A stretch of DNA of 64,000 nucleotides from Thermodesulfovibrionales bacterium (GTDB taxonomy: Bacteria > Nitrospirota > Thermodesulfovibrionia > Thermodesulfovibrionales > UBA9159), in contig DASRZP010000053.1 in assembly GCA_035686305.1 (NCBI GenBank), positions 3,583-67,582 on the forward strand. The letters are read 5' to 3'. The notes beneath the pieces are model-generated. The model saw only the letters and a list, made by a program, of their open reading frames with translations. It was not told the DNA's origin and searched no databases. Positions 1 through 64,000 of this stretch are shown here, piece by piece. How positions within the stretch are numbered: position 1 is the first letter of the stretch; the number at the start of each line of letters is the position of its first letter. The position numbers were made by a program, and so were the translations under genes.

Positions 1-1
1 A

Positions 2-196
2 GGCCAGTTCGTTCGCGCCGGGAATATCCTTGTCAGGCAGAGAGGTACACAATTCCATCCGGGAAACAATGTAGGAGCCGGCAGGGACTACACTCTGTTC
101 GCAAAGATTGACGGTGTCGTGACCTTTGAACGGAAAGACAGAGATAGGATGAAGATAAGCGTATACCCTCTCCCAGAAGCATCTGCGGCAAGCTAG
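2..196 (+). CDS. rpmA: 50S ribosomal protein L27, C-terminal part (5' end outside window)
   Basis: The frame is open from the window edge and translates to [45 protein letters not shown]..., the conserved L27 core. TAG stop at 194-196. obg follows, as in the common rpmA-obg arrangement. Confidence 0.9.
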
Positions 197-225
197 GGTA
201 AGGCAAATTACAGAGCATCGGCAGA

Positions 226-248
226 GGCGGGGTCACCCCGCCTTTTTT
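226..248 (+). terminator. Rho-independent terminator after rpmA
   Basis: GGCGGGG (226-232) / TCA loop / CCCCGCC (236-242), followed by TTTTTT (243-248). Confidence 0.8.
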
Positions 249-317
249 GTTTATCGCAAATGATGGCAAGGAGTTCTCTGTAATCGGAAGGATTGTTCTT
301 CGGGGAGGGAGTTTTGT

Positions 318-1343
318 GTGCAGTTTGTTGATTATGTAACGATCCGCGTGAAAGCAGGGCATGGAGGAAGGGGCTGCGTAAGCTTCAGGAGGGAGAAGTA
401 TGTTCCGAGAGGAGGGCCGAACGGGGGAGACGGGGGGAGGGGAGGGCATGTCATTCTGAGAGCAACAGCTCAACTGAATACCCTTCTTGATCTGAGGTAT
501 CAGCGCGAATATGTTGCAAAGCACGGCGAACACGGCATGGGGAAGAATATGCACGGAAGAGACGCTGAGGATGTGGTCATTCCGGTTCCTGTCGGAACGA
601 TCGCAAAGGATGAGGGCACGGGTGAAGTTCTCGCGGACCTCGACGAGGAGGGGAAGGAGGTACTGGTTGCCAAAGGGGGGAGAGGGGGGCTCGGCAACCA
701 GCATTTTGCTACCCCGGTGCGCCAGGCGCCCCGCTTCGCACAGGGCGGAGAAGAAGGCGAGGAGCGCCGCCTTATCATTGAACTGAAGCTCCTTGCCGAC
801 GTCGGACTCATCGGACAACCGAATGCCGGCAAATCTACGTTGATCTCGGTCATCTCCTCTGCACGGCCGAAAATTGCCGATTATTCCTTTACGACCCTGG
901 TGCCGAATCTCGGGGTTGTGAAGCGGGACAGCATGAGGAGCTTTGTTGTTGCCGATATCCCGGGTCTCATTGAAGGCGCGCACAAAGGAGCAGGACTGGG
1001 CTTTCAATTTCTCCGCCACGTTGAGCGGACATCGATGTTGCTCCATCTCGTTGATATTTCTGTGACGGCACATGGAGATCCGGTGGAAGCTCTTCAGAAG
1101 ATAGACAAGGAGCTTAGACTTTACAGCGAAGATCTCGTGAAAAAGCCTCAGACCGTCGTAGCCACGAAACTCGACGCAGCAGACAGGGAGAGACTTGACA
1201 GACTTACGGGATACTGTAATGATGAGAAGATTCAGGTCTTCGCCATATCCGCAGTGACGGGCGAAGGAGTGGAGACACTCATAACGTATGTGGGAAGAGC
1301 ATTGGAAGGACTGGTGAAACATGAGAAGCTATCTCAAAATTAG
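318..1343 (+). CDS. obg: GTPase Obg/CgtA
   Basis: GTG start. N-terminal Obg fold [42 protein letters not shown]1 motif GQPNAGKST and a DIPGLIEGA switch. Confidence 0.95.
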
Positions 1344-1359
1344 TTCTCGGTTTAAGGCT

Positions 1360-1432
1360 GTCATTCCCGCAAGCGGAGCGCGTCGGGAATCTTTCTGAAA
1401 ACAAAGAAAGATTCCGGACAAGCCGGAATGAC
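1360..1432. repeat. Nested inverted-repeat element in the obg-proB spacer
   Basis: Outer arms GTCATTCC (1360-1367) / GGAATGAC (1425-1432). Inner 10-bp stem GGAATCTTTC / GAAAGATTCC around a 10-nt loop. Four copies of an ATTCC(C/G)G core can also form two local hairpins. Confidence 0.5.
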
Positions 1433-1485
1433 ACAAGCATCGAATATCATAAGGTTGCAATTTTGGGATAGGTTCTGGGGTTAAG

Positions 1486-2580
1486 ATGAAGATTGTCATA
1501 AAGATAGGAAGCAATATTCTGACTTCTGAACACGGTGGCCTCGACATGGAGAGGATCGGTGTCCTTGCAGATGAGATATCCTCGGTCAAGGATGCAGGCA
1601 ACGAGGTGGCCGTGGTGTCCTCGGGCGCTGTTGCCGCCGGTATGAAGAAGCTTGATCTGAAGGAGAAGCCAAGGGATATCGTACTCAAGCAGGCTGCCGC
1701 AGCTGTTGGTCAGTCAACCCTCATGTGGGCATATGAAAAGAGCTTCAATGCCCATGACCAGAAGGTCGCCCAGATACTCCTGACACGGGACGATTTTTCA
1801 GACAGGAAGAGATATATCAATTCGAGGAATACCCTCATTACCCTCCTTTCCTTTGGGATCATACCAATCATCAATGAGAATGATACCGTCGCCTCTGATG
1901 AGATACGCTTCGGGGACAATGACCATCTCGCCTCCCTCGTATCAAGTCTCATCGAGGCGGAGCGGCTCATCATCCTTTCGGATGTTGACGGGCTTTTTTC
2001 GGATGACCCGAGAAAAGACCCTGACGCAAGACTTATCGAGGTCGTCGATGTGATCACGCCCGAACTCGAACGAAAAGCTGGCGGGTCGGGTACCATGGTC
2101 GGAACAGGCGGCATGTATTCGAAGGTACTCGCGGCAAAGAGGGCTGTGAACAACGGGATTGCCGTAAATATCATAAACGGAAGGAAGGCGGGAACCCTGC
2201 ATTCGCTCCTCCAAGGGCATCATCGCGGCACAGAGTTCAAGACCATGAAGACCAGGATGTCGTCTAAGAAGGGCTGGATCGCCTATGGAACCAGGGCAAA
2301 GGGAAGCCTGACAATCGATGACGGTGCAGTGAGGGCACTGGTTCAGGGAGGGAAGAGTCTTCTTCCATCAGGGATTGTGGCCCTTTCGGGAAGGTTTGAG
2401 TCCGGTGATGCCGTCTACTGTAATGATTTTTCCGGGAAGCGCATTGCAAAGGGTCTCGTGAACTACGCCTCTTCCGAGGTGGAGAAGATTCGTGGAAAGA
2501 GGACCTCGGAGATCGAGGAAATCCTCGGTTACCGCTATACGGACGAGGTCATACACAGGGACAACCTCGTATTGCTGTGA
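1486..2580 (+). CDS. proB: Glutamate 5-kinase with C-terminal PUA domain
   Basis: KIVIKIGSNILTSEHGGLD...VAVVSSGAVAAGM; IPIINENDTVA; the C-terminal PUA-like segment SLTIDDGAVRALVQGGKSLLPSGI. Confidence 0.95.
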   Translation: MKIVIKIGSNILTSEHGGLDMERIGVLADEISSVKDAGNEVAVVSSGAVAAGMKKLDLKEKPRDIVLKQAAAAVGQSTLMWAYEKSFNAHDQKVAQILLTRDDFSDRKRYINSRNTLITLLSFGIIPIINENDTVASDEIRFGDNDHLASLVSSLIEAERLIILSDVDGLFSDDPRKDPDARLIEVVDVITPELERKAGGSGTMVGTGGMYSKVLAAKRAVNNGIAVNIINGRKAGTLHSLLQGHHRGTEFKTMKTRMSSKKGWIAYGTRAKGSLTIDDGAVRALVQGGKSLLPSGIVALSGRFESGDAVYCNDFSGKRIAKGLVNYASSEVEKIRGKRTSEIEEILGYRYTDEVIHRDNLVLL

Positions 2581-2882
2581 GGGCCAGCCTACATCATTCA
2601 TCATGTTGTCTTATTGGGTACTGACATCCGCTTCTTGGCGAGAGAGTAACCCTCCGCGGCTATTGCGACGGCGTTGTCCTAAAATTGCTCTGTCCCGAGC
2701 ACGTGCTCGCTTCCGCATGAGCGAACCGACCCAATATTCCCGAGTCTTGCCTGCGAAGCGAAAGCCAGTCCCCGAAGTTTATGAATTACGTGAAGGAGCG
2801 GAGCGGCCCGCATTCTCGATGCCCGGCTTCCCGCGGGTAATGGGTTGCCGGCGAATCGGACGTTAACTCCGAAGCCCGCGAA

Positions 2883-3254
2883 TTATGTGGGCTGGGATCT
2901 TTTCCTGAGCGGCTTTTTTCTCCTTCCATCGATGAGATGATAGAGAGCCAGGACAGGATGCCGGTAAGTCATACGGGGACCTGAATACCGCATTACCGTC
3001 TTTACCTTCTCTCTCATTTCCGGTATATAGCAATGGACAGGACAGTTGGCGCAGGTTGTCTTTCCCTCCTGAAAGGGACAGTTCTCGAGGCGAAGGAGTG
3101 CATAGTCCAGGAGGCCCTTGCACTCAGGGCACACCATGCCTTTTGTTCCATGATGATCATTGCAGTAGAGTCTCACCATAGCCTTGATGGTCTTTTCTTC
3201 TCTGGCCATCCTCGGTTGGTTAACGGCCATGGAAGCTCCAGCGGTGCATGACAA
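2883..3254 (-). CDS. Nitrous-oxide-stimulated-promoter (YgbA-like) family Cys-rich protein
   Basis: Cys/His pattern YCNDHH...CPECKGL...CPFQEGKTTCANCPVHCY, typical of the YgbA_NO family. A more likely start is ATG 3230, which has GGAG 6 nt upstream. Confidence 0.7.
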   Translation of the reverse strand: MSCTAGASMAVNQPRMAREEKTIKAMVRLYCNDHHGTKGMVCPECKGLLDYALLRLENCPFQEGKTTCANCPVHCYIPEMREKVKTVMRYSGPRMTYRHPVLALYHLIDGRRKKPLRKRSQPT

Positions 3255-3352
3255 CCTGAAGCATACAATTTATGCCAAATTCGGCAGTTGGAAGAGCAGA
3301 CTTGAGCGACTTTGCTCGTACTTCGTTGCCGTTCTAAGTGCGTTTCCTACAT

Positions 3353-3871
3353 TCATGATCTTGCCTTCAGCAGTTCCCGCGCCTTGGCGAATATCTCGAT
3401 GCAGGCTTCGCTTGCATAGTCCCTGTATGTGAAGAGATGGGGCCGGTATCTTCCTTTGGTGTTCACAAGGGTCAATTCTGCGAAGATGCCTTTGCCGATA
3501 TAGAGTCGGTGCGAATAGTTCTTTGTTGATGCAAGGACAACCTTGGAGAGGGTCATGTATCCGGGGTCAATGTTGATCTTCCTCTTCCCCCCCGTTGACA
3601 AGCGCTCTTCAATTTCATCCGTCGTCTGTTTAATCTCGGGGAGTCTCAGAGGATCGATCCTGTCTCTAAAAAAGAGAAAGGTCCTCGTTATTGGCCATCC
3701 GAGTTCGTCCCTATAGTATTCTGAGTTCTTCCATTCCAGGTCGGGGCTCTCGATCGCAATCTCTCCAAAGAAACCTTTCAGTTCTTCTTTTGCCAAGAGA
3801 AAGACCTCGGGATTTTGGTACAGAGTCCCTGCAAAAAGGATCGTAGCCTCAACAGGGGATGATCTTTTCAT
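3353..3871 (-). CDS. DUF4416 family protein
   Basis: INIDPGYMTLSKVVLASTKNYSHRLYIGKGIFAELTL and the PHLFTYRDY segment match my recollection of the DUF4416 consensus. Confidence 0.7.
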   Translation of the reverse strand: MKRSSPVEATILFAGTLYQNPEVFLLAKEELKGFFGEIAIESPDLEWKNSEYYRDELGWPITRTFLFFRDRIDPLRLPEIKQTTDEIEERLSTGGKRKINIDPGYMTLSKVVLASTKNYSHRLYIGKGIFAELTLVNTKGRYRPHLFTYRDYASEACIEIFAKARELLKARS

Positions 3872-3901
3872 TACCTCATGTACGGTTCGACATGGCGAAG
3901 A

Positions 3902-4429
3902 TCATTCCTGGAGGAGGGACGATATGAGGGAGAGCGCCTTCGGACTATTCCAGTCGGCAGGTCCTATCACCTTTTCCCTGAGGACCCCTCTCTTGTCGAC
4001 GACATAGGTCTCAGGAACGCCTGTAACACCATAGGATCTGGCCGAGCGGCCATTAATATCCATAAGCACGGGGAATTCATACCCTTGCTCCTTCATAAAG
4101 GCCCTTGCCTTCTCGTAGTCGTCTTTATAGAGGACGGTGAGCATGCGGAAACCTCTCCGGTCCTTCAACTGGTTGTACAGGCCCTCGATGGAGGGCATTT
4201 CGTCCTTGCACGGCTGACACCAGGATGCCCAGAAATTGATGAATACCACGGATCGCCTGAACTCTGAGAGGAGATAGGTCTTCCCGGCTCCATCGCGCAG
4301 TTCTATCTCAGGTGCTTCAAGACCAACTGTGGATGATATGCGGGATGTCTCTTCCTTTTTGACACCGAAGATGATTACCGCCAGCCCTGCCAGAAGAATG
4401 AGCAGCAGGATGATTGCCCTTGATTTCAA
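3902..4429 (-). CDS. TlpA/ResA-like thiol:disulfide oxidoreductase, membrane-anchored
   Basis: N-terminal TM helix AIILLLILLAGLAVIIFGV. Thioredoxin-fold active site FINFWASWCQPCKDEMP. Confidence 0.85.
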   Translation of the reverse strand: MKSRAIILLLILLAGLAVIIFGVKKEETSRISSTVGLEAPEIELRDGAGKTYLLSEFRRSVVFINFWASWCQPCKDEMPSIEGLYNQLKDRRGFRMLTVLYKDDYEKARAFMKEQGYEFPVLMDINGRSARSYGVTGVPETYVVDKRGVLREKVIGPADWNSPKALSLISSLLQE

Positions 4430-4446
4430 GAGAGAGTCCGGCGGGG

Positions 4447-6885
4447 TCAGTTGACCGAAAGCATGGCTGTCTCTTCAGCCTCAACAAATACCGGGGTATC
4501 TACCTCGATAACGACCCTGATGCGCTGCGGACCCTTGAATCTTCCTTTCAAGAGAGCCTCGGCGAGAGGATTTTCTATCACTTTCTGTATCGCCCTGCGC
4601 ATGGGTCTTGCACCATAGGCAGGCTGGTAGTGTTTGTTGATGATCCATTCCTTGACGGCCTGATCGAGTTCAATGAAGAGCTCCTGCTCTATGAGCTGTT
4701 TGTTGAGCTCCTCGACGAGAAGATCGATGATGGACATGAGATGGTCTTTTTCCAAGGGATGAAATACAACGATCTCGTCGACACGGTTGAGGAATTCGGG
4801 ATTAAAGGTCTTCCTCAGTTCGTTCAGGACACTGTCCTTTATCTTCTGGTACATATCTTCCGATTTGGCTTTATGAAAACCGAGGGGTGTTGCCTTCTCC
4901 ATGATCCTCGCCCCGAGGTTTGAGGTCATGATGATGACCGTATTCTTGAAGTCGACCTTTCTCCCGAAACTATCGGTAAGGACGCCTTCGTCCAGGACCT
5001 GGAGGAGAATGTTGAATACGTCGGGATGGGCCTTCTCGATCTCGTCGAAAAGGACGACGGAGTAAGGCCTCTTCCGAATCCTCTCGGTCAGCTGTCCCCC
5101 TTCCTCATAGCCGATGTAGCCGGGAGGAGCGCCTGTTAAGCGAGATACGTTGAACCTCTCCATGTACTCGGACATATCGATCTTGACGAGGGCGTTTTCG
5201 TCGTTGAAAAGGAATTCTGCAAGGGCCTTTGCCAGCTCGGTCTTTCCCACTCCTGTGGGGCCGAGGAAGAAGAAGGAGCCTATCGGCTTCTTCCTGTCCT
5301 TCAGGCCCGAGCGTGAACGCCGTATCGCCCTGGAAATGACCTCGATAGCCTCATCCTGGGCAATAATCCTGTCGTGAAGGGCCTCTTCCATACGGATGAG
5401 TTTTTCCGATTCCTTTTCTTCAAGTTTAAAGAGCGGCACACCCGTCATTTTTGATACCGTATACGCCACATCGTCAACGGTGACGACAGGTATTTCTTTG
5501 TTCATGTTCTCTTTCCAGCGTTTCTGCATCTGCTCGTACAATCTCTTGAGTCGCTCTTCCTCACCCCGGATGAAGGTCGTCCGCTCAACGTCATGAAGTT
5601 TTACATAGAGATTCTTTTCCCTCGACAGTCGCAGGAGTTCCTGTTCCATCTCCTTCATTTCACTTGGAGGGGTTGAACGCTTCAATTTGATCCGCGAACC
5701 TGTTTCATCGATGACGTCTATTGCCTTGTCAGGGAGATAGCGGTCGCTGATGTAACGGTCGGACAGTTTCACTGCCGCCATAATCGCATCCTCGCTCATC
5801 TTGACGCGATGATGTGTCTCGTAGCGGGACTTCAGGCCTTTGAGGATGTTTACCGTTATGTCCGTAGACGGCGACTGTACATAAATCGGCTGGAAACGCC
5901 TCTCCATGGCCTTGTCTTTCTCAATGTACTTCCGGTACTCATCAGGGGTTGTGGCGCCGATGCACTGGATCTCGCCGCGGGAAAGCGCGGGCTTGAGCAT
6001 GCTCGACGCATCAACAGAACCCTCTGCAGCACCTGCCCCAATGAGGGTGTGCAATTCGTCGATAAAGAGAATCACGTTGTCCGACTGCGTTATCTCCTTC
6101 ATGACGATTTTGAGCCGCTCCTCAAACTGGCCCCGGTACTTCGTCCCTGCAATAAGGGCCCCGAGGTCAAGGGAAATGATGCGTTTTCCTAAGAGGTTGT
6201 CAGGGACGTCGCCGGTCATGATGTTTTGTGCAAGACCCTCAACGATCGCTGTCTTCCCGACACCGGGTTCACCAATGATGACAGGATTGTTCTTGATCCG
6301 TCTTCCCAGTATCTGGAGAACACGCTCGATCTCATCTTCTCTGCCGATGACGGGATCCAGTTTCCCGGCTTTTGCAAGCTGGGTAAGATCACGGCCGAAC
6401 TCGTCAAGGGCGGGGGTTGAACTTTTGCGCTCCTTGACCTGCGTCTGGGTCCTCAGAGAAAGGTTGATCGTCAACTGGCGCGCGCCGAGAAGATTCGCGC
6501 CGAAATTCCTCAGAATTTTACCTGCGATTCCTTCTTCCTCCCTGATGATGCCGAGAAGGAGATGTTCGCTTCCGATATAGTTATGGCCGAGGAGGCGGGC
6601 TTCTTCGACTGCCAGTTCCAAGACTTTCTTCGCACGCGGCGTAAAGGGAATATCTCCGAAGGTCAGAACATTTGTTCCTGCAGGGAGGTTCCTTTCTATT
6701 TCCATATAGAGGTCCTCGACGGAGAGCCCCATCTTTTTGAGGATAGCAACATGAAGGCTGTCTTCTTCTCTCAGAAGGGCGAGAAGAAGGTGTTCGGTAC
6801 CGAGGTAATCGTTCTGTCTCTTCTCCGCCTCTTCGCGGGCATAGATGATTACCTTTCTTCCTCTCTCGGTAAACTTCTCAAACAT
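4447..6885 (-). CDS. clpC: ATP-dependent Clp protease ATP-binding subunit ClpC-type
   Basis: Clp_N repeats (YLGTEHLLLALL / YIGSEHLLLGII). Two AAA modules with Walker A motifs GEPGVGKT and GPTGVGKT. 812 aa, so no long ClpB-type middle domain. Confidence 0.9.
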   Translation of the reverse strand: MFEKFTERGRKVIIYAREEAEKRQNDYLGTEHLLLALLREEDSLHVAILKKMGLSVEDLYMEIERNLPAGTNVLTFGDIPFTPRAKKVLELAVEEARLLGHNYIGSEHLLLGIIREEEGIAGKILRNFGANLLGARQLTINLSLRTQTQVKERKSSTPALDEFGRDLTQLAKAGKLDPVIGREDEIERVLQILGRRIKNNPVIIGEPGVGKTAIVEGLAQNIMTGDVPDNLLGKRIISLDLGALIAGTKYRGQFEERLKIVMKEITQSDNVILFIDELHTLIGAGAAEGSVDASSMLKPALSRGEIQCIGATTPDEYRKYIEKDKAMERRFQPIYVQSPSTDITVNILKGLKSRYETHHRVKMSEDAIMAAVKLSDRYISDRYLPDKAIDVIDETGSRIKLKRSTPPSEMKEMEQELLRLSREKNLYVKLHDVERTTFIRGEEERLKRLYEQMQKRWKENMNKEIPVVTVDDVAYTVSKMTGVPLFKLEEKESEKLIRMEEALHDRIIAQDEAIEVISRAIRRSRSGLKDRKKPIGSFFFLGPTGVGKTELAKALAEFLFNDENALVKIDMSEYMERFNVSRLTGAPPGYIGYEEGGQLTERIRKRPYSVVLFDEIEKAHPDVFNILLQVLDEGVLTDSFGRKVDFKNTVIIMTSNLGARIMEKATPLGFHKAKSEDMYQKIKDSVLNELRKTFNPEFLNRVDEIVVFHPLEKDHLMSIIDLLVEELNKQLIEQELFIELDQAVKEWIINKHYQPAYGARPMRRAIQKVIENPLAEALLKGRFKGPQRIRVVIEVDTPVFVEAEETAMLSVN

Positions 6886-7096
6886 TGCTACCTCCTGGAT
6901 TCATGATACTGCTTTTCTGTGGCGAATGTCAACCGGAGAAGAGGCCTCAAAGGTTGAATCGGTAAGGGATCAGAGGATATCTGAGAGCGAAGAATAAAGA
7001 GAGAACCGTTTCACCGAATTTCGCGTGCGTTCCCGCAAGGCACGAGTCTCACAACATCTTGGGAAAAGGAAGCAGTGCTCCGAAGAAGACCGACCA

Positions 7097-7852
7097 TCAT
7101 TCCGCGGTATAGTTGATAAGATACTTGGCTGCCACTGCCTTGAGGGAAGCCTGACCCGGCAGACCCTTGCGGAGCGACCGTAACGTATCGAGATCAGACT
7201 TCCAGACGACATCTCCGGGGGCTATCAGTGAGACGCTGCCCGGAGCGTGCTCTGCGGAGAGGGCGTCATCCTTGAAATAATAGGGAGCGTCCTCACTGAG
7301 TTCTGTGGGGAAGGACCGCATGAAGGGAGGGAAATCACTTGGCCTGAACCAGAGCTTGATTTCCCGTTCAGCTTCTCCGACGCTTGCTGAGGCATGGATG
7401 AGATTATCCATGCGCTCGCCGATCTCCCTGCCCCCGGCGTCCTTGAGAGGAACCACCGTTCCCAGTGCACGAATGCATCCCGGTCTTGTTTCCCTGGCCA
7501 CATGAGGATTCGTGGGGCCGCAGATGTCCCGAATCTTCTTCACACCCTCCTCACCCTGATAAACGAGGGCGATCACTCTGCGCCCCCGAGGCTCGTCCGG
7601 ATAATGAATGAGTCCCCGAATATATTCAATGAGCGAGGGATAGAATACCTTCCCACGGTGTTCTGCATAGTGTTCTTCCGCAAGCATCTTGCTTACGTGG
7701 ACGATCTTTGCCCCGGCAAAACGGAGACCGGTATGAAACTCAGACAAGAGAGAGAGCACGTACCCTGTCAAGGAGTTCTTGAGGGCGTCGGGTTTGATCA
7801 GTACCAAAGTTTGCTCGATGTTTTCTTCGGAGATTTCTTTATCCATATCCAT
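7097..7852 (-). CDS. ndk: Nucleoside-diphosphate kinase-like protein, long form with C-terminal extension
   Basis: TLVLIKPDAL...EHY...FYPSLIEY...GPTNP...NLIHASAS...EIKLWF are collinear with the NDK fold and the catalytic His is retained. About 85 extra C-terminal residues of unknown function. Confidence 0.75.
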   Translation of the reverse strand: MDMDKEISEENIEQTLVLIKPDALKNSLTGYVLSLLSEFHTGLRFAGAKIVHVSKMLAEEHYAEHRGKVFYPSLIEYIRGLIHYPDEPRGRRVIALVYQGEEGVKKIRDICGPTNPHVARETRPGCIRALGTVVPLKDAGGREIGERMDNLIHASASVGEAEREIKLWFRPSDFPPFMRSFPTELSEDAPYYFKDDALSAEHAPGSVSLIAPGDVVWKSDLDTLRSLRKGLPGQASLKAVAAKYLINYTAE

Positions 7853-7869
7853 GACGTTTCTTTCTGTTC

Positions 7870-8796
7870 TTAGATGCCGAGTTTCTCCAAGAGCGACGTT
7901 ACCGAGGAAACGGATCTGTCGAAGTCCGCTCTTTCTTCCACGTTCAATTTCAGTTCTACCACCTTCTCGACACCGGTCTTGCCGAGGACGACAGGTGCGC
8001 CGACATAGACGTTCTGAATGCCGTATTCACCCTGGAGATAAACGGCACAGGGGAGGACCCTCTTTTCATCAAGGAGTATGGCCCGTATCATCTCACAGGT
8101 CGCAGCGGCAGGAGCGTAGTATGCGCTGCCCGTCTTCAGGAATGCAACGATTTCAGCTCCGCCCTGCCTTGTCCTCTTTATGAGGGAGGCAATCTTTTCC
8201 GAGGGCAACATATCCGTTATCGGCACGCCCTTTACGGTTGTGAAGCGGGGCATGGGAACCATCTGATCGCCATGACCTCCCATCACGAGGGCCTCGACGT
8301 CGGCGGGAGAGACGCCGAGTTCAAGAGAAAGAAACGTCCTGAAGCGGGAGGAGTCAAGAACACCACCCATCCCGATCACTCTCCTGTGATCAAACCCGGA
8401 GACCTTCCAGGCGAGCTGGGCCATCACATCCATCGGATTCGTAACAACGATCAGAACGGCACGAGGAGAAAGCTTCGCTGATTCCGCAACAACCTGTTTT
8501 ACAACGTTGGCATTAGCGATAAGGAGGTCATCCCTGCTCATGCCTGGTTTTCTGGGGAAGCCCGCAGTCAAAACAATAAGGTCCGAGCCTTCAGTCTCCC
8601 TGAACGAATTGGTTCCTGTCACAGAAACAGAAGAATTCCACAGGGGACATGCCTCGGCTATGTCGAGGGCCTTTCCCTGAGGCACGCCTTCTGCGATATC
8701 GAAGAGGACAATATCCGCGATACCGTCACGGGCTATAAGCTGTGCAGTCGATGCGCCTACGTTGCCGGCTCCTAGTATGGACACTTGCGCTCGCAT
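7870..8796 (-). CDS. mdh: Malate dehydrogenase (LDH-like type)
   Basis: VSILGAGNVGASTAQL Rossmann motif; GFPRKPGMSRDDL; VTNPMDVM; GGHGDQMVP. Confidence 0.9.
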   Translation of the reverse strand: MRAQVSILGAGNVGASTAQLIARDGIADIVLFDIAEGVPQGKALDIAEACPLWNSSVSVTGTNSFRETEGSDLIVLTAGFPRKPGMSRDDLLIANANVVKQVVAESAKLSPRAVLIVVTNPMDVMAQLAWKVSGFDHRRVIGMGGVLDSSRFRTFLSLELGVSPADVEALVMGGHGDQMVPMPRFTTVKGVPITDMLPSEKIASLIKRTRQGGAEIVAFLKTGSAYYAPAAATCEMIRAILLDEKRVLPCAVYLQGEYGIQNVYVGAPVVLGKTGVEKVVELKLNVEERADFDRSVSSVTSLLEKLGI

Positions 8797-8879
8797 AGGG
8801 TCCTACGACCTCCCTTTTTTTGCAACAGTATATAAGGAAAGAGAGGAAAATATCAAATGATGATCTCCGGCCCAAGACG

Positions 8880-10196
8880 TTATTTGCTCTCCAGTTCGCT
8901 CGTCGGTGTTTCCGGCAGTTTTTCGAGCTTCACCTTAGCTATCCTCTGACCCACCATCTCGACGATTCGGAGTCTCTTTCCCTCAATTTCCACTGCGTCG
9001 CCCGTCTGGGGTATCCGTTGCAGATAGGTAAGGATAAAGCCGCCGAGTGTCTCATATTCGGGAGACTCAGGTATCTCCACTCGATAATCTTCAACAAGGT
9101 CTCTGACGCTTATTGAGGCATCTATGATCATGGAACCATCGCTGAGCTGGATCACGGGGCTCTCGGTATCGTATTCGTCCCTGATTTCGCCGACGATCTC
9201 TTCGAGAAGGTCTTCGAGAGTTACCAGTCCCGAAACAGCTCCGTATTCATCGATTACGACGGCCATATGGACCCGTTTCTTCTGCATCTCCCTGAGGAGG
9301 ATGCTGATCTTCATCATTTCGGGGATGAAGATCGGAGGTTTGATAATCCTCCGTATATCAACGCTGCCGGTTTTTGCAAGGATGTTGAAAAAATCCTTGG
9401 CATAGAGGATACCCCGAACATCGTTCATGTCTTTCCCGATAACCGGATAACGGGAGAATTTCTCCTCGGAGATGATCGACTTGATCTCCTCGACCGGCAT
9501 TGCAAGACCTATGGTAACCATCTGAGGGCCGGGGATCATGACTTCTCTCACGAAGGTGTCGGTGAACTCAAAAACGCTGTGGATGAGCTCCTTCTCTTCA
9601 GGTTCAAAGACACCCTGCTCGCCTCCCTCCTCGATGAGAAGCTTGACTTCCTCTTCAGTGATATATCCCCTTTGGGTGAAGGCCTTTTTGCCAAAGGGCT
9701 TCAGGAGGATGTTGGTGCTCGCCGTCAGGACGCGCACAAAGAGGAAAGCCAACCGCGACAATCTCTCTATCGCGGGCGCAGTCATAAGACCGATTTCCTC
9801 AGGGTTCGAAAGTGCTATCGACTTCGGCATGAGTTCCCCGAAGACAAGGGAAAAATAGGCGACAACGGAAACAACGATCCCGACGGCTACTACTTCGGCG
9901 GAGGCAGAGACGAAGGGTATGGGCACGTTCTTTAAAGCCGGCTTAATATATTCGATGGCAATGGTTCCACCGATGGCTGAAGCGATGGCGCCGGATAGGG
10001 TTACACCGATCTGGATTGTGGCAAGGAATCTGTCAGGCATCTCCCTGAGCCTGTTCAAGGTTACAGCGTTCTTCGATCCCTCGTCGATGAGCTGCTTGAT
10101 CCTGCTTCTTCTTGTTGTGACGACCGCTATCTCAGCAGCGGCAAAGAAGGCGGTAAAGCAAATGAAGATAGCTATAAGAAAGAGTTCAAGCCACAT
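8880..10196 (-). CDS. CNNM/DUF21-CBS-CorC_HlyC family protein (hemolysin/Mg-Co efflux-like)
   Basis: N-terminal 4-TM DUF21 region, a CBS pair (VREVMIPGPQMVTI... / AVVIDEYGAVSGLVTLEDLLEEIVGEI), and a C-terminal CorC_HlyC transporter-associated domain. Confidence 0.85.
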   Translation of the reverse strand: MWLELFLIAIFICFTAFFAAAEIAVVTTRRSRIKQLIDEGSKNAVTLNRLREMPDRFLATIQIGVTLSGAIASAIGGTIAIEYIKPALKNVPIPFVSASAEVVAVGIVVSVVAYFSLVFGELMPKSIALSNPEEIGLMTAPAIERLSRLAFLFVRVLTASTNILLKPFGKKAFTQRGYITEEEVKLLIEEGGEQGVFEPEEKELIHSVFEFTDTFVREVMIPGPQMVTIGLAMPVEEIKSIISEEKFSRYPVIGKDMNDVRGILYAKDFFNILAKTGSVDIRRIIKPPIFIPEMMKISILLREMQKKRVHMAVVIDEYGAVSGLVTLEDLLEEIVGEIRDEYDTESPVIQLSDGSMIIDASISVRDLVEDYRVEIPESPEYETLGGFILTYLQRIPQTGDAVEIEGKRLRIVEMVGQRIAKVKLEKLPETPTSELESK

Positions 10197-10569
10197 GGAG
10201 GCTTATGACCGGCTGCATCCGGGCTGAGATGCCTGATGGTCGCCGAAAAAGAGGCGATAGTGTCTTCCGGCCCTTCGCTCCATTACGGGGTCACCGTAAG
10301 GGTCTTTGCACCGCCGATATCGTGATGCACATCGATCATGGCCTTAAGGAGTGTCGCCGGCAGTGTCCCTGACGTCCAAACCCAGCAGTCGCGAGTTACT
10401 CCTGTCGCATACACCGATTGCTCATCGCAGCCTTTCATTCCGTTCGTTTCCCGCAGGCTCTATTATAACTAAAGTGTTGGTTATTATTGCAAATCTGCCA
10501 TCACGAAAAAAAGTGGAAAATAGAAACGATCTCTGTTAAAATTATAGCCGTCTTTTTCGGGAGGTCAAA

Positions 10570-11310
10570 ATGGAACTGAAAGGGAAGGTCGCACTTGTGA
10601 CCGGGAGTGCACGAGGGATTGGCAAAGCGATAGCGCAAGGATTGGCCCGGAGAGGTGCGGACGTCGTGGTGTCAGATGTTAGCCATGATGATGCGCGGCA
10701 CAGTTCTGCCGAAATTGGCGGACTTGGCGTGAAGACCATGGCCGTGAAGCTTGATGTCTCAAAGTCTGAGGAGGTGGTCAAGACATTCGATGATATTGTG
10801 AAGACCCTTGGTAGGCTCGACATTCTCGTAAACAATGCCGGGATAACAAAAGATAACCTTCTTCTCAGGATGAAGGAAGAGGAATGGGATGCCGTTCTCA
10901 GTGTAAACCTGAAGGGGGTCTTCCTCTGCGCAAAGGAGGCTGTCAAGATCATGGCAAAGCAGCGGTACGGGAGGATCATCAACATCGCTTCCGTCGTTGC
11001 CTTTATGGGCAATCCGGGACAGGCAAATTACAGCGCCTCAAAGGCCGGCATCATCGGATTGACAAAGACGATCGCAAAGGAATATGCGAGCAGGGGCATT
11101 ACTTCGAACGCCGTTGCTCCCGGCTTTATTACGACTGCAATGACTGATGCCCTTCCGGAAAATGTGAAAGAGGAGATGAAGAAGGTTATTCCGATGGCAC
11201 GGTTTGGGACGATAGATGACGTGGCAAATGCAGTGCTCTTTTTCGCATCACCTGATTCAGGGTATATTACGGGGCAGGTGATTCATGTGAACGGCGGGAT
11301 GTATATGTGA
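10570..11310 (+). CDS. fabG: 3-oxoacyl-ACP reductase
   Basis: KVALVTGSARGIGKAIA; NNAGIT; the YSASKAG catalytic motif. Located next to acpP-fabF. Confidence 0.95.
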   Translation: MELKGKVALVTGSARGIGKAIAQGLARRGADVVVSDVSHDDARHSSAEIGGLGVKTMAVKLDVSKSEEVVKTFDDIVKTLGRLDILVNNAGITKDNLLLRMKEEEWDAVLSVNLKGVFLCAKEAVKIMAKQRYGRIINIASVVAFMGNPGQANYSASKAGIIGLTKTIAKEYASRGITSNAVAPGFITTAMTDALPENVKEEMKKVIPMARFGTIDDVANAVLFFASPDSGYITGQVIHVNGGMYM

Positions 11311-11377
11311 TGCGAGATGATATGCTTGAGCGGGAAAAAGCAAGAGGATACCGAGAAAAAACTACAACGGAGGTGTA

Positions 11378-11611
11378 ATGATGGTAGACGAAAAGGTGAA
11401 GGAAATTATAGCGAAACAACTCGGCGTGAACCCCTCTGAGGTGACGCAGGAGGCATCATTCGTAGAAGACCTTGGAGCGGATTCTCTCGATACGGTAGAG
11501 CTTGTCATGGCGTTCGAGGAGGCTTTCAACATCGAGATCCCTGATGAGGACGCCGAGAAGATCGCAAAGGTCAAGGACGCAATTGAATACATTAAGAAGA
11601 AGATGGCATAA
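11378..11611 (+). CDS. acpP: Acyl carrier protein
   Basis: 77 aa, with the [19 protein letters not shown] phosphopantetheine-attachment motif. Confidence 0.97.
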
Positions 11612-11626
11612 CTCACGCTGAGACGT

Positions 11627-12874
11627 ATGGAAAAACGCAGGGTTGTCGTAACAGGTCTGGGACTCATCCTCCCGGTCGGTGTTGGGGTTGGGGATGCATG
11701 GAAAGCGCTCCTTGAGGGAAGGTCGGGGATAGGGATAATCAAGACCTTCGATTCTTCCGGCCTTCCCGTTCATATTGCCGGAGAGGTGAAGGATTTCGAT
11801 CCATCTCTCTATATCGAGGCGAAGGAGATAAAGAAGATGGACCGCTTCATCCATTTTGCCGTCGCAGCCTCGACTATGGCTATGGAAGATTCGGGCCTGA
11901 AGATTACTGACGAGAACGCAGAAAGGGCAGGCGTCATCATCGGTTCGGGGATGGGTGGCCTTCCCACCATTGAGCACTATCATAAGATCTATCTCGAAAA
12001 AGGTTATCGCAGGATAACGCCGTTCTTTATCCCCATGCTGATCATCAACCTGGCATCGGGTCAGGTCTCCATACGGTTTGGAGCAAAGGGGCCGAACAGC
12101 GCCGTCGCCACTGCCTGTGCCACCGGCAGTCACGCCATAGGGGACGCCTTCAGGATCATACAGAGAGGAGACGCCGACGTTATGATTGCCGGAGGAACGG
12201 AGTCTGTCATAACGCCCATGGCGGTGGGAGGTTTTGCCGTGATGAAGGCGCTCTCCACAAGAAACGACGAACCAGATCGCGCCAGCAGGCCCTTTGACCG
12301 GGACAGGGATGGCTTTGTCGTGGGCGAAGGCGCGGGCATCGTCATCCTCGAAACGATGGACAACGCGAGAAAGAGGAATGCGAAGATCTATGCCGAGGTT
12401 GTTGGGTACGGGATGACAAGCGATGCTTACCATATCACTTCTCCTGCGCCCGGCGGCGAAGGTGCGGCGTCGTGTATGTCGAAGGCGTTGAAGGACGCGG
12501 GAGTTTTACCGGAGGTCGTGGATTACATTAATGCGCACGGCACATCGACAAAATATGGCGATGAACTGGAAACAGCGGCGATCAAGAAGGTTTTTGGAGA
12601 ACATGCGTATGATCTCTGTGTTAGTTCTACAAAGTCCATGACCGGTCATCTCCTCGGAGCTGCGGGCGGAGTTGAGTCGGTCATCAGCGTTCTCAGCCTC
12701 CACACCGACAGGGTTCCGCCGACAATAAACCTCGATAATCCCGATCCTGAATGCAATCTCGATTATGTCGCGTGGAAGGCGAGAGAAAAGACGGTCGAGT
12801 ACGCCCTGTCGAACTCCTTTGGTTTTGGGGGGACGAATGCGTGCCTCTTATTCAAGAAATACCGAGAGTCTTGA
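11627..12874 (+). CDS. fabF: Beta-ketoacyl-ACP synthase II
   Basis: RVVVTGLG...; active-site ATACATGSHAIG; HGTSTK; GFGGTNA. Confidence 0.95.
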   Translation: MEKRRVVVTGLGLILPVGVGVGDAWKALLEGRSGIGIIKTFDSSGLPVHIAGEVKDFDPSLYIEAKEIKKMDRFIHFAVAASTMAMEDSGLKITDENAERAGVIIGSGMGGLPTIEHYHKIYLEKGYRRITPFFIPMLIINLASGQVSIRFGAKGPNSAVATACATGSHAIGDAFRIIQRGDADVMIAGGTESVITPMAVGGFAVMKALSTRNDEPDRASRPFDRDRDGFVVGEGAGIVILETMDNARKRNAKIYAEVVGYGMTSDAYHITSPAPGGEGAASCMSKALKDAGVLPEVVDYINAHGTSTKYGDELETAAIKKVFGEHAYDLCVSSTKSMTGHLLGAAGGVESVISVLSLHTDRVPPTINLDNPDPECNLDYVAWKAREKTVEYALSNSFGFGGTNACLLFKKYRES

Positions 12875-13586
12875 GGACAGTCTCGGCTATGTCTTTAAGA
12901 AGAGCGCTCTCCTTGCAGAGGCCCTGACCCATAAATCCTATCACCACGAAAATCCTCGGAAGGCGCCCGTGTATAACGAGCGTCTCGAATTTCTCGGTGA
13001 TTCCGTTCTTGCCCTTGTCATCGTTGAATACATATTCAGCGACAGTCGGATGTTTAGCGAATCCCTTATGGCGAAGATCAAATCATATCTCGTTACGGGG
13101 TCTCTCCTGTCTGAGGTTGCGGGGGAGATAGACCTTGGCCACTATTTACGACTGGGAAAGGGCGAAGAGGATACCGGGGGAAGACGCAAAAAATCAATTC
13201 TCGCAGATGCGATGGAGGCTGTCTTCGGGGCAGTCTATCTCGATGGCGGATACGAGGAGGCACGGCGCGTGATCCTCAGGCTTTTTCGGGAAAGGATGCT
13301 CGCAGTGATCGAATCGGGGCAGTGCCACGATTACAAAACCGAATTACAGGAGAAGAGCCAAACCCTTTTCGGCGTCCTGCCTGAATACCGGTTGATCGGG
13401 CAGGAGGGCGACGAACACCGTAAGACCTTCACCGTGGAAGTTTTGATCGGGGGCAGACTCTTTGGTTGCGGCGAAGGGAAGAGCAAGAAAGAGGCGCAGA
13501 TGACGGCCGCAAGAGAGGCAATAGGAAACCTCGATCGAGACGGGGGATTGGAGCGGTCCTCCTCATGGGGAAAAGAGTCTCGCTAA
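12837..13586 (+). CDS. rnc: Ribonuclease III
   Basis: LGYVFKKSALLAEALTHKSY, NERLEFLGDSVL (RNase III signature), and a C-terminal dsRBD (GEGKSKKEAQMTAAREA). Start taken at ATG 12837, which overlaps the fabF 3' end. The ORF is open from 12765. Confidence 0.88.
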   Translation: MRASYSRNTESLEDSLGYVFKKSALLAEALTHKSYHHENPRKAPVYNERLEFLGDSVLALVIVEYIFSDSRMFSESLMAKIKSYLVTGSLLSEVAGEIDLGHYLRLGKGEEDTGGRRKKSILADAMEAVFGAVYLDGGYEEARRVILRLFRERMLAVIESGQCHDYKTELQEKSQTLFGVLPEYRLIGQEGDEHRKTFTVEVLIGGRLFGCGEGKSKKEAQMTAAREAIGNLDRDGGLERSSSWGKESR

Positions 13587-14600
13587 GTTACGTCGCTCTT
13601 CAGGAGTTGTCATGAAGATCAAGGTGTCTCCTTCGGTCATCGTATGATCGGGCGAAGGGTTGTAGACCAACCCGTCCTTTGTCTTCATGGCAAGCAGCAA
13701 GATTCGCAGGGGCTTCTTAAGGAAAAGGGCTGAAATCGGTTTCCCCGTGAACGCATGGGGCACGGTAATCTCTTCGATCCTCAGGTTCTTTTCTTTGTCG
13801 CGCAGCATGCTGTCGAGAAAGGAGGCGACGGTAGGGCGTATCATCTCTGAAGCCATTCTTAACCCGCCGATATAGGTCGGCGATACCACGGTATCGGCGC
13901 CGGCCTTCTTGATCTTTTCGACGTTCTTGAGATCTTGGGAGCGGGCGACAACCCGTATGGCAGGATTCAGCTGCTTCGCCGTCAGACTTATCACGAGGTT
14001 CTGGTTATCATCGTCGGTCACGGCAAAGAGTCCCTTCGCCTCCGCAATCCCTGCCTTCTGGAGCGTGGCGCTGTCAGTGGCGTCACCCTCGACAAAGAGG
14101 TCCTCATGAGATGTTTCAAGGACCCTATCAATCTTTTTTCTGTCGAGATCAACAATGATATAGGGTCTCTCTGTTTCGCGAAGCTCTTTTGCGATGTAGA
14201 AGCCTGTACCTTCTATCCCGCAGATAATAAAATGGTCTTTGAACTTTCTGATCATCTTCTCCATCCTCCTCCTCCGAAAGACCTCTTTGAGTTCCCCTTC
14301 CACGAGGAAGGCTGTAAAGTTCGAAAGAATGTATGTCAGCGTCATGATGCCTGAAAGGGCTACGATTATGGTAAAGACCCGGCCAGGAGGATTTTTCGAC
14401 AAGTCGATGATCTCTCCATATCCAATCGTCGTGATCGTGATGAAGGTCATATAAAAGCAGTCCAGGAGGGAATACCCTTTGCCGCCGATCACCCGATAAC
14501 CGGCTGTCCCGGCAAGGAAGATAACCACGAGGGCCATGCCTGCACAGATGAATTTTCTATATAACTGTCTGTATAAGTGTGAGGTTAAGGTGTTTGCCAT
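13563..14600 (-). CDS. Potassium channel with RCK/TrkA-N and TrkA-C domains
   Basis: Selectivity filter TITTIGYGE. The Rossmann-like HFIICGIEGTGFYIA and a C-terminal TrkA-C segment follow. Confidence 0.88.
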   Translation of the reverse strand: MANTLTSHLYRQLYRKFICAGMALVVIFLAGTAGYRVIGGKGYSLLDCFYMTFITITTIGYGEIIDLSKNPPGRVFTIIVALSGIMTLTYILSNFTAFLVEGELKEVFRRRRMEKMIRKFKDHFIICGIEGTGFYIAKELRETERPYIIVDLDRKKIDRVLETSHEDLFVEGDATDSATLQKAGIAEAKGLFAVTDDDNQNLVISLTAKQLNPAIRVVARSQDLKNVEKIKKAGADTVVSPTYIGGLRMASEMIRPTVASFLDSMLRDKEKNLRIEEITVPHAFTGKPISALFLKKPLRILLLAMKTKDGLVYNPSPDHTMTEGDTLIFMTTPEERRNLARLFSP

Positions 14601-14714
14601 AACTGGGTCAGTTGAATGTCACTCCTCTCTTCTTTCCTCTGCCCATCGTTGAAAGCCTTGCCTCTGCCACTGTAATATTACCCTAACGAGAGAAAACTAA
14701 TAAAGAGGCATTCG

Positions 14715-14981
14715 TTGAAGACTAAGATTCTCCTGGTCAATCCCAGGATCTATGACTTCGCCGACGTACGGCCTTCCTGGTCAGGGACTGGAAGAGGTGC
14801 AGGCCCCATGAGGGGAACCGAGAGCTGGAGGGCGCTGGTGAGGGAGGGTCTGATTACCGACGACCTTAATCTGCTGCTTACGAACAATACCGTCTTTTCA
14901 TCACTCTATTCTGGGTATGATGAAGGGGAGGTGACACGGTTGAAGCTTGCTGTGAAGGAGTACAATGCAAGGTCAGGATAA
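14715..14981 (+). pseudogene. Short ORF, possibly the N-terminal remnant of a B12-binding/radical-SAM-type protein
   Basis: The start KILLVNPRIYDFA resembles the N-terminus of a radical SAM family (KILL[IV]NPWIYDFAAYD, recalled from memory). Similarity then collapses and the ORF ends after 88 codons. Confidence 0.25.
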
Positions 14982-15109
14982 CATGGCACCCTCTGAGTTG
15001 CCGGGCACTGGTGTGCCGTTCCGGAACTGCTGTGGAAAGGCGGGGAGCATTGATATTTTCCCATCCGATGCTTATCATAAAACGTGGTTCACGCATTTCT
15101 CAGGGGCGT

Positions 15110-16579
15110 ATGGTAGAACGAGCGGAGGAGGGGAAGGCGGAGAAAGAGCCTTCGTTGTGGGAGAGGCTCTCTTTTTTCCATTTCCCGATCAGGGTCAAGC
15201 TTTCGATCGCTATCACCTTTATTATCTGGCTTACCATACTGATCCTCAGCTTTGTGATCCTCGCCCGGCAGAAGGAGCAGCTCTATCTCCAGACGGTAAA
15301 GACAGGAAACGTGAGCCTGAACTATTTTGCTTCGAACGCGAACATTCCCCTCCTCAACGATGACCTCCTCAGACTGAATCAACTGATCAAGGAAGCAACA
15401 TCTGTCGAGGGTCTGCTCTATGCGATCATTGTTGACCGTCAAGGTGTCATTCAAGCTGACACAGACCAGAGCAGGCTCGGATCAACGTATCAGAAGATGG
15501 AGAATGCGAAGGAACTCAAGAAGGAGAAGGATGTTACCTATTTCAATTACCTTCTTCCCTCGGGGACCCATATCCTCGATCTTTCAAAGCCGGTGATGTT
15601 CAAGAATAAGGCTTTGGGCGAGGTCCATGTCGGTGTTTCGCTCGACTTCATAAACGATCTCATCCGGAGGGAGCGGGTATTCATCCTTGTCCTGAGCCTC
15701 TTCATCGTCCTCCTGGGGATTTCGATCGCCGTGCTCCTTGGATTCAGCTTCTCCCGTCCTATCCTGAAACTTGTCCTGGCAACCAAGGAGATCGGGAAGG
15801 GAAATTATCAGTACAGGATCGACATGGCGAGAAAGGATGAATTCGGAGACCTGGCAACTGCGTTCAATTACATGGCACAAGAGCTCCTGACAAAGCTCCT
15901 CATCAAGCAATCCTTCGGACGGTACGTGAGTCCTGAAGTCCTCGATATGATCCTGTCCCATCCGGAAGAGGCATGGCTGAAGGGCAAGAGGAACGAGGCG
16001 ACCATCCTCTTTACGGACGTGCGGGACTTTACGGCCTTTTCGGAAACGAGGAACCCTGAAGAGATCGTCGACAACCTCAATGAGTACTTCGAAATCGCCA
16101 CGCAAGTCATACTGGAACACGGCGGATATGTCGACAAGTTTATCGGAGACGCAGTCCTCGGTGTTTTCGGCGTCCCAATATCCCATGAAGACCATGTCTT
16201 CAGGGCCGTTGACGCGGCGGTCGCCATGCAGAAGAGATTTCACGAGAAGGCAGACGGTGACAAGAATCCTCTCCTCACGAGGATAGGGATCGGCATCAAC
16301 ACCGGCATTGTCGTATCAGGGAGCCTGGGCTCTCAGGTCAAGATGGAATACACCGTTATCGGTGACAGTGTCAACGTGGCTTCCCGAATCAATCATATCG
16401 CGGGAGCCGGGGAGATTATCGTCAGTAAAGGGATCTATGATGTGATGAAAGACCGCGTCACAGCGAATGCCCTGCCGCCGCAAAGGATAAAGGGGAAGAC
16501 AGAGGCGATTGAAGTCTATCAAATCGTCGATGTCAAGACTTCGAAGGACGATCAAGGAGGGGGCAATAATGGTGCCTAA
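15110..16579 (+). CDS. Membrane-bound class III adenylate/guanylate cyclase with periplasmic sensor and HAMP domains
   Basis: Two TM helices flank a sensor region of about 170 aa. HAMP (PILKLVLATKEIGKGNY...FGDLATAFNYMAQEL). Cyclase core ATILFTDVRDFTAFSE...FIGDAVLGVFG...GIGINTG...GDSVNVASR. The ORF is open from 15011, so the start is uncertain. Confidence 0.88.
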   Translation: MVERAEEGKAEKEPSLWERLSFFHFPIRVKLSIAITFIIWLTILILSFVILARQKEQLYLQTVKTGNVSLNYFASNANIPLLNDDLLRLNQLIKEATSVEGLLYAIIVDRQGVIQADTDQSRLGSTYQKMENAKELKKEKDVTYFNYLLPSGTHILDLSKPVMFKNKALGEVHVGVSLDFINDLIRRERVFILVLSLFIVLLGISIAVLLGFSFSRPILKLVLATKEIGKGNYQYRIDMARKDEFGDLATAFNYMAQELLTKLLIKQSFGRYVSPEVLDMILSHPEEAWLKGKRNEATILFTDVRDFTAFSETRNPEEIVDNLNEYFEIATQVILEHGGYVDKFIGDAVLGVFGVPISHEDHVFRAVDAAVAMQKRFHEKADGDKNPLLTRIGIGINTGIVVSGSLGSQVKMEYTVIGDSVNVASRINHIAGAGEIIVSKGIYDVMKDRVTANALPPQRIKGKTEAIEVYQIVDVKTSKDDQGGGNNGA

Positions 16580-17618
16580 GACAAAAGGCAGGAATGAGCA
16601 TCTATTCGCTCTCGTCGCTCTTATACTGGTCATAATCCTTATCGGTGGATGCGCCGCCGGCAAGGTCGAGACCAAACCTGAAGGTGTGCCGCAGGAGAAG
16701 CCGCGGGAAAGGATGGAGGATTTTGGTTTCCAGGCGATCAGGGTGGGGCAGGGCGATACCCTGTCTTCTCTGGCAAAGAAATATCTGGGCGACGCCACAA
16801 TGGACTGGTTTATCGCAGAATTCAACGGGATAACCGCGATCACTCCGGGACAGGAATTGATCATACCTCTTAAGCCCTATGATAAGGGTGGGCTGAGTCT
16901 GAGGGGATATCAGACCGTTCCGGTATTGAGCTACCACCAGTTTTCGGAGACCGTGACGAACAAGATGACCGTTAGCCGTTCCGCCTTTGAAGAACAGATG
17001 AAGTTCCTCAAGGACGACGGATATCATGTGATCACGATCGACGACCTCCTTGACTTTCTCGACTTCAAGAAGCAGGTGCCGAAAAAATCAGTCGTGATCA
17101 CGATTGACGACGGCTGGCGCTCGATGTATGACATTGCCTTCCCTATTTTAAAGCAGTACGGATATCCGGCGACGCTCTTTGTCTATACCGACCTCATCAC
17201 CGGAAGCTATAAGACCTTGTCCTGGGACCTTATCCAGAAGATGGCGGAAAGCGGTATCGACATTCAGTGCCATACCAAAACGCACCGCGATTTAACGAAG
17301 CCGGATGCAAATAAAAAAGAGACCTTCAAGGAATATTTTGAGGCGATAGAGAAAGAATTGTCGGGATGCATGACATTGATTAAGAAGAAGCTGAACCAAG
17401 AGGTGAAGTATACAGCCTATCCCTACGGCGAAACCAATCACCTCGTCATCGAACTTGCGAAGAAGGTCGGGTATCGCGGCGCCTTCACGACGAAACGCGG
17501 GGGCAATCCCTTTTTCGTCAACAACTACCGCATAAACCGTTCCATGATCTACGGCGAGTTTAACCTGAAAAGCTTCGAAAAGAACCTCTCTCCCTTCAGC
17601 GAGGAGATATTGCAGTGA
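16569..17618 (+). CDS. Lipoprotein with LysM plus polysaccharide deacetylase (NodB-type) domains
   Basis: Lipobox LIGGC. LysM IRVGQGDTLSSLAKKY...GQELIIPL. NodB motifs VLSYHQF and VITIDDGWRS. The ATG overlaps the cyclase stop by 11 nt. Confidence 0.85.
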   Translation: MVPKTKGRNEHLFALVALILVIILIGGCAAGKVETKPEGVPQEKPRERMEDFGFQAIRVGQGDTLSSLAKKYLGDATMDWFIAEFNGITAITPGQELIIPLKPYDKGGLSLRGYQTVPVLSYHQFSETVTNKMTVSRSAFEEQMKFLKDDGYHVITIDDLLDFLDFKKQVPKKSVVITIDDGWRSMYDIAFPILKQYGYPATLFVYTDLITGSYKTLSWDLIQKMAESGIDIQCHTKTHRDLTKPDANKKETFKEYFEAIEKELSGCMTLIKKKLNQEVKYTAYPYGETNHLVIELAKKVGYRGAFTTKRGGNPFFVNNYRINRSMIYGEFNLKSFEKNLSPFSEEILQ

Positions 17619-18676
17619 GAGGGTCTGTAGGCAGCAGCCTGTGGGGTATCAGCCTTATTATCCTCATGATCGGAGTCTTGGGTTGTGCTGCGCCAGCTAG
17701 GAAGGAGACGGTGGAGAGGGTCCCGGAACAGATCGAGAAGATTGCGGACCCTCGTGAGGCATTACTGCGATGGAAGATTGTCGCCACCCGTTCCCCGTCT
17801 AACGAAACCGCCATGAGGAAGATAGCAGAGCTTACGGCGCAATGCAACGCCCTTGCCGATGAGCACTTCAGGAAGGGAGTATCATATTATCAGAACAATC
17901 AGGTGGGGAACGCCCGTAAGGAGTTTCTCCTGACACTCTATTATAACCAGGACCACAAGGAGGCACTGGAATACCTGAAAGAAAAGCTGACAGGCGAGGA
18001 TGCCACACTCTATGATGTCAAAAAGGGAGATACGGCAAATAAGATTGCGGAAAAGGTCTACGGCGACACGCAGAAGGACTTCCTGGTGAGCTATTTCAAC
18101 GACCTTAAGAAAGACCATCAGGTTAAACCGAATGCCGTGCTGAGACTCCCGATCCTGGAGGCGGTACCCTTGAAACGGGAAGGAGTCGCGTCGAAACAGG
18201 CTCCTGTCAGTGCCGAGACCGTTGAAGAACCGAAGGAGGTCCCCTTCGATAGCACTGAGATGCTCGTTCAGGCACGGACATCTCTGAAGGCCAGGAAATA
18301 TCAGGATGTGGCATCGATCGCGGAGAGTGTTCTCGGCTACGATCCGGCCAACCGGGAGGCCCATGACCTCGTAAACGAATCATACTATCAGATGGGAAAG
18401 GCCTTTGTCCAAAAGAAGAAGTACGAGGACGCCCTTGCGATGTTGGGCCGTGTCGAGCCCGGCTACAAGGACACGAGGGATTCCCTCACCTTTGTGAAGA
18501 AGCAGCTCGCCGAGACGCATTATCTTGCAGGGGTGAGATATTTTATCAATGAAGACCTTGAAAAGGCGATCAGGGAATGGGAAGAGGCCCTGAAGCTGAA
18601 CCCAAATCATTCAAAGGCAAAGAGTGATATGGAGCGGGCACAGGGCCTTCTCGAAAAGTTGAAAGAGGTTAAGTAG
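17615..18676 (+). CDS. Lipoprotein with LysM and TPR repeats
   Basis: GTG start overlapping the upstream stop (GTGA). Lipobox VLGC. LysM YDVKKGDTANKIAEKVYGD...LRLPI. TPR-like helices in the C-terminal half. Confidence 0.8.
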   Translation: MRGSVGSSLWGISLIILMIGVLGCAAPARKETVERVPEQIEKIADPREALLRWKIVATRSPSNETAMRKIAELTAQCNALADEHFRKGVSYYQNNQVGNARKEFLLTLYYNQDHKEALEYLKEKLTGEDATLYDVKKGDTANKIAEKVYGDTQKDFLVSYFNDLKKDHQVKPNAVLRLPILEAVPLKREGVASKQAPVSAETVEEPKEVPFDSTEMLVQARTSLKARKYQDVASIAESVLGYDPANREAHDLVNESYYQMGKAFVQKKKYEDALAMLGRVEPGYKDTRDSLTFVKKQLAETHYLAGVRYFINEDLEKAIREWEEALKLNPNHSKAKSDMERAQGLLEKLKEVK

Positions 18677-18825
18677 CTCCCTCAAGGGATCGCTACGAAA
18701 GACGTCCTTGACAACGGGGAAAATCGAAGATCGAGAGTTGGCTCCTCGGCTCCGTTTCGAAGAGGGTAGTCTCCTACGCGCCCTCACCGTGACGATTGTG
18801 AAATAGTTCGAGCTCCTTGCAAAGG

Positions 18826-19200
18826 ATGACAGACTATCTGATAATAGGCATAGGCGGTTTCCTCGGCGCAATCGCGAGGTTTGCCCTTGCGTCGTATGTC
18901 GGCGAGAGGTGGGGAAGGAGTTTTCCCCTTGGCACGTTCGTTATCAATGTGAGCGGGAGTTTCCTCATAGGATTGCTTATGGCGCTTTTTACGGAACGGT
19001 TTATGGTAAACCCGCAGTGGAGACTTCTGCTTGTCGTCGGCTTTCTGGGAGCCTATACGACTTTCTCTACGTTTGAGTTTGAGACAGGGAACCTCCTGAA
19101 AGACGGAGAGATCATGCTTGCAACCCTGAATATTGTCCTGAGCGTCATGCTTGGTTTTGTGGCTTTGAAACTCGGACAAGTGCTTGCAAAAGCGGTATAG
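18826..19200 (+). CDS. crcB: Fluoride ion channel CrcB/FluC
   Basis: IGIGGFLGAIARF...GTFVINVSGSFLIGL...GFLGAYTTFSTF, typical of CrcB. The ORF is open from TTG 18817. Confidence 0.92.
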   Translation: MTDYLIIGIGGFLGAIARFALASYVGERWGRSFPLGTFVINVSGSFLIGLLMALFTERFMVNPQWRLLLVVGFLGAYTTFSTFEFETGNLLKDGEIMLATLNIVLSVMLGFVALKLGQVLAKAV

Positions 19201-19209
19201 GAGAAGGAA

Positions 19210-19926
19210 ATGATAACAGGAGGCCCGGCTAAGAAGCTTACGATTTACACTGACGAGACGGACAAGTTCCATGGAAAACCCGTCTATGAAGTCCTGCTGG
19301 ACATTTTTTTTAAAAAAAAGATAATCGGGGTCAGCGTTTTCAGGGGTATCGCTGGGTACGGCAGCGATGGCGTTTTCCATACGGCAAAAATGCTCGAGCT
19401 TGCGACCAGTATGCCGGTAAAGATAGAGGTGGTGGAGTCAGAGGAGATGATCAACAGAGTCCTTCCCGATGTCTATCATGTGGTCGAAAAGGGTATGGTC
19501 GAAATCACCGACACGAATGTCGTCAAATGCTGCCCTATGGTGGAAAAGAAACAGGGAGAAAAAGGAGAGCATATGAAGCTCGAAGGTAAAGCGAAAATGC
19601 TCAGGATCATCATCAATGAAGACGACAAATGGGAGGGGGAGCCGCTGTATGAGGCGATAGTGAAAAGACTCATCATGACCGATATCGCAGGAGCGACGGT
19701 TTACAAGGCCATCGCAGGCTACGGGCCTCACAAGCGGTACCACAAGAAAAAAACGTTGACAACGCATGGAGAGCTTCCGATCCTGATAACTGTCATGGAT
19801 ACCGAAGAGAAGATCAATAGAGTAATCCCGATTCTGGATGAGCTGGTGGGTGAGGGAATTGTCGTTCTTTCGGATGTAAACATCATAAAGTACACTCACA
19901 GGGATGTGAACGCGGAAATCCTGTGA
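19210..19926 (+). CDS. Tandem DUF190 (two-domain) protein
   Basis: Two repeats of the DUF190 pattern: KLTIYTDETDKFHGKPVYE...FRGIAGYGSDG and MLRIIINEDDKWEGEPLYE...YKAIAGYGPHK. DUF190 is commonly linked to crcB. Confidence 0.8.
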   Translation: MITGGPAKKLTIYTDETDKFHGKPVYEVLLDIFFKKKIIGVSVFRGIAGYGSDGVFHTAKMLELATSMPVKIEVVESEEMINRVLPDVYHVVEKGMVEITDTNVVKCCPMVEKKQGEKGEHMKLEGKAKMLRIIINEDDKWEGEPLYEAIVKRLIMTDIAGATVYKAIAGYGPHKRYHKKKTLTTHGELPILITVMDTEEKINRVIPILDELVGEGIVVLSDVNIIKYTHRDVNAEIL

Positions 19927-19939
19927 TGGTGGTCCGGGG

Positions 19940-21133
19940 GTGAACAAAGAAAAGAGAGTGTTTTTCGGTCTGCAAGAGAATGTCTTCATCACCGGTCTGG
20001 TCAGTCTTTTCATGGACATAAGTTCAGAGATGATCTATCCCCTTGTCCCCCTCTTCCTCTCAAACGTCCTCGGCGTCAATAAGTCAATCATCGGTCTCAT
20101 AGAGGGAATCGCTGAGTCGACGGCAAGCCTCCTCAGGGTCTTCTCAGGATGGTTTTCCGACAGGGCGGGGAGACGGAAAGACTTTATGGTCCTCGGTTAC
20201 GGCATATCGACGCTGAGCAGGCCGATCATGGCCGTGGCAGGCGGCTGGCACACCGTTTTCGGGGCACGGTTCATCGACCGGTTTGGCAAAGGTATTCGGA
20301 CAGCGCCGAGGGACGCGATCATCGCTGAAGCCACGGAGACTGCCTTCCTCGGAAGGGCGTATAGTTTCCAACGCTCCATGGATACGATGGGAGCGGTCAT
20401 AGGACCCGCTCTCGCCTTCTTTTTCCTCGCCTTCTTCTCGAATGACTACAGAAGAGTCTTTTGGCTCTCCGTGATTCCTGGTGTCATCGCGGTTCTCCTG
20501 ATCATCCTTTTTATTACGGAAGAAAAGAGTTTCCAGATCGGGGCACAAAGGCCGAAACTCAGACTCAGTCGCTTCGACGGCAGGTTCAAATTCTTTGTCT
20601 TCATCACAGCCCTCTTTGCTGTCGGGAATTCCAGTGACGTATTCCTCATATTAAGGGCCCAGCACGTGGGTATTCCGGCTGTTATGATCCCCGTGGTTTA
20701 CCTCTTTTTCAACATCGTCTATTCCGTATCCGCAATCCCTGCGGGCATAGCCGCAGACAGATTCGGAAAAGGGAGGCTCTTATTCGTGGGATTCGTCCTC
20801 TTCGCCATTGTTTATACGGGCTTCGGTTTGGCGAAGGATGTTACAATCGTCTGGGTACTCTTTGGCTTCTACGGCCTTTTTATGGGACTTGCCGATGGGA
20901 CGCAGAGGGCCTTTCTCGCGACGATCATCCCTGCCGATTTTAAGGCTACGGCCTTCGGGATCTATCACACTGTCGTCGGCCTTGCCCTCTTTCCTGCAAG
21001 TCTTATCGGCGGGTGGCTCTGGGACCATGTCTCGCCTTCAGCAACGTTTTACTACGGGGCGTCTACTGCAGTTCTCTCGGCACTGTTGTTTGTCGTCTTT
21101 CTTATCACGACTAAAAGGGCCGGGCTGAAATGA
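19940..21133 (+). CDS. MFS transporter
   Basis: About 12 predicted TM helices. MFS loop motif GWFSDRAGRRK between TM2 and TM3. Confidence 0.85.
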   Translation: MNKEKRVFFGLQENVFITGLVSLFMDISSEMIYPLVPLFLSNVLGVNKSIIGLIEGIAESTASLLRVFSGWFSDRAGRRKDFMVLGYGISTLSRPIMAVAGGWHTVFGARFIDRFGKGIRTAPRDAIIAEATETAFLGRAYSFQRSMDTMGAVIGPALAFFFLAFFSNDYRRVFWLSVIPGVIAVLLIILFITEEKSFQIGAQRPKLRLSRFDGRFKFFVFITALFAVGNSSDVFLILRAQHVGIPAVMIPVVYLFFNIVYSVSAIPAGIAADRFGKGRLLFVGFVLFAIVYTGFGLAKDVTIVWVLFGFYGLFMGLADGTQRAFLATIIPADFKATAFGIYHTVVGLALFPASLIGGWLWDHVSPSATFYYGASTAVLSALLFVVFLITTKRAGLK

Positions 21134-21193
21134 TATAATAGACGTCGGCAGAGGGCCTGCCTTCTTGATCACAGATGTTCTTGGAGCACGACT

Positions 21194-22126
21194 ATTCAGA
21201 GATATATTCTTCAAAGGATACTTCTCCTGATTCCTCTCTTGCTGGGCATAACGGCCCTCACGTTCACGCTCACGAAGGCCCTTCCCGGCGATCCCGCTTT
21301 AAGCCTCGTCGGCGAGAGAGCGAGGCCCGAGGTAATCGAGAGCATTCGCAAAGAACTGAATGCGGACGAGAATGTCTTGATCCAGTATGTCGGGTATGTA
21401 AAGCTCCTCATGAAAGGAGAATTCGGCCGTTCCTACTATACGAACAGGAAGGTCGTTGATGACCTGATCATAAAGTTCCCGAACACCTTCCTCCTTGCCG
21501 TCGGTGCGATGATGATAGCCGTTCCCACCGGCATTCTCCTGGGCTTTCTTTCAGCCCTGAGAAGAGGGACGCTCCTCGACAGGAGCATATCCTGCCTCTC
21601 TGTCGTCGGCCTCAGCATGCCGGTCTTCTGGGCAGGTATCCTGATTATGCTCATGCTCAGTCTGAAACTGCGGTTGCTGCCTCCTGCGGGAATGGGCGAT
21701 TTCAGGTTTCTCATTATGCCGTCCCTTACGCTTTCTTTGCCTGCCCTTGCAACATTGACGCGTATCTCACGGACTACGCTCATCGACCTCTTCCCTATGC
21801 CCTACGTGAGGACTGCTCGGGCAATGGGGATAGGGGAAAAGAGGGTGAACGCAATCCACGTCTTCAAGAATGCCCTTTTACCGATCGTGACGGTGATCGG
21901 TCTCGATTTCGGAAGCTATCTTAACGGTGCTGTTCTCACCGAGACGATCTTCGGCTGGGACGGCATTGGAAGATACGCCATGGAGGGAATCATGAAAAGG
22001 GACTATCCCGTGATCATGGGATGTATCCTCGTCGGCACGACCCTTTATGTCCTGATCAACCTCGTCGTCGATATCACCTATCACTATCTCGATCCCAGGG
22101 TACGGCTCCATTCGGGCAATGACTAA
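21194..22126 (+). CDS. ABC transporter permease, DppB/OppB type (start codon unresolved)
   Basis: The conserved N-terminus IQRYILQRILLLIPLLLGITALTF and the EAA-loop region (YVRTARAMGIGE) are both present. The first canonical start (TTG 21239) would cut TM1. ATT 21194 has GGAG 7 nt upstream. Confidence 0.75.
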   Translation: MQRYILQRILLLIPLLLGITALTFTLTKALPGDPALSLVGERARPEVIESIRKELNADENVLIQYVGYVKLLMKGEFGRSYYTNRKVVDDLIIKFPNTFLLAVGAMMIAVPTGILLGFLSALRRGTLLDRSISCLSVVGLSMPVFWAGILIMLMLSLKLRLLPPAGMGDFRFLIMPSLTLSLPALATLTRISRTTLIDLFPMPYVRTARAMGIGEKRVNAIHVFKNALLPIVTVIGLDFGSYLNGAVLTETIFGWDGIGRYAMEGIMKRDYPVIMGCILVGTTLYVLINLVVDITYHYLDPRVRLHSGND

Positions 22127-22913
22127 GTTCATCGGCATTATGCTCTTGAGTGTTATCCTGGTGTCGGTCCTGGCACCCCTTCTGTCACCCTACGATCCTG
22201 AGGAGATCAACCTTGACGAACTGAGAAGGCCGCCTTCCTTAAGGCACCCTTTCGGCACTGACAACAAGGGGAGGGACGTACTTTCAAGGGTCCTGTATGG
22301 AGGGAGGATCTCTCTTTCCGTGGCAGGCATTGCAGCAACCCTTTCCCTGGGCATAGGACTCCTCGTGGGGCTGGCATCGGGTTATGCCGGTGAAAAAATC
22401 GATACCGTGATCATGGTATTCGTCGATTTCATCCTTGCCTTTCCTTCTTTGCTCCTTGCTATCGGGGTCTCAGTAATCCTCCCGCCGGGCGTCTATACCG
22501 TTATGATCGCCATAGCCTCAGTAGGCTGGGCGTCATTTGCAAGACTCGTGAGGGGCCATGTCTTGTCCCTGCGGAGTATGCCTTTCATCGAGGCCGCTCG
22601 GGCCATCGGCTGCAGTCCGCAGAGGATACTCCTTGTCCATCTCCTGCCGCAATGCGTTCCCCTTGTCATTGTCATGATGGGAGTGAGGATTGGAGGCTAC
22701 ATCCTGACCGAGGCTGCGCTAAGTTTCCTCGGCCTCGGCGCTCAGCCCCCGACGCCTACGTGGGGCTCCATGATCAGCGCCAACAGGGTCTTTGTCGTTT
22801 CCGCGCCGTGGATGGTGATCTTCCCGGGGCTCGCGATAACAGCAACGTCTCTCTGTTTCAATATGCTGGGAGATATCCTGAGGGACAAATACGGGCTGAA
22901 GATAAGCGGGTAA
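22119..22913 (+). CDS. ABC transporter permease, DppC/OppC type
   Basis: PFGTDNKGRDVLSRVLYGGRISL and FIEAARAIGCS (EAA loop). Overlaps the upstream permease by 8 nt. Confidence 0.88.
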   Translation: MTKFIGIMLLSVILVSVLAPLLSPYDPEEINLDELRRPPSLRHPFGTDNKGRDVLSRVLYGGRISLSVAGIAATLSLGIGLLVGLASGYAGEKIDTVIMVFVDFILAFPSLLLAIGVSVILPPGVYTVMIAIASVGWASFARLVRGHVLSLRSMPFIEAARAIGCSPQRILLVHLLPQCVPLVIVMMGVRIGGYILTEAALSFLGLGAQPPTPTWGSMISANRVFVVSAPWMVIFPGLAITATSLCFNMLGDILRDKYGLKISG

Positions 22914-22916
22914 AGG

Positions 22917-23591
22917 TTAGAAACCTCTGATCTTCTCTTCCTCTTCCTGTTCCGTCTTGCAGTATATACACATCGTCGTGACCGGCCTTGCCTCAAGCCT
23001 CTTCACGTCGATCTCCTGTCCGCAAACCTCACAGGTACCGAAGGAACCGCTTTCGATCTTCTCTATTGCCTCTTCAATTTTCTTGAGAAGTCTCTGTTCC
23101 CTTTCCCTGAGACGGAGCATGAAGTTGCGATCGATCTCTGCGCTTGCCTGGTCACCGAGGTCGGGGAATGTCGTCTGACCGGGGAGTGAGTTGAGTGCCT
23201 CTTCGGCTTCGCAGAGGATGACGGACCTCTGCTCCAACAACATCTTCTTTATGTCTTGCAACTTTTTTTCTCTCAACTGATGCTTCTGCTGTCCCCTGGT
23301 TTCCGGTTTCGAGGGAGCAACGTTCCTGGCAACCTTCCCGGAAGTGCTTTTCTTAGGTTCAGCCTTTCCACGGGCAAACCTCTTGGAAACAGCCCTTTCC
23401 GTCTTCTTTGTCTTTGCCGGCTGCGATGCTGTGACCTTCTTTGTCGTTTTTTTCATCTTCAGGGCCGTTTTCTTCTGAGCGGTTGTCTTTGGACGGGTCT
23501 TTTTCGACGCCGTCATCTCGGTAGTCCTTCCGGCAGTCGCCTTGCCCGCACTTCCTTTCTTTGCTGTCTTCTGAATCGTTTTTTTTGCCAT
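22917..23591 (-). CDS. DksA/TraR-family zinc-finger protein with lysine-rich N-terminal extension
   Basis: The C-terminal half has the DksA coiled-coil tip FPDLGDQASAE (DxxDxA) and the C4 finger CEVCGQEI...CIYC. The first ~110 residues are K/A/T-rich (KKTAKKGSAGKATAG...KKTTKKVTASQPAKTKK). Confidence 0.8.
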   Translation of the reverse strand: MAKKTIQKTAKKGSAGKATAGRTTEMTASKKTRPKTTAQKKTALKMKKTTKKVTASQPAKTKKTERAVSKRFARGKAEPKKSTSGKVARNVAPSKPETRGQQKHQLREKKLQDIKKMLLEQRSVILCEAEEALNSLPGQTTFPDLGDQASAEIDRNFMLRLREREQRLLKKIEEAIEKIESGSFGTCEVCGQEIDVKRLEARPVTTMCIYCKTEQEEEEKIRGF

Positions 23592-23727
23592 AACGTCTCC
23601 CCAAAAAAGCGTTCTGTAAGACTAGCACAAAAAGAAAAACTTCGTCAACACCGGCACAGTCAAAGAACATTTTTTCTCACAAAAGGCCGGGGTTTATGGT
23701 AAAATAAAAATCGTTTGGATATTCTTT

Positions 23728-25197
23728 ATGAACATTACCATTAAGCATGTAAAGGAGACCGATCATCCTTGTGATGCCCTCATTCTTCCGCTCTGTGAGG
23801 GTGAAAGGATAGCTCCCTATCAAGATATCGATGGCGCCCTGAACGGTTCACTCGGCAAGATCATGGCATCAAGGGACTTCTCAGGCAAGCTGAACCAGGC
23901 TTCTCTTGTCCATACCCTGAATGCCATTAAGCCCAGGAGGGTCCTTCTCGTAGGCATGGGCAAAAGGGGAGAACTCAGCAGCGAAAGGATCAGGCAGGCA
24001 GGTGGCAAGGCCGCTTCGTACCTTGACGGTCTTAATCTGAGGAGCGCTTCCCTCGCAGTCCGTTACATCCTTTCCATAAAGGCCTCACCCGTCCCCTTTG
24101 TTGAAGGAGCTCTTCTGTCTCTCTATAAGTTCAGGAAGTATAAAGAGGACAAGAGTCAGAACGGTCTCGAAGCCCTGACGGTACTGGGTAAGTATGAAAA
24201 GGCCTTCCATGATTCGATCCGATGGGCAGAGAAGATCTCCTCTGCCGTGCATTTTGCCCGTGACCTCGTCAATAGCCCGTCGAACGATATGACGCCTTCA
24301 GTCCTGGCAAGGGTCGCAAGGGGCATTGGCAGGGGCAAGGTCTCGGTCAAGGTCCTCGACAGGGATGATGCTGAAAGGGAAGGGATGGGGGCGTACCTGT
24401 CGGTTGCGAAGGGTTCGGGGGAGCCGTGCCGTTTTATCGTTCTGAAATACAGCGGCGGCGAGGGAGCGCCTGTTGTCTTGATCGGCAAGTCCATTACCTT
24501 TGACAGCGGCGGTATTTCGATAAAGCCGAGCGAAGGGATGGAGCGGATGAAGTACGACATGGCAGGAGGGGCAGCTGTCCTTGCCCTCATCAGAGTTGCG
24601 TCGGAAGGGAATCTTCGTCTCAATCTCGTCGGGATACTGCCTGCTGCAGAGAACCTCCCCGGAGGCAGGGCATCGAAGCCCGGAGATATTGTGAGGGCGA
24701 TCAGCGGGAAGACGATCGAGATCATCAACACCGACGCAGAAGGACGGCTTGTTCTGGCAGACGCCATCGGCTATGCACAAAAGATGAAGCCGCGGGCTAT
24801 AATAGATATAGCAACATTAACGGGTGCGTGTTCTGTTGCCCTGGGGAATGAGGCAATCGCAATGATGGGCAATGATGAAGGATTGATGAGCGGATTAAAG
24901 ACAGCAGGTGAGAAGACCCATGAGCGCGTCTGGCAGATGCCGCTCTTCGATGAGTACCTTGAGTATATAAAAAGCGATATTGCAGACATAAAGAATAGCG
25001 GCGGCAAGACAGGGTCCCTCGTCACTGCCGGATACTTCCTGAAGGAGTTCGCCGGCAAGACGCCCTGGGTTCATCTCGACATTGCCGGTACTGCCTGGGC
25101 TGAAAAGGACAAGCCCTATATACCGAAGGGAGCCTCGGGTGTCGGGGTGAGACTCCTATCACAGTTCTTAAAGGAGTGTATTCATGAAGATTCTTAA
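23728..25197 (+). CDS. pepA: Leucyl aminopeptidase (M17)
   Basis: VLIGKSITFDSGGISIKP, MKYDMAGGAAV, and the NTDAEGRLVLAD signature. Confidence 0.93.
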   Translation: MNITIKHVKETDHPCDALILPLCEGERIAPYQDIDGALNGSLGKIMASRDFSGKLNQASLVHTLNAIKPRRVLLVGMGKRGELSSERIRQAGGKAASYLDGLNLRSASLAVRYILSIKASPVPFVEGALLSLYKFRKYKEDKSQNGLEALTVLGKYEKAFHDSIRWAEKISSAVHFARDLVNSPSNDMTPSVLARVARGIGRGKVSVKVLDRDDAEREGMGAYLSVAKGSGEPCRFIVLKYSGGEGAPVVLIGKSITFDSGGISIKPSEGMERMKYDMAGGAAVLALIRVASEGNLRLNLVGILPAAENLPGGRASKPGDIVRAISGKTIEIINTDAEGRLVLADAIGYAQKMKPRAIIDIATLTGACSVALGNEAIAMMGNDEGLMSGLKTAGEKTHERVWQMPLFDEYLEYIKSDIADIKNSGGKTGSLVTAGYFLKEFAGKTPWVHLDIAGTAWAEKDKPYIPKGASGVGVRLLSQFLKECIHEDS

Positions 25198-25912
25198 GAT
25201 CACGCTTTTTCTCTCTATCCTTTTTCTCCCGTCCCTTGCCTTTGCATGGGGACCCCTTACCCACATCTATCTCGGGAGTGAGATTTTCTCCCTCGGTTCG
25301 CTCTTGCCTGCCGGTATCTATGCCCTCATACGGAAATACCGGCATGATTATCTCTATGGCAACCTCATGGCCGATATCATCATAGGCAAGAAATTCCTGC
25401 CGGAAGACAAGAACCCCCACAGTTGGGATATGGCTCTGAACCTCCTTGATGCCGTCGAGACGCAGCAGCAGAAGGCCTTTGTTTTCGGGTACATGAGCCA
25501 TCTTGCCGCTGATACGATCGCTCATGGAAAGTTCGCGAGCAGCAGGAGAAATATCGAACATACCCTTGTTGAGATGCGGGCGGACAGCATCATTGACAAA
25601 CGGTACTGGTTCCAGGCGATCAGCATCGACAGGAAGGTTCAGATGAGAAACGATCGCTTTCTTGAGCGGTCTCTCGAACGGGTATTGTTTTCTTTCAAGA
25701 CGAACAAGAGGATATTCAAGGGCATGCTCCTTCTTTCCTGTTTCAACAAGGAGAGGCTCGGTGAGTTTATCCAGAGGAATGCCGTTTACCCTTCGGACCT
25801 GACGAGGAACAACATTGAGCAACTCCACCTTGAATCTCTTGACCGTATCATCGATATCCTCAGCAACGGCACTGAGTCGGAAGTATTGTCCCAAAACCCC
25901 ATGGTCTCCTAG
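25184..25912 (+). CDS. Zinc-dependent phospholipase C-like family protein, secreted
   Basis: Signal peptide, then AWGPLTH. The His/Asp clusters YLYGNLMADI and GYMSHLAADTIAH are typical of this family. Overlaps pepA by 14 nt. Confidence 0.65.
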   Translation: MKILKITLFLSILFLPSLAFAWGPLTHIYLGSEIFSLGSLLPAGIYALIRKYRHDYLYGNLMADIIIGKKFLPEDKNPHSWDMALNLLDAVETQQQKAFVFGYMSHLAADTIAHGKFASSRRNIEHTLVEMRADSIIDKRYWFQAISIDRKVQMRNDRFLERSLERVLFSFKTNKRIFKGMLLLSCFNKERLGEFIQRNAVYPSDLTRNNIEQLHLESLDRIIDILSNGTESEVLSQNPMVS

Positions 25913-26022
25913 CGTCCATAACCAATGCTCCCTGAGCTGTAAAGAAGCCGAAGGCATGCTCATCATGCATTCCGTACAACCGAAGACTTATTCCCTGTCA
26001 CTCGTGACCGGTCACTGTTTTT

Positions 26023-27273
26023 ATGCGTGATATGCTCGGGAGGGAAGACGCAATCTCTGTTGCAGAAGCTCAGAGACGCATGATGGGGCACAGTACTTTG
26101 AGGGAGCCTGAAGCCCTCAACCTTTCTGTCGATCATGGCTATGGGCGGATTCTGTCTCAAGACGTTTTTTCGCCCGAAGATATGCCAGGTTTTTCACGCT
26201 CTACCGTTGACGGCTATGCGGTGAAATCTTCCGACACCTTTGGCGCGAGCGAAGGACTCCCTGCGTATCTCACCATGGCCGGTGAAATTCTCATGGGGGA
26301 GGAGCCCTCTTTCAAACAGAGGAAGGGGACGGCGGTGAAGATATCGACAGGCGGCATGCTTCCTGAAGGTGCTGACGCCGTTGTCATGCTCGAGCATTCT
26401 CAGTCTGTGGATAATAGTCTTATCGAGATATTCAGGCCCGTGGGACCCCGGGAGAATGTGATTACTGCCGGTGAGGACATGAAGAAGGGCGACCTCTTAT
26501 TGAAGAAGGGGAGCATACTCAGGCCCCAGGATATCGCCGCCCTTGCGGGGGTCGGCGCACAGTCGGTGATGGTCTATGAGAAGCCGAGGGTTTCGATCAT
26601 TTCGACGGGAGATGAAATTGTCACCATCGAGAGTCCCTTGCGCCCCGGTCAGGTGCGGGACATAAACTCATTCAGTCTTGCAGGGCTCATCCAGGAGGAG
26701 GGCGGGGTGCCGGTGAAGAAGGGGATCCTCAGGGATGTCTATGAAGAGATACGCCGGGCTGTTCAGGAGTCCCTCGATGAATGCGACATGGTTCTCATTA
26801 CCGGCGGCAGTTCAGTCGGCGCGAGGGACATGACAGGAGAGATCATTAACAGCCTCGGCTCGCCCGGGGTCCTCTTTCACGGCGTCGCCCTGAAGCCCGG
26901 TAAGCCGACTATTGGTGCTGTCCTCAAGGGAATCCCTGTTTTCGGTCTTCCCGGGCATCCGGCGGCAGTGGTTGTCTGCTTTGATATTTTCATTAAACCC
27001 ATATTGAGGGTCTTATCCGGCAGAAGAATAAAGAGCTGGGAGGGTCGGGGAAGGGTGAGGGCGAGACTGACAAAGAACATCTCATCAACCGTAGGGAGGG
27101 AAGAACATATCAGGGTCTCTCTTGAAGAGAAGGACGGAGCGCTCTGTGCCCTGCCGGTGCTCGGCAAGTCGGGGCTTATCAGGACCCTCGTGAAGGCTGA
27201 CGGAACAATCGTTATCCCTCCCGAGGCGCGTGGCATTGAGGAAGGCGCTATCGTTGATGTGATTCTTTTCTAA
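26023..27273 (+). CDS. moeA: Molybdopterin molybdenumtransferase MoeA
   Basis: SRSTVDGYAV, ISTGGMLPEGADAVV, VSIISTGDEI, LITGGSSVGARD, and PGKPT. Confidence 0.9.
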   Translation: MRDMLGREDAISVAEAQRRMMGHSTLREPEALNLSVDHGYGRILSQDVFSPEDMPGFSRSTVDGYAVKSSDTFGASEGLPAYLTMAGEILMGEEPSFKQRKGTAVKISTGGMLPEGADAVVMLEHSQSVDNSLIEIFRPVGPRENVITAGEDMKKGDLLLKKGSILRPQDIAALAGVGAQSVMVYEKPRVSIISTGDEIVTIESPLRPGQVRDINSFSLAGLIQEEGGVPVKKGILRDVYEEIRRAVQESLDECDMVLITGGSSVGARDMTGEIINSLGSPGVLFHGVALKPGKPTIGAVLKGIPVFGLPGHPAAVVVCFDIFIKPILRVLSGRRIKSWEGRGRVRARLTKNISSTVGREEHIRVSLEEKDGALCALPVLGKSGLIRTLVKADGTIVIPPEARGIEEGAIVDVILF

Positions 27274-27385
27274 AGTGAGCAAAAAGGTTTTACCCTTTTG
27301 AACATCACCATCATGAGATTGTCTTATTGTAAATCAAGGGGTTAAAAAACGATAGGCAAGAAATGAAGGAGGGATATTTTTTCTC

Positions 27386-27414
27386 TTGACAAATTACGAT
27401 AGTAATACTATACT
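27386..27414 (+). promoter_or_regulatory. Near-consensus sigma-70 promoter
   Basis: TTGACA (27386-27391), a 17-nt spacer, then TATACT (27409-27414). Lies upstream of the 27543 ORF. Confidence 0.55.
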
Positions 27415-27542
27415 AGTACTATAAGAGGACAGTTGAAATGAAGATCTGCGGTGTTGAAGGGATACCAAGGTGCTTACAGAAGGAATGAAAGACTGACGGA
27501 CTCGTGGAGACCCAAAGAGTTCGTCGCGGAAAGGAGGTGCAG

Positions 27543-27953
27543 ATGAAAGAACCGCTTGAGAAAAAAGGCAGTACAACGAGTAAGGAAGTGGCAGGAGCTC
27601 TCCCGGAAGGGAAAGCCTCTCACAAAGAACCAATAAAGCCAATAACAAAAAAAGGAGATCTAACAATGGAAGCAACAAACTATCCAGGCTTTGATGTCAA
27701 GACCGTCAGCGAGAATGTTTTGAAGGCAGTGAAGTTTTCTCTCGATACGACATTCGACAATGTCTCCAAGGTGCAGGAGTTCAATGACAAGATCGTCAAA
27801 GAGATGATCAACGCGAACAAACAGATTCAGGCCGGTACAGAGAAGATCATGGGCGAATGGCTCGCTAATGGGAAGAAGGGCCTCGATGAATACAGGAAGG
27901 TCGTTGAAGAAGGCTACAAGAGATTTGAAGAGCTTATGACGACCCCGAAATAA
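27543..27953 (+). CDS. Hypothetical small helical protein (phasin-like appearance, unverified)
   Basis: AAGGAGG lies 5 nt before ATG 27543. An alternative ATG at 27666 also has GGAG upstream. The C-terminal ~95 aa is predicted helical (FDNVSKVQEFNDKIVKEMINANKQIQ...). I recognise no motif with certainty. Confidence 0.5.
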   Translation: MKEPLEKKGSTTSKEVAGALPEGKASHKEPIKPITKKGDLTMEATNYPGFDVKTVSENVLKAVKFSLDTTFDNVSKVQEFNDKIVKEMINANKQIQAGTEKIMGEWLANGKKGLDEYRKVVEEGYKRFEELMTTPK

Positions 27954-27968
27954 GACATCTTTCGGTCC

Positions 27969-28011
27969 GATGAAATGGGGATAGAACTATCCCCATTTCA
28001 TCCTCTTTCTT
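27969..28011. terminator. Bidirectional hairpin terminator between convergent genes
   Basis: Perfect 15-bp stem GATGAAATGGGGATA / TATCCCCATTTCATC with a GAAC loop (27969-28002), followed by the T-rich CTCTTTCTTT. Confidence 0.7.
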
Positions 28012-28069
28012 TACTCATTTCATCAGTTTTTCCGACAAGGACCGACAAAAGAACTAAGAAGTCCTTTGG

Positions 28070-29416
28070 TCAGCGAGATGTACCAACCTTTTTTCTCAGC
28101 GTTAGCCTGTTGATCCCAAGTATGCGGGCAGCTTCGGACTGGTTCTCCCTCGTCTGGGACAGGATATAGTCGAATACGCTCTTGTCCACTTCCCTGTGGA
28201 TCTTCTCATAGAGATTCCTCTCCCTCGTCTCAAGGGCCTTCTTCATAAAGGGGATGAGAACCGAAGAGAGGGTTTCGGGAAACGGCATCTCCTTGTGCTG
28301 CGCAGCATGATACCCGAAGTCTTTGAGGTCATGAGTTGTGAGATAGGGCGTCTTGCTGATTGCGATGGCCGATCGGATCGCATTTTCGAGCTCCCTGATG
28401 TTACCGGGCCAGTCATAGGAACGGAGCTTGTTCAGAAAGGCATTGGTGATTCCTTTCAGAGGTTTCTGGGCTGAGTGGCGGTAACGATAAAAAAAGAACT
28501 GAACGAGTGGAAGGATGTCGTTCTTGCGCTCGCGGAGTGGTGGAACGTGAATCTCCGCAACGCGCAGCCTGTGATACAGGTCCTCTCTGAACTTTCCTTC
28601 CCGCACCATCGCGGCAAGGTCACGGTTTGTGGCGGATATGACCCTCACGTCCACCTGAATTTCGCTTGTGCTGCCGATGGGATAGAACGCCTGGGTCTGG
28701 AGAAAACGGAGGAGTTTCCCCTGGAGCGCGAGGGGCAGTTCCCCTACCTCATCAAAAAAGAGCGTTCCGCTGTCCGCAATCTTGAGCATTCCTTCCTTTG
28801 AAGAAATCGCACCGGTGAAGGCGCCCTTGGTAAAGCCGAAGAGTTCGGATTCGAGAAGGTTCTCCGGTACGGCTGCGCAGTTGATCACGACAAAGGGTTT
28901 CCCGAAGCGGGGGGAGAGCTGGGCAACGGACTCGGCGATCAGTTCCTTGCCTGTGCCTGTCTCTCCGGTGATCAGTATCGGTACTTCCACCTGCGCCAGC
29001 CGGGCCAGTCTCTTGCAGACATCCATGATGAGGGACGATTGCCCTACGATCGCACAGGTCGCGGTCGGAGGAGGGTTGGAGAGGAGAATCGGTCTCTCTA
29101 TCTCTTCTCCGAGATCGAGCAGCTCCTGGATGATACGTGACACCGTCTCTTGCTTCAGGGGCCGGTGTATCACCTCATATGCGCCGGACGTCGTTGCTTC
29201 CATTACCGGCTCTGTTCTCTTCTGGCCCGTGATCGCAACAACAAAGGCCCTTTCACTGAGTTCCCTGACGGCGCCAACCCCTGAGGAGTCTATATCGACG
29301 AAGATAACGTTGCTCTCAGACCCCGACTGCTGACGTGTCAGCCTGAAGCCCTTCGGCAGCACAGCCTCCAGATCCCTTTTCAGAACGTTCTCTTTTGTAA
29401 TGAGGAGAATTTTCAT
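28070..29416 (-). CDS. Sigma-54-dependent transcriptional activator (receiver-like N-domain, AAA+, Fis HTH)
   Basis: Walker A GETGTGKE, the GAFTGA loop (FTKGAFTGA), RELENAI, and the C-terminal HTH QSEAARILGINRLTLRKK. The N-domain lacks the usual acidic pair (LLITKEN instead of the DD/DE type). Confidence 0.9.
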   Translation of the reverse strand: MKILLITKENVLKRDLEAVLPKGFRLTRQQSGSESNVIFVDIDSSGVGAVRELSERAFVVAITGQKRTEPVMEATTSGAYEVIHRPLKQETVSRIIQELLDLGEEIERPILLSNPPPTATCAIVGQSSLIMDVCKRLARLAQVEVPILITGETGTGKELIAESVAQLSPRFGKPFVVINCAAVPENLLESELFGFTKGAFTGAISSKEGMLKIADSGTLFFDEVGELPLALQGKLLRFLQTQAFYPIGSTSEIQVDVRVISATNRDLAAMVREGKFREDLYHRLRVAEIHVPPLRERKNDILPLVQFFFYRYRHSAQKPLKGITNAFLNKLRSYDWPGNIRELENAIRSAIAISKTPYLTTHDLKDFGYHAAQHKEMPFPETLSSVLIPFMKKALETRERNLYEKIHREVDKSVFDYILSQTRENQSEAARILGINRLTLRKKVGTSR

Positions 29417-29793
29417 GGTGATTAGTTATTATACGCTATGGCTAAGAAGTAATCAATGGTGCGCATGTGTGTATTCCAACGATTATGGACACCTATTCTG
29501 TCTCGCGGCGGCGACATTCCTGAGCGATGCGGCCTCGAATTCCGGACGATTGCGGACAGTTCTCTCCCCACTCTCGTGCCACGTCTGGTATGAGCGCATC
29601 ACGTCGATGAAAGTTATTTTATGTGGTGTACACCGACTAACTCTCGCTGGCGTGCTCTCAGCAGACGCAAGAGTTCCACTTCAAACATGCACACCTATGT
29701 TGAGACATCATTTGCGGGCTTCATGCAGAATCATGCAACCTAATATTGCGGCGATTAGATAAGGAAAAGAGACGAGTCAATACTGGACGGTTT

Positions 29794-30486
29794 TCAGCTC
29801 ATAAATCGAGTTAGATATGATAATACGTCGCTCATTGATGCATTGATAGTCATGTAGGTGTTCGATGAAACCGCCAGAAGAGCAGCTTCGCTCTGTACAA
29901 AAGGCCCTGGTATTAACTCCTCCCGGCAGTTGTCCAGAATTGCAATTGCACTCTGAGGGGTAGTTTCAAGGTGAAACTGCAATCCAATGACATTACTCAT
30001 GATCTCAAAGGGTTGGTTTTCACAACCCGCGCTCTTCGCCAGCCGCACAGCACCTTTAGGCAGGTCGAACGTCTCTCCGTGCCAGTGAAAGACGAGACAC
30101 TCCGAGGGAAATAGAAAAACGGACTCGGATGTTGGCATAGCCTGGATCGGAAACCACCCAATCTCTTTGAGTGGGTTTCGATACACACGCGCACCAAGAG
30201 CACTTGCGATGAGCTGAGCGCCCAGGCAAATTCCCAAGACAGGAACACCCCGTGCGATTGCATCTCGCAGGAACTGCTTTTCCTGCTTAAGCCAAGGCAG
30301 TCCCACCTCGTCGTTGACACTCATGGGGCCTCCCAGAGCTATGATCATGTCAAAGCTATTCAGCGCAGGCAATTTGTCGCCTCGGAAGAAGCGAGTGTAG
30401 GCAATCTTTGCCCCTCGCGTTTGAAGCCAGGATTCGATACATCCGAGTCCCTCAAAGTGTACGTGCTGTAGAACTTGAACTTTCAT
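29794..30486 (-). CDS. Class I glutamine amidotransferase-like protein
   Basis: MKVQVLQHVHFEGLG..., nucleophile elbow VLGICLGAQL, and a downstream HWHGE. The ORF is open to 30537. Confidence 0.8.
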   Translation of the reverse strand: MKVQVLQHVHFEGLGCIESWLQTRGAKIAYTRFFRGDKLPALNSFDMIIALGGPMSVNDEVGLPWLKQEKQFLRDAIARGVPVLGICLGAQLIASALGARVYRNPLKEIGWFPIQAMPTSESVFLFPSECLVFHWHGETFDLPKGAVRLAKSAGCENQPFEIMSNVIGLQFHLETTPQSAIAILDNCREELIPGPFVQSEAALLAVSSNTYMTINASMSDVLSYLTRFMS

Positions 30487-30625
30487 GTTCACTACTATTT
30501 TATCCTTCGCATCAGGTTCTTTTTTGCAAGAATTCAATCGAGTACTTGTATATCAGTAAGTTCCGAGCCGCCAGCTATTTATTGTGACAAGGGATACAGC
30601 GCTCATCACCGATCATTTGGTCCTT

Positions 30626-30859
30626 TTAACCTTCGGGAGTCTTAGCCATCCCTTGCCCATGACAATTGAAGCAATCCTTAAGGCCTAGTTCCTCATTCAT
30701 TTTGACCATCTTGGGGTTCTTGCTGTGACAAACATTGCAGCCGTACGCTTCATGGATGGCCAGGGCGATCCCCATAGCTATCAACAATGATATAAAAACT
30801 AATGCTTTCATGAACATAGTATGAGTGTTACCAACCGGATTGAGTATGAGCTGTATCAT
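30626..30859 (-). CDS. Very small diheme c-type cytochrome
   Basis: Signal/anchor helix MKALVFISLLIAMGIALA, then CNVCH and CFNCH within about 43 residues. AGGA lies 6 nt before ATG 30859; alternative starts are at 30817 and 30811. Confidence 0.7.
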   Translation of the reverse strand: MIQLILNPVGNTHTMFMKALVFISLLIAMGIALAIHEAYGCNVCHSKNPKMVKMNEELGLKDCFNCHGQGMAKTPEG

Positions 30860-31211
30860 ATTGTGTCCTGTAATAATTGCCTTGTTCGTATTTGGAACGC
30901 ATAGTTTGTACTGATAGATTCGAGAATTTCAACGGGGGTTTAGTAAGTCTCATACTGCACGAGTCACCCAGTACGGTTACGATTAAATTTCAATAAAAAA
31001 GTCGAAGTAATGGGCAATGAGCATAGGCAAACGGTTAGCCTTCGAACATAATCACATGAGATCCGTGAAGTTCTTCTTTTTCGCCAGTCTGCATACATAT
31101 ATATCTATGTCAGACACTTAAAGCCGCAGGGCCTCCCAAACCTTCTTTATGATTTTCATCATAGTATTTCTTTACGAGGAAGACTATTCTTGGGATCAAG
31201 GAGGTGTAATT

Positions 31212-31529
31212 ATGGCAAAGAAAACAGCAGTCCATGGGAGAGAGCTGGAAGTCGACGAAGATGGTTTTCTTGTGAATATTGATGACTGGGATGTGAATGT
31301 GGCGGAACATCTTGCCCGCAAAGAAGGCGTGCAGGAGCTGTCAGGCGAACACTGGAAACTTATTGCTGCCCTAAGACTCCATTACGAAAAACATCGCGAG
31401 TCACCACTGTGCCGTGACATCCTTATCGAAGCCGGATTTACTAAAATGGATATGTACAGACTATTCCCCTCTTTGGGGTATAGGAGTGCCTATAAGCTGG
31501 CCGGCTTACCGAAACCAACCGAATGTTAG
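31212..31529 (+). CDS. TusE/DsrC-family sulfur-relay protein (single C-terminal Cys)
   Basis: AAGGAGG lies before the ATG. GFLVNIDDW...EHW..I..LR.HY; the C-terminal arm is MYRLFPSLGYRSAYKLAGLPKPTEC. Only the terminal-arm Cys is present: Tyr sits where DsrC has its second Cys. Confidence 0.85.
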   Translation: MAKKTAVHGRELEVDEDGFLVNIDDWDVNVAEHLARKEGVQELSGEHWKLIAALRLHYEKHRESPLCRDILIEAGFTKMDMYRLFPSLGYRSAYKLAGLPKPTEC

Positions 31530-31569
31530 GATCTTCGAGATGACGGCAGTAAGTGTCAATTCACATGGT

Positions 31570-31609
31570 GAATCTCCCCTCTGCAAGCAACGGGGAGATT
31601 CTTTTTTTT
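31570..31609 (+). terminator. Rho-independent terminator after the TusE/DsrC-like gene
   Basis: GAATCTCCCC (31570-31579) / 12-nt loop / GGGGAGATTC (31592-31601), followed by T8 (31602-31609). Confidence 0.85.
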
Positions 31610-31627
31610 ATCGAGACTGCCAGAAAA

Positions 31628-31890
31628 CCCCGAGCTTTTAAGCTCGGGGATGAATGGCTGCCCGGAGCGGAGCCAGCAGAAGCTGGCGAAGCGGAGGTAT
31701 CTTTTGGCATAATCTGGCCATGGCCAGATATTGGACAGGGGCACACACGAAGCATCGGTTGCAGGTACACCTGGTATGGATACCGAAATACCGGCGGAGG
31801 GTGTTGCGAGGCAAAGTAGCCATACGGTTGAGACAGTTGCTGCATGAAGCAAGCAAAATGAATCGATGGCAAATAAGCGAGATGAGACAG
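31628..31890 (+). mobile_element. IS200/IS605-family tnpA remnant (5' end only, inactive)
   Basis: MARYWTGAHTKHRLQVHLVWIPKYRRRVLRGKVAIRLRQLL matches the N-terminus of Y1 (HUH) IS200 transposases. The HUH and catalytic Tyr regions are absent. Upstream hairpin CCCCGAGCTT/AAGCTCGGGG (31628-31649). The 14-bp palindrome CTGGCCATGGCCAG spans the ATG (31714-31727). Confidence 0.7.
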
Positions 31891-32519
31891 CTCATCGTGA
31901 TCTTGGTTACTCACGGGCGGAGTTTGCAAGACTGCGTATCTTTGATATAGATCCTGTCCAGACTGAAGAGGAAATACAATTGAGGATGAGTGAGGTGCTC
32001 AACAAAGGACAAGCCGAATTCGACGTAAAGCATAGGACCAAAGGTGGCGATATAAGGGATGTCCATGTCCTTACACGCGCATTGGATTTATTTGGCGACA
32101 AGTATTTGCAAGCCATATGGCAGGATATCACAGATCGCAAACTTGCTGAAAAGGACCTTGAGCTTTATAGGCAGATTCTAGCCTATATGGCAGAGGGGGT
32201 CTTGCTTATCCGAGTTAAAGATGGTGTAATTGTCTATACTAATCCGAAACTTGAAAAGATGTTTGGTTATGCTCATGATGAGCTTGTGGGACATCATGTT
32301 TCATTGCTCAATGCTCCTGCGGAGAAAAGTCCAGAAGAAACGGCTCACATGATCATGAACGCTCTTCATCAATATGGGGTATGGACGGGTGAGATCCTAA
32401 ATATTAAAAAGGATGGTACACCGTTTTGGTGCTACGCAGTTGTTTCCACATTTGAACATCATGTCCATGGTACCGTATGGATTTCAATTCATCAAGACAT
32501 CACTGACCGAAAGAGCTAA
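31866..32519 (+). pseudogene. Truncated PAS-PAS sensor fragment (no input N-terminus, no output domain)
   Basis: A partial PAS (LGYSRAEFARLRIFDIDP...IWQDITDRK) precedes a complete PAS (MAEGVLLIRVKDGVIVYTNPKLEKMFGY...KKDGTPFW...IHQDITDRK). It ends right after the second PAS, and its 5' end abuts the IS200 remnant. Confidence 0.65.
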
Positions 32520-32857
32520 CAGAAAAGCGGCTCCTCAAGCATGCTTGTTTCCCTTCAACTGATTCGGACAGACCATCAAAGTCACTGATTTGCCATTGAA
32601 GAAGTAATACAATGTTCGCTCATACATTTGTTGACTTCTACAAGTAAGCCTCAGTGACTGACCTTTGACCGTGCGAGTGTTTCTGCTCGAACACCTTACT
32701 GCTGGCAAAAATTATACAGGTTCGATTTCAGGAAGGACCTGATAGCTTGGGCCTGTGGAACATAAGGCGGTCTCCCATCACGTTTGCGATCACCAGTATT
32801 TTCTATGCTCCCGCTCAGTGATATAATAAGGAAGAGTCTTTTACACAAGGAGGAGTT

Positions 32858-33223
32858 ATGGCAAGATTGTATCGGATTGTGGCGCTCTCCTATCTTATGA
32901 TATTCATCACGGGAGCATACTTGCATTCCGCAGCTGCCGCGAACAAAAGTGAAATAATAAAGCCTTCGGAAATCCATGAAGACTGCATGGAACTGGTTCC
33001 CGGTGAATCCCTATACTATTCTTTTGAAGCCTCAGGGCCTCTCAACTTCAATATCCATTACCATGAAGACCATAATGTTGTCTATGGAATCACAAAGGAC
33101 GAGATCTCTTCAGACAAAGCAACGTTCCGTTGCGAAAAGAAGCAGTATTATTGCCTCATGTGGACGAATCCAGGTGCTGGCCAAGTCAGTCTCACGTATT
33201 CTTACAGCACAAAAGAGAAATGA
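32858..33223 (+). CDS. Hypothetical secreted protein
   Basis: AAGGAGG lies before the ATG and a TGATATAAT extended -10 sits at 32819-32827. Signal peptide ...LHSAAAA; four Cys; no recognised family. Confidence 0.55.
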   Translation: MARLYRIVALSYLMIFITGAYLHSAAAANKSEIIKPSEIHEDCMELVPGESLYYSFEASGPLNFNIHYHEDHNVVYGITKDEISSDKATFRCEKKQYYCLMWTNPGAGQVSLTYSYSTKEK

Positions 33224-33819
33224 AAAGAAAAGTTGACGGTAAGCAATTCTAACTGCTACCGGCTCACGGTTTCAGAACATTGCTCTCCAACACGAAATGA
33301 ATGGCCGTTTGCACGCTCTCATAGCGCAAGTTCTGGTAGTATGCCTCACAGGCATATCGGACTTCAGTGGCGTTGAGTTCAGAAAGAAGATATGCCTCAG
33401 CTCCCTCGTATAGCAGTTTGAACGTTTCACGTGGTAATACATTGTTTCTGCCTGTACTGGAAGTGTCCCTCTTGTTTGCCGAAAGGGGAAACTTTTAGAC
33501 TGACGCAAAAATGCTCTGGGTTCACTCAGAAAGGCTCAACCTGGATGCGTGTGCCCTCAATTCGAGTTTCAGGTGTGCGCTCCTCCTTACCGTCCAGATC
33601 TTGGACTATACCTTCTTGGGGGAAGGGTTTCAAGTGTGAAGTTATCCCGATGCCAGCCATTTTTTGCTGTGGTAAGTGAATCTGCTACAAAAGGGTCTCC
33701 TTTGCCATGAGGAGAGGGTGGAACACGCACCGATGCGGTAGCCCCATGAGTCTCAAGAGTCTCAAAGGGCCGGAAAAGGTCTTCTTGCATTTCGTTATTC
33801 CCTGTAGTATATTACGCTT

Positions 33820-34287
33820 ATGCACGGGAAGGGACACGGGCGCAAGGGGGCGCAGTCGACTGCGGGACTCCGTGGCCGTGTCTGGATCGACGGAGGAGAA
33901 GGAACGTTCCTGGGATACGGCAGGATCGTGCTCCTCGAGAAGATTCAGGAGATCGGCTCCATTACAAAGGCCGCCAAGGCCATGGAAATCTCCTACCGCC
34001 ATGCCTGGAAGCTCGTGGATTCAATGAACAGGCAGGCGGGCCATCCTCTTGTGGAATCTTCTGCGGGTGGAAAAAATGGCGGCGGAGCCCGTCTGACGGA
34101 AGAGGGCGAGAAGGCTATCAGCCTTTTCTGGAAACTCTATGATGATTTTCAGCAGTTCCTGAGGCAGGAAGAAGGGAAGCTCGGTGTTTCTTTTAAGAAA
34201 CAAGGGGATCACTCAAAGGATACATCAGGCTCTCTGAAGTTCTTTGCCTCGAGCACGGCAACAAGTAGAGAAAGGAGGAGACGATGA
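33820..34287 (+). CDS. ModE-like winged-helix regulator lacking Mop/TOBE domains
   Basis: LGYGRIVLLEKIQEIGSITKAAKAMEISYRHAWKLVDSMN...GGKNGGGARLTEEG is the ModE N-terminal (LysR-type HTH) domain. It is only 155 aa, with no di-Mop domain. The stop overlaps the next ATG (ATGA). Confidence 0.8.
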   Translation: MHGKGHGRKGAQSTAGLRGRVWIDGGEGTFLGYGRIVLLEKIQEIGSITKAAKAMEISYRHAWKLVDSMNRQAGHPLVESSAGGKNGGGARLTEEGEKAISLFWKLYDDFQQFLRQEEGKLGVSFKKQGDHSKDTSGSLKFFASSTATSRERRRR

Positions 34288-35066
34288 AGAAAGGGAAGAC
34301 GAGACTGGTTATTGCATCGACAACAAGCACGCAAAACTCGGGGCTCTTTGATATTCTCATCCCCGCCTATGAGAAAGCGACGGAGTACAACGTAGCGACT
34401 GAGATTGTTGCGGTGGGAACAGGCAAGGCCATACGGATAGCCAAAAAGGGAGAGGCTGACATGCTCTTCGTGCATGATCCCTTTAGGGAGGAAAAGTTCG
34501 TAGCCGAAGGATACGGTGTCAATAGGAGGGCTGTCATGCATAATGACTTCGTGGTCGTCGGTCCGGTCAAGGACCCTGCAGGGATTAGGGGCATAGCATC
34601 GGCAGTGGAAGCCTTTGAATTGATTGCAGAGCACGGTGCAGCCTTTATTTCCCGGGGAGATGATTCGGGAACGAATATCCGGGAACTCGATATCTGGGAC
34701 GACGCAGGCATCAATCCGAAGGGCAAGGCATGGTATATGGAGATGGGCAGTAAAATGGGCGAGACCCTGCTCGCGGCCAGCGAGAGGGAGACCTATACCA
34801 TTGCTGACATGGGAACCTTCCTGAACTATGAAGACAGGCTCAAGCTGAAGGTCCTCGTAAAAGGCGACCCGATTCTCAGAAACCAGTACAGTGTTATTGC
34901 TGTGAACCCTGCAAGATTTCCTGACGTGAGGTACCGTGAGGCTATGGATTTTATCGCCTTTGTCACGTCTTTCGAGGGGCAGAAGCTCATCGCAACGTAC
35001 CTAAGGCATGGTGCTAACCTTTTCTATCCTGACGCAATCCCGTTGGCTGCTCAGAAAAGGAAATGA
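34284..35066 (+). CDS. TupA-like oxyanion-binding protein without signal peptide (cytoplasmic paralogue)
   Basis: The TupA signature ASTTSTQNSGLFD starts at residue 11. VAVGTGKAIRIAKKGEADMLFVHDP and HNDFVVVGPVKDPAG follow. AAAGGAGGAG lies 3 nt before the ATG, and an in-frame TAG lies 5 codons upstream, so it is not a fusion. Confidence 0.8.
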   Translation: MKKGKTRLVIASTTSTQNSGLFDILIPAYEKATEYNVATEIVAVGTGKAIRIAKKGEADMLFVHDPFREEKFVAEGYGVNRRAVMHNDFVVVGPVKDPAGIRGIASAVEAFELIAEHGAAFISRGDDSGTNIRELDIWDDAGINPKGKAWYMEMGSKMGETLLAASERETYTIADMGTFLNYEDRLKLKVLVKGDPILRNQYSVIAVNPARFPDVRYREAMDFIAFVTSFEGQKLIATYLRHGANLFYPDAIPLAAQKRK

Positions 35067-35143
35067 CGGGGAAAAGACAAATGCGGCGAGTCTCTTTTCT
35101 TCCAAACCCTCTGGAAGGAAGGAAACTCTAAGGAGGCATAACG

Positions 35144-35959
35144 ATGAAAAGAATTGTTGCTGTAATTCTTGCCATTATCGTTTCCGGCTTTGCAACCGCT
35201 GCCTTTGCCGAGACGGCGATTATCTGTTCCTCGACGACAAGCACAGAGAACTCCGGTTTGTTCGGCTACATTTTGCCGCTCTTTGAGAAAAAAACGGGCA
35301 TCAAGGTAAAGGTCGTCGCGAGGGGGACGGGCGCTGCCATCGAAATGGGCAAAAGGGGAGATGCCGACGTCGTCTTTGTCCATGCGAAAGAGCAGGAGCT
35401 GAAGGCCGTTGAGGATGGCTTCTTTGTGAACCGCCATGATGTCATGTACAATGATTTCGTCATCATAGGCCCCTCCGATGATCCGGCAAAGCTCAAGGGA
35501 ACAAAATCGGCCTCCGACGCCTTCAAGAAGATTGCCGATGGCGGCCTTCTCTTCGTCTCCCGTGGCGACAACTCCGGCACCCATACAAAGGAACTCTCGA
35601 TCTGGAAGAAAGTCGGCATAGATCCGAAGGGCAAAAAATGGTATCTCGAGGTAGGCCAGGGCATGGAAAAGACCCAGAGGATCGCCAACGAAAAACGGGC
35701 ATACACCCTCACCGATAGGGGCACATGGCTTGCAACAAAGGATAAGGACAAGCTTGAGATGGTCATCGTCCTTGAGGGTGATCCTCTCTTGTTTAATCAG
35801 TATGGTGTCATGGCGGTAAATCCTGAAAGGCATAAGCACGTTAAATACAAAGAGGCGACGGAATTTATTAACTGGCTGATATCGAAGGAAGGGCAGGAGG
35901 CGATTGCTTCATTCAAAGACGCCAACGGCAATGCCCTTTTCATCCCCAATGCAAAGTAA
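35144..35959 (+). CDS. tupA: Tungstate ABC transporter substrate-binding protein
   Basis: Signal peptide MKRIVAVILAIIVSGFATAAFA. Then SSTTSTENSGLFG, ARGTGAAIEMGKRGDADVVFVHA, and YNDFVIIGPSDDPA. Confidence 0.85.
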   Translation: MKRIVAVILAIIVSGFATAAFAETAIICSSTTSTENSGLFGYILPLFEKKTGIKVKVVARGTGAAIEMGKRGDADVVFVHAKEQELKAVEDGFFVNRHDVMYNDFVIIGPSDDPAKLKGTKSASDAFKKIADGGLLFVSRGDNSGTHTKELSIWKKVGIDPKGKKWYLEVGQGMEKTQRIANEKRAYTLTDRGTWLATKDKDKLEMVIVLEGDPLLFNQYGVMAVNPERHKHVKYKEATEFINWLISKEGQEAIASFKDANGNALFIPNAK

Positions 35960-35987
35960 CGACGGGGCCCTGCCCGGAGTTGAGCGG

Positions 35988-36272
35988 ATGAGCGTTCTCA
36001 TTCATGCCCTGCGGGACTATGCCGTTCAGAACGCTCGGGCTTACTATGAGGAGCATCTCTTCCAGACCTATTGCGCCCCCTGCCTTGCCACATGGGACGC
36101 CTTTGCATGGTTCGAGGTCGTCCAGGACTGGGAACTTGTCGATTTCCTCACCTCAGGCACGGTTAAGGCGGATCGGTTGCTGAGGAGTCTTCAGGCATGT
36201 CTTCAATGGTATGGACAGACAGAGATTGATGACATTCTTGCGCGCATGGACACGGCAAGGATAAGAAACTGA
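35988..36272 (+). CDS. Hypothetical cytoplasmic protein inserted between tupA and tupB
   Basis: A 94-aa ORF (MSVLIHALRDYAVQNARAYYEEH...) with GGAG 8 nt upstream and no recognised motif. An alternative start at 35949 would overlap tupA. Confidence 0.4.
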   Translation: MSVLIHALRDYAVQNARAYYEEHLFQTYCAPCLATWDAFAWFEVVQDWELVDFLTSGTVKADRLLRSLQACLQWYGQTEIDDILARMDTARIRN

Positions 36273-36359
36273 GGGAGACGAAATCAGGGTGGGGCGCGTT
36301 CAGAAACGGGGCGCACAACCCTTCTGTCCCGCATCTTTGATCCGGGCTCTCTTGAGACA

Positions 36360-37067
36360 ATGAGTTCGATACTGGAGGGATTGAGCAAGGCCTTTTCCCT
36401 TATTCTGCATCTCAATGCAGAACTGCTGGGCATTATCGTGCTCTCCATTGAGGTATCAGGGACTGCCCTTCTTATTGCTACGCTCTTGGGGCTTCCCCTC
36501 GGTGCTCTCCTCGGATTCAGGAAGTTTCCCTTAAAAGGTCTTTTCATCAGTGTCATGAATACCCTTATGGGACTGCCCCCTGTGGTTGTCGGTCTCTTTG
36601 TTTATCTTTTGCTTTCAAGAAGCGGACCCTTTGGTTTCCTGTCGCTCCTCTATACCCCCGAGGCCATGGTTCTTGCCCAGAGTATCCTTGCCTTTCCTAT
36701 CGTCACGTCACTAAGCCATTCAGCAATCACCAGTGTTGATCCGATCATTCGACAGGCTTCCATGACCCTCGGGGCTACCCCTTTTCAGATCTCATTCAGG
36801 ATCATAAGAGAGGCCCGCTACGGAATCATGTCCGGGATCATTGCGGCCTTTGGAAGGGTCATGGCTGAAGTGGGTGCAATACTCATTGTCGGTGGAAACA
36901 TCGCGGGTTTTACAAGGGTGATGACGACAACCATAGCCCTCGAGACCGACAAGGGCAACTTTGAACTTGCCCTTGCCCTCGGCGTCATACTCCTGGCAAT
37001 TTCGCTGTCGATAAATTCCGTTCTCCACGTCATCCAAAAGAAAGGCTCGATCGGAGGAAACAGATGA
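36360..37067 (+). CDS. tupB: Tungstate ABC transporter permease
   Basis: Five or six TM helices. EAA-like loop IIRQASMTLGATPFQISFRIIREARYG. Stop/start overlap (ATGA) with tupC. Confidence 0.85.
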   Translation: MSSILEGLSKAFSLILHLNAELLGIIVLSIEVSGTALLIATLLGLPLGALLGFRKFPLKGLFISVMNTLMGLPPVVVGLFVYLLLSRSGPFGFLSLLYTPEAMVLAQSILAFPIVTSLSHSAITSVDPIIRQASMTLGATPFQISFRIIREARYGIMSGIIAAFGRVMAEVGAILIVGGNIAGFTRVMTTTIALETDKGNFELALALGVILLAISLSINSVLHVIQKKGSIGGNR

Positions 37068-37756
37068 GCCTGAGACTCGATGCCTCGAATATCGGGAAGG
37101 TATACAACGGCAACGAGGTATTGAGAGACTGCTCTTTTTCATTCCATGAAAAGGGTATCTACGTCTTGACCGGAATGAACGGCTGCGGCAAATCTACTTT
37201 CCTCAGGATCTGCGCCCTTATCGAGACCCCCGACAGCGGTGAAGTAAGGTATCTTGCCGACGGGAAGAGGGTGGAGAACGATCTGGCAGTCAGACGGAGG
37301 ATAACCCTGGTGCTTCCTAGGGTGGGAGTTTTCAACAGCACGGTCTTAAAGAATGTAGCATATGGATTGACAATCCGTGGAATAAGGCAGGACGAGGCGG
37401 AAAGGAAAGTCAGCAGCGCCCTTGAGTTTGTGGGTTTGAGTAACAAGAGAGAACAGAACGCCTTGACTCTTTCGAGCGGAGAGACGCAGCGCCTCGGCAT
37501 TGCGAGGGCATTGGTTATAGAGCCTGAGATCCTCTTCCTCGACGAGCCGACGGCCTCTGTCGACCTCAAGAACACCGAGATCATAGAAAACATCATCCTG
37601 GAGATGAGAAAGAGTAGCCGTGCGATCGTCATCATCGCGACCCATGACAGAGGGCAGGCACAGAGACTTGCGGACCGCCTCCTGGTAATGCGTGACGGAA
37701 AGATCACAGTCAGTCCTTCCTCGGGTGCCTGCCTTTCCGAAAAACGACAGTTTTAA
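37064..37756 (+). CDS. tupC: Tungstate ABC transporter ATP-binding protein
   Basis: Walker A GMNGCGKST, signature LSSGETQRLGIARAL, and Walker B ILFLDEPTASVD. Confidence 0.88.
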   Translation: MSLRLDASNIGKVYNGNEVLRDCSFSFHEKGIYVLTGMNGCGKSTFLRICALIETPDSGEVRYLADGKRVENDLAVRRRITLVLPRVGVFNSTVLKNVAYGLTIRGIRQDEAERKVSSALEFVGLSNKREQNALTLSSGETQRLGIARALVIEPEILFLDEPTASVDLKNTEIIENIILEMRKSSRAIVIIATHDRGQAQRLADRLLVMRDGKITVSPSSGACLSEKRQF

Positions 37757-37868
37757 GCCAACTGAATCCTTTTTTTGAGCGCCCTTTTTGTTGTCGTAGA
37801 CGATTCTTCTCATTACCCGGCACAAAGGAGATTGTCAGAGTCCGGAGGAGAATATTATACTAACGCTT

Positions 37869-39020
37869 ATGGATGAACATGGACGCAAGGAGAAGGTGAT
37901 AACGATTACCTACGCTATCACTTCTTCTTCAGGAGAGATCGGGAAGATTGCGGAAGAAATAGCCCTGGAACAGACTGTCGAAGTTCCTGCGGAGGTCATT
38001 GGGGACGACAGGGTGCGAGAGGAGATTGTCGGCAAGGTCGTCTCGATTCACAGAACCGACAGTGAAACGGAAGAGCGCTGCATCGTTGAGATAGCCTATC
38101 CTGTTATCGTATCGAACTATGAGATCCCTCAGTTTCTCAACCTCCTGTACGGGAACATCTCGTTCAAGAGGGGAATCAGGATTGTCGACATGCACTTTCC
38201 GCCGGAATTCATCCGCACCTTCAGGGGCCCGAAGGTAGGGCTAGAGGGCATGAGAAGACTCATCGGCGTTTTCGACAGACCTCTCGTCTCTACTGCATTG
38301 AAACCGATGGGCAGATCGCCGGAAGAGCTGGCAGAAATGTGCTACCAATTTGCGCTCGGAGGAATCGATATCATCAAAGACGACCACAGTCTCGTGGATT
38401 TTCCCTTTTGCAGGTTTGAGGAGAGGGTTACGGAATGCATGAAGGCCATTGAGAGGGCGGAGGCGAAGACAGGCAAGAGAGCCCTTTACTTTCCGAACAT
38501 TACTGGCCGCTTCGAAAGGATCATGAACAATGTGGAATACGCGATGGAGAAGAACGTTGGAGGTCTCCTCGTCTCTCCTTTTGTCATGGGGCTCGACTGC
38601 GTGAGACATATTGCAGAACGTGACGGGATCGACAAACCCGTCATGTCCCATCCCTCATTGACCGGAATTTTTTTTGCAGATAGCGAGACCGGCATTGCTC
38701 CCGGTCTCCTCCTCGGTAAACTCTTTAGGCTCATCGGCATAGACTGTTCCGTCTTTCCGAATTTTGGAGGACGGTTCTCCTTTGACCGGCCGACCTGCCT
38801 CTCGATTGCCGGTGCCTTGAGGGAGGAGTTTTATCATATGAGAAGCGCCTTCCCGACGCCGGCCGGAGGAATGCGCCTCGAAAACATTGCTGAAATCCTG
38901 CACTTTTATGGTAAGGATATTATCCTCCTCATCGGGGGGGCGCTGTATCTCAAATCCCGTGACCTTCAGGAGGGCGCACGATATTTTTGCGAAAGGGTTT
39001 CGGCTGCTTGCAGGCAGTAA
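37869..39020 (+). CDS. RuBisCO-like protein (form IV RLP)
   Basis: RuBisCO large-subunit core: STALKPMGRS (KPKxG box with Lys177 replaced by Met) and ALGGIDIIKDDHSL (K201 and D203 kept, E204 replaced by His). TPAGGM and LLIGGA glycine motifs. These by-eye substitutions are incompatible with carboxylation. Confidence 0.85.
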   Translation: MDEHGRKEKVITITYAITSSSGEIGKIAEEIALEQTVEVPAEVIGDDRVREEIVGKVVSIHRTDSETEERCIVEIAYPVIVSNYEIPQFLNLLYGNISFKRGIRIVDMHFPPEFIRTFRGPKVGLEGMRRLIGVFDRPLVSTALKPMGRSPEELAEMCYQFALGGIDIIKDDHSLVDFPFCRFEERVTECMKAIERAEAKTGKRALYFPNITGRFERIMNNVEYAMEKNVGGLLVSPFVMGLDCVRHIAERDGIDKPVMSHPSLTGIFFADSETGIAPGLLLGKLFRLIGIDCSVFPNFGGRFSFDRPTCLSIAGALREEFYHMRSAFPTPAGGMRLENIAEILHFYGKDIILLIGGALYLKSRDLQEGARYFCERVSAACRQ

Positions 39021-39082
39021 GGTATTCTCGGAGAACTCCAGACTCTTTCTCGTCATTCTGTTTCGAACAGGGAGGTTGAGCG

Positions 39083-39466
39083 ATGGGCGTTATTCACCGT
39101 TTTACCGGAGAAGAGAATAATTTCAATTGGGAGGGCGCGATCCCCCGAGGCTATATCAAGGCAAACACGAAGGGCGCTGACGGCAAGGTCCTCATCGGCA
39201 AAACCGATGGAGCCCGGCAGTTTATTATCAGGTATTTCCGCGTAGAGCCCGGCGGCTGGACTGCCCTCGAGAACCATCCCCATGACCATGGGATCTTTAT
39301 CCTCCATGGGAGGGCCCGTGTTTTGCTTGGTAATGAAGAGGTAGAGGTGGGGCCCCGTGATGCCGTCTACATCAACCCTGACGAAGTCCATCAGCTGCGG
39401 CCCGTCGGGGACGAAGCCCTTGGTTTCCTCTGCATCGTGCCGCCGAAGGACAATGAGATTGGATGA
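39083..39466 (+). CDS. Cupin-domain protein
   Basis: GGAGG lies 7 nt before the ATG. Cupin motifs GGWTALENHPHDHGIFILHG and GPRDAVYINPDEVHQL. Confidence 0.85.
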   Translation: MGVIHRFTGEENNFNWEGAIPRGYIKANTKGADGKVLIGKTDGARQFIIRYFRVEPGGWTALENHPHDHGIFILHGRARVLLGNEEVEVGPRDAVYINPDEVHQLRPVGDEALGFLCIVPPKDNEIG

Positions 39467-39517
39467 GAAGGCCCAGGAACCGGCATACGGAATGACATCG
39501 CTTAAGGCACTCGGTGC

Positions 39518-39805
39518 TTGGTGATGAAAGGTCTTCTCAAAAACCTTGTCTTGAAGAACAGGGAACTCATATGGAAAGAAGCCGAGAAGATGCAAGGTTT
39601 TATGGCGCTCCTTATGAAGCCCAGGAACACGGGGGCAGGGTGGACGGAGGATGAGAAGAAGTCATTAAAGGCTCACCTGAAGCACCTTTCCGCTTTCCTT
39701 CCCGCACTCGTCATTTTTCTCTTGCCCGGCGGTTTCCTTCTCCTGCCCCTTCTTGCCATTGCCCTTGACAGGAGAAAAAAGAAGCGGCACGAGCTTGAAA
39801 AGTGA
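39518..39805 (+). CDS. Hypothetical small membrane protein
   Basis: An amphipathic N-half, one TM helix (LPALVIFLLPGGFLLLPLLAIAL), and a basic tail RRKKKRHELEK. Confidence 0.5.
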   Translation: MVMKGLLKNLVLKNRELIWKEAEKMQGFMALLMKPRNTGAGWTEDEKKSLKAHLKHLSAFLPALVIFLLPGGFLLLPLLAIALDRRKKKRHELEK

Positions 39806-39807
39806 TC

Positions 39808-40671
39808 TCAATGATCGGCGAGACTAAAGAGGGAGGTTCTCTTTCCATGCTCTCGTCCCCTGGGCTTCAGCGCCGTTATATATGCGGAAAAGACCATCGT
39901 CTCCACTCCCTCGCCAAAGTTCCAGCTTCTGATGATCTCGTCGCTGTTATCTTTATCCTGAACGACAATGTTGGTGAAGCCTGCCGCTGAAAGAATCCTT
40001 TTCAGTTCCTCAACGGGAACCGCTCCGGTAATTCAACCACTATAGGCATCTTCATTCTTCGTGATCTCTTCCGAAAATTCGCCTTTCTTCAGCACATCGG
40101 AAATCGCAAGCCTGCCTCCCGGTCTCAAGACTCGGTATGCTTCATTGAAAACGGCCTGTTTGTCAGGAGAGAGATTAACGACACAGTTGGAAATAATGAC
40201 ATCGATTGAAGACCCATGGAGGGGCAGACGCTCTATCTCCCCATGTCTGAACTCCACATTCTTCATCCCCAGCTTTTCCGCGTTTGCAGTCGCCTTTGCG
40301 ACCATCTCAGGTGTCATATCAACACCAATGACATGACCGTTTGGTCCCACCTTCATGGATGAGAGGAAGGCGTCAAAACCGGCGCCGCTCCCAAGGTCGA
40401 GAACCGTTTCCCCAGCCGTAAGCTCGGCAATGGCATGGGGATTTCCGCAGCCGAGGCCGAGGTTAGCCTCTCCGAGGCCCACCTTTAATTCCTCTTCGGA
40501 GTACCCAAGCATCTTTCCCGTCTCCAGCAGGCTTATCGTATTGATCTCAGGAGCACAGCAACGTGCAGAAGAAAGGCACGATGGTCCGCCTGCTGCCACG
40601 GCAGAGTAGCTCTTCAATACCAGCTGTTTAATCTTTGCTCTTTTTTGATCCATCTTTCCGATCTTCATCAT
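39808..40671 (-). CDS. arsM: ArsM-like SAM-dependent (arsenite) methyltransferase with in-frame UGA (probable selenocysteine at codon 213)
   Basis: N-terminal CC pair (ARCCAPE), GLGCGNP, VLDLGSGAGFD, and VIISNCVVNLSPDK. ...EDAYSG-TGA(40035-40033)-ITGAVPVEELKRILSAAGFTNIVVQ... continues in frame to TGA 39810-39808. The TGA aligns with the conserved ...GC[IV]AGA Cys of ArsM. Confidence 0.75.
40003..40022 (-). promoter_or_regulatory. Candidate bacterial SECIS hairpin 3' of the arsM UGA
   Basis: On the mRNA, 10 nt separate the UGA from a 7-bp stem CGGUUCC/GGAACUG (one G.U pair) closing a CGUUGA loop that contains GU. Confidence 0.45.
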
Positions 40672-40930
40672 ACCACAGAAGAGGGATGGTGTTCATACTC
40701 TTTGCATTCTCCTCTTGACCTTCCAGGCGCTCAAAAACATTTTGTTCGGGAAGGCAGGTATGGTGAGACGCCTCGTATCGCGATACCTTTGAAGGTTGCC
40801 GTCCACCGATGTCAGCTCAATGGGGGAAATCACTTTCGGTGGAGTCCCCCTCAGGGCACCTCTTTGCTGAAGGCTCACCGCATGTACGGGGCTTCGATCA
40901 CCCCTGCCTTCCCATTGTGCACCGTTGGGG

Positions 40931-40959
40931 TTGACAAACTGTGATATAATCATATACCA
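40931..40959 (+). promoter_or_regulatory. Promoter region of arsR (overlapping candidates)
   Basis: Two overlapping candidates: TTGACA (40931-40936) with TATACC 16 nt downstream, and an extended -10 TGATATAAT (40942-50). The ATG is at 40970. Confidence 0.4.
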
Positions 40960-40969
40960 TTACGTTTAT

Positions 40970-41383
40970 ATGAAAGACATAGCGAAACTCTGCGGCGTCT
41001 TTTCCGATGAGACGAGAATGCGCATTCTCATGCTCCTCACGCGGAAGGAGATGTGCGTTTGCCAGATCATGGGGGTCCTCGGCATATCGCAACCTCTTGT
41101 GTCCCGAAATCTCTTTCTCCTCAGGAGCGCCGGGCTGCTCTCGGAGCGGAGAGAGGGAAAGCTCGTCTTCTATTCATTGATAAAGGACCTTCCCGCTGTT
41201 GCAGGAGGAATCATTTCCCTGCTGAAGAAACATCTGAAAGATGATCCAGTCTTTACCTCCGATCTCCAGTCCCTTGCCGACTGTTCCGCCTTTCAGAAGA
41301 GGTCCGGGAAATGTGATATGAAGACCTTCCTCGCCTTTATTGAAGAGCAAAGGAAAAAGAGGCAACGCAGTGTCAGGAAATAA
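40970..41383 (+). CDS. arsR: ArsR/SmtB family metalloregulator
   Basis: LFSDETRMRILMLLTRKEMCVCQIMGVLGISQPLVSRNLFLLRSAGLL, with the CVC metalloid-binding motif in the HTH. Divergent from arsM. Confidence 0.88.
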   Translation: MKDIAKLCGVFSDETRMRILMLLTRKEMCVCQIMGVLGISQPLVSRNLFLLRSAGLLSERREGKLVFYSLIKDLPAVAGGIISLLKKHLKDDPVFTSDLQSLADCSAFQKRSGKCDMKTFLAFIEEQRKKRQRSVRK

Positions 41384-41436
41384 TACGAGGGGCATCAAGG
41401 GCACCGAAAAGCTTTTCTCGTGCTGGAGGAAGATTT

Positions 41437-42831
41437 ATGGATAGACCTGTCATCTCGGCACTCATTGTCGTTGTATTCTGCTGCTGTGCCATACCACGGG
41501 ACGGTCAGGGTACCGCGGGTGTCATGGGACGGTTTCTCGGTATCTCCGAAGCCCTGGCAGAAGCAAAGCCTGTCAGCCTCAGAGAGGCTGTAAGGCTTGC
41601 CCTTGAGAATAACCATGAAATACGGGCATCACAAAATGCCCTCTCGTCGCAGGGTGAAGATGTGGGGGTGGCGCTCAGCAACCTCCTCCCGAAGATAAGC
41701 TTTGAGGAACGGTTCTTGAGGACAACGAATCCCTCCTTCGCCTTTATGGCAAAGCTCAATCAGGCGCGGTTCACGCAGGAGGACTTCGCGATCAACTCGC
41801 TCAACAATCCCTCCGCCACAAACGACTTCCAGACATCCTTTTCCTTCGAGCAGCCGGTCTTCGTGAGGAAGGCGGGCGTGGGGCTCGATATGGCGAAGAC
41901 GGAATATGCCGCGGGCAGGGAGGAATACATACGGAGACAGCAGGAGCTTGCCCTGAAGGTTGCGAAGACCTACCTCTCGGTGATGACTGCAAAGCAATTC
42001 GTGAGGGTCTCTGAAAAGGCGCTGGAAGACAGTCGCGAGCACTTGAGGGTGGCAGGGGTGCGATACAGCGATGGTGTCGGGCTCTATTCTGATTCTCTGC
42101 GGGCATCGACATCGGTGACCGAAGCAGAGCAGAGACTCGTGAGCGCTCAAAAGAATCTGAATGTTGCGAAGAGGGCCCTGGGACTTCTCCTCGGCAGGGA
42201 CGAGGCCATCGAGACGACGGAGGGAGCACCCGATATCGCGTTGATGCCTGTTGAATACTATATGAATTCCTCACTCGCAAGAAGGGACATCAAGTCCCTG
42301 GAATTACGCTATGAGAACGCAAAGAATAATGTGAAGCTCGCTGAGGCCTCCTATTTCCCGAATATCGGAATCGGCGGGAACTATCAACTCAATGACCATA
42401 ATACGCCCTTCGGCAGCGAGGGGACGAGCTGGACGCTCCTCGCTTTTCTGCGCTGGGACATTTTTGACGGCACGAAGAGGGAGCGTGAAAGGACAAAGGC
42501 TAAATTCCAGGTTGCCGAGACCGAAGAGCATCTCAAGGGGCTGAAGAAGGCTGTTTCCTTCAAGGTCTATGATGCCTATCTCGGCGTTGAGGAGGCGAAG
42601 AAGAACGCTGAGCTTTCGAGTTCGGCCCTTGCTACAGCCGAGGAAGGCACAAGGCTCGTGATGGCGCGGTACGAACGTTCCCTCTCGCCGGTCGTCGACC
42701 TCCTCGATGCGCAGGCGACTCTCGATCAGGCAAGGGCGAATGCAGTGGCCCGGTCAAACGACTATCTGCTCTCTGTTATCAATCTCTCTTACGAGGCAGG
42801 AACCATATTGCAGGACCTGAAGACAGAATAA
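41437..42831 (+). CDS. TolC-family outer membrane efflux protein
   Basis: Two OEP repeats (LSLREAVRLALENNHEI... / ...LSPVVDLLDAQATLDQAR). It is the first gene of a TolC-MFP-RND set. Confidence 0.88.
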   Translation: MDRPVISALIVVVFCCCAIPRDGQGTAGVMGRFLGISEALAEAKPVSLREAVRLALENNHEIRASQNALSSQGEDVGVALSNLLPKISFEERFLRTTNPSFAFMAKLNQARFTQEDFAINSLNNPSATNDFQTSFSFEQPVFVRKAGVGLDMAKTEYAAGREEYIRRQQELALKVAKTYLSVMTAKQFVRVSEKALEDSREHLRVAGVRYSDGVGLYSDSLRASTSVTEAEQRLVSAQKNLNVAKRALGLLLGRDEAIETTEGAPDIALMPVEYYMNSSLARRDIKSLELRYENAKNNVKLAEASYFPNIGIGGNYQLNDHNTPFGSEGTSWTLLAFLRWDIFDGTKRERERTKAKFQVAETEEHLKGLKKAVSFKVYDAYLGVEEAKKNAELSSSALATAEEGTRLVMARYERSLSPVVDLLDAQATLDQARANAVARSNDYLLSVINLSYEAGTILQDLKTE

Positions 42832-42849
42832 GGAATCCGGAGGAGTGTT

Positions 42850-44067
42850 ATGAAAAAAAAAGAGAGGACAGGCTGGAAGCGTTCGCGGAGAGGGGATGGC
42901 TGGAGAGGGAGAGGGAGACTCTTCCTCGTCCTCTGCTCTTCCACAATTGCCGTCTCTTCTCTTTTCGTTGCGGGCTGCAAGGAAAAGGTGAAGCCCGGCA
43001 CTGCCGAGATAAGGAGTCAGGTCGTGAAGGGTGTCGTTGTTCAGGAAGTAAGACCGTCACGGGTCGATGAGTACTATGAGACTTCTGCCACGGTCAGGGC
43101 AAAGACGACGACCATGATTGCGAGCAGGATCATGGGCGTCGTGACGTCGGTGAAGGTGAGGGAAGGTGACAGGGTAAGAGCGGGACAGGTGCTGATATCG
43201 ATTGACGACAGCGATTCCGCAGAAAAAGTGGCTGCAGCTGAGGCCGGGGAGCGGGAGGCGCTTAAGGCCCTGGAGGCGGCGAAGCAGAACAAAGCTCTCG
43301 CAGACATAACATACCGGAGGTATAAAGGCCTCGTCGATGAAAAGGTCATTACCCAGCAGGAGCTCGATCAGATCGAAACGCAGAAGAGGGTCGCAGACAT
43401 CGAATGTGAACGGGTTCAGGAGATGGTGAACAGGGCAAAGGCGGGTCTCTCCGAGGCTCGGATATACCATGGCTTCACAAGAGTAACCTCTCCTTTCTCC
43501 GGAATAGTGACGGAAAAGAAGATCGAACAGGGGGGGATGGCGGTGCCGGGGGCTCCCCTCATGACGGTCGAAGATCCGTCCTCCTTTAGACTCGACGTGA
43601 ACGTAGCGGAGAGCCTCCTAGGTAAGATGAGGACCGGCATGCCCGTCGATATCGTCCTTGAGTCGATCGGAAAGAATCTCAAGGGCAGGATATCCGAGAT
43701 CGTTCCGGCAGTGGATCCCCTTTCAAGGACCTTTCTTGTGAAAGTTGAAGTTCCCGTCGAAGGGTTAAGGAGCGGTCTCTATGCAAAGGTGAGGATCCCC
43801 GTCGGGACGAAAGAGGCCCTTGTGGTTCCCGGGAATGCGATCGTCGAGAAGGGCCAGCTCACCGGAGTCTACACGGTCGATGAGAAAGGGATAATAGCCT
43901 ACAGGCTTATCCGGACAGGAAAACGGTATGAAGAGGGCTTCGAGATAGTATCGGGGATAAACCCCGGAGACAAGATCATTAGCGAAGGTTCTGATAGGGC
44001 AATGGACGGGGGAATACTTGATCGAAGCGACAAAAAACAGGAACCATCTCAGACTCGACAGAGGTAG
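42850..44067 (+). CDS. RND efflux periplasmic adaptor (MFP) lipoprotein
   Basis: Lipobox FVAGC. Lipoyl/barrel-sandwich motifs VKVREGDRVRAGQVLISID and TSPFSGIVTEK. Confidence 0.88.
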   Translation: MKKKERTGWKRSRRGDGWRGRGRLFLVLCSSTIAVSSLFVAGCKEKVKPGTAEIRSQVVKGVVVQEVRPSRVDEYYETSATVRAKTTTMIASRIMGVVTSVKVREGDRVRAGQVLISIDDSDSAEKVAAAEAGEREALKALEAAKQNKALADITYRRYKGLVDEKVITQQELDQIETQKRVADIECERVQEMVNRAKAGLSEARIYHGFTRVTSPFSGIVTEKKIEQGGMAVPGAPLMTVEDPSSFRLDVNVAESLLGKMRTGMPVDIVLESIGKNLKGRISEIVPAVDPLSRTFLVKVEVPVEGLRSGLYAKVRIPVGTKEALVVPGNAIVEKGQLTGVYTVDEKGIIAYRLIRTGKRYEEGFEIVSGINPGDKIISEGSDRAMDGGILDRSDKKQEPSQTRQR

Positions 44068-44073
44068 AATCGG

Positions 44074-47000
44074 ATGAAGGGTATCGGCATCGCGGGCAGG
44101 ATCGCAAAGTCATTCATACGGTCGAAACTTACTCCCCTCATCGTCATTGCATCTCTGCTCCTCGGGGTCTTTGCGATCATCGTCACGCCGAGGGAAGAAG
44201 AGCCGCAGATAGTCGTTCCGATGATCGATGTCATCGTAACCTATCCGGGCGCGTCGGCGCGAGAGGTCGAGGCGCGTGTGACGAGGCCCATGGAGAAGCT
44301 CCTCTGGGAAATAAAGGGTGTCGAATACATTTACTCTATCGTCAAGCCCGGGATGAACCTTACAATCGTGAGGTTCTATGTGGGGGAAGACATGGAGAAG
44401 AGTCTCGTCAATCTGTACAACAAGCTCATGTCGAACTACGATAAGATACCGCCTGGTGTGTCTCAGCCAATGGTAAAACCGAAATCGATCGATGATGTGC
44501 CTATCCTTACCCTCACGCTGTGGAGTGAAAACAAGCGGTATTCAGGATATGAGTTGAGGCGCGTTGCATGGGAGCTGGGCGACGAGATCAAGAAAGAGAA
44601 GGATGTCTCGGAGCTTACAGTCAAGGGAGGACAGAGGAGACAGGTCAGGATCGCCCTCGATCCTTCCAGGCTCAGGGCATACGATACTACAGCCTTTCAG
44701 ATCATGGGCGCTCTGCAGAAGGCGAATGTTTCCCTCCCTTCCGGCGCTTTTCCTTCAGGGAACAGGGAGTACCTTGTTGATACAGGAAGATTTATCAGGG
44801 ATGCCGGTGAGGTCGGCAGCCTCGTTGTCGGGGTAGTGAACGGCAGGCCCGTCTATCTGAAGGACGTGGCTGAGATCAAGGACGGACCAGAGGAGCCGGC
44901 CGATTACGTCTTCATGGGCCTGGGACCATCGGCCGAGAAGAAGGGGATTACAGCCGGTAAATCCGGGTTGTACGAGGCGGTCACCATAGCCATCGCAAAG
45001 AAGAAGGGTGCAAATGCAAGCATCGTCGCCCACGAAGCCCTCAAGAAGGTTGAGGCCTTAAGAGGCAACCTCCTGCCCTCTGCTATCAACGTGACGGTGA
45101 CGAGGAATTACGGAGATACGGCAAAGGAAAAGTCAGATGAGTTGCTCGAGCATATGCTCATCGCCACCATCTCGGTGATCTTTCTCATCGCCCTTGCCCT
45201 TGGCTGGAGGGAATCTCTTGTTGTGGCGGTGGCCGTGCCTGTCACTCTTGCCCTGACGCTCCTTGTGAACTACCTCTACGGATACACCCTGAACAGGGTG
45301 ACGCTCTTTGCCCTCATATTCTCAATCGGTATCCTCGTCGATGACGCCATCGTCGTTGTCGAAAACATACACAGACATTTCAGGCTCCGCAGGGTAGAGC
45401 CCCTTACTGCCGTCCTTGCTGTCGATGAAGTCGGCAACCCGACGATACTCGCCACCTTTGCCGTTATCGCGGCCCTTCTCCCCATGGCCTTCGTCTCCGG
45501 TCTCATGGGCCCCTATATGCGGCCCATACCCGTCGGCGCCTCAGCAGCCATGCTCTTTTCCCTCCTCGTCGCCTTCATTGTCAGCCCCTGGCTCAGTTAC
45601 AAGGTCCTGAAGAACGTGAAACAGAAGGAGGGGGAAGAAGAGGGCGGGAGATTCCTTGGGCTCTATGGAAGAATGCTCGGTCCTCTTATCAACGACAGAA
45701 ACAGGCGAATGGCTGCCCTCGCCGCTGTGGCCTCGCTCCTTGGATTGGCTCTTCTCCTCGTTCCGCTGGAGGCAGTCACGGTGAAGATGCTTCCCTTCGA
45801 TAACAAGAGCGAACTTCAGGTGATTGTTGATATGCCGGAGGGCGTGACCCTTGAGGAGACGACAGCCCTGACAGGGGAACTGGGAAAATATCTGAAGACC
45901 GTTCCCGAGGTCACCGATTATCAGGTCTATGCCGGGACATCGGCGCCCTTCAACTTCAACGGCCTTGTGAGGCATTATTTCCTCAGGTCAGGGAGCAATG
46001 TGGCCGATATCCAGGTGAACTTCGTCGGCAAGGATGAGAGGACTGCCCAGAGCCACGATCTCGCAAAAAGGCTGCGGCCTGAACTTAAGAGGATTGGTGA
46101 CAGATACGGCGCCAGGATGAAGGTTGCCGAGATTCCGCCGGGACCGCCTGTCCTGAGCACCCTCGTTGCCGAGGTCTACGGACCTGAGACGAGAGGGCAG
46201 ATTGAGATCGCGAAAGAGATCAAGGAGATCTTTGCCAAGACACCGGGCGTTGTCGATGTAGACTGGTATGTAGAAGACAACCAGAAGAAAGTTACCTTTG
46301 AGATCGACAAGGAGAAGGCCGCGTTCAATGGTATCAGTACGGAGACCGCATTGCAGAGCCTGAGAATCGCACTGAACGGGATGGGGTCGGGTCTCGTCCA
46401 TTTCGAGAGAGAGAAGGAGCCCGTTGAACTTTTTCTGAGAAGTCCCCTGGACGAACGGGCGAGTATCGAGTCACTGAAACAGATCACTGTGCCTTCGGCC
46501 TCAGGAAATCTTGTGGCCCTCTCGGATCTCGTTACGATGAGGGAAGGGCTGGAGGATAAGACGATATACCACAAGAACCTGAAGAACGTCACCTACGTAA
46601 CAGGAGATGTGGCGGGTACGGAGGAAAGCCCTGTCTACGCGATCTTCAAGATGAAGGATAAGGTGAGGGACCTGAGGCTTCCCGAGGGCTATGAACTGAA
46701 GCAGTATTCATCGGTCCAGCCGTGGATCGAGGACAGGTATGCGATGAAGTGGGACGGCGAATGGCACATCACCTATGAGGTATTCAGGGACCTCGGCGTC
46801 GCCTTCGGCGCCGTGCTCATTCTTATTTACATACTCGTTGTGGCCTGGTTCAGGAGCTTCCTTACGCCGCTCATCATCATGGCCCCCATACCTCTTACCC
46901 TGGTCGGCATTCTCCCCGGACACTGGATGTTCGGAGCCTTCTTCACGGCCACGTCCATGATAGGCTTCATAGCGCTGGCAGGCATCATCGTGAGGAACTC

Positions 47001-47328
47001 CATACTCCTCGTCGATTTTGTCCAGATGGAATGGAGGGAACGGGGCAGTCTGAAAGACGCCCTGATAAAGGCGGGCGCTGTCCGGTTCAGACCGATCGTG
47101 CTCACGGCCGCTGCGGTAGTTGTGGGGTCTTTTGTCATGATCTTCGATCCCATATTCCAGGGGCTTGCGATAGCGATGATGTTCGGGGCGGTGGCGGCAA
47201 CGGGGCTCACGCTTATCGTTGTTCCCCTCCTTTATTATGAGGTGTTTAAGAACAGGGGATGTCCTCTCAAAGAGGGGGAAAAGGTCAAGGGGAAAGAAGG
47301 AGGAGAGAAGGAGTTTTCAGAAATATAG
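44074..47328 (+). CDS. RND efflux transporter, AcrB/AcrD/AcrF family
   Basis: 1084 aa with 12-TM RND topology. [23 protein letters not shown] and [14 protein letters not shown] motifs. Confidence 0.9.
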
Positions 47329-47370
47329 GCTAACGTTGCAAGACTGGATAACCTATGAGGAGGTTGTGAC

Positions 47371-47595
47371 ATGTATTTGGCTAAGACTGACAATTGGTAT
47401 CTCGAAAGAATCATCTGGCTCGTGGCTGGTATTTTCACGCTCTCAAGCGGTATATTGGCTTGGGTACACAGTGCATACTGGCTGATTCTGACATGCCTTG
47501 TCGGCGTGAACCTGATTGTTTTAGGACTTACAGGCTTTTGCCTGATGGCGAACATACTGTATTCACTCGGTGCAAAGCCAAGATTGCAGAAGTAA
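47371..47595 (+). CDS. DUF2892 (YgaP-like) small membrane protein
   Basis: ERIIWLVAG...LVGVNLIVLGLTGFCLMANILYSLG matches the DUF2892 two-helix pattern. Confidence 0.7.
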   Translation: MYLAKTDNWYLERIIWLVAGIFTLSSGILAWVHSAYWLILTCLVGVNLIVLGLTGFCLMANILYSLGAKPRLQK

Positions 47596-47636
47596 GGGAC
47601 AAAAAAATTCAAGGAAATCTATCAAGGAGGCGAAGA

Positions 47637-47795
47637 ATGGAGACCTACGAATACCTCTGTCTTGCGTGCAAAAGGCTCTATGTCCTCCGCGCGTCAGCGG
47701 AAAAGTGTGATGAAGGCAAAGAGTGCCCTCATTGCAAGAGCAGGGACGTCGTTCAGCTCGGCGTTTCAAGTCTCTTCGGTTTATCGGGCGGTTGA
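47637..47795 (+). CDS. FmdB-family (CxxC_CxxC_SSSS) zinc-ribbon protein
   Basis: AAGGAGG lies 6 nt before the ATG. METYEYLCLACKRLY...CPHCKSRDVVQL. Confidence 0.75.
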   Translation: METYEYLCLACKRLYVLRASAEKCDEGKECPHCKSRDVVQLGVSSLFGLSGG

Positions 47796-48104
47796 AACCC
47801 CTATGGTTGCTGAGACCGGTTCGGTCTCCCACTCATTGAGCATTGACCAGTCGCACACGGGCTTCTGCTGTTTTACCGATAGAGTTCAGCTGTTGTCTCT
47901 GAGAGGAGGCGCTCCTGAATTGTTTACGGAGCCAATTGATTCGTGAGTGCCTTCATAATTCTTTCATGATTGCATGATATCGTATTTCTCATCAGATTGC
48001 AGGGGGAGGTGAATCGAGAATGTGGAGAAACAGTTCCTGAAGGGTTATCCGGTCAAGAAGATCCGGGACATCGTCGAACAGGAATATTAAACGATAGGAG
48101 GTTC

Positions 48105-48497
48105 ATGATGCGGAAATTCGTTGTCGTTACTATGGTCGTTTTTTTGTTTGCAGGCATTGCCTATGGCAAGGACTACGAGGTGAAGAAGAAGGCAGGGGGG
48201 TATGACGTGGAGGTCACGATCGATAAGAACCCGCCTGTGGTGGGTGACAATAATGTGAAGATCGAGATCAAGGACGCCTCAGGAAAGTACGTAACGGACG
48301 CCAAGGTGGTTGTGGATTATAGCATGCCTGCAATGCCCGGCATGCCGGCCATGAATTATAAGGCAGACGCTGAAGTGAAGGGGAATGAGTATAGGGCGAA
48401 GATGAATCTTTCGATGTCCGGCTCCTGGAACGTTGCGATAAAGGTCAATAAAGGCGGGAAGACGTCGACCATGAAATTCACCGTAGACGCGAAATGA
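48105..48497 (+). CDS. FixH/YtkA-like periplasmic protein with Met-rich motif
   Basis: AGGAGG lies before the ATG, followed by a signal peptide. VGDNNVKIEIKDASGKYVTDAKVVVDYSMPAMPGMPAM, then an Ig-like tail. Located immediately upstream of cusCBA. Confidence 0.7.
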   Translation: MMRKFVVVTMVVFLFAGIAYGKDYEVKKKAGGYDVEVTIDKNPPVVGDNNVKIEIKDASGKYVTDAKVVVDYSMPAMPGMPAMNYKADAEVKGNEYRAKMNLSMSGSWNVAIKVNKGGKTSTMKFTVDAK

Positions 48498-48509
48498 AGG
48501 CCATGCTGC

Positions 48510-49841
48510 GTGATGCATGAGGACGCGGGCAGCATGAGAACAAGGCGGCAGACGGGGAAGACCTTTCTTTTTCGTCTCGCGTCCGTCCTGCTTCTCACGC
48601 TCTTCTCGTTTTTTTCCTGGATTCGCTGCGGCGGTGCCGCCGAGGGTGAATTGAGGCTTCAAGATCTTATCGACGATGCCCTGAAGTATAACCACGAGAT
48701 CCTCGTGAACGAAGCACGGATCTCTGCCTCAAGGTTCAGGATACCCCAGGTGACGAGCCTCCCTGACCCCATGGTCACATTTGGGTACCAGAACGAGAGT
48801 TTCAAGAAATACACCTATGGCGATAAAGAGGGCTCACAGTGGATGTTTACCGCCTCCCAGTCGTTTCCCTATCCCGGCAAGCTCTCTCTGAAAGGCGAAA
48901 TGGCTGCGAAGGAGGCCGAAGGGCTCAGGGCTGCCTCAGGCAGTATACGGCTGAAGACCATAGAAAAGGTCAAGGGACTTTACTATGATCTCTTGTTTGC
49001 TTACAAGAGCATCGATATCATCAGGGACAGGGCCGCCCTCTTTTCGAGATTGGAAGACGCTGCTGTGGCGCGCTATTCGTCGGGTCTGGGACTTCAGCAG
49101 GAGGTCCTCATGGTACAGACCGAGAAGTATATGCTCCTGGAAAAAGAGGAGATGGTGAAACAAAAAATAGAATCTCTCGAGGCCATGATCAACTCCACGG
49201 TCGGCAGGAATATCAACGCTCCCGTCGGCAGGCCCGTCGAGGAAAAGGAGACTGAATTCGCAACGTCCATGGAAGAACTCCTCGCCACCCATGTCCAACA
49301 TTCACCCATGGTGAGAGAAAAAGAGGAGATGATCTCGGCAGCTGAGATTGCGGTTAAGATAGCAAGGAAGGAGTACTATCCCGACTTCACAGTCAACGCA
49401 GAGTATTTCAAGAGGGCCCGGGAGTTCGAGGATATGTGGAGTCTTACGACGAGCATCAACATCCCGCTCTTTTATAAGACGAAACAGCGCCAGGCTGTAT
49501 TTGAGAAGGAAGCTCTTTTGTCAGAGGCTGTTCACGACCTCGAAGCGGTAAAATTGATGCTCTCTTCAACAATCAGGGACAATTATACCATGGTCAAGAC
49601 CGCTGAGAGACTCATGAATCTTTACAAGAACGGCCTCGTCCCGAAGACCTACCAGGACTTCGAGGCGGCCCTTGCAGGGTATACGACCGGGAAGGTTGAG
49701 GCCTTGACCGTGATAAACAGACTGAGATCCCTCCTCGATTATGAAACGCTTTACTGGGCTCAATTTGCCGAAAGGGAAAAGGCGATTGCCCGGCTTCAGG
49801 CTGTCGCAGGGACGATGGACTCAGGAAGGAACGATCAGTGA
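48510..49841 (+). CDS. cusC: TolC/CusC-family outer membrane factor
   Basis: OEP repeats (LRLQDLIDDALKYNHEI...). It is the first gene of a CBA heavy-metal efflux set. The start may be ATG 48534. Confidence 0.82.
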   Translation: MMHEDAGSMRTRRQTGKTFLFRLASVLLLTLFSFFSWIRCGGAAEGELRLQDLIDDALKYNHEILVNEARISASRFRIPQVTSLPDPMVTFGYQNESFKKYTYGDKEGSQWMFTASQSFPYPGKLSLKGEMAAKEAEGLRAASGSIRLKTIEKVKGLYYDLLFAYKSIDIIRDRAALFSRLEDAAVARYSSGLGLQQEVLMVQTEKYMLLEKEEMVKQKIESLEAMINSTVGRNINAPVGRPVEEKETEFATSMEELLATHVQHSPMVREKEEMISAAEIAVKIARKEYYPDFTVNAEYFKRAREFEDMWSLTTSINIPLFYKTKQRQAVFEKEALLSEAVHDLEAVKLMLSSTIRDNYTMVKTAERLMNLYKNGLVPKTYQDFEAALAGYTTGKVEALTVINRLRSLLDYETLYWAQFAEREKAIARLQAVAGTMDSGRNDQ

Positions 49842-51094
49842 AGAAATCATACCTCTTTGTCATCGGCGGATTGATCCTGGCAGGAGGGTTGCTCTGGTAT
49901 GGTTCGAAATCCGGCCTCTTTCATCTGAACGTAGCGGGGAATCCGGCTGTGACGGTCCAGAAGGCACAACCCGCATCCGGACGTGAGACTCGTCCGGCTG
50001 AGGAGGCAAGGGAGAAGATTCACCCCCAGGGGAACGAAGTATCATCACAGTCACAAGCTCAGGAAGAAGCCCCCACCGTCGAGATACCTCCTGAGAAGCA
50101 ACAACTTATCGGCATGAAGAGCGCTGTCGTGTCGGTGAGGCCCTTACAGAAGGTCATCAGAACCGTCGGGAGGATCGAATACGACGAGAGGAGACTGGCA
50201 ACGGTGAATACGAAGGTTGAGGGTTGGATAGAGCGGCTCTATGTTGATTATACCGGTAGGCTTGTCAGGAAAGGTGAGCCCCTCGCCGAGATCTACAGCC
50301 CTGAACTCGTGGCGACGCAACAGGAATTCATAAATGTCCTGAGATGGGCGCGGCAGGGCAAGGAAGTGAAGAATGAAACGATCAATGCCATGCTCTCTAA
50401 GGACGCTGAGTCTATCGTTGAGGCTGCAAGGCAGAGGCTCAAGCTCTGGGATATATCGGATGATCAGATCAGGAAGATCGGGGAGTCGGAAAAACCGACA
50501 AGGACGCTCACAATTTACAGCCCGGTGAGCGGTTATATTATTCAGAAGACGGCGCTGCAGGGCATGCGAGTCATGCCGGGAGAAAAGCTCTTCGACATAG
50601 CCGATCTCTCCACGGTATGGATCATCGCCGATATTTATGAATACGATCTGGCGATGATAAAGGTTGGACAGACGGCAACAATCGTCCTGAGCTACTTTCC
50701 CGGAAAGGAGTTTTCGTCGAGAATCGATTATTTCTATCCGAGCCTTTCGGGCGAAACGAGAACCGGGAAAATCAGATTCACGATCCCCAATCCCAGGGAC
50801 CAACTGAAGCCCCAGATGTTTACCAATGTTGAGGTAAGGATCAACCTCGGCAAGAAACTCGCCATCCCTGATGATGCTGTCATTGATACGGGCACGCGCC
50901 AGATCGTCTATGTTGACAGAGGTGAAGGCAACTTCGAGCCACGGGAGGTCGAACTCGGCCTGCGTTCCGAAGGGTTCAGGGAGGTGCTCAGGGGTCTGAA
51001 AGCAGGAGAGAGAGTCGCTTCGTCCGCGGCCTTCCTCATCGATTCCGAGGCGCAACTCAAAGGTGTCACACCCCTTGGGGGCCATAAACACTGA
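49838..51094 (+). CDS. cusB: Heavy-metal RND periplasmic adaptor (CusB-like)
   Basis: GTG overlaps the upstream TGA. RTVGRIEYDERRLATVNTKVEGWIERLYV, IYSPELVATQQEF, and YSPVSGYIIQK. Confidence 0.85.
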   Translation: MKKSYLFVIGGLILAGGLLWYGSKSGLFHLNVAGNPAVTVQKAQPASGRETRPAEEAREKIHPQGNEVSSQSQAQEEAPTVEIPPEKQQLIGMKSAVVSVRPLQKVIRTVGRIEYDERRLATVNTKVEGWIERLYVDYTGRLVRKGEPLAEIYSPELVATQQEFINVLRWARQGKEVKNETINAMLSKDAESIVEAARQRLKLWDISDDQIRKIGESEKPTRTLTIYSPVSGYIIQKTALQGMRVMPGEKLFDIADLSTVWIIADIYEYDLAMIKVGQTATIVLSYFPGKEFSSRIDYFYPSLSGETRTGKIRFTIPNPRDQLKPQMFTNVEVRINLGKKLAIPDDAVIDTGTRQIVYVDRGEGNFEPREVELGLRSEGFREVLRGLKAGERVASSAAFLIDSEAQLKGVTPLGGHKH

Positions 51095-54000
51095 ATGATA
51101 GCCAAGGTTATCGAATTCAGCGCAAGGAACAAGTTCATCATCTTCCTGATGGTGATATTCCTCTGTTGCTGGGGGTACTGGGCACTTACCAAGATCCCCC
51201 TCGATGCAATACCCGACCTCAGTGATACCCAGGTCATCATCTTCACGGACTGGGCAGGGAGGAGCCCTGATTTGGTTGAGGACCAGGTAACCTATCCCAT
51301 AACCTCAACCCTCCTCGCCGCACCAAAGGTCCAGGCGGTGCGAGGATTCTCTTTTTTCGGCAGCTCCTTTATTTATGTAATCTTTGAGGAGGGAACGAAT
51401 ATCTATTGGGCGAGGAGCAGGGTCCTTGAGTATCTCCAGTCGGTGAGAAGCAAGCTCCCCGCGGACGTTAACCCCGTGCTCGGTCCCGATGCCACCAGCG
51501 TGGGTTGGGGATTCAGCTACGCACTCGTCGATGAGAAGGGAGGGCACGACCTCTCTCAGCTCCGCTCACTCCAGGACTGGAACATCAAGCTCGCCCTCGA
51601 AAGCGTGCCAGGCGTTTCCCAGGTAGCGAGCGTGGGCGGATTCGTGAAGCAGTACCAGATCACCATAGACCCGAACCGTCTTTCCGCCTACAACATTTCT
51701 CTCATGAAGATCATGGATGCAGTGCGGAAGAGCAACAATGACGTTGAGGGCCGTGTCCTTGAAATGTCCGGGGTGGAGTACATGGTAAGGGGGCGGGGAT
51801 ATATCAGGACCGTCGGTGATCTCGAGAACATCGCAGTCGGCACCAACGGCGCGGGGACTCCAGTGTATTTGCGTGACGTGGGCAGGGTTCAACTCGGACC
51901 GGAGATACGCAGGGGGCTCGCCGACCTTGACGGAAAAGGTGAAGTGGCAGGGGGAATAGTTGTGGTCCGCTTTGGTGAAAACGTCCTGAACGTTATAGAC
52001 CGGGTAAAGGACAAGATCGCGAAAGAGATCCGGCCGTCCCTGCCGGACGGGGTCAGGATCGTCACTACGTATGATCGGTCGGATTTGATCCATGAATCCA
52101 TCAATACCCTGAAGGAAGAGATCATCAAACTTTCACTGGCAGTGAGCGTCGTCTGCATTGTGTTCCTCTTCCATCTTCCCAGTGCCCTTGTCGTCATACT
52201 GACTCTGCCGGTGGCGATCATCATATCTTTCATCTGCATGTACTACCTCGGCGTTACCTCAAACATCATGAGCCTCGGCGGTATCGCCATAGCCATAGGT
52301 GCCATGGTCGATGCCTCAATTATCATGGTCGAAAACGCCCACAAGAAAATGGAGGAGTGGGTATGCGACCTCGGGAAGAGAGAAGAATGTACCAGGTTCG
52401 ATGTGATTATCGATGCGGCAAAGGAAGTGGGCCCGTCGCTCTTTTTCTCTCTCCTCGTCATCACCGTCGGGTTCCTCCCAATCTTTACACTCCAGGCCCA
52501 GGCAGGGAGGCTCTTCAAGCCGCTGGCATACACAAAGACCTTTGCCATGCTCTTTTCCTCCTTCCTTGCGATTACGCTCACGCCGGTGCTCATGAGCATG
52601 TTTGTGCGTGACGACATACCCTTTTTGAAGAGGATACCGGTGCTCAAATACCTGTTCACCATATATCCCGAAGAAAACCATCCTGTCAGTGTCGTTTTGA
52701 GAAAGGTTTATGAACCCGTGGCTCGAGTCGCCCTGAGGTTTAAGTCGGCTGTCATCATCATCGCTGCCGTCATTTTGGTTTTAACAGTAATTCCCTTTAG
52801 GAAACTGGGCTCTGAATTCATGCCCCCTCTCTATGAGGGAACGCTCTTCTATATGCCGGTCACGGTCCCCGCTGCCTCCATCTCGGTTGCGTCCCAGCTT
52901 CTCCGGGTTCAGGACAGAATCCTGAAGAAGATTCCTGAAGTGGCACAGGTTTTTGGAAAGGCAGGACGAGCTGAGACAGCGACCGATCCAGCGCCTTTGG
53001 AGATGTTCGAGACCATTATCAACCTCAAGCCTGAGTCACAGTGGAGAGAGGGGATGGATGTGGAAAAGCTCAAGAACGAGATGAATGATGCCCTCCAGAT
53101 CCCCGGCGTATCGAATTCATTCACCATGCCGATCAAGGCAAGGATCGACATGCTCGCCACCGGTATCAGAACGCCTGTGGGGGTGAAAGTTCTCGGGCCA
53201 AAATTGGATGTAATCGAAAAGATATCTACAGGGGTGGAAGATGTCATCAAAACGGTCCCCGGAACGAGGAGCGCATATGCCGAAAGGGTGACCACGGGTT
53301 ATTTTCTCGATATCAGGCCCAGGCGTGAAGAGATCGCACGGTACGGCCTTTCAATGGACGATATTCAGGGGGTGATTGCAAGTACGCTCGGGGGAATGAA
53401 CCTCACCACGACGGTCGAGGGAAGAGAGCGCTATCCGGTCAATGTGAGATATGCGAGAGAGCTGAGAAATGACGTCGAAAAGATAAAGGGGATATTTGTT
53501 CCCGTCACCATGGGGGTTGGCCTGCCCGGCATGTCGGACGGCCCGAGAGCCGGCAGCCTTTCCCACATCCCCCTCGGGGAACTTGCCGATGTAAAGATTG
53601 TGAAGGGACCTACATCGATAAAAAGTGAAGAAGGGCTTCTTGCCAATTATGTCTATGTGGATTTTTCCGGCCGTGATGTAGGCGGTTACGTGAAAGAGGC
53701 AAAAGAAAAAGTGGCACACAAGGTCGCACTCCCTGATGGTTACAGGCTCCAGTGGAGCGGCGAGTATGAGTACCTTGTCAAGACCCATGAACGATTGGTA
53801 CTCGTCATCCCGTTGACTGCACTTATCATCTTTGTGCTTATTTACCTTAACACCAAATCGCTCACCAAGACGATGATCGTCCTTTTGGCCGTGCCGTTCT
53901 CCCTGGTAGGTTCATTCTGGCTTCTCTATTTTCTCGACTACAATATGAGCATTGCCGTCTGGGTCGGCATTATCGCCCTTGCAGGACTGGATGCTGAAAC

Positions 54001-54373
54001 AGGTGTTGTCATGCTTCTCTATCTTGACCTGGCGTATGAACAATGGAAAAGGGAAGGGCGCCTTCGCACCATGGATGATCTGAGGGAAGCGGTCATGTAC
54101 GGAGCGGTGAAGCGGATAAGGCCGAAGATCATGACCGTGAGCGTCATTCTTGCGGGCCTTGTTCCGATTATGATGAGCGGCGGTGTCCTGGGAAAATACT
54201 TTCCGCTCCTTTTCAAGGGCGGGGCAGGAACAGATGTGATGCAGCGCATCGCCGCACCTATGGTGGGAGGCGTTATCACCTCCACGATCCTTGAACTTAT
54301 AATCTATCCTGCCATTTACATGATCTGGAAGGGAAGGGTGATGAAGAAAGCGGGAAGCCTCGCCTCATCGTAG
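51095..54373 (+). CDS. cusA: CusA/CzcA-family heavy-metal efflux RND pump (CusA-like)
   Basis: MIAKVIEFSARNKF..., IPDLSDTQVIIFT, and the HME-RND motif GGIAIAIGAMVDASIIMVENAHKKM. 1092 aa. Confidence 0.92.
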   Translation: MIAKVIEFSARNKFIIFLMVIFLCCWGYWALTKIPLDAIPDLSDTQVIIFTDWAGRSPDLVEDQVTYPITSTLLAAPKVQAVRGFSFFGSSFIYVIFEEGTNIYWARSRVLEYLQSVRSKLPADVNPVLGPDATSVGWGFSYALVDEKGGHDLSQLRSLQDWNIKLALESVPGVSQVASVGGFVKQYQITIDPNRLSAYNISLMKIMDAVRKSNNDVEGRVLEMSGVEYMVRGRGYIRTVGDLENIAVGTNGAGTPVYLRDVGRVQLGPEIRRGLADLDGKGEVAGGIVVVRFGENVLNVIDRVKDKIAKEIRPSLPDGVRIVTTYDRSDLIHESINTLKEEIIKLSLAVSVVCIVFLFHLPSALVVILTLPVAIIISFICMYYLGVTSNIMSLGGIAIAIGAMVDASIIMVENAHKKMEEWVCDLGKREECTRFDVIIDAAKEVGPSLFFSLLVITVGFLPIFTLQAQAGRLFKPLAYTKTFAMLFSSFLAITLTPVLMSMFVRDDIPFLKRIPVLKYLFTIYPEENHPVSVVLRKVYEPVARVALRFKSAVIIIAAVILVLTVIPFRKLGSEFMPPLYEGTLFYMPVTVPAASISVASQLLRVQDRILKKIPEVAQVFGKAGRAETATDPAPLEMFETIINLKPESQWREGMDVEKLKNEMNDALQIPGVSNSFTMPIKARIDMLATGIRTPVGVKVLGPKLDVIEKISTGVEDVIKTVPGTRSAYAERVTTGYFLDIRPRREEIARYGLSMDDIQGVIASTLGGMNLTTTVEGRERYPVNVRYARELRNDVEKIKGIFVPVTMGVGLPGMSDGPRAGSLSHIPLGELADVKIVKGPTSIKSEEGLLANYVYVDFSGRDVGGYVKEAKEKVAHKVALPDGYRLQWSGEYEYLVKTHERLVLVIPLTALIIFVLIYLNTKSLTKTMIVLLAVPFSLVGSFWLLYFLDYNMSIAVWVGIIALAGLDAETGVVMLLYLDLAYEQWKREGRLRTMDDLREAVMYGAVKRIRPKIMTVSVILAGLVPIMMSGGVLGKYFPLLFKGGAGTDVMQRIAAPMVGGVITSTILELIIYPAIYMIWKGRVMKKAGSLASS

Positions 54374-54403
54374 TTATGGGCTGAGGTTTTTCGAGAGGAG
54401 AAA

Positions 54404-55183
54404 TTACTGAACAAGGGTATCGTTTCCGACCCGAAACTTCAGTGTCTCCTGTGCAAGGCTCTCATATAATTCCGGAAGCCATGGAGGCCCCGACGTCACA
54501 GCCCGGCTGCGAAGGCCTCCTCGAAGGTCGGCGGGCATGATAATGATGTCGGCATTTTCGAGGCCCACCGTCGCCACGAGAACAAACAACTCTTCGATAG
54601 CGCGGTCGCCAACTGCGATGCACCCCTTGGATTTTGCCTTGCCATGAATGAAGATATCCCCGCCCAGGTCAGTCCGGTTTTCGTCCTCTGCCTTCTGACG
54701 GTCATAGTCGTTGGGATAATTCAGCTTCATGGAGAGATGAAACCTGCTGTTCGGGTTCAACTCGACCAATTGGTAGAGACCCTCAGGAACTTGAAGATCT
54801 CCTTGTCTCTGTTTAGGGCCTTGGGTACCGCTCGCTGCAAGGATTTCATAGGTGCGTATATGGAGCCATGCGCCGTCGTCCCCCTGAGACCATAGCTCGA
54901 GTTTCCGCTCCTCCTTCAAACCGATCAGGGCGATATGGAAAGGGGGATAGACCGCTCCTACCCGCTCAAAGAACGGCTTGATGCGGGCCTCTGCCTTGGG
55001 CCCGAGATGTGTAATTACTTCTTCAACTGATCGCTTCCCCGCTGGAAGGGAGCTTTCCCCGAATCGAGGAGGTTTTTGATGATAGGAATGGTTGACGGAG
55101 CTGTGCCCGGCAGTCGCGGAAATGAAGAGGAACAGTACCATGATCGTCAACCATGGTTTCCTGATCATTCCCGGAAGATGCAT
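54404..55183 (-). CDS. L,D-transpeptidase-fold protein (YafK-like)
   Basis: A signal peptide and the catalytic region DIFIHGKAKSKGCIAVGDRAIEELF. Confidence 0.75.
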   Translation of the reverse strand: MHLPGMIRKPWLTIMVLFLFISATAGHSSVNHSYHQKPPRFGESSLPAGKRSVEEVITHLGPKAEARIKPFFERVGAVYPPFHIALIGLKEERKLELWSQGDDGAWLHIRTYEILAASGTQGPKQRQGDLQVPEGLYQLVELNPNSRFHLSMKLNYPNDYDRQKAEDENRTDLGGDIFIHGKAKSKGCIAVGDRAIEELFVLVATVGLENADIIIMPADLRGGLRSRAVTSGPPWLPELYESLAQETLKFRVGNDTLVQ

Positions 55184-55250
55184 ATCGTCTCAACTTTACA
55201 CTTTTTGATGAAAAAAATGCAAGACGTCGCATCCCAATCCTGCCGGACTC

Positions 55251-55280
55251 TTGACAACAGAAACGCTTTTTTCGTACAAT
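55251..55280 (+). promoter_or_regulatory. Sigma-70-type promoter upstream of the Rieske/cytochrome b operon
   Basis: TTGACA (55251-55256), an 18-nt spacer, then TACAAT (55275-55280). The ATG is at 55325. Confidence 0.5.
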
Positions 55281-55324
55281 GCTAGAAATAAATAATAAGA
55301 CTGTCTTTCCGGTAACGAGGTGCG

Positions 55325-55735
55325 ATGAAGAGACGGAATTTCCTGCAGGCGTTACTAGCCTTGCTCGGTTCGATTTCCTTTGCCTCTTTTGTTTATCCCC
55401 TGGTACGGTTCCTCGCTCCTCCGAGCGCAGAAGCAAAAGCCAGAAAAGTGACTCTCCAGAAAAACGAGGTCCCTGTCGGAGGCGCTAAGAACATCGTAGT
55501 CAACAATTCCCCTGCCATTGTCATTAACAGAGCGGGTAAGGGGTTTATCGCCTTCTCGAAGGTCTGCACCCATCTCGGGTGTCTCGTCGAATATGATAAA
55601 GACAACAACAGGTTGGTCTGCCCCTGTCATGCGGGAATATACGACCTTGAAGGTAATGTCCTCTCCGGTCCTCCGCCGAAACCTCTGCCGAAGCTTCCTC
55701 TGAGAGTGGAAGGCGACAATATTGTAATAGGGTAG
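55325..55735 (+). CDS. Rieske [2Fe-2S] protein with Tat-type signal
   Basis: MKRRNFLQALLAL, plus Rieske boxes CTHLGC and CPCHAG. Confidence 0.9.
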   Translation: MKRRNFLQALLALLGSISFASFVYPLVRFLAPPSAEAKARKVTLQKNEVPVGGAKNIVVNNSPAIVINRAGKGFIAFSKVCTHLGCLVEYDKDNNRLVCPCHAGIYDLEGNVLSGPPPKPLPKLPLRVEGDNIVIG

Positions 55736-55740
55736 GAGAT

Positions 55741-56835
55741 ATGCTCGACAAAGTAAGGAATTGGTTAGAAGTGAGGATAGGTCTCGACGATATCGTGAAG
55801 ACCCAGCTTACGGAAAACAGGGTTCCGAAGAATATCAATGTCTTCTATACCCTCGGCGTTGTCGCCCTTGTCGGATATGTCATTCAGGTAATTTCCGGTA
55901 TCTTCCTCCTCATCTATTATATCCCCCATCCTGAACATGCGTTCAGAAGCGTTCAGGATATTATGAGCAGAGTTCCTTACGGCTGGCTTTTCAGGCAGAT
56001 GCATGTCGTCGGCAGCAACCTTATGATAGCCGCCGTCTTCCTCCATATGATCACCGTCTTTCTCATGGGAAACTACAAGAGGCCGAGGGAACTGACATGG
56101 GTCGGTGGAGGATTGATGCTTCTCGTGACGCTTATATTCGGCCTGAGCGGCTATCTCCTCCCATGGACGCAGTTGAGTTATTGGGCCACAACGGTTGTTA
56201 CCTCCATGCCGACAGCCTTTCCCCTGGTGGGCGACTTTATTGCCCAGGTGTTGCGAGGCGGCGACCATGTGACGGGTACCACGCTGAGCAGGTTTTTTGC
56301 GCTCCATATCGCGATCCTGCCTCCGATATTCCTCTCTCTCTTGGCGCTGCATGTATTCCTTATAAAACGCATCGGTATTTCTGCGACCCCCTTCGGCTTC
56401 TCGGACGAAGAGAGGAGGCCGTTGACTGAATACATCAAGAAGACCCATCCCGACGGCTATCCTTTCTATCCTTATTTGTTTCAGAAGGAAGTCATGATGG
56501 TCATGTTCTATATCGCCGTCATGTTCTTTGCGATCAGCTTTATGCCGACCTTATTCCTGCCCGAAGAGGCCAATACTCCTGCTGACCCTCTCATGACGCC
56601 TGCTCAGATAAGGCCTGAGTGGTATTTCCTCGGACCCTACGAGATGCTGAAACTGGTGCCGAATAAATTTCTCGGTATCAGTATACAGATAATCCTCGTC
56701 GGTATTTTCCTCTTGTGGCCTTTCTTCGACACACAGAAGGAAAAGAATATTCTGAAGAGACCGTTGTTGCGGGGTGTGTTTATCTTTCTCATGGCTCTCT
56801 GGATTGTGCTCATGTTCCTGGGGAGGCGCTCATGA
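55741..56835 (+). CDS. Cytochrome b (fused b6 / subunit IV type)
   Basis: Helix B has H-x13-H (MHVVGSNLMIAAVFLH) and helix D has H-x14-H (LHIAILPPIFLSLLALH). The C-terminal subunit-IV-like part includes PEWYFL. Confidence 0.9.
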   Translation: MLDKVRNWLEVRIGLDDIVKTQLTENRVPKNINVFYTLGVVALVGYVIQVISGIFLLIYYIPHPEHAFRSVQDIMSRVPYGWLFRQMHVVGSNLMIAAVFLHMITVFLMGNYKRPRELTWVGGGLMLLVTLIFGLSGYLLPWTQLSYWATTVVTSMPTAFPLVGDFIAQVLRGGDHVTGTTLSRFFALHIAILPPIFLSLLALHVFLIKRIGISATPFGFSDEERRPLTEYIKKTHPDGYPFYPYLFQKEVMMVMFYIAVMFFAISFMPTLFLPEEANTPADPLMTPAQIRPEWYFLGPYEMLKLVPNKFLGISIQIILVGIFLLWPFFDTQKEKNILKRPLLRGVFIFLMALWIVLMFLGRRS

Positions 56836-57692
56836 GCAGGAAATACCTGTTGCTGCTGACAGTGCTCATTGTCTTTATTCTGCCTTCATTCGCTCCTGGA
56901 GGGTATAAAGAGGAATTTGAGAAAGAGTTCATGTCAAAGCCCTGGGCAGGCGAGCAGGCCGAGGAGGACGTCTGCATAGAATGTCACAGCTCTGATAAGA
57001 TGAAGCCGGCCTTCCGGACCATCACGGAAGAATGGAGGGCGAGCTGGCACGCTCAGAATAAAGTGTCATGTCACGACTGTCACGGCGGAGACTCAAAAGA
57101 TGCAACAATGGCGATGTCCCGTCAGAGGGGCTTTGTCGGGAGTCCGAAGTATGTTGAAATTCCTGAGTTCTGCGGCAAGTGTCATATCGGCATTTACTGG
57201 AACTATCTCGACAGCGGCCATGGGAAGGCGTTGAAGTCCTCGGTTAAGGGACCGAACTGCACGACCTGTCACGGTTCCCATAATATTCAGAAGGCGAGCA
57301 TTGATATTATCAATGAGCAGCGTTGTTCAAAATGCCATTCCTACGAGCGCGCGAAGACCATGAAGCAGGCCCTCTTCCTCACGGAGAAGAAGATCGGAGA
57401 GTTGGAGAGCAGTTTCAGGAGATTGAGGGCTGAAGGCGTATTTGATGAGGATGATGAAAGGGCGCTTTTCAGTACCCAGGCAGAGTTTCGGGCAATCTTC
57501 CACACCGTGGACGTCTCCCTTGTCAAAGACAGGACAGATGACTTTACAAAGAAGTTAAACGTCCTCGAAAAGGGGGTGCAGGACACCTTTAAGGAACTCC
57601 GTTTCAGGAAGAATTTCTCTGCCTTCATCATGCTTCTCTTCGCTGCTATGGGCATCGTGGTGTTCGCTCTCACAAAGACTCCCAAGGAGTGA
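56832..57692 (+). CDS. Pentaheme c-type cytochrome with C-terminal membrane anchor
   Basis: ATGA overlap with cytochrome b. Signal peptide, then CIECH, CHDCH, CGKCH, CTTCH and CSKCH. C-terminal TM helix AFIMLLFAAMGIVVFAL. Confidence 0.88.
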   Translation: MSRKYLLLLTVLIVFILPSFAPGGYKEEFEKEFMSKPWAGEQAEEDVCIECHSSDKMKPAFRTITEEWRASWHAQNKVSCHDCHGGDSKDATMAMSRQRGFVGSPKYVEIPEFCGKCHIGIYWNYLDSGHGKALKSSVKGPNCTTCHGSHNIQKASIDIINEQRCSKCHSYERAKTMKQALFLTEKKIGELESSFRRLRAEGVFDEDDERALFSTQAEFRAIFHTVDVSLVKDRTDDFTKKLNVLEKGVQDTFKELRFRKNFSAFIMLLFAAMGIVVFALTKTPKE

Positions 57693-57889
57693 TCAGAGTA
57701 TTTCGGGGATTTTCTCCCCGGCGGAGAATGGCATAGATTTTCTTATGTCTAAGTTCCTTCCTTTGTTCATGTGATGAATTCCCCCGAGGACATGGGCATG
57801 GTCCTCTCTCTTCATCCCTCTTGCAACCATAATAATCATTGAATTGAGGCATCTAAGGCCGTTAGAATATCAGAGGGAGGGTTGGTTGC

Positions 57890-59095
57890 ATGAGCACTAC
57901 GATTCGCATAGTCCCCTGCACCCCGGATGAAGTCTTCGTCCCGGTAGACCAATCCAGCTTCGTTGACGGCTTGAGGATCCCCTTCGACGTCTTCGCAAAG
58001 GATAGAAACATCATAAAGTTCCTCTTTTCGAAGAACACGGTCTTCTGCGACATAGCGAGAGAGATCCTGGCCATGCAGTCCCTCACGGAGTTCTTTATCA
58101 AAGAGCGGGACCTGGCGGATTACCACAACTTCCGGAAAATGGCAAAGGTAATCAGGGAAGACAGGGGGCAGCGCGTGCTCTTCGAGGACTACTCCTATCA
58201 TAAGGAGAGAAGCTTCATCCTGAGAAGGGACCTTATTACGGCGGACGTGGCAACCAAGCTGAGGATCGGCATCCTGAAGTTCCCCACCTTCGGTGAGATT
58301 CCTCTCATAGAAGACCTGACTGGTGAATTGATCGTGAAGAAAATAAAAGACCTTGAATACGACATTGTAATACCGGTTTCAAAGCTCGATGCCTATGAGA
58401 CCTATCTCTCGGGACTCAGAGAAGACCCTGTTTTTGAAAAACACTTTCTCATGAGGGAACTCCTGAAGATCAAAACGCAAAGACTTTTCAGCGACGTGTC
58501 GAATGATGACTACCTCGACGACCTGATAGAGGCGACGATAGAGATGTCTCAATTCATCATTGACCACAAACATCTGGTCGTACAAATGACCTGCTCCCAC
58601 CTCTACGACTTCTATCTCTATGTCCATTCGGTAAATGTGATGCTTCTCTCTGCTGTCCTCGGTTCTAATCTCGGCATCCCCAGGGACGAGATAACGCCTC
58701 TTTCCATTGGTGCCATACTCCACGATATCGGGAAAACGACAATCGCGAATGATCTTCTTGACAAGGCCGGCAATCTCTCCAGCGAAGAGCATTCCATCTA
58801 CCAGGGTTACGCCCTCAAAAGCGTGGAGATCCTCAACGGCATGAAGAAAGTTCCCGCAGAAGCCATCGAGATAGCGAAGTTCCACCAGGGGAAACTTACA
58901 GGTTCCGGAATCACGGACAACAGGGCTCCTCTCATTGCAAGGATCGTAGGGCTCACGAACGCCTATGACACGATGGTGTCGAACAAGATCAAGTCACCGA
59001 AGAAGAAGGCCTTTGAGGCCCTTGACATTCTCAGGCAGGAAAAAAACCATTATGATGAGATGGTCATGGAGACCTTTATCCGGATCTTTTCATAG
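57890..59095 (+). CDS. HD-domain protein of the HD-GYP type with degenerate GYP motif
   Basis: HSVNVMLL...AILHDIGK (HD). Where HD-GYP proteins have HHE.xDGSGYP, this protein has FHQGKLTGSGIT. The N-terminal ~190 aa is uncharacterised. Confidence 0.7.
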   Translation: MSTTIRIVPCTPDEVFVPVDQSSFVDGLRIPFDVFAKDRNIIKFLFSKNTVFCDIAREILAMQSLTEFFIKERDLADYHNFRKMAKVIREDRGQRVLFEDYSYHKERSFILRRDLITADVATKLRIGILKFPTFGEIPLIEDLTGELIVKKIKDLEYDIVIPVSKLDAYETYLSGLREDPVFEKHFLMRELLKIKTQRLFSDVSNDDYLDDLIEATIEMSQFIIDHKHLVVQMTCSHLYDFYLYVHSVNVMLLSAVLGSNLGIPRDEITPLSIGAILHDIGKTTIANDLLDKAGNLSSEEHSIYQGYALKSVEILNGMKKVPAEAIEIAKFHQGKLTGSGITDNRAPLIARIVGLTNAYDTMVSNKIKSPKKKAFEALDILRQEKNHYDEMVMETFIRIFS

Positions 59096-59171
59096 GAATT
59101 GCGCTCACGACGGTAGCCCCTCTTGAGAACTCTAAGGACAATGCCGGGGAACTATTTGCCTCGTATTACTC

Positions 59172-60419
59172 CTACACCTGGGTTGACGATACGCCGTATC
59201 CTTTTTGTTCTCTGGTGGCGAATCTCAGCTTGCCGGTATAAATCGGGATGGCAAACTTGAGCAACAGCGTATAGATAAGTGCGCCTGTGGCCCATATGCC
59301 GATTGCCACGAGAATTTCCGGGGTCGTGGGAGAATACTCATAGATCTCTCCGAGGGTATCAGGGACAAAGCCGGGTACCACGAGACCCATGCCCTTCTCG
59401 ATATACACCCCTGTGATAACAAAGATACATGCCATATTGAGTGTCGTGAAGTTCTCCCTGGTCTTCGGGAGGAGGAAGAGGAGGAATGCCGTGATATTCA
59501 ATACCGAGGCGAACCATATCCACGGCACAAGACGAACCTTTCCGTGAAGGCCGAAATAGAGGTATTTGATCGGGTAGGAGTGGATGCTTCCTGAATAGAA
59601 CTCCTTGAAGACCTCTGCGCCGAGGAGGAAAAGGTTAATGGCCATTGCGTAGGCGATCAATTCGGCGATCTTGAAGATTGCCCGGTTGTCGATCTCGACT
59701 TCAGAGAGTTTTCTGATGATCTGAAAGAGAATGATCATCAGGGCAGGTCCCGAACAGAAGGCCGATGCAAGAAAGCGTGGTGCAAGGATCGAAGCATTCC
59801 AGAAGGGCCTGGCCGAAAGGCCGTTGTAAAGAAAAGCCGTTACCGTATGTATGCTGACTGCCCAGGGGATGGAGAGTATGATGAGAGGCCCGATGACGGA
59901 CATCTTATACTCCTTCCCGATGGAAAGCCTGTAAAGGACATAAAAAGATATCAGCGTATTGATCGCAAGGTATCCGTTCAGAACCAGCACGTCCCAGGCG
60001 AGAAGCGATACCGGGAAGTTCATGGTGCCGATCACCGGCAGGATGTGCCATACCCTGAGAGGCTGGCCCATATCGACAAGGATAAAGAGTATGCACATCG
60101 TTATCGCCGTTATTGCCAGCAATTCTCCGAAGAGCACGATCTCCTTTATCGGCTTGAAATTATAGACATAGGCGGGGACTACGAGCAGGACGGCTGCTGC
60201 AGCAACGCCCACGAGGAACGTGAAATTCGATATATAGTACCCCCATGAGACCTGGTCCCTCATCGCAGTCATGATGAGTCCCCTGTTGATCTGGTCGATA
60301 TAGGCGCTCAATCCGAGGATGATGAAGATCGAAAGGAAGCCTATCCAGAGGTAGTACTTTGTTCCGCCTATAAAGACCTGTTTCAGGGCGATGAAGAAAT
60401 TCTTTATGATGTGAGCCAT
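59172..60419 (-). CDS. NrfD/PsrC-family integral membrane quinone-interacting subunit
   Basis: 415 aa with about 10 TM helices. Follows an FeS subunit with a 12-nt gap and a GGAGGG SD. Confidence 0.82.
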   Translation of the reverse strand: MAHIIKNFFIALKQVFIGGTKYYLWIGFLSIFIILGLSAYIDQINRGLIMTAMRDQVSWGYYISNFTFLVGVAAAAVLLVVPAYVYNFKPIKEIVLFGELLAITAITMCILFILVDMGQPLRVWHILPVIGTMNFPVSLLAWDVLVLNGYLAINTLISFYVLYRLSIGKEYKMSVIGPLIILSIPWAVSIHTVTAFLYNGLSARPFWNASILAPRFLASAFCSGPALMIILFQIIRKLSEVEIDNRAIFKIAELIAYAMAINLFLLGAEVFKEFYSGSIHSYPIKYLYFGLHGKVRLVPWIWFASVLNITAFLLFLLPKTRENFTTLNMACIFVITGVYIEKGMGLVVPGFVPDTLGEIYEYSPTTPEILVAIGIWATGALIYTLLLKFAIPIYTGKLRFATREQKGYGVSSTQV

Positions 60420-60431
60420 GGACGGTCCCTC

Positions 60432-61364
60432 CTATACTCCATATGCGAAGAAGTAATAAAATTTGGGATTTGTATTGAGATCCTCTTTGAGGCGGAAAAC
60501 CCTTTTGTTCTCGATGGCGTACCTGATCTCGCTCTTGGGATCAAGGAGGTTTCCGAATTTCCTTGCGCCCACGGGACAAGCCTCCACGCAGGCAGGGTAC
60601 CTCCCGTTCCTTGACCGTTGAATGCAGAAGGTGCATTTTTCGACCACTCCCTTGTAACGCGGGCGGTTTCCGAGATAGTGCGTTTTCGGATTGATCTCCT
60701 CGGTCTTCCTGCTGGGCTCCCCCCAGTTGAAGCGGCGTGCACCATAAGGACATGCTGCCATGCAGTATCTGCAGCCGATACACCAGTTATAGTCCACCAC
60801 GACGATGCCGTCGGGTTCCTTCCAGGTCGCCTGTGTAGGACAGGCCTTGACGCAAGGAGGATTCTCGCACTGTTGACATTGGACGGGCATGTAGAAATAC
60901 CCCGGCTCCGGCACCTGAGAAGGGCTGTAGTATTTTTCTGATTCTTCAAGGTCGACCCATTTATTACCCTTCTTGAATCTCAACACCGTTATCCAGTGGA
61001 TCTGAGGGTCTTTGGATTGGTTATTCTCCTCAACGCAGCCGTAAACGCAGCGTCTGCAGCCGATGCACCTTGACAGGTCGAGACCGTATCCAAACAAGAC
61101 TCCAGGGAGAGCCTTCTCGTTGCCTATCGAAATCGCCTTCTTGTACTTCTGCTCATACTCTCTTTCAAGGCGCTCTATGACCTTCTTTATCTCAGTTTCG
61201 TTCATTTCCCTGAAGTGTTTCTGGAAAAAGGCCTCCCAGAAAGAAGCGTCTGCCTTATCGAGCGGAAGCATTGTGCCTGCCAGTCCAACTGCAGCACCCT
61301 TCAAAAAGGTGCGACGGTTTATCGTCATCTCTCTCTTATCTCCACTCATGCTCTCTTTCATCAA
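60432..61364 (-). CDS. Tat-exported 4x[4Fe-4S] ferredoxin-type subunit (NrfC/PsrB/DsrO-like)
   Basis: Tat motif INRRTFLKGAAVGLAG. Cluster motifs CIGCRRCVYGC, CQQCENPPCVKAC, CIGCRYCMAAC, and CTFC...CVEAC. Confidence 0.88.
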   Translation of the reverse strand: MMKESMSGDKREMTINRRTFLKGAAVGLAGTMLPLDKADASFWEAFFQKHFREMNETEIKKVIERLEREYEQKYKKAISIGNEKALPGVLFGYGLDLSRCIGCRRCVYGCVEENNQSKDPQIHWITVLRFKKGNKWVDLEESEKYYSPSQVPEPGYFYMPVQCQQCENPPCVKACPTQATWKEPDGIVVVDYNWCIGCRYCMAACPYGARRFNWGEPSRKTEEINPKTHYLGNRPRYKGVVEKCTFCIQRSRNGRYPACVEACPVGARKFGNLLDPKSEIRYAIENKRVFRLKEDLNTNPKFYYFFAYGV

Positions 61365-61373
61365 ACACCTCTA

Positions 61374-61889
61374 CTATTTGATATCATACGGTGATGTTGG
61401 GGGAGGCAAAGGCTGGATCGGCTTAAACCTCGGATCATGGGGCCAGTGACAGTGGACGCAGAGGCGGTACTGTTTTTCTCCGTTCCACATTCCTGTTCTC
61501 TTGCCATGGAGACCGGCCTTCCATTCACGCAGTATTACGCCGTGACACTGACCGCAGAGGTTGTACGATTCCTCGAACCGAACGATCGTCCCATTGGCGA
61601 GTCGCAACGTATCCCTGTTATCGGGATTATGGCAGTCAAAGCACCATCCGCCGGGCATATGGTTGAGGATGATATCCTGATGCATCCCCTCGAGCTTTCT
61701 CGGCTTTCTGTTTACCGGCATACCCTGATGACATTGTGAGCAGGGGAATATCCCCTCGCTAAAAGGCGGGGGAGGGACAAAAAATTTCTTCGGGATGTCC
61801 TGTTCCGTGGTTTCAGCGAAGGAGAACGAAAAAGGAAGGCAGAAACAAGAGACCATAAGGATAAAGAAGACCGTCTTGGTATGTTTCAT
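61374..61889 (-). CDS. Tetraheme c-type cytochrome (c3-family-like)
   Basis: Signal peptide MKHTKTVFFILMVSCFCLPFSFSFA, then CSQCH, CFDCH, CGQCH and CVHCH. The ORF is open to 61931. Confidence 0.85.
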   Translation of the reverse strand: MKHTKTVFFILMVSCFCLPFSFSFAETTEQDIPKKFFVPPPPFSEGIFPCSQCHQGMPVNRKPRKLEGMHQDIILNHMPGGWCFDCHNPDNRDTLRLANGTIVRFEESYNLCGQCHGVILREWKAGLHGKRTGMWNGEKQYRLCVHCHWPHDPRFKPIQPLPPPTSPYDIK

Positions 61890-62011
61890 GTTTACCCTGT
61901 ACTCCCCGTTAGGATTTTTTACTGCTGCCACACTCTCTTTTATTTTATATACTAATCTCTTCTTTCATGCCATTGCAAGCATTTATCCACCTTGCCCGTA
62001 AAAAAGAGAGG

Positions 62012-63265
62012 CTAATGCGATTCCTTAAGATTGAACACAGGAAATATCTTCGTGATGAAGTAGAAGAGTACGAAGGGCATGATGAAGATGGCGAGCGCTC
62101 CGAAAAAGCCTTCCTTCAGGGTCTCCCAGTTATGGGGGATGATCGGAAGATGATAGTGCATGTAACCCGCAAAGGTCAGAGAGAATGCCTGACCTCCAAT
62201 AACAACATTGTACCTCATCATGAAGACACCGAAAAGGACGAGGGCAACACCGATGACCGTCCTTCTTATGGTCAACCCCGGCGTCAGGAAAAGGATAAGG
62301 GGAATAAGATTGCCGCAGGTGTACTGGAGAATGAAGATATTGGTGAAGTCCCTGCCGTAGATGACGCTCCTGAGAACATCCCACGATTTCACCGCGGTGT
62401 AACCCCGGAAGATGAGGTCGAGGAGTTCAAGGCTTATGGCAAAAACCAGGAACAGGAGCAAGTACTTTGCCGTCATTTTGACGACGTTGATCTCGACACT
62501 CTTCAACTCTTCCTTGGACTGGTATATCTGGTAAGCGGTCTTCTTCCGCGTAGCGAGTATTTTTCTGATTTCCATCGTGACGATGTAGGTGAGGAGGCAG
62601 AGGGCGATACCTGAGACGACTGCGGACATGATGAAGATGACCGGCATGAGGGGTGTCATCCAGAGAGCGTTCGCCTTGACCGAGCCGAAGATGAACCCTG
62701 CATAGCCGTGGAGGAAACAGGCAACGGGGATCCCGAGCCCTGCAAGAACCTTGATCGTCTTTTCGTCTTTGTGGAGGGCTTCCTCGCTGATATCAAAGAC
62801 TCCAAGGGTCAATGCCGTGTAAATGAGATATTGGATCTTCTCAGAAAGACGCTTGTCCTGCTTTTTTCTGAGGGATAAGGACATCTCCACAAAGCGCTTC
62901 CGGTAGAGGAACCAGAGTTCGGACGCAACGATCGCTCCATAGGTGAAAAAAACGATACCAAAGGCGGCGATGGCAGAGGTGAAATGGGGGGTCATCATGA
63001 CATTGATGCCCCTCGTAGGAAACTGGAGATGCAAGACGATGGGCATGGGGGCGGCAAAGAGCAGCGCAAAGGAGAAGACGAGGGCAAACCGAGCTATCTC
63101 TTTCAATTGCTTCACTCCAAAGACATGGTAAAGGGATGAGAGGACAAAGGCCCCAGCGACGAGACCTGTCATAAAAGGGTACATGACGATCTGGATGCTC
63201 CAGTAGATATATTCATTCGGTAAGACAAATAACTCCTTCAGGGTCCATGCTTCTCCGTGAACCAT
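62012..63265 (-). CDS. NrfD/PsrC-family integral membrane subunit (second copy)
   Basis: About 10 TM helices. Preferred start is ATG 63265, with GGAGG 9 nt upstream and 1 nt after the upstream TAA. The ORF is open to 63283. Confidence 0.8.
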   Translation of the reverse strand: MVHGEAWTLKELFVLPNEYIYWSIQIVMYPFMTGLVAGAFVLSSLYHVFGVKQLKEIARFALVFSFALLFAAPMPIVLHLQFPTRGINVMMTPHFTSAIAAFGIVFFTYGAIVASELWFLYRKRFVEMSLSLRKKQDKRLSEKIQYLIYTALTLGVFDISEEALHKDEKTIKVLAGLGIPVACFLHGYAGFIFGSVKANALWMTPLMPVIFIMSAVVSGIALCLLTYIVTMEIRKILATRKKTAYQIYQSKEELKSVEINVVKMTAKYLLLFLVFAISLELLDLIFRGYTAVKSWDVLRSVIYGRDFTNIFILQYTCGNLIPLILFLTPGLTIRRTVIGVALVLFGVFMMRYNVVIGGQAFSLTFAGYMHYHLPIIPHNWETLKEGFFGALAIFIMPFVLFYFITKIFPVFNLKESH

Positions 63266-63266
63266 C

Positions 63267-64000
63267 TTATCGTACCTCCTCATCCAAACCGACGTAGTAA
63301 ACCTGCGGTTTTGTTCCGTATTCGCTCTTTAAGACCCCGACCCTTTCCGTCTTAATCGTCTTGGCCACGGGATCATTGGGGTCCATGATATTGCCGACCA
63401 TCCTCGCGCCGAAGGGACATGCCTCGACGCAGGCGGTCTTCATGCCCTTATAGAGGCGGTGGACGCAGAAGGTGCATTTCTCGGCCGTATGGTAGACGGG
63501 ATGGAAGAATCTCACTCCGTAAGGGCAGGCCATGATACAGTATCCGCAGCCGATGCACCATGTACGGTCAACGAGCACGATGCCATCCGGTCGCTGATAC
63601 GTGGCGCCCACAGGACAGACCTGAACACAGGGCGGGTTTTCACACTGATTGCAGAGTTTCGGCACAAAGAAGGCCTTGTTGATATCTTCTTTCTTGATAT
63701 CCTGGAAACCCGCTATACCGAGGTCGATCTTGCTCGTGGTGAAGCCGTCCCTTGCCCCCTTGGGAGAGTCGGCAAAGAGCTTTCCCTCTTTCGTCAGCAC
63801 ATATCTCTCGACCCAGGTCCTCGTGACGTTGGCGTCATAGGGTATCTCATTTTCGTTCTTGCATGCCTTCACGCACATGCCGCAGCCGACGCATTTGTAC
63901 GTGTCCACCAGGAAGACCCACCTCACCTTTGGTTTGTCGCCTTTTGCGGCAAGGATCTCCTTCGGGTCCATGATTTCGAGTGCCGCCAGGGGCAGGGTCA
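63267..64000 (-). CDS. 4x[4Fe-4S] ferredoxin-type subunit (second copy; 5' end probably outside window)
   Basis: CVGCGMCVKAC, CNQCENPPCVQVC, CIGCGYCIMAC, and CTFC...CVEAC. The frame stays open upstream of ATG 63971 to the window edge (TLPLAALEIM...), resembling the GTMLPL part of the paralogue's Tat leader. Confidence 0.8.
   Translation of the reverse strand, partial: TLPLAALEIMDPKEILAAKGDKPKVRWVFLVDTYKCVGCGMCVKACKNENEIPYDANVTRTWVERYVLTKEGKLFADSPKGARDGFTTSKIDLGIAGFQDIKKEDINKAFFVPKLCNQCENPPCVQVCPVGATYQRPDGIVLVDRTWCIGCGYCIMACPYGVRFFHPVYHTAEKCTFCVHRLYKGMKTACVEACPFGARMVGNIMDPNDPVAKTIKTERVGVLKSEYGTKPQVYYVGLDEEVR

Follow-up and report, generated by a model that had tools for sequence, protein, structure and literature searches.

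The window, that is, the whole stretch of 64,000 nucleotides analysed here, carries the genes for a form IV RuBisCO-like protein (RLP) and a cupin in tandem on the forward strand. The RLP open reading frame (37869–39020, + strand) encodes 383 residues with the Pfam domains RuBisCO_large_N and RuBisCO_large; PF02788 and PF00016 both scored above the cut-offs in a Pfam search. The start of the gene is uncertain, the nearest Shine-Dalgarno sequence (GGAGGAG, 37844–37850) being 18 nt from the ATG at 37869. The cupin gene (39083–39466, + strand) encodes a Cupin_2 protein of 127 residues, of the RLP-associated methylsulfurylase type. The two genes are separated by a spacer of 62 nt (39021–39082, + strand) that holds the cupin ribosome-binding site, GGGAGG (39070–39075), 7 nt ahead of the cupin ATG; both the distance and a separate ribosome-binding site had been read correctly in the original prediction. 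A terminator scan detected no terminator-like site in the spacer, and the RLP and cupin genes are thus probably co-transcribed.

Upstream of the RLP gene are a ModE-like gene, two TupA-like genes, TupB and an ABC ATPase. The gap between tupC and the RLP gene (37757–37868, + strand) measures 112 nt and contains T-runs and a promoter-like hexamer pair (37832–37861; 10 of 12 positions match). These hexamers overlap the sole Shine-Dalgarno-like sequence and were therefore given no weight. A riboswitch or structured leader 5' of the RLP gene was also considered and rejected: no Rfam family was matched and the fold was no better than that of shuffled sequence. On the opposite strand, 3' of the cupin gene, lies an ArsM-type methyltransferase gene that ends in TGA. 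The RLP–cupin pair probably forms a transcription unit of its own, apart from the tup genes, which do not adjoin it in relatives. A 95-residue open reading frame 3' of the cupin gene (39518–39805), with a weak LETM1-related match, adjoins the pair in no relative and was left out of the system for that reason.

The active-site residues of the RLP were assessed by alignment with form I and form II RuBisCO from named genomes. The RLP retains K175, K201 and D203 but not K177 (KP-MG is found where form I/II RuBisCO reads KPKLG) and has His in place of E204 (KDDH), in agreement with the residue calls made originally; R295, H327 and K334 are likewise replaced. All five residues of the set K177, E204, R295, H327 and K334 of carboxylating RuBisCO (forms I–III) are therefore changed, which supports the earlier reading of the protein as an RLP and not a carboxylase. 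The best match in the PDB was 3qfw (Rhodopseudomonas RLP1-type; E-value 1e-81, 278 bits), compared with 1e-56 (195 bits) for MtnW and 1e-39 (137 bits) for the Photo RLPs. In an IQ-TREE phylogeny the window RLP, Rhodopseudomonas RLP1 and RLPs of Rhodospirillaceae form a clade of 50 tips (UFBoot 100/SH-aLRT 99; branch length 1.0), with YkrW, Photo and forms I/II falling outside. The protein also has the clade signature N123, K175, K201-D-D-H, H294-P and FPN.GGRF, as aligned with Rhodopseudomonas RLP1, 3qfw and Roseospira, with no variation at these positions among 18 relatives. By its placement with R. palustris RLP1 the RLP belongs to the DeepYkr/RLP1 clade, the type proposed in the original prediction, and it is predicted to be a 5-methylthioribulose-1-phosphate 1,3-isomerase. 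Within the clade it falls in a subclade of Nitrospirota proteins and an RLP::cupin fusion group (96/98 support), apart from the proteobacterial enzymes.

The best NCBIfam matches of the RLP are the MtnW models NF007095 and TIGR03332, which would make it a YkrW/MtnW-type 2,3-diketo-5-methylthiopentyl-1-P enolase of canonical methionine salvage. The scores are far under the cut-offs, however (263 versus 409 and 220 versus 513.6), and the RLP lies outside the YkrW clade. The Bacillus YkrW/MtnW enolase (PDB 2zvi, 2oek) resembles it in the RuBisCO-like fold, in the link to MTA salvage and in belonging to the sister clade of DeepYkr, but acts on another substrate, reads KDDE instead of KDDH, and has a Lys at the N123 position that is said to have been identified as catalytic by Imker et al. 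in 2007. The canonical pathway genes MtnK and MtnB were not found in the window genome either. The MtnW label was ruled out by score, tree and residues, and there is next to no chance that the protein is such an enolase.

The cupin matched 3ibm (E-value 2e-21) and 3jzv (4e-16) in the PDB, the latter being Rru_A2000, the methylsulfurylase of R. rubrum. TM1459, a cupin of unrelated context, gave a score against the window cupin equal to that of Rru_A2000, and similarity to Rru_A2000 alone does not, therefore, discriminate. Alignments of cupins adjacent or fused to DeepYkr RLPs yielded the common motifs W-x-G, RYF, GG, E-x-H-x-H-x-H, HQ and GF(L/F)C; TM1459 differs from this set at E63, H67 and Q104. 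The window cupin shares the Cupin_2 fold and these motifs (the last as GFLC) with Rru_A2000 and RPA2170, as well as the position of its gene directly 3' of a DeepYkr RLP. It differs from them in being shorter, with about 35–45% identity, and in its C-terminus: the subgroup of the window cupin ends in PPKDNEIG and lacks the motif RD(R/K)P, which is present in all other aligned members with the C-terminus available, fusions included. In the closest relatives, the gene directly 3' of the RLP encodes an orthologue of 70–89% identity. The PDB matches and shared motifs bear out the original assignment to the cupin type that partners the DeepYkr RLP in the shunt of R. rubrum and R. palustris, and the protein is predicted to be a 1-methylthio-xylulose-5-phosphate methylsulfurylase. 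Many genomes from the order of the window organism lack a DeepYkr RLP and yet encode a full-signature cupin, often after a Zn-dehydrogenase, and the cupin family is thus not tied to this RLP.

The linkage of the two genes was examined in other genomes, using Rhodopseudomonas RLP1, Roseospira and Phaeovibrio as named references; 3jzv as query for the R. rubrum locus gave no 100% match (best, 74%). Within the phylum sample, order and strand of RLP and cupin are the same in all five closest species-level relatives, so that the adjacency, which had been put forward for checking, proved conserved, and a DeepYkr-clade RLP is present in each of the 10 genomes whose cupin reaches 70% identity. A cupin was found, again in this order and on this strand, in 71 of 80 loci resembling that of Rhodopseudomonas RLP1, and an RLP within 6 kb in 64 of 79 loci with Rru_A2000-like cupins. 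For loci resembling that of the window RLP, the cupin is fused to the RLP in 15 of the 24 that hold a cupin, and mtnA lies 2–3 kb from the RLP in seven. The fusions (about 525–570 residues; Ca. Magnetobacterium casense, Planctomycetota and Firestonebacteria) have an RLP domain that is sister to the window RLP (96/98) and the same order, RLP then cupin; they differ from the window in that the genes here are separate, with the 62-nt spacer, and in that the fused cupin keeps RDRP. The adjacency of RLP and cupin is not a matter of chance: the nearest relatives share it, as do genomes from other phyla, often as a fusion.

The original prediction had treated the position between tupABC and a methyltransferase gene as a departure from known contexts and as a pointer to a possibly different substrate. 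The adjacency itself has already been described in R. palustris (RPA2169/RPA2170; PMC5893883), and none of the flanking genes of the window was found beside the pair in the seven relatives examined. A joint operon with tupABC was accordingly rejected, as was any functional link to ArsM/ArsR. A new substrate connected with tungstate uptake or with arsenic/selenium methylation is favoured by physical proximity in this one genome only, whereas the 112-nt gap with T-runs between tupC and the RLP gene, the location of ArsM on the opposite strand and the unrelated genes amid which the pair sits elsewhere all argue against it, in addition to the zero out of seven relatives. Such a substrate is highly improbable. 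The tungstate and arsenic genes are very probably unrelated neighbours of the pair, a red herring for its function, and this non-conserved neighbourhood provides no evidence for a different substrate.

The absence of mtnP and mtnA from the window, noted correctly at the outset, had likewise been taken to suggest a different substrate. This argument falls away, since the genome contains two MTAP (mtnP) genes above the curated cut-offs and one MtnA (431 bits versus a cut-off of 279), its only matches, all on contigs other than that of the window. The genome search suggested for mtnP, mtnA and mtnK thus succeeded for the first two, and MtnK was not found. Nor did the search reveal a class II aldolase (MtnB/Ald2), which leaves the RLP as the only recognised consumer of methylthioribulose-1-P. 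The genes speE, dxs and dxr are present; given dxs, the supply of DXP does not depend on the RLP–cupin pair. A search for the glutathione genes gshA, gshB and gshF in this 97.7% complete genome found none of the three, and neither was O-acetylhomoserine sulfhydrylase, for methanethiol recapture. Overall, family and clade membership, active-site signatures, adjacency and fusion, and the presence of the feeder genes are established for the pair.

R. palustris RLP1 (RPA2169) and the adjacent cupin (RPA2170) act as isomerase and methylsulfurylase in vivo and in vitro (PMC5893883), and Rru_A1998 and Rru_A2000 are the RLP and cupin enzymes of R. rubrum (PMC4334135). By analogy, the two window genes probably encode the two enzymes characteristic of the oxygen-independent MTA-isoprenoid shunt, in a Nitrospirota version. 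MTA, for example from spermidine synthase, would be converted to adenine and 5-methylthioribose-1-P by MtnP, and the latter to 5-methylthioribulose-1-P by MtnA. The RLP, using the carbamylated-Lys/Asp metal site retained from RuBisCO, would shift the carbonyl from C2 to C4, yielding 1-methylthio-xylulose-5-P (and 1-methylthio-ribulose-5-P). In the metal-dependent cupin a thiol would attack the methylthio sulfur of the alpha-methylthio ketone, giving 1-deoxy-xylulose-5-P (DXP), with methanethiol arising from the methyl disulfide formed alongside. With dxr present, DXP could then enter the MEP pathway.

The substrates and products of the pair are inferred by homology, at 36–40% identity to the characterised enzymes. 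The RLP resembles R. palustris RLP1 and Rru_A1998 in clade, length class (about 370–390 residues), active-site signature, a cupin partner 3' and a genome with mtnP and mtnA; it differs in its separate subclade, in having Met at 177 (Gln in the others) and in its host, an anaerobe-type Nitrospirota genome and no purple bacterium. The low identity and the different subclade count against the shunt, as do a cupin that lacks RD(R/K)P and is no closer in score to Rru_A2000 than to TM1459, the full-signature cupins of RLP-less genomes in the order, the presence of dxs, and the missing O-acetylhomoserine sulfhydrylase. A further point is that glutathione, the co-substrate in R. rubrum, is probably not made by the window organism, so that the cupin would probably use another thiol here; the fates of DXP and methanethiol are as proposed by inference. 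With neither glutathione genes nor O-acetylhomoserine sulfhydrylase apparent, the organism lends itself to asking which thiol serves the methylsulfurylase and where methanethiol goes. On balance the two genes are likely known in kind, a Nitrospirota member of the MTA-recycling pair that gives an isoprenoid precursor and methanethiol. This would extend a gene pair best known from purple non-sulfur bacteria to anaerobe-type Nitrospirota.

The last point against the shunt is the locus of the closest RLP relative (67% identical), in which an LsrF-like thiolase and then a Zn-dehydrogenase follow the RLP where the cupin would be, with an 87%-identical cupin 760 kb away. Within the order, RLPs and related cupins occur in various linkages with these two enzymes, hinting at DHAP and acetyl-CoA as an alternative fate. 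In such a catabolic, oxidative-thiolytic route the same two chemical steps would occur and isoprenoid supply would be secondary. A TDH-like Zn-dehydrogenase would oxidise the 1-deoxy (or 1-methylthio) pentulose-5-P to a 2,4-diketone (P-HPD type), which the LsrF-like thiolase would split with CoA to DHAP and acetyl-CoA. In the window genome, genes for a Zn-ADH and an LsrF-like thiolase lie side by side (contig C134; NF006081, 412 bits versus a cut-off of 297), although this pair is unlinked to the RLP–cupin pair. In three genomes of a neighbouring family an RLP::cupin fusion is directly followed by an LsrF-like gene, and a Zn-ADH–cupin operon was observed in 4 of 8 sampled genomes without a DeepYkr-clade RLP. 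The missing class II aldolase and the occurrence of mtnA in 99 of 101 genomes of the order, most of them without an RLP, point in the same direction. Outside the order, however, LsrF/ADH links to RLP or cupin loci are rare (1 of 80, 0 of 80 and 1 of 79 loci), the LsrF-like gene could have another role, and a literature search found no paper tying LsrF to MTA or 5-deoxyribulose. This catabolic route is possible but rather unlikely.

In a wider form, equally tentative, the RLP–cupin pair of this order may be one entry to a salvage route for MTA and 5'-deoxyadenosine that needs no oxygen and has yet to be described. The TDH-like Zn-dehydrogenase would turn the pentulose phosphate into a 2,4-diketone, the cupin would remove the methylthio group from an alpha-methylthio ketone supplied by the RLP (by the dehydrogenase where a genome lacks an RLP), and the LsrF-like thiolase would free DHAP and acetyl-CoA. 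If true, this would explain the pairings RLP–cupin, RLP–LsrF–ADH, RLP::cupin–LsrF and ADH–cupin, the near-universal mtnA in an order where most genomes have no RLP, the class II aldolase not found here, and the missing glutathione genes and methanethiol-recapture enzyme. Should the linkage to the Zn-dehydrogenase and LsrF-like enzymes be functional, anaerobes would have a novel means of feeding SAM by-products back into central metabolism.

In principle, the main substrate of the RLP could be 5-deoxyribulose-1-P, formed from the radical-SAM by-product 5'-deoxyadenosine and isomerised directly to DXP, with the cupin as an accessory for the MTA-derived analogue only. The chemistry would be formally identical, and many genomes of the phylum sample have a DeepYkr-clade RLP without a detectable cupin (one family has the RLP in 46 and the cupin in 13 of 64 genomes; another, 5 and 0 of 6). 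One of the two MTAP paralogues scores above the threshold of the S-methyl-5'-thioinosine phosphorylase model as well, so that its nucleoside substrate need not be MTA. On the other hand, RLP and cupin form a close pair here and in the nearest relatives, their fusion in the sister group speaks for an integral cupin step, and no assay of any RLP with 5-deoxyribulose-1-P was found in the papers examined. We consider this substrate very unlikely.

Relatives carry the annotation "ribulose-bisphosphate carboxylase large chain", a likely database label that the present assignment corrects.

The RLP gene (37869-39020, + strand; 383 aa, with both RuBisCO large-subunit domains of Pfam) is followed after 62 nt by the gene for a 127-aa protein of the Pfam Cupin_2 family (39083-39466, +), with GGGAGG 7 nt ahead of its ATG. 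The two very probably represent, in a new lineage, the gene pair known from the MTA-isoprenoid shunt, where an RLP isomerase and a cupin methylsulfurylase help to convert methylthioadenosine (MTA) to methanethiol and DXP. The RLP-cupin adjacency is the described R. palustris arrangement, RPA2169/RPA2170 (PMC5893883), and KEGG orthology (KOfam) profiles of both enzymes have been applied in a genome survey (PMC10663253). The original prediction had identified such a pair, and this identification is correct.

The family of the RLP was assessed by profile, structure database and tree. The top NCBIfam models were those of the MtnW enolases, far under the cut-off (263 versus 409). In the PDB, 3qfw came first with a clear lead (E 1e-81, 278 bits), compared with 177–195 bits for MtnW enzymes, ∼158 for form III RuBisCO and 123–137 for Photo RLPs; the genome-collection sequences nearest to 3qfw are Rhodopseudomonas RLP1 genes. 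A careful IQ-TREE run was performed on 67 sequences, comprising form I, form II, RLP2 (Photo) and RLP1 genes, all named and taken from Lamprobacter and a pair of R. palustris genomes, three YkrW structures, further Nitrospirota RuBisCO-family genes and relatives of the window protein. The window RLP was thereby placed among the form IV clades, in the DeepYkr/RLP1 clade (50 tips; UFBoot 100, SH-aLRT 99; branch length 1.0), together with every Rhodopseudomonas RLP1 and the Rhodospirillaceae RLPs; YkrW is the sister group, and Photo and forms I/II lie outside. Within the clade it belongs to a 12-member Nitrospirota group (100/99), the sister of which is a group of RLP::cupin fusion proteins (96/98). 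R. palustris RLP1 is a demonstrated 5-methylthioribulose-1-P 1,3-isomerase (PMC5893883).

Alignment to form I bore out the earlier residue calls: K175, K201 and D203 are retained, K177 is lost and E204 is replaced by His. The same mapping showed that R295, H327 and K334 are also replaced. N123 is Asn in the window RLP and Lys in YkrW enzymes. Among 18 diverse relatives, the motifs TALKPMG, GG.D.IKDDH and FPN.GGRF vary little or not at all; RLP1 shares the latter two, but has Gln where the window RLP has Met in TALKPMG.

The top PDB matches of the cupin were 3ibm (E 2e-21) and 3jzv (E 4e-16). The latter is named Rru_A2000, and Rru_A2000 acts in R. rubrum as the 1-methylthio-xylulose-5-P methylsulfurylase (PMC4334135). 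The similarity score is not discriminating by itself, since TM1459, a Thermotoga cupin, scores equal to Rru_A2000, but the alignment is: the window cupin has W-x-G, RYF, GG, E-x-H-x-H-x-H, HQ and GF(L/F)C, a set that TM1459 lacks. The same set was found in 3ibm, 3jzv, the fused cupin domains and the cupins beside Rhodopseudomonas RLP1 and Rhodospirillaceae RLPs. At the C-terminus, the window cupin subgroup has PPKDNEIG, whereas all the other aligned members with an available C-terminus, fused domains included, have RD(R/K)P.

The adjacency is kept in relatives: the RLP is followed by the cupin on the same strand in all five of the species-level relatives that are closest among 400 sampled genomes of the phylum, and the order is also present in metagenomic relatives. 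In a comparison across phyla, the cupin was found in 71 of 80 loci resembling Rhodopseudomonas RLP1, and a DeepYkr RLP lay within 6 kb in 64 of the 79 loci retrieved by an Rru_A2000 query. For window-like loci the count was 24 of 80, 15 of these 24 being fusions to the RLP C-terminus; in seven window-like loci mtnA lies 2–3 kb from the RLP. Ten genomes of the phylum have a cupin that shares 70% identity or more with that of the window; all ten also have a DeepYkr-clade RLP, the two genes being unlinked in five. In another family of the phylum, cupins 80–83% identical to the window's (L323 7789-8172 in G212; also G147, G151, G179 and G200) are unlinked to the family's RLP, whose identity to the window RLP is no more than about 42%; thus either conservation is much stronger in the cupin than in the RLP, or the cupin has been transferred horizontally.

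Upstream of the pair are genes for a ModE-like regulator, two TupA-like binding proteins, TupB and an ABC ATPase. The opposite strand downstream carries an ArsM-type methyltransferase (39808-40671, −). Its ORF (40033-40671) terminates at a TGA, past which the frame stays open to about 39830, and it is probably a selenocysteine-containing arsenite methyltransferase. It had been suggested from this neighbourhood that the substrate could be different, which is not supported, since no tup, ArsM, ArsR or efflux pump genes were found beside the pair in the seven relatives examined. A 95-aa ORF (39518-39805, +) with a C-terminal transmembrane stretch starts 51 nt past the cupin, shows weak similarity to LETM1-related biofilm proteins at their C-terminus (E 1.5e-11) and is not kept beside the pair in the relatives compared.

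The window lies on contig C53 of a genome of 3.23 Mb (147 contigs, 97.7% complete), and the nearest named homologues are from Nitrospirota/Thermodesulfovibrionia/Dissulfurispiraceae MAGs. mtnP and mtnA are indeed missing from the window, as noted originally, but the genome encodes elsewhere two MTA phosphorylases (G000:C32:9146-9859 and G000:C17:21712-22431) and one MtnA (431 bits versus a cut-off of 279). One phosphorylase gene adjoins apt (adenine phosphoribosyltransferase); the product of the other also scores above the S-methyl-5'-thioinosine phosphorylase model's cut-off. Likewise present elsewhere are spermidine synthase, dxs and dxr, and the RLP gene is the only RuBisCO-family gene. MtnK, a search for which had been proposed, was not found in the genome, nor was a class II aldolase, and therefore neither MtnB nor the DHAP-shunt aldolase. 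This inventory indicates that the feeder steps and a DXP consumer exist, with no recognised sink for methylthioribulose-1-P other than the RLP. Searches of the genome for gshA, gshB, gshF and O-acetylhomoserine sulfhydrylase found none, and hence the thiol co-substrate of the cupin probably differs from that in R. rubrum, as does the fate of methanethiol. The pair is flanked by CysK in one relative (L058 9660-10586); in another, a TrpB-like PLP enzyme together with a multi-rhodanese protein flanks it (L057 6904-7947 and 10316-11452). Homologues of CysK and the TrpB-like enzyme occur elsewhere in the window genome. These three proteins are candidates for methanethiol or persulfide handling.

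The closest RLP relative (67% identical; L053 8001-11363, L060 4001-7147) has no cupin downstream but instead an LsrF-like thiolase (NF006081, 406 bits versus a cut-off of 297) and a TDH-like Zn-dehydrogenase; a cupin 87% identical to the window's lies 760 kb away in that genome. The window genome has an MBL-fold hydrolase, a TDH-like Zn-dehydrogenase and an LsrF-like thiolase in a row (G000:C134:4136-7151; L333). This thiolase scores 412 bits against the 3-hydroxy-5-phosphonooxypentane-2,4-dione thiolase model (cut-off 297), with no lsr quorum-sensing genes among its neighbours on the 10-kb contig. Three genomes from one genus of a neighbouring family carry a 528-aa RLP::cupin fusion followed after 38 nt by an LsrF-like gene (L051 7920-10432; L021; G134:C19:4392-6882). 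Zn-dehydrogenase-cupin operons of the same family or order (L341 2009-4489; L342 2259-3724; L340 2380-4178; L336 2079-3723) were present in four of eight sampled genomes without a DeepYkr-clade RLP, three of the four lacking any RuBisCO-family match. The cupins of these operons show every motif of the methylsulfurylase-type set, RD(K/R)P among them, and thus the cupin family is wider than the RLP partnership. The pairings fit a speculative and, in our judgement, rather unlikely route to DHAP and acetyl-CoA, in which oxidation of the pentulose phosphate by the Zn-dehydrogenase would give a 2,4-diketone, the cupin would take off the methylthio group and the LsrF-like thiolase would release the two products; with 5-deoxyribulose-1-P as substrate, dehydrogenase and thiolase alone would be enough. 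Linkage of dehydrogenase/LsrF genes to RLP or cupin loci is rare outside the order, and a literature search found no paper on it. The L051 locus also encodes a 712-aa fusion of a class II aldolase and an SDR, about 2.8 kb beyond the LsrF-like gene.

Of 101 genomes belonging to the order, 99 have mtnA itself. In the window genome it overlaps a gene for an IspB-like polyprenyl-diphosphate synthase by 11 nt (G000:C99:4641-6680; L004 1372-3412; L343). In a sample of 30 genomes from across the order, 28 retain the mtnA-ispB arrangement whether or not they have an RLP; it is a conserved, unexplained tie between salvage of a SAM by-product and isoprenoid or quinone side-chain synthesis.

Follow-up and report, generated by a model that had tools for sequence, protein, structure and literature searches.

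Arsenite methyltransferase (ArsM) is listed among the selenoprotein families, with its selenocysteine (Sec) in a 'UxxG' motif (PMC13188914), and Sec-containing forms appear in selenoproteome surveys (Fomenko et al. 2007, Science 315:387; Zhang & Gladyshev 2008, GOS) and in reviews of 2022 and 2026, in agreement with the mention of Sec-ArsM in the initial annotation of the present locus. The pairing of Sec with Cys was already used in 2007 to identify the catalytic cysteine of the ArsM family. In the Cys-type enzyme CmArsM the arsenic-binding roles of Cys174 and Cys224 are documented, the equivalent of Cys224 is needed for both methylation steps, and in the published catalytic cycle the residue at the Cys224 position is the last ligand to hold DMAs(III) before release (PMC6138428). 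A biochemical characterisation of a native Sec-ArsM was not found in the literature searched. With respect to the lineage considered here, complete selA, selB, selC and selD have been reported in Thermodesulfovibrio genomes (PMC5389517), and Sec-containing MccSep occurs within Nitrospirota mainly in Thermodesulfovibrionia (PMC13510729).

The gene described here lies on a contig of a Thermodesulfovibrionales (Nitrospirota) MAG, in a window of 64 kb that comprises the whole stretch of DNA analysed. Positions 39808-40653 of the minus strand very probably constitute a single intact arsM gene in which an in-frame UGA at the arsenic-binding position is read as selenocysteine.

The arsM reading frame and its in-frame UGA

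The initial annotation described an ORF of 212 codons at 40033-40671(-) ending in TGA at 40035-40033, followed after read-through by 74 further codons in frame until TGA 39810-39808; translation reproduces both, together with all of the ArsM motifs it named, namely the CC pair (C38/C39), GLGCGNP (C75), VLDLGSGAG (residues 90-98), and ISNCVVNLSPDK (C163). The end of that ORF stands, but its start at ATG 40671 probably does not. Because homologues and the identical database protein P0001 begin at MDQK, the true start is probably Met7 (ATG 40653-40651), from which the gene has 281 codons, as opposed to 287 if the upstream in-frame ATG at 40671 is used. Residues of the product are numbered from ATG 40671. 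A promoter-like site upstream of the gene, if real, would also favour the Met7 start. The features of the gene are as follows.

39808-40653, minus strand: complete coding sequence of arsM, containing one recoded UGA, predicted from translation, the NF008823 match, homologue starts, and pN/pS
40033-40035, minus strand: in-frame UGA, predicted Sec codon, residue 213, equivalent to CmArsM Cys224 and human AS3MT Cys206 (aligned homologues, 4fr0)
39808-39810, minus strand: true stop codon TGA of arsM (translation)
40378-40404, minus strand: SAM-binding motif VLDLGSGAG, residues 90-98 (translation and Pfam)
40447-40449, minus strand: Cys75 of GLGCGNP, equivalent to CmArsM Cys72 (alignment to 4fr0)
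40183-40185, minus strand: Cys163, equivalent to CmArsM Cys174, metalloid-binding partner of residue 213 (alignment to 4fr0; PMC6138428)
40667-40695, minus strand: promoter-like site TGAACA-17-TATGAT with an upstream TG, 5' of arsM (consensus match only)

With Cys in place of the UGA, the read-through product scores 328.8 bits with the family model NF008823, whose curated cutoff is 263, and residues 10-271 correspond to profile positions 3-269 of 272. Pfam matches to Methyltransf_31 (E = 2e-39), Methyltransf_25, and Methyltransf_11 identify the class I SAM-binding domain. The 3' 225 nt, which the initial annotation took to restore the C-terminal domain, are indeed a conserved ArsM C-terminus, as indicated by this profile coverage and by the post-UGA pN/pS given below. 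Residues 271-287 form a non-conserved tail, and relatives stop at ...ALKP or a few residues beyond. At the other end of the product, C32, C38, and C39, candidate counterparts of the conserved N-terminal cysteine C44 of CmArsM, are conserved in P0042 and P0064; alignments to PDB chains begin only at residue 73.

A gap-free alignment to CmArsM (4fr0_A) places C75 opposite C72, C163 opposite C174, and the UGA (U213) opposite C224, the residue number that the initial annotation had given for this position. Among 160 related loci the codon aligned to the UGA is TGC or TGT in 145 and TGA in the remaining 15, and neither Trp nor Gly stands at this column in any homologue, consistent with the proposal that the UGA occupies the position of a conserved Cys. 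TGA is also found in nine of nine further clade-A loci (L161-L169), bringing the number of independently assembled TGA loci, which come from different samples, to 24. All TGA loci show equal amino-acid identity on the two sides of the stop. The Cys or Sec assignments are taken from codon-level classification only; in a UPGMA tree 24 Cys forms were mislabelled 'U', the HSPs having run through the natural stop, and those calls were disregarded. That tree only suggests that at least two independent switches from Cys to Sec may have occurred in ArsM. When the full read-through sequence was used as query in the genome scan, uninterrupted Cys forms ranked first and only five TGA forms were returned, and close Sec forms were recovered from the metagenome collection with an N-terminal fragment as query followed by exact look-ups.

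Truncation by automatic annotation had been predicted for this gene, and it is seen both here and in relatives: P0001 is annotated 'arsenite methyltransferase' with a length of 206 aa, and in relatives gene callers place an orphan ORF of 52-60 aa directly 3' of the stop. Of 117 truncated homologues drawn from a database of 5.8 billion proteins (∼71-100% identity; at least 116 clusters at 90% identity), 116 end exactly one residue before the UGA position, and there are no Cys forms among homologues at 71% identity or above. Over 16 genes of clade A, the codons preceding the UGA have a pN/pS of 0.179 and those following it one of 0.204 (pS ∼0.7), indicating that purifying selection downstream of the UGA is as strong as that upstream.

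The hairpin downstream of the UGA and the gene neighbourhood

The 7-bp hairpin that the initial annotation placed at 40003-40022 is present and begins 10 nt 3' of the UGA.

40003-40022, minus strand: SECIS-like hairpin (bSECIS criteria, synonymous constraint, and pairing in clade A); 5' arm 40022-40016, CGGUUCC; loop 40015-40010, CGUUGA; 3' arm 40009-40003, GGAACUG

Published bSECIS criteria include a loop of 3-9 nt, G-U at loop positions 2-3, a stem of at least 4 bp, and dG ≤ -7.5 kcal/mol (PMC13188914). With a 6-nt loop, G then U from loop position 2, 7 bp, a distance of 17 nt from the UGA, and -9.2 kcal/mol, the hairpin passes all four bSECIS criteria, as do 17 of 22 distinct TGA forms in comparison to 11 of 143 Cys forms. 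On a simpler hairpin score the threshold is reached by all 15 of 15 TGA forms and by 41 of 145 Cys forms, and since the TGA forms are phylogenetically clustered, Fisher and Mann-Whitney p-values for such comparisons overstate independence. Stability of the hairpin taken by itself is within chance (66-nt fold z = -1.70; 12 of 200 shuffles as stable), and its significance thus lies in the comparative evidence and not in the stability of the fold. Synonymous-site divergence reaches its minimum at codons 216-225, which encode the hairpin (0.25, compared to a gene mean of 0.79 with sd 0.13), and the hairpin windows occupy ranks 1-3 of 248 for lowest synonymous divergence over the whole gene. This constraint at the RNA level, together with the bSECIS result, upholds the suggested compatibility with a bacterial SECIS.

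Across 14 clade-A sequences 92% of the cells of the hairpin stem are paired; compensatory covariation is absent within clade A, where the stem is simply conserved. The three TGA clades have differing stem sequences at about equal distance from the UGA. The clade B stem contains one compensatory change, U-A to C-G, a weak signal that 35 of 500 shuffles also reach. Searches against Rfam SECIS families give no match at the gathering threshold over the whole window and none at E ≤ 10 over 39700-40200, all hits being of chance level. Bacterial SECIS coverage of Rfam is narrow, and the hairpin is outside every curated Rfam SECIS family, yet it fits the generic bSECIS model.

The region upstream of arsM contains a divergent regulatory gene and a palindrome.

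40925-41383, plus strand: ArsR-family regulator with a CVC motif (EMCVCQIM), divergent from arsM (Pfam HTH_5, E = 1.5e-13; translation)
40756-40788, no strand assigned: imperfect palindrome between arsM and arsR (15-nt arms, 80% complementary, 3 nt apart)

The ArsR reading frame probably starts at ATG 40970, and its CVC presumably corresponds to the motif with which ArsR proteins such as R773 ArsR bind As(III). The palindrome may be considered a candidate ArsR operator. In two relatives (L165 and L167) ArsR and an Acr3-type SBF carrier adjoin the same split arsM, and a 180-aa ORF downstream of arsM has no homology to the 179-aa ORF beside arsM in a further relative (L166). The ArsR and Acr3 context lends indirect support to As(III) methylation as the predicted activity of the arsM product. 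A mechanical screen of the 64-kb window for TGA-split ORF pairs yielded no second selenoprotein candidate; two higher-scoring pairs, at 4921 and 51092, were rejected as an antisense frame inside clpB and an HlyD/AcrB gene junction, respectively.

Alternative readings of the UGA codon

Insertion of Cys at the UGA, either always or when selenium is scarce, by a SECIS/SelB-type route with a selC* tRNA-Cys(UCA), is improbable, but of the alternatives to Sec it survives best. Carriers of this type, which resemble tRNA-Sec, are described for Thermodesulfovibrio, other Nitrospirae, and Deltaproteobacteria: selC* tRNA-Cys with a GCA or UCA anticodon occurs in Thermodesulfovibrio and in Nitrospirae-like contigs, and opal suppression with Cys was shown in E. 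coli (Mukai et al. 2016, PMC5389517), so that a tRNA of this kind could sometimes insert Cys. Cys at this position moreover yields a functional enzyme in the 145 of 160 homologues that encode it. Against this reading, the genomes with selC* also carried complete Sec machinery, and UCA-anticodon forms with a dedicated CysRS* are described in Desulfobacterales and not in Nitrospirota (PMC5389517). ARAGORN finds no tRNA or tRNA-Sec in the 64-kb window, and the window thus contains no pointer to selC*. A UGA codon with a SECIS would also be a needlessly costly way to encode Cys compared to TGC or TGT, yet in more than 116 sequence clusters the UGA appears to be fixed.

It is highly unlikely that translation really ends at the TGA, in a pseudogene or a naturally shortened arsM whose 74 downstream codons are decaying. 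The public annotation as a 206-aa protein (P0001) agrees with such a reading, as does the lack of Sec machinery in the window, where none of selA, selB, selC, and selD is present. The downstream codons, however, evolve in the same manner as the upstream part, with a pN/pS of 0.20 and near-saturated synonymous sites, and the truncated product would be without the equivalent of Cys224 that both methylation steps need (PMC6138428). The selection on the post-UGA codons, the equal identity on either side of the stop in every TGA locus, and the retention of the identical stop in 116 clusters at ∼71-100% identity effectively refute decay of the gene.

The shared stop of 116 of 117 truncated homologues excludes a recent pseudogene and likewise a TGC or TGT misread as TGA in sequencing or assembly. 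A single base change would be enough for an error of this kind, and its probability is nonetheless negligible, considering that TGA is found in 24 independently assembled loci, is implied in 116 clusters, and co-occurs with a downstream hairpin that is mostly missing from Cys forms. Equally negligible are a genome-wide reassignment of UGA (for example to Trp or Gly, residues that homologues never have at this column), given that 28 of 65 ORFs in the window end in TGA, including those of complete-domain ClpB, ProB, and FabF, and the synthesis of two polypeptides, the second from an internal GTG, for which the 52-60 aa ORF called after the stop in relatives could be cited, but which would drop residues 213 and 214-219 and with them the essential ligand.

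Proposed mechanism, implications, and relation to known systems

On the favoured reading, selenocysteine at the UGA, this codon stands where CmArsM has Cys224, the fourth of the conserved catalytic cysteines, and the hairpin 10 nt 3' of it would act as a bacterial SECIS that recruits SelB-GTP-Sec-tRNA(Sec) to the ribosome. Sec would then be inserted, presumably in a SelB-dependent manner, and translation would run on for 74 more codons. In the resulting protein Sec213 and Cys163 would form the metalloid-binding pair that keeps As(III) or MAs(III) beside SAM, and residue 213 would be the final ligand of DMAs(III) ahead of release, as in the published catalytic cycle. Should recoding fail, the product would be a fragment of ∼206 aa that has no ligand at residue 213 and is expected to be inactive, and for this reason arsenic methylation in the organism would depend on selenium.

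If this mechanism is correct, two metalloid cycles would be linked, in that the arsenic methylation capacity of these Nitrospirota would depend on selenium availability. This arsM and at least 116 related clusters are stored as truncated 'arsenite methyltransferases' of ∼206 aa. Shortened in annotation, and in several relatives accompanied by an orphan ORF, these genes can be misjudged when the arsenic methylation potential of anoxic sediments and groundwater is assessed gene by gene, and Sec forms would be counted too low or scored wrongly in standard arsM surveys.

A wider claim, that Sec-ArsM is fixed across a large Thermodesulfovibrionia clade (116 or more clusters at 90% identity) and has at least two further origins in Desulfobacterales-like and other lineages, is tentative and rather doubtful. 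If it held, selenium supply would gate arsenic methylation by these widespread anaerobes, and a selC* tRNA-Cys that inserts Cys when selenium is scarce might act as a buffer. With selenium in the ligand from which the product is finally released (the Cys224 position), an As-Se bond could also give the enzymes kinetics or a product spectrum unlike those of Cys-ArsM. A limited literature search, which constitutes weak evidence, found no published statement on a Nitrospirota Sec-ArsM clade. What is new here is a mis-annotated Sec-ArsM; the family and the Sec position were already published, and nothing is conceptually new.

Among the described systems, the Cys-type ArsM and AS3MT enzymes of known structure (CmArsM 4fr0, 4fs8, and 4kw7; Chlamydomonas ArsM 5evj; 8xt7) have the same SAM-binding fold and aligned cysteines, with moderate similarity to the PDB ArsM chains (phmmer E = 1e-27 to 5e-30 over ∼160 residues), and the catalytic cycle is presumed to be the same (PMC6138428). 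The arsM product differs from them in having Sec in place of Cys224 and in its bacterial short form of ∼270 residues; eukaryotic ArsM and AS3MT proteins have ∼320-400 residues and an extra C-terminal domain. The hairpin lies within the coding region directly 3' of the UGA, as in the bSECISearch/E. coli fdhF paradigm. ArsM-fusion selenoproteins were reportedly described by Haft and Tolstoy in 2025. Three such families (NF041537, ArsM/AhpD; NF041536, ArsM/DUF2284; NF047649, MTase/UXPK-star) have a homologous methyltransferase domain with a UxxG Sec, but they carry a fused domain and two or three Sec residues, whereas the present product has one Sec and no fused second domain. Membership in these families was rejected, with scores of 170.8 versus 510, 159.7 versus 575, and 157.6 versus 460 bits, respectively, all of them from the methyltransferase portion. 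The closest described relative is thus the known Sec-ArsM (NF008823/PRK11873, representative WP_011987699.1), with which the present gene shares the family model and the Sec position; U-I-T-G matches the UxxG motif, there is a single Sec, and Cys homologues predominate. Unlike known Sec-ArsM, the copy described here was assembled in a MAG of Thermodesulfovibrionales and is part of a large clade, of at least 116 clusters, in which the Sec form is apparently fixed.

The arsM reading frame and the residue at its internal UGA

The minus-strand ORF 40033-40671 comprises 212 residues and ends at TGA 40035-40033, past which the frame remains open for 74 more codons to TGA 39810-39808. It carries CC at residues 38-39, GLGCGNP, VLDLGSGAG, and ISNCVVNLSPDK; translation and folding recover the ORF, read-through frame, motifs, and hairpin as the initial annotation described them. 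The true start is probably Met7 at 40653, because P0001, a database protein 100% identical to the window's truncated ArsM, and essentially all homologues begin MD/ME.... Translated with Cys for the UGA, the read-through protein reaches 328.8 bits with the NCBIfam model NF008823 'arsenite methyltransferase' (curated cutoff 263), in a match that spans profile positions 3-269 of 272. This nearly end-to-end match indicates that the segment after the UGA is a genuine ArsM C-terminus, as had been proposed for the read-through. The same protein scores far below the cutoffs of the NCBIfam exception models for ArsM-fusion selenoproteins, which rules out membership in those families.

Alignment by phmmer to CmArsM, a Cys-type ArsM of known structure (4fr0, 4fs8, 4kw7), is gap-free over query 162-236 and chain 173-247 and pairs U213 with Cys224, the number given in the initial annotation, and C163 with Cys174; in the block before it, C75 pairs with Cys72. 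Cys174 and Cys224 are the metalloid-binding pair in the crystal structures, the first methylation requires all four conserved cysteines, MAs(III) is bound tightly by Cys174-Cys224, and DMAs(III) is held weakly by Cys224 alone until release (PMC6138428). Lacking the Cys224-equivalent ligand, the 206-aa truncated product should be inactive.

In 160 related loci, drawn from collections of genomes and metagenomes, the codon aligned to the UGA is TGC in 86, TGT in 59, and TGA in 15, with no other codon; Cys, expected at this column, is thus encoded in 145 of 160 and the rest are TGA. TGA also stands at this position in all nine further close relatives (L161-L169), which were obtained by exact look-up. 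The TGA forms group as follows.

Clade A: the window and 15 relatives, 72-87% identical to the window
Clade B: L087, L001-L004, and L006
Clade C: L123 and L145

The genome-derived loci of clade B (L001-L004, L006) bear Desulfobacteraceae, Desulfobacteria, Desulfobacterales or Deltaproteobacteria MAG labels, and L087 is an unlabelled metagenome contig. In a crude identity-based clustering clade C lies closest to Cys forms (0.63 identity versus 0.49-0.54 to clades A and B), which tentatively suggests at least two independent Cys/Sec switches; forms mislabelled in that clustering were left out of account.

The hairpin downstream of the UGA, and annotation of the gene

A 7-bp hairpin begins 10 nt 3' of the UGA.

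40022-40003, minus strand: stem CGGUUCC and GGAACUG, loop CGUUGA

Published criteria for bacterial SECIS (bSECIS) hairpins call for a 3-9-nt loop with a G within its first two positions, as a rule followed by G or U, a 4-16-bp upper stem, a UGA-to-loop distance of 16-37 nt, and a minimum free energy of -7.5 kcal/mol or lower (PMC13188914). The window hairpin conforms in all four respects (CGUUGA, 7 bp, 17 nt, -9.2 kcal/mol), in keeping with its earlier description as compatible with a bacterial SECIS. The bSECIS criteria are passed by 17 of 22 distinct TGA forms versus 11 of 143 Cys forms, and a simpler hairpin score reaches threshold in 15/15 TGA forms versus 41/145 Cys forms. Since the TGA forms cluster phylogenetically, the p-values of these comparisons overstate independence. 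Stability alone does not separate the hairpin from chance (z = -1.70), and it has no match among the Rfam SECIS models.

Synonymous divergence, counted only at codon pairs with the same amino acid in 8-codon segments (n = 248), averages 0.79 (sd 0.13) over arsM. It is 0.25-0.27 in segments starting at codons 216-218 (GTT CCC GTG GAG GAA CTG), which occupy ranks 1-3 among the 248; each of the 12 lowest segments falls at codons 211-222. This is a constraint on the RNA, independent of protein conservation, and it coincides exactly with the hairpin. By clade, the stems are GUUCC/GGAAC, UUUCACC/GGUGAAA, and UUCUUC/GAAGAA, at about equal distance from the UGA in all three. The clade A stem is 92% paired with one-sided changes only and zero compensatory pairs; that of clade B is 100% paired and has one compensatory pair, U-A to C-G, a score that 35 of 500 shuffles also reach. 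Classical covariation support is weak, and the case therefore rests on synonymous constraint and structural conservation between clades; overall, the comparative evidence for the hairpin as an RNA element is strong.

A search of 5.8 billion proteins gave, among its 120 best matches, 117 of 202-234 aa with ~71-100% identity to the query. All but one of these (116/117) terminate at ...A-[Y/F]-[S/T/G]-G, whose final G directly precedes the UGA. The other three are two more distant full-length Cys forms and P0034 (250 aa); an example of a full-length Cys form is a Desulfofarcimen acetoxidans protein of 263 aa with 61% identity. Automatic annotation truncates the window gene, as predicted: P0001, titled 'MAG TPA: arsenite methyltransferase [Thermodesulfovibrionales bacterium]', is stored in truncated form. 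In relatives, the gene-caller annotation holds an orphan ORF of 52-60 aa starting ~19 nt past the arsM UGA, within the SECIS hairpin region.

L162 and L163, 10643-10801: orphan ORF
L164, 10640-10801: orphan ORF
L167, 2140-2322: orphan ORF

These are mis-called ArsM C-termini, a systematic annotation artefact of their clade.

Gene neighbourhood and other features of the window

The following features surround arsM.

39053-39595, minus strand: 180-aa ORF directly downstream of arsM
40756-40788: imperfect palindrome in the arsM-arsR intergenic region
40925-41383, divergent from arsM: ArsR/SmtB-family regulator (HTH_5, E = 1.5e-13)
41437-47328, plus strand: RND-type efflux operon downstream of arsR (OEP, HlyD-type adaptor, AcrB-type pump)
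47394-54373, plus strand: second, consecutive RND-type efflux operon (same three components)
47394-47795: Zn-ribbon protein between the two RND operons
47970-48497: YtkA-like protein between the two RND operons

The regulator carries EMCVCQIM, which includes a CVC motif; in classical ArsR such a motif is where As(III) binds. The intergenic region also has a promoter-like site, which together with the palindrome is only suggestive. The adaptor of the second RND operon is CusB-like (HlyD_D23, E = 2.5e-81), and arsR, arsM, and the two operons together look like a metal(loid)-resistance island. The neighbourhood varies among relatives: in L165/L167 the split arsM adjoins a metallophosphoesterase together with ArsR, an SBF (Acr3-type) carrier, or both, and in L162/L163 an LMW phosphatase (ArsC-like) lies 2 kb upstream. 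The 180-aa ORF matches no Pfam family and shares no homology with the 179-aa ORF that adjoins arsM in L166. On the 903-kb contig of L161 (11994-20179), Sec-arsM adjoins toxin-antitoxin pairs and Cas5d, Cas7, Cas3, Cas4, Cas1, and Cas2, a set that looks like type I-C and is unrelated to the Sec-arsM finding.

Elsewhere the window holds the following.

37869-39020, plus strand: short RuBisCO large-subunit homologue, 383 aa (catalytic-domain match to profile positions 3-171 of 299)
59172-60419 and 62012-63283, minus strand: two NrfD-type membrane subunits
60432-61364, minus strand: TAT-signal 4Fe-4S protein
61374-61931, minus strand: multihaem cytochrome c7-like protein
63267-63971, minus strand: second 4Fe-4S protein

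Because its catalytic-domain match is only partial, the RuBisCO homologue may be RuBisCO-like (form IV); it adjoins an ABC transporter (34284-37756) that includes two binding proteins of the PBP_like_2 type. The interleaved cluster at 59172-63971 resembles a quinone-interacting respiratory module; close to it, 55325-56835 encodes a Rieske/cytochrome b pair. In a 251-aa nucleoside diphosphate kinase homologue (7097-7852, minus strand) the 135-position NDK profile is stretched over residues 13-173, implying an insertion, and a C-terminal extension of ~80 aa follows. An MFS transporter directly follows a protein in which the DUF190 (COG1993, PII-like) domain occurs twice in tandem (19210-21133, plus strand), and the 429-aa ORF 33-1322 (minus strand) has zero Pfam matches at E <= 1e-4.

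Probable decoding of the UGA, and known selenocysteine arsenite methyltransferases

The best explanation, in which we have high confidence, is that the SECIS hairpin would guide SelB to insert Sec at UGA213, yielding a full-length ArsM whose Sec213 and Cys163 would bind As(III). The 64-kb window contains no selA, selB, selD or tRNA-Sec, nor tRNA genes of any kind, and lineage-level support for Sec decoding comes from the literature only: complete selA/B/C/D are reported from Thermodesulfovibrio genomes (PMC5389517), and Sec-containing MccSep within Nitrospirota occurs mainly in Thermodesulfovibrionia (PMC13510729). A mechanical screen found no second recoding candidate in the window; its top entry, ORF 4414-4923 (plus strand, antisense to clpB), with high codon-usage scores on both sides of TGA 4921, is judged to be an artefact of the antisense frame, since the minus-strand gene for the 812-aa ClpB fully accounts for the region.

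The main alternative, insertion of a residue other than Sec by a Cys-carrying selC* tRNA, appears quite improbable; tRNA-Sec-like selC* tRNA-Cys (GCA or UCA anticodon) is described from the lineage and can suppress opal codons with Cys (Mukai et al., PMC5389517). Selection bears on the remaining readings. Across 16 clade-A genes pN/pS is 0.179 before the UGA (codons 15-212) and 0.204 after it (codons 214-269), with pS of 0.76 and 0.69, respectively, placing synonymous sites near saturation, and amino-acid identity to the window is equal before and after the UGA in every TGA locus. Since constraint and identity match on both sides across independent assemblies, neither a sequencing error behind the TGA nor a pseudogene or decaying remnant can explain the gene. 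Global reassignment of UGA is excluded because TGA terminates 28 of 65 window ORFs, including the complete-domain ClpB, ProB, and FabF, and is a normal stop elsewhere in the source genome; a split protein of two polypeptides is likewise contradicted by direct tests.

The Sec-arsM feature is real and well supported, the initial interpretation being upheld by the Cys/TGA column, post-UGA selection, and the constrained hairpin. A limited literature search found no biochemical study of native Sec-ArsM, which is weak evidence, and Sec forms are absent from the discussion in a major ArsM phylogeny paper. The gene will little surprise selenoprotein specialists; it is of some practical use to annotation and to arsenic-cycling surveys, and some value lies in the Sec form being apparently fixed across a large Thermodesulfovibrionia clade. 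Selenocysteine forms of the enzyme are on record in selenoproteome surveys, as the initial annotation stated: arsenite methyltransferase counts as an established selenoprotein family of prokaryotes, entered as PRK11873 in the GOS survey (PMC2398784), and reviews of 2022 and 2026 list it (representative WP_011987699.1, motif 'UxxG') as 'experimentally verified', after Fomenko et al. 2007. The window arsM, whose U-I-T-G is consistent with that motif, is a new, mis-annotated example of this already published enzyme type.
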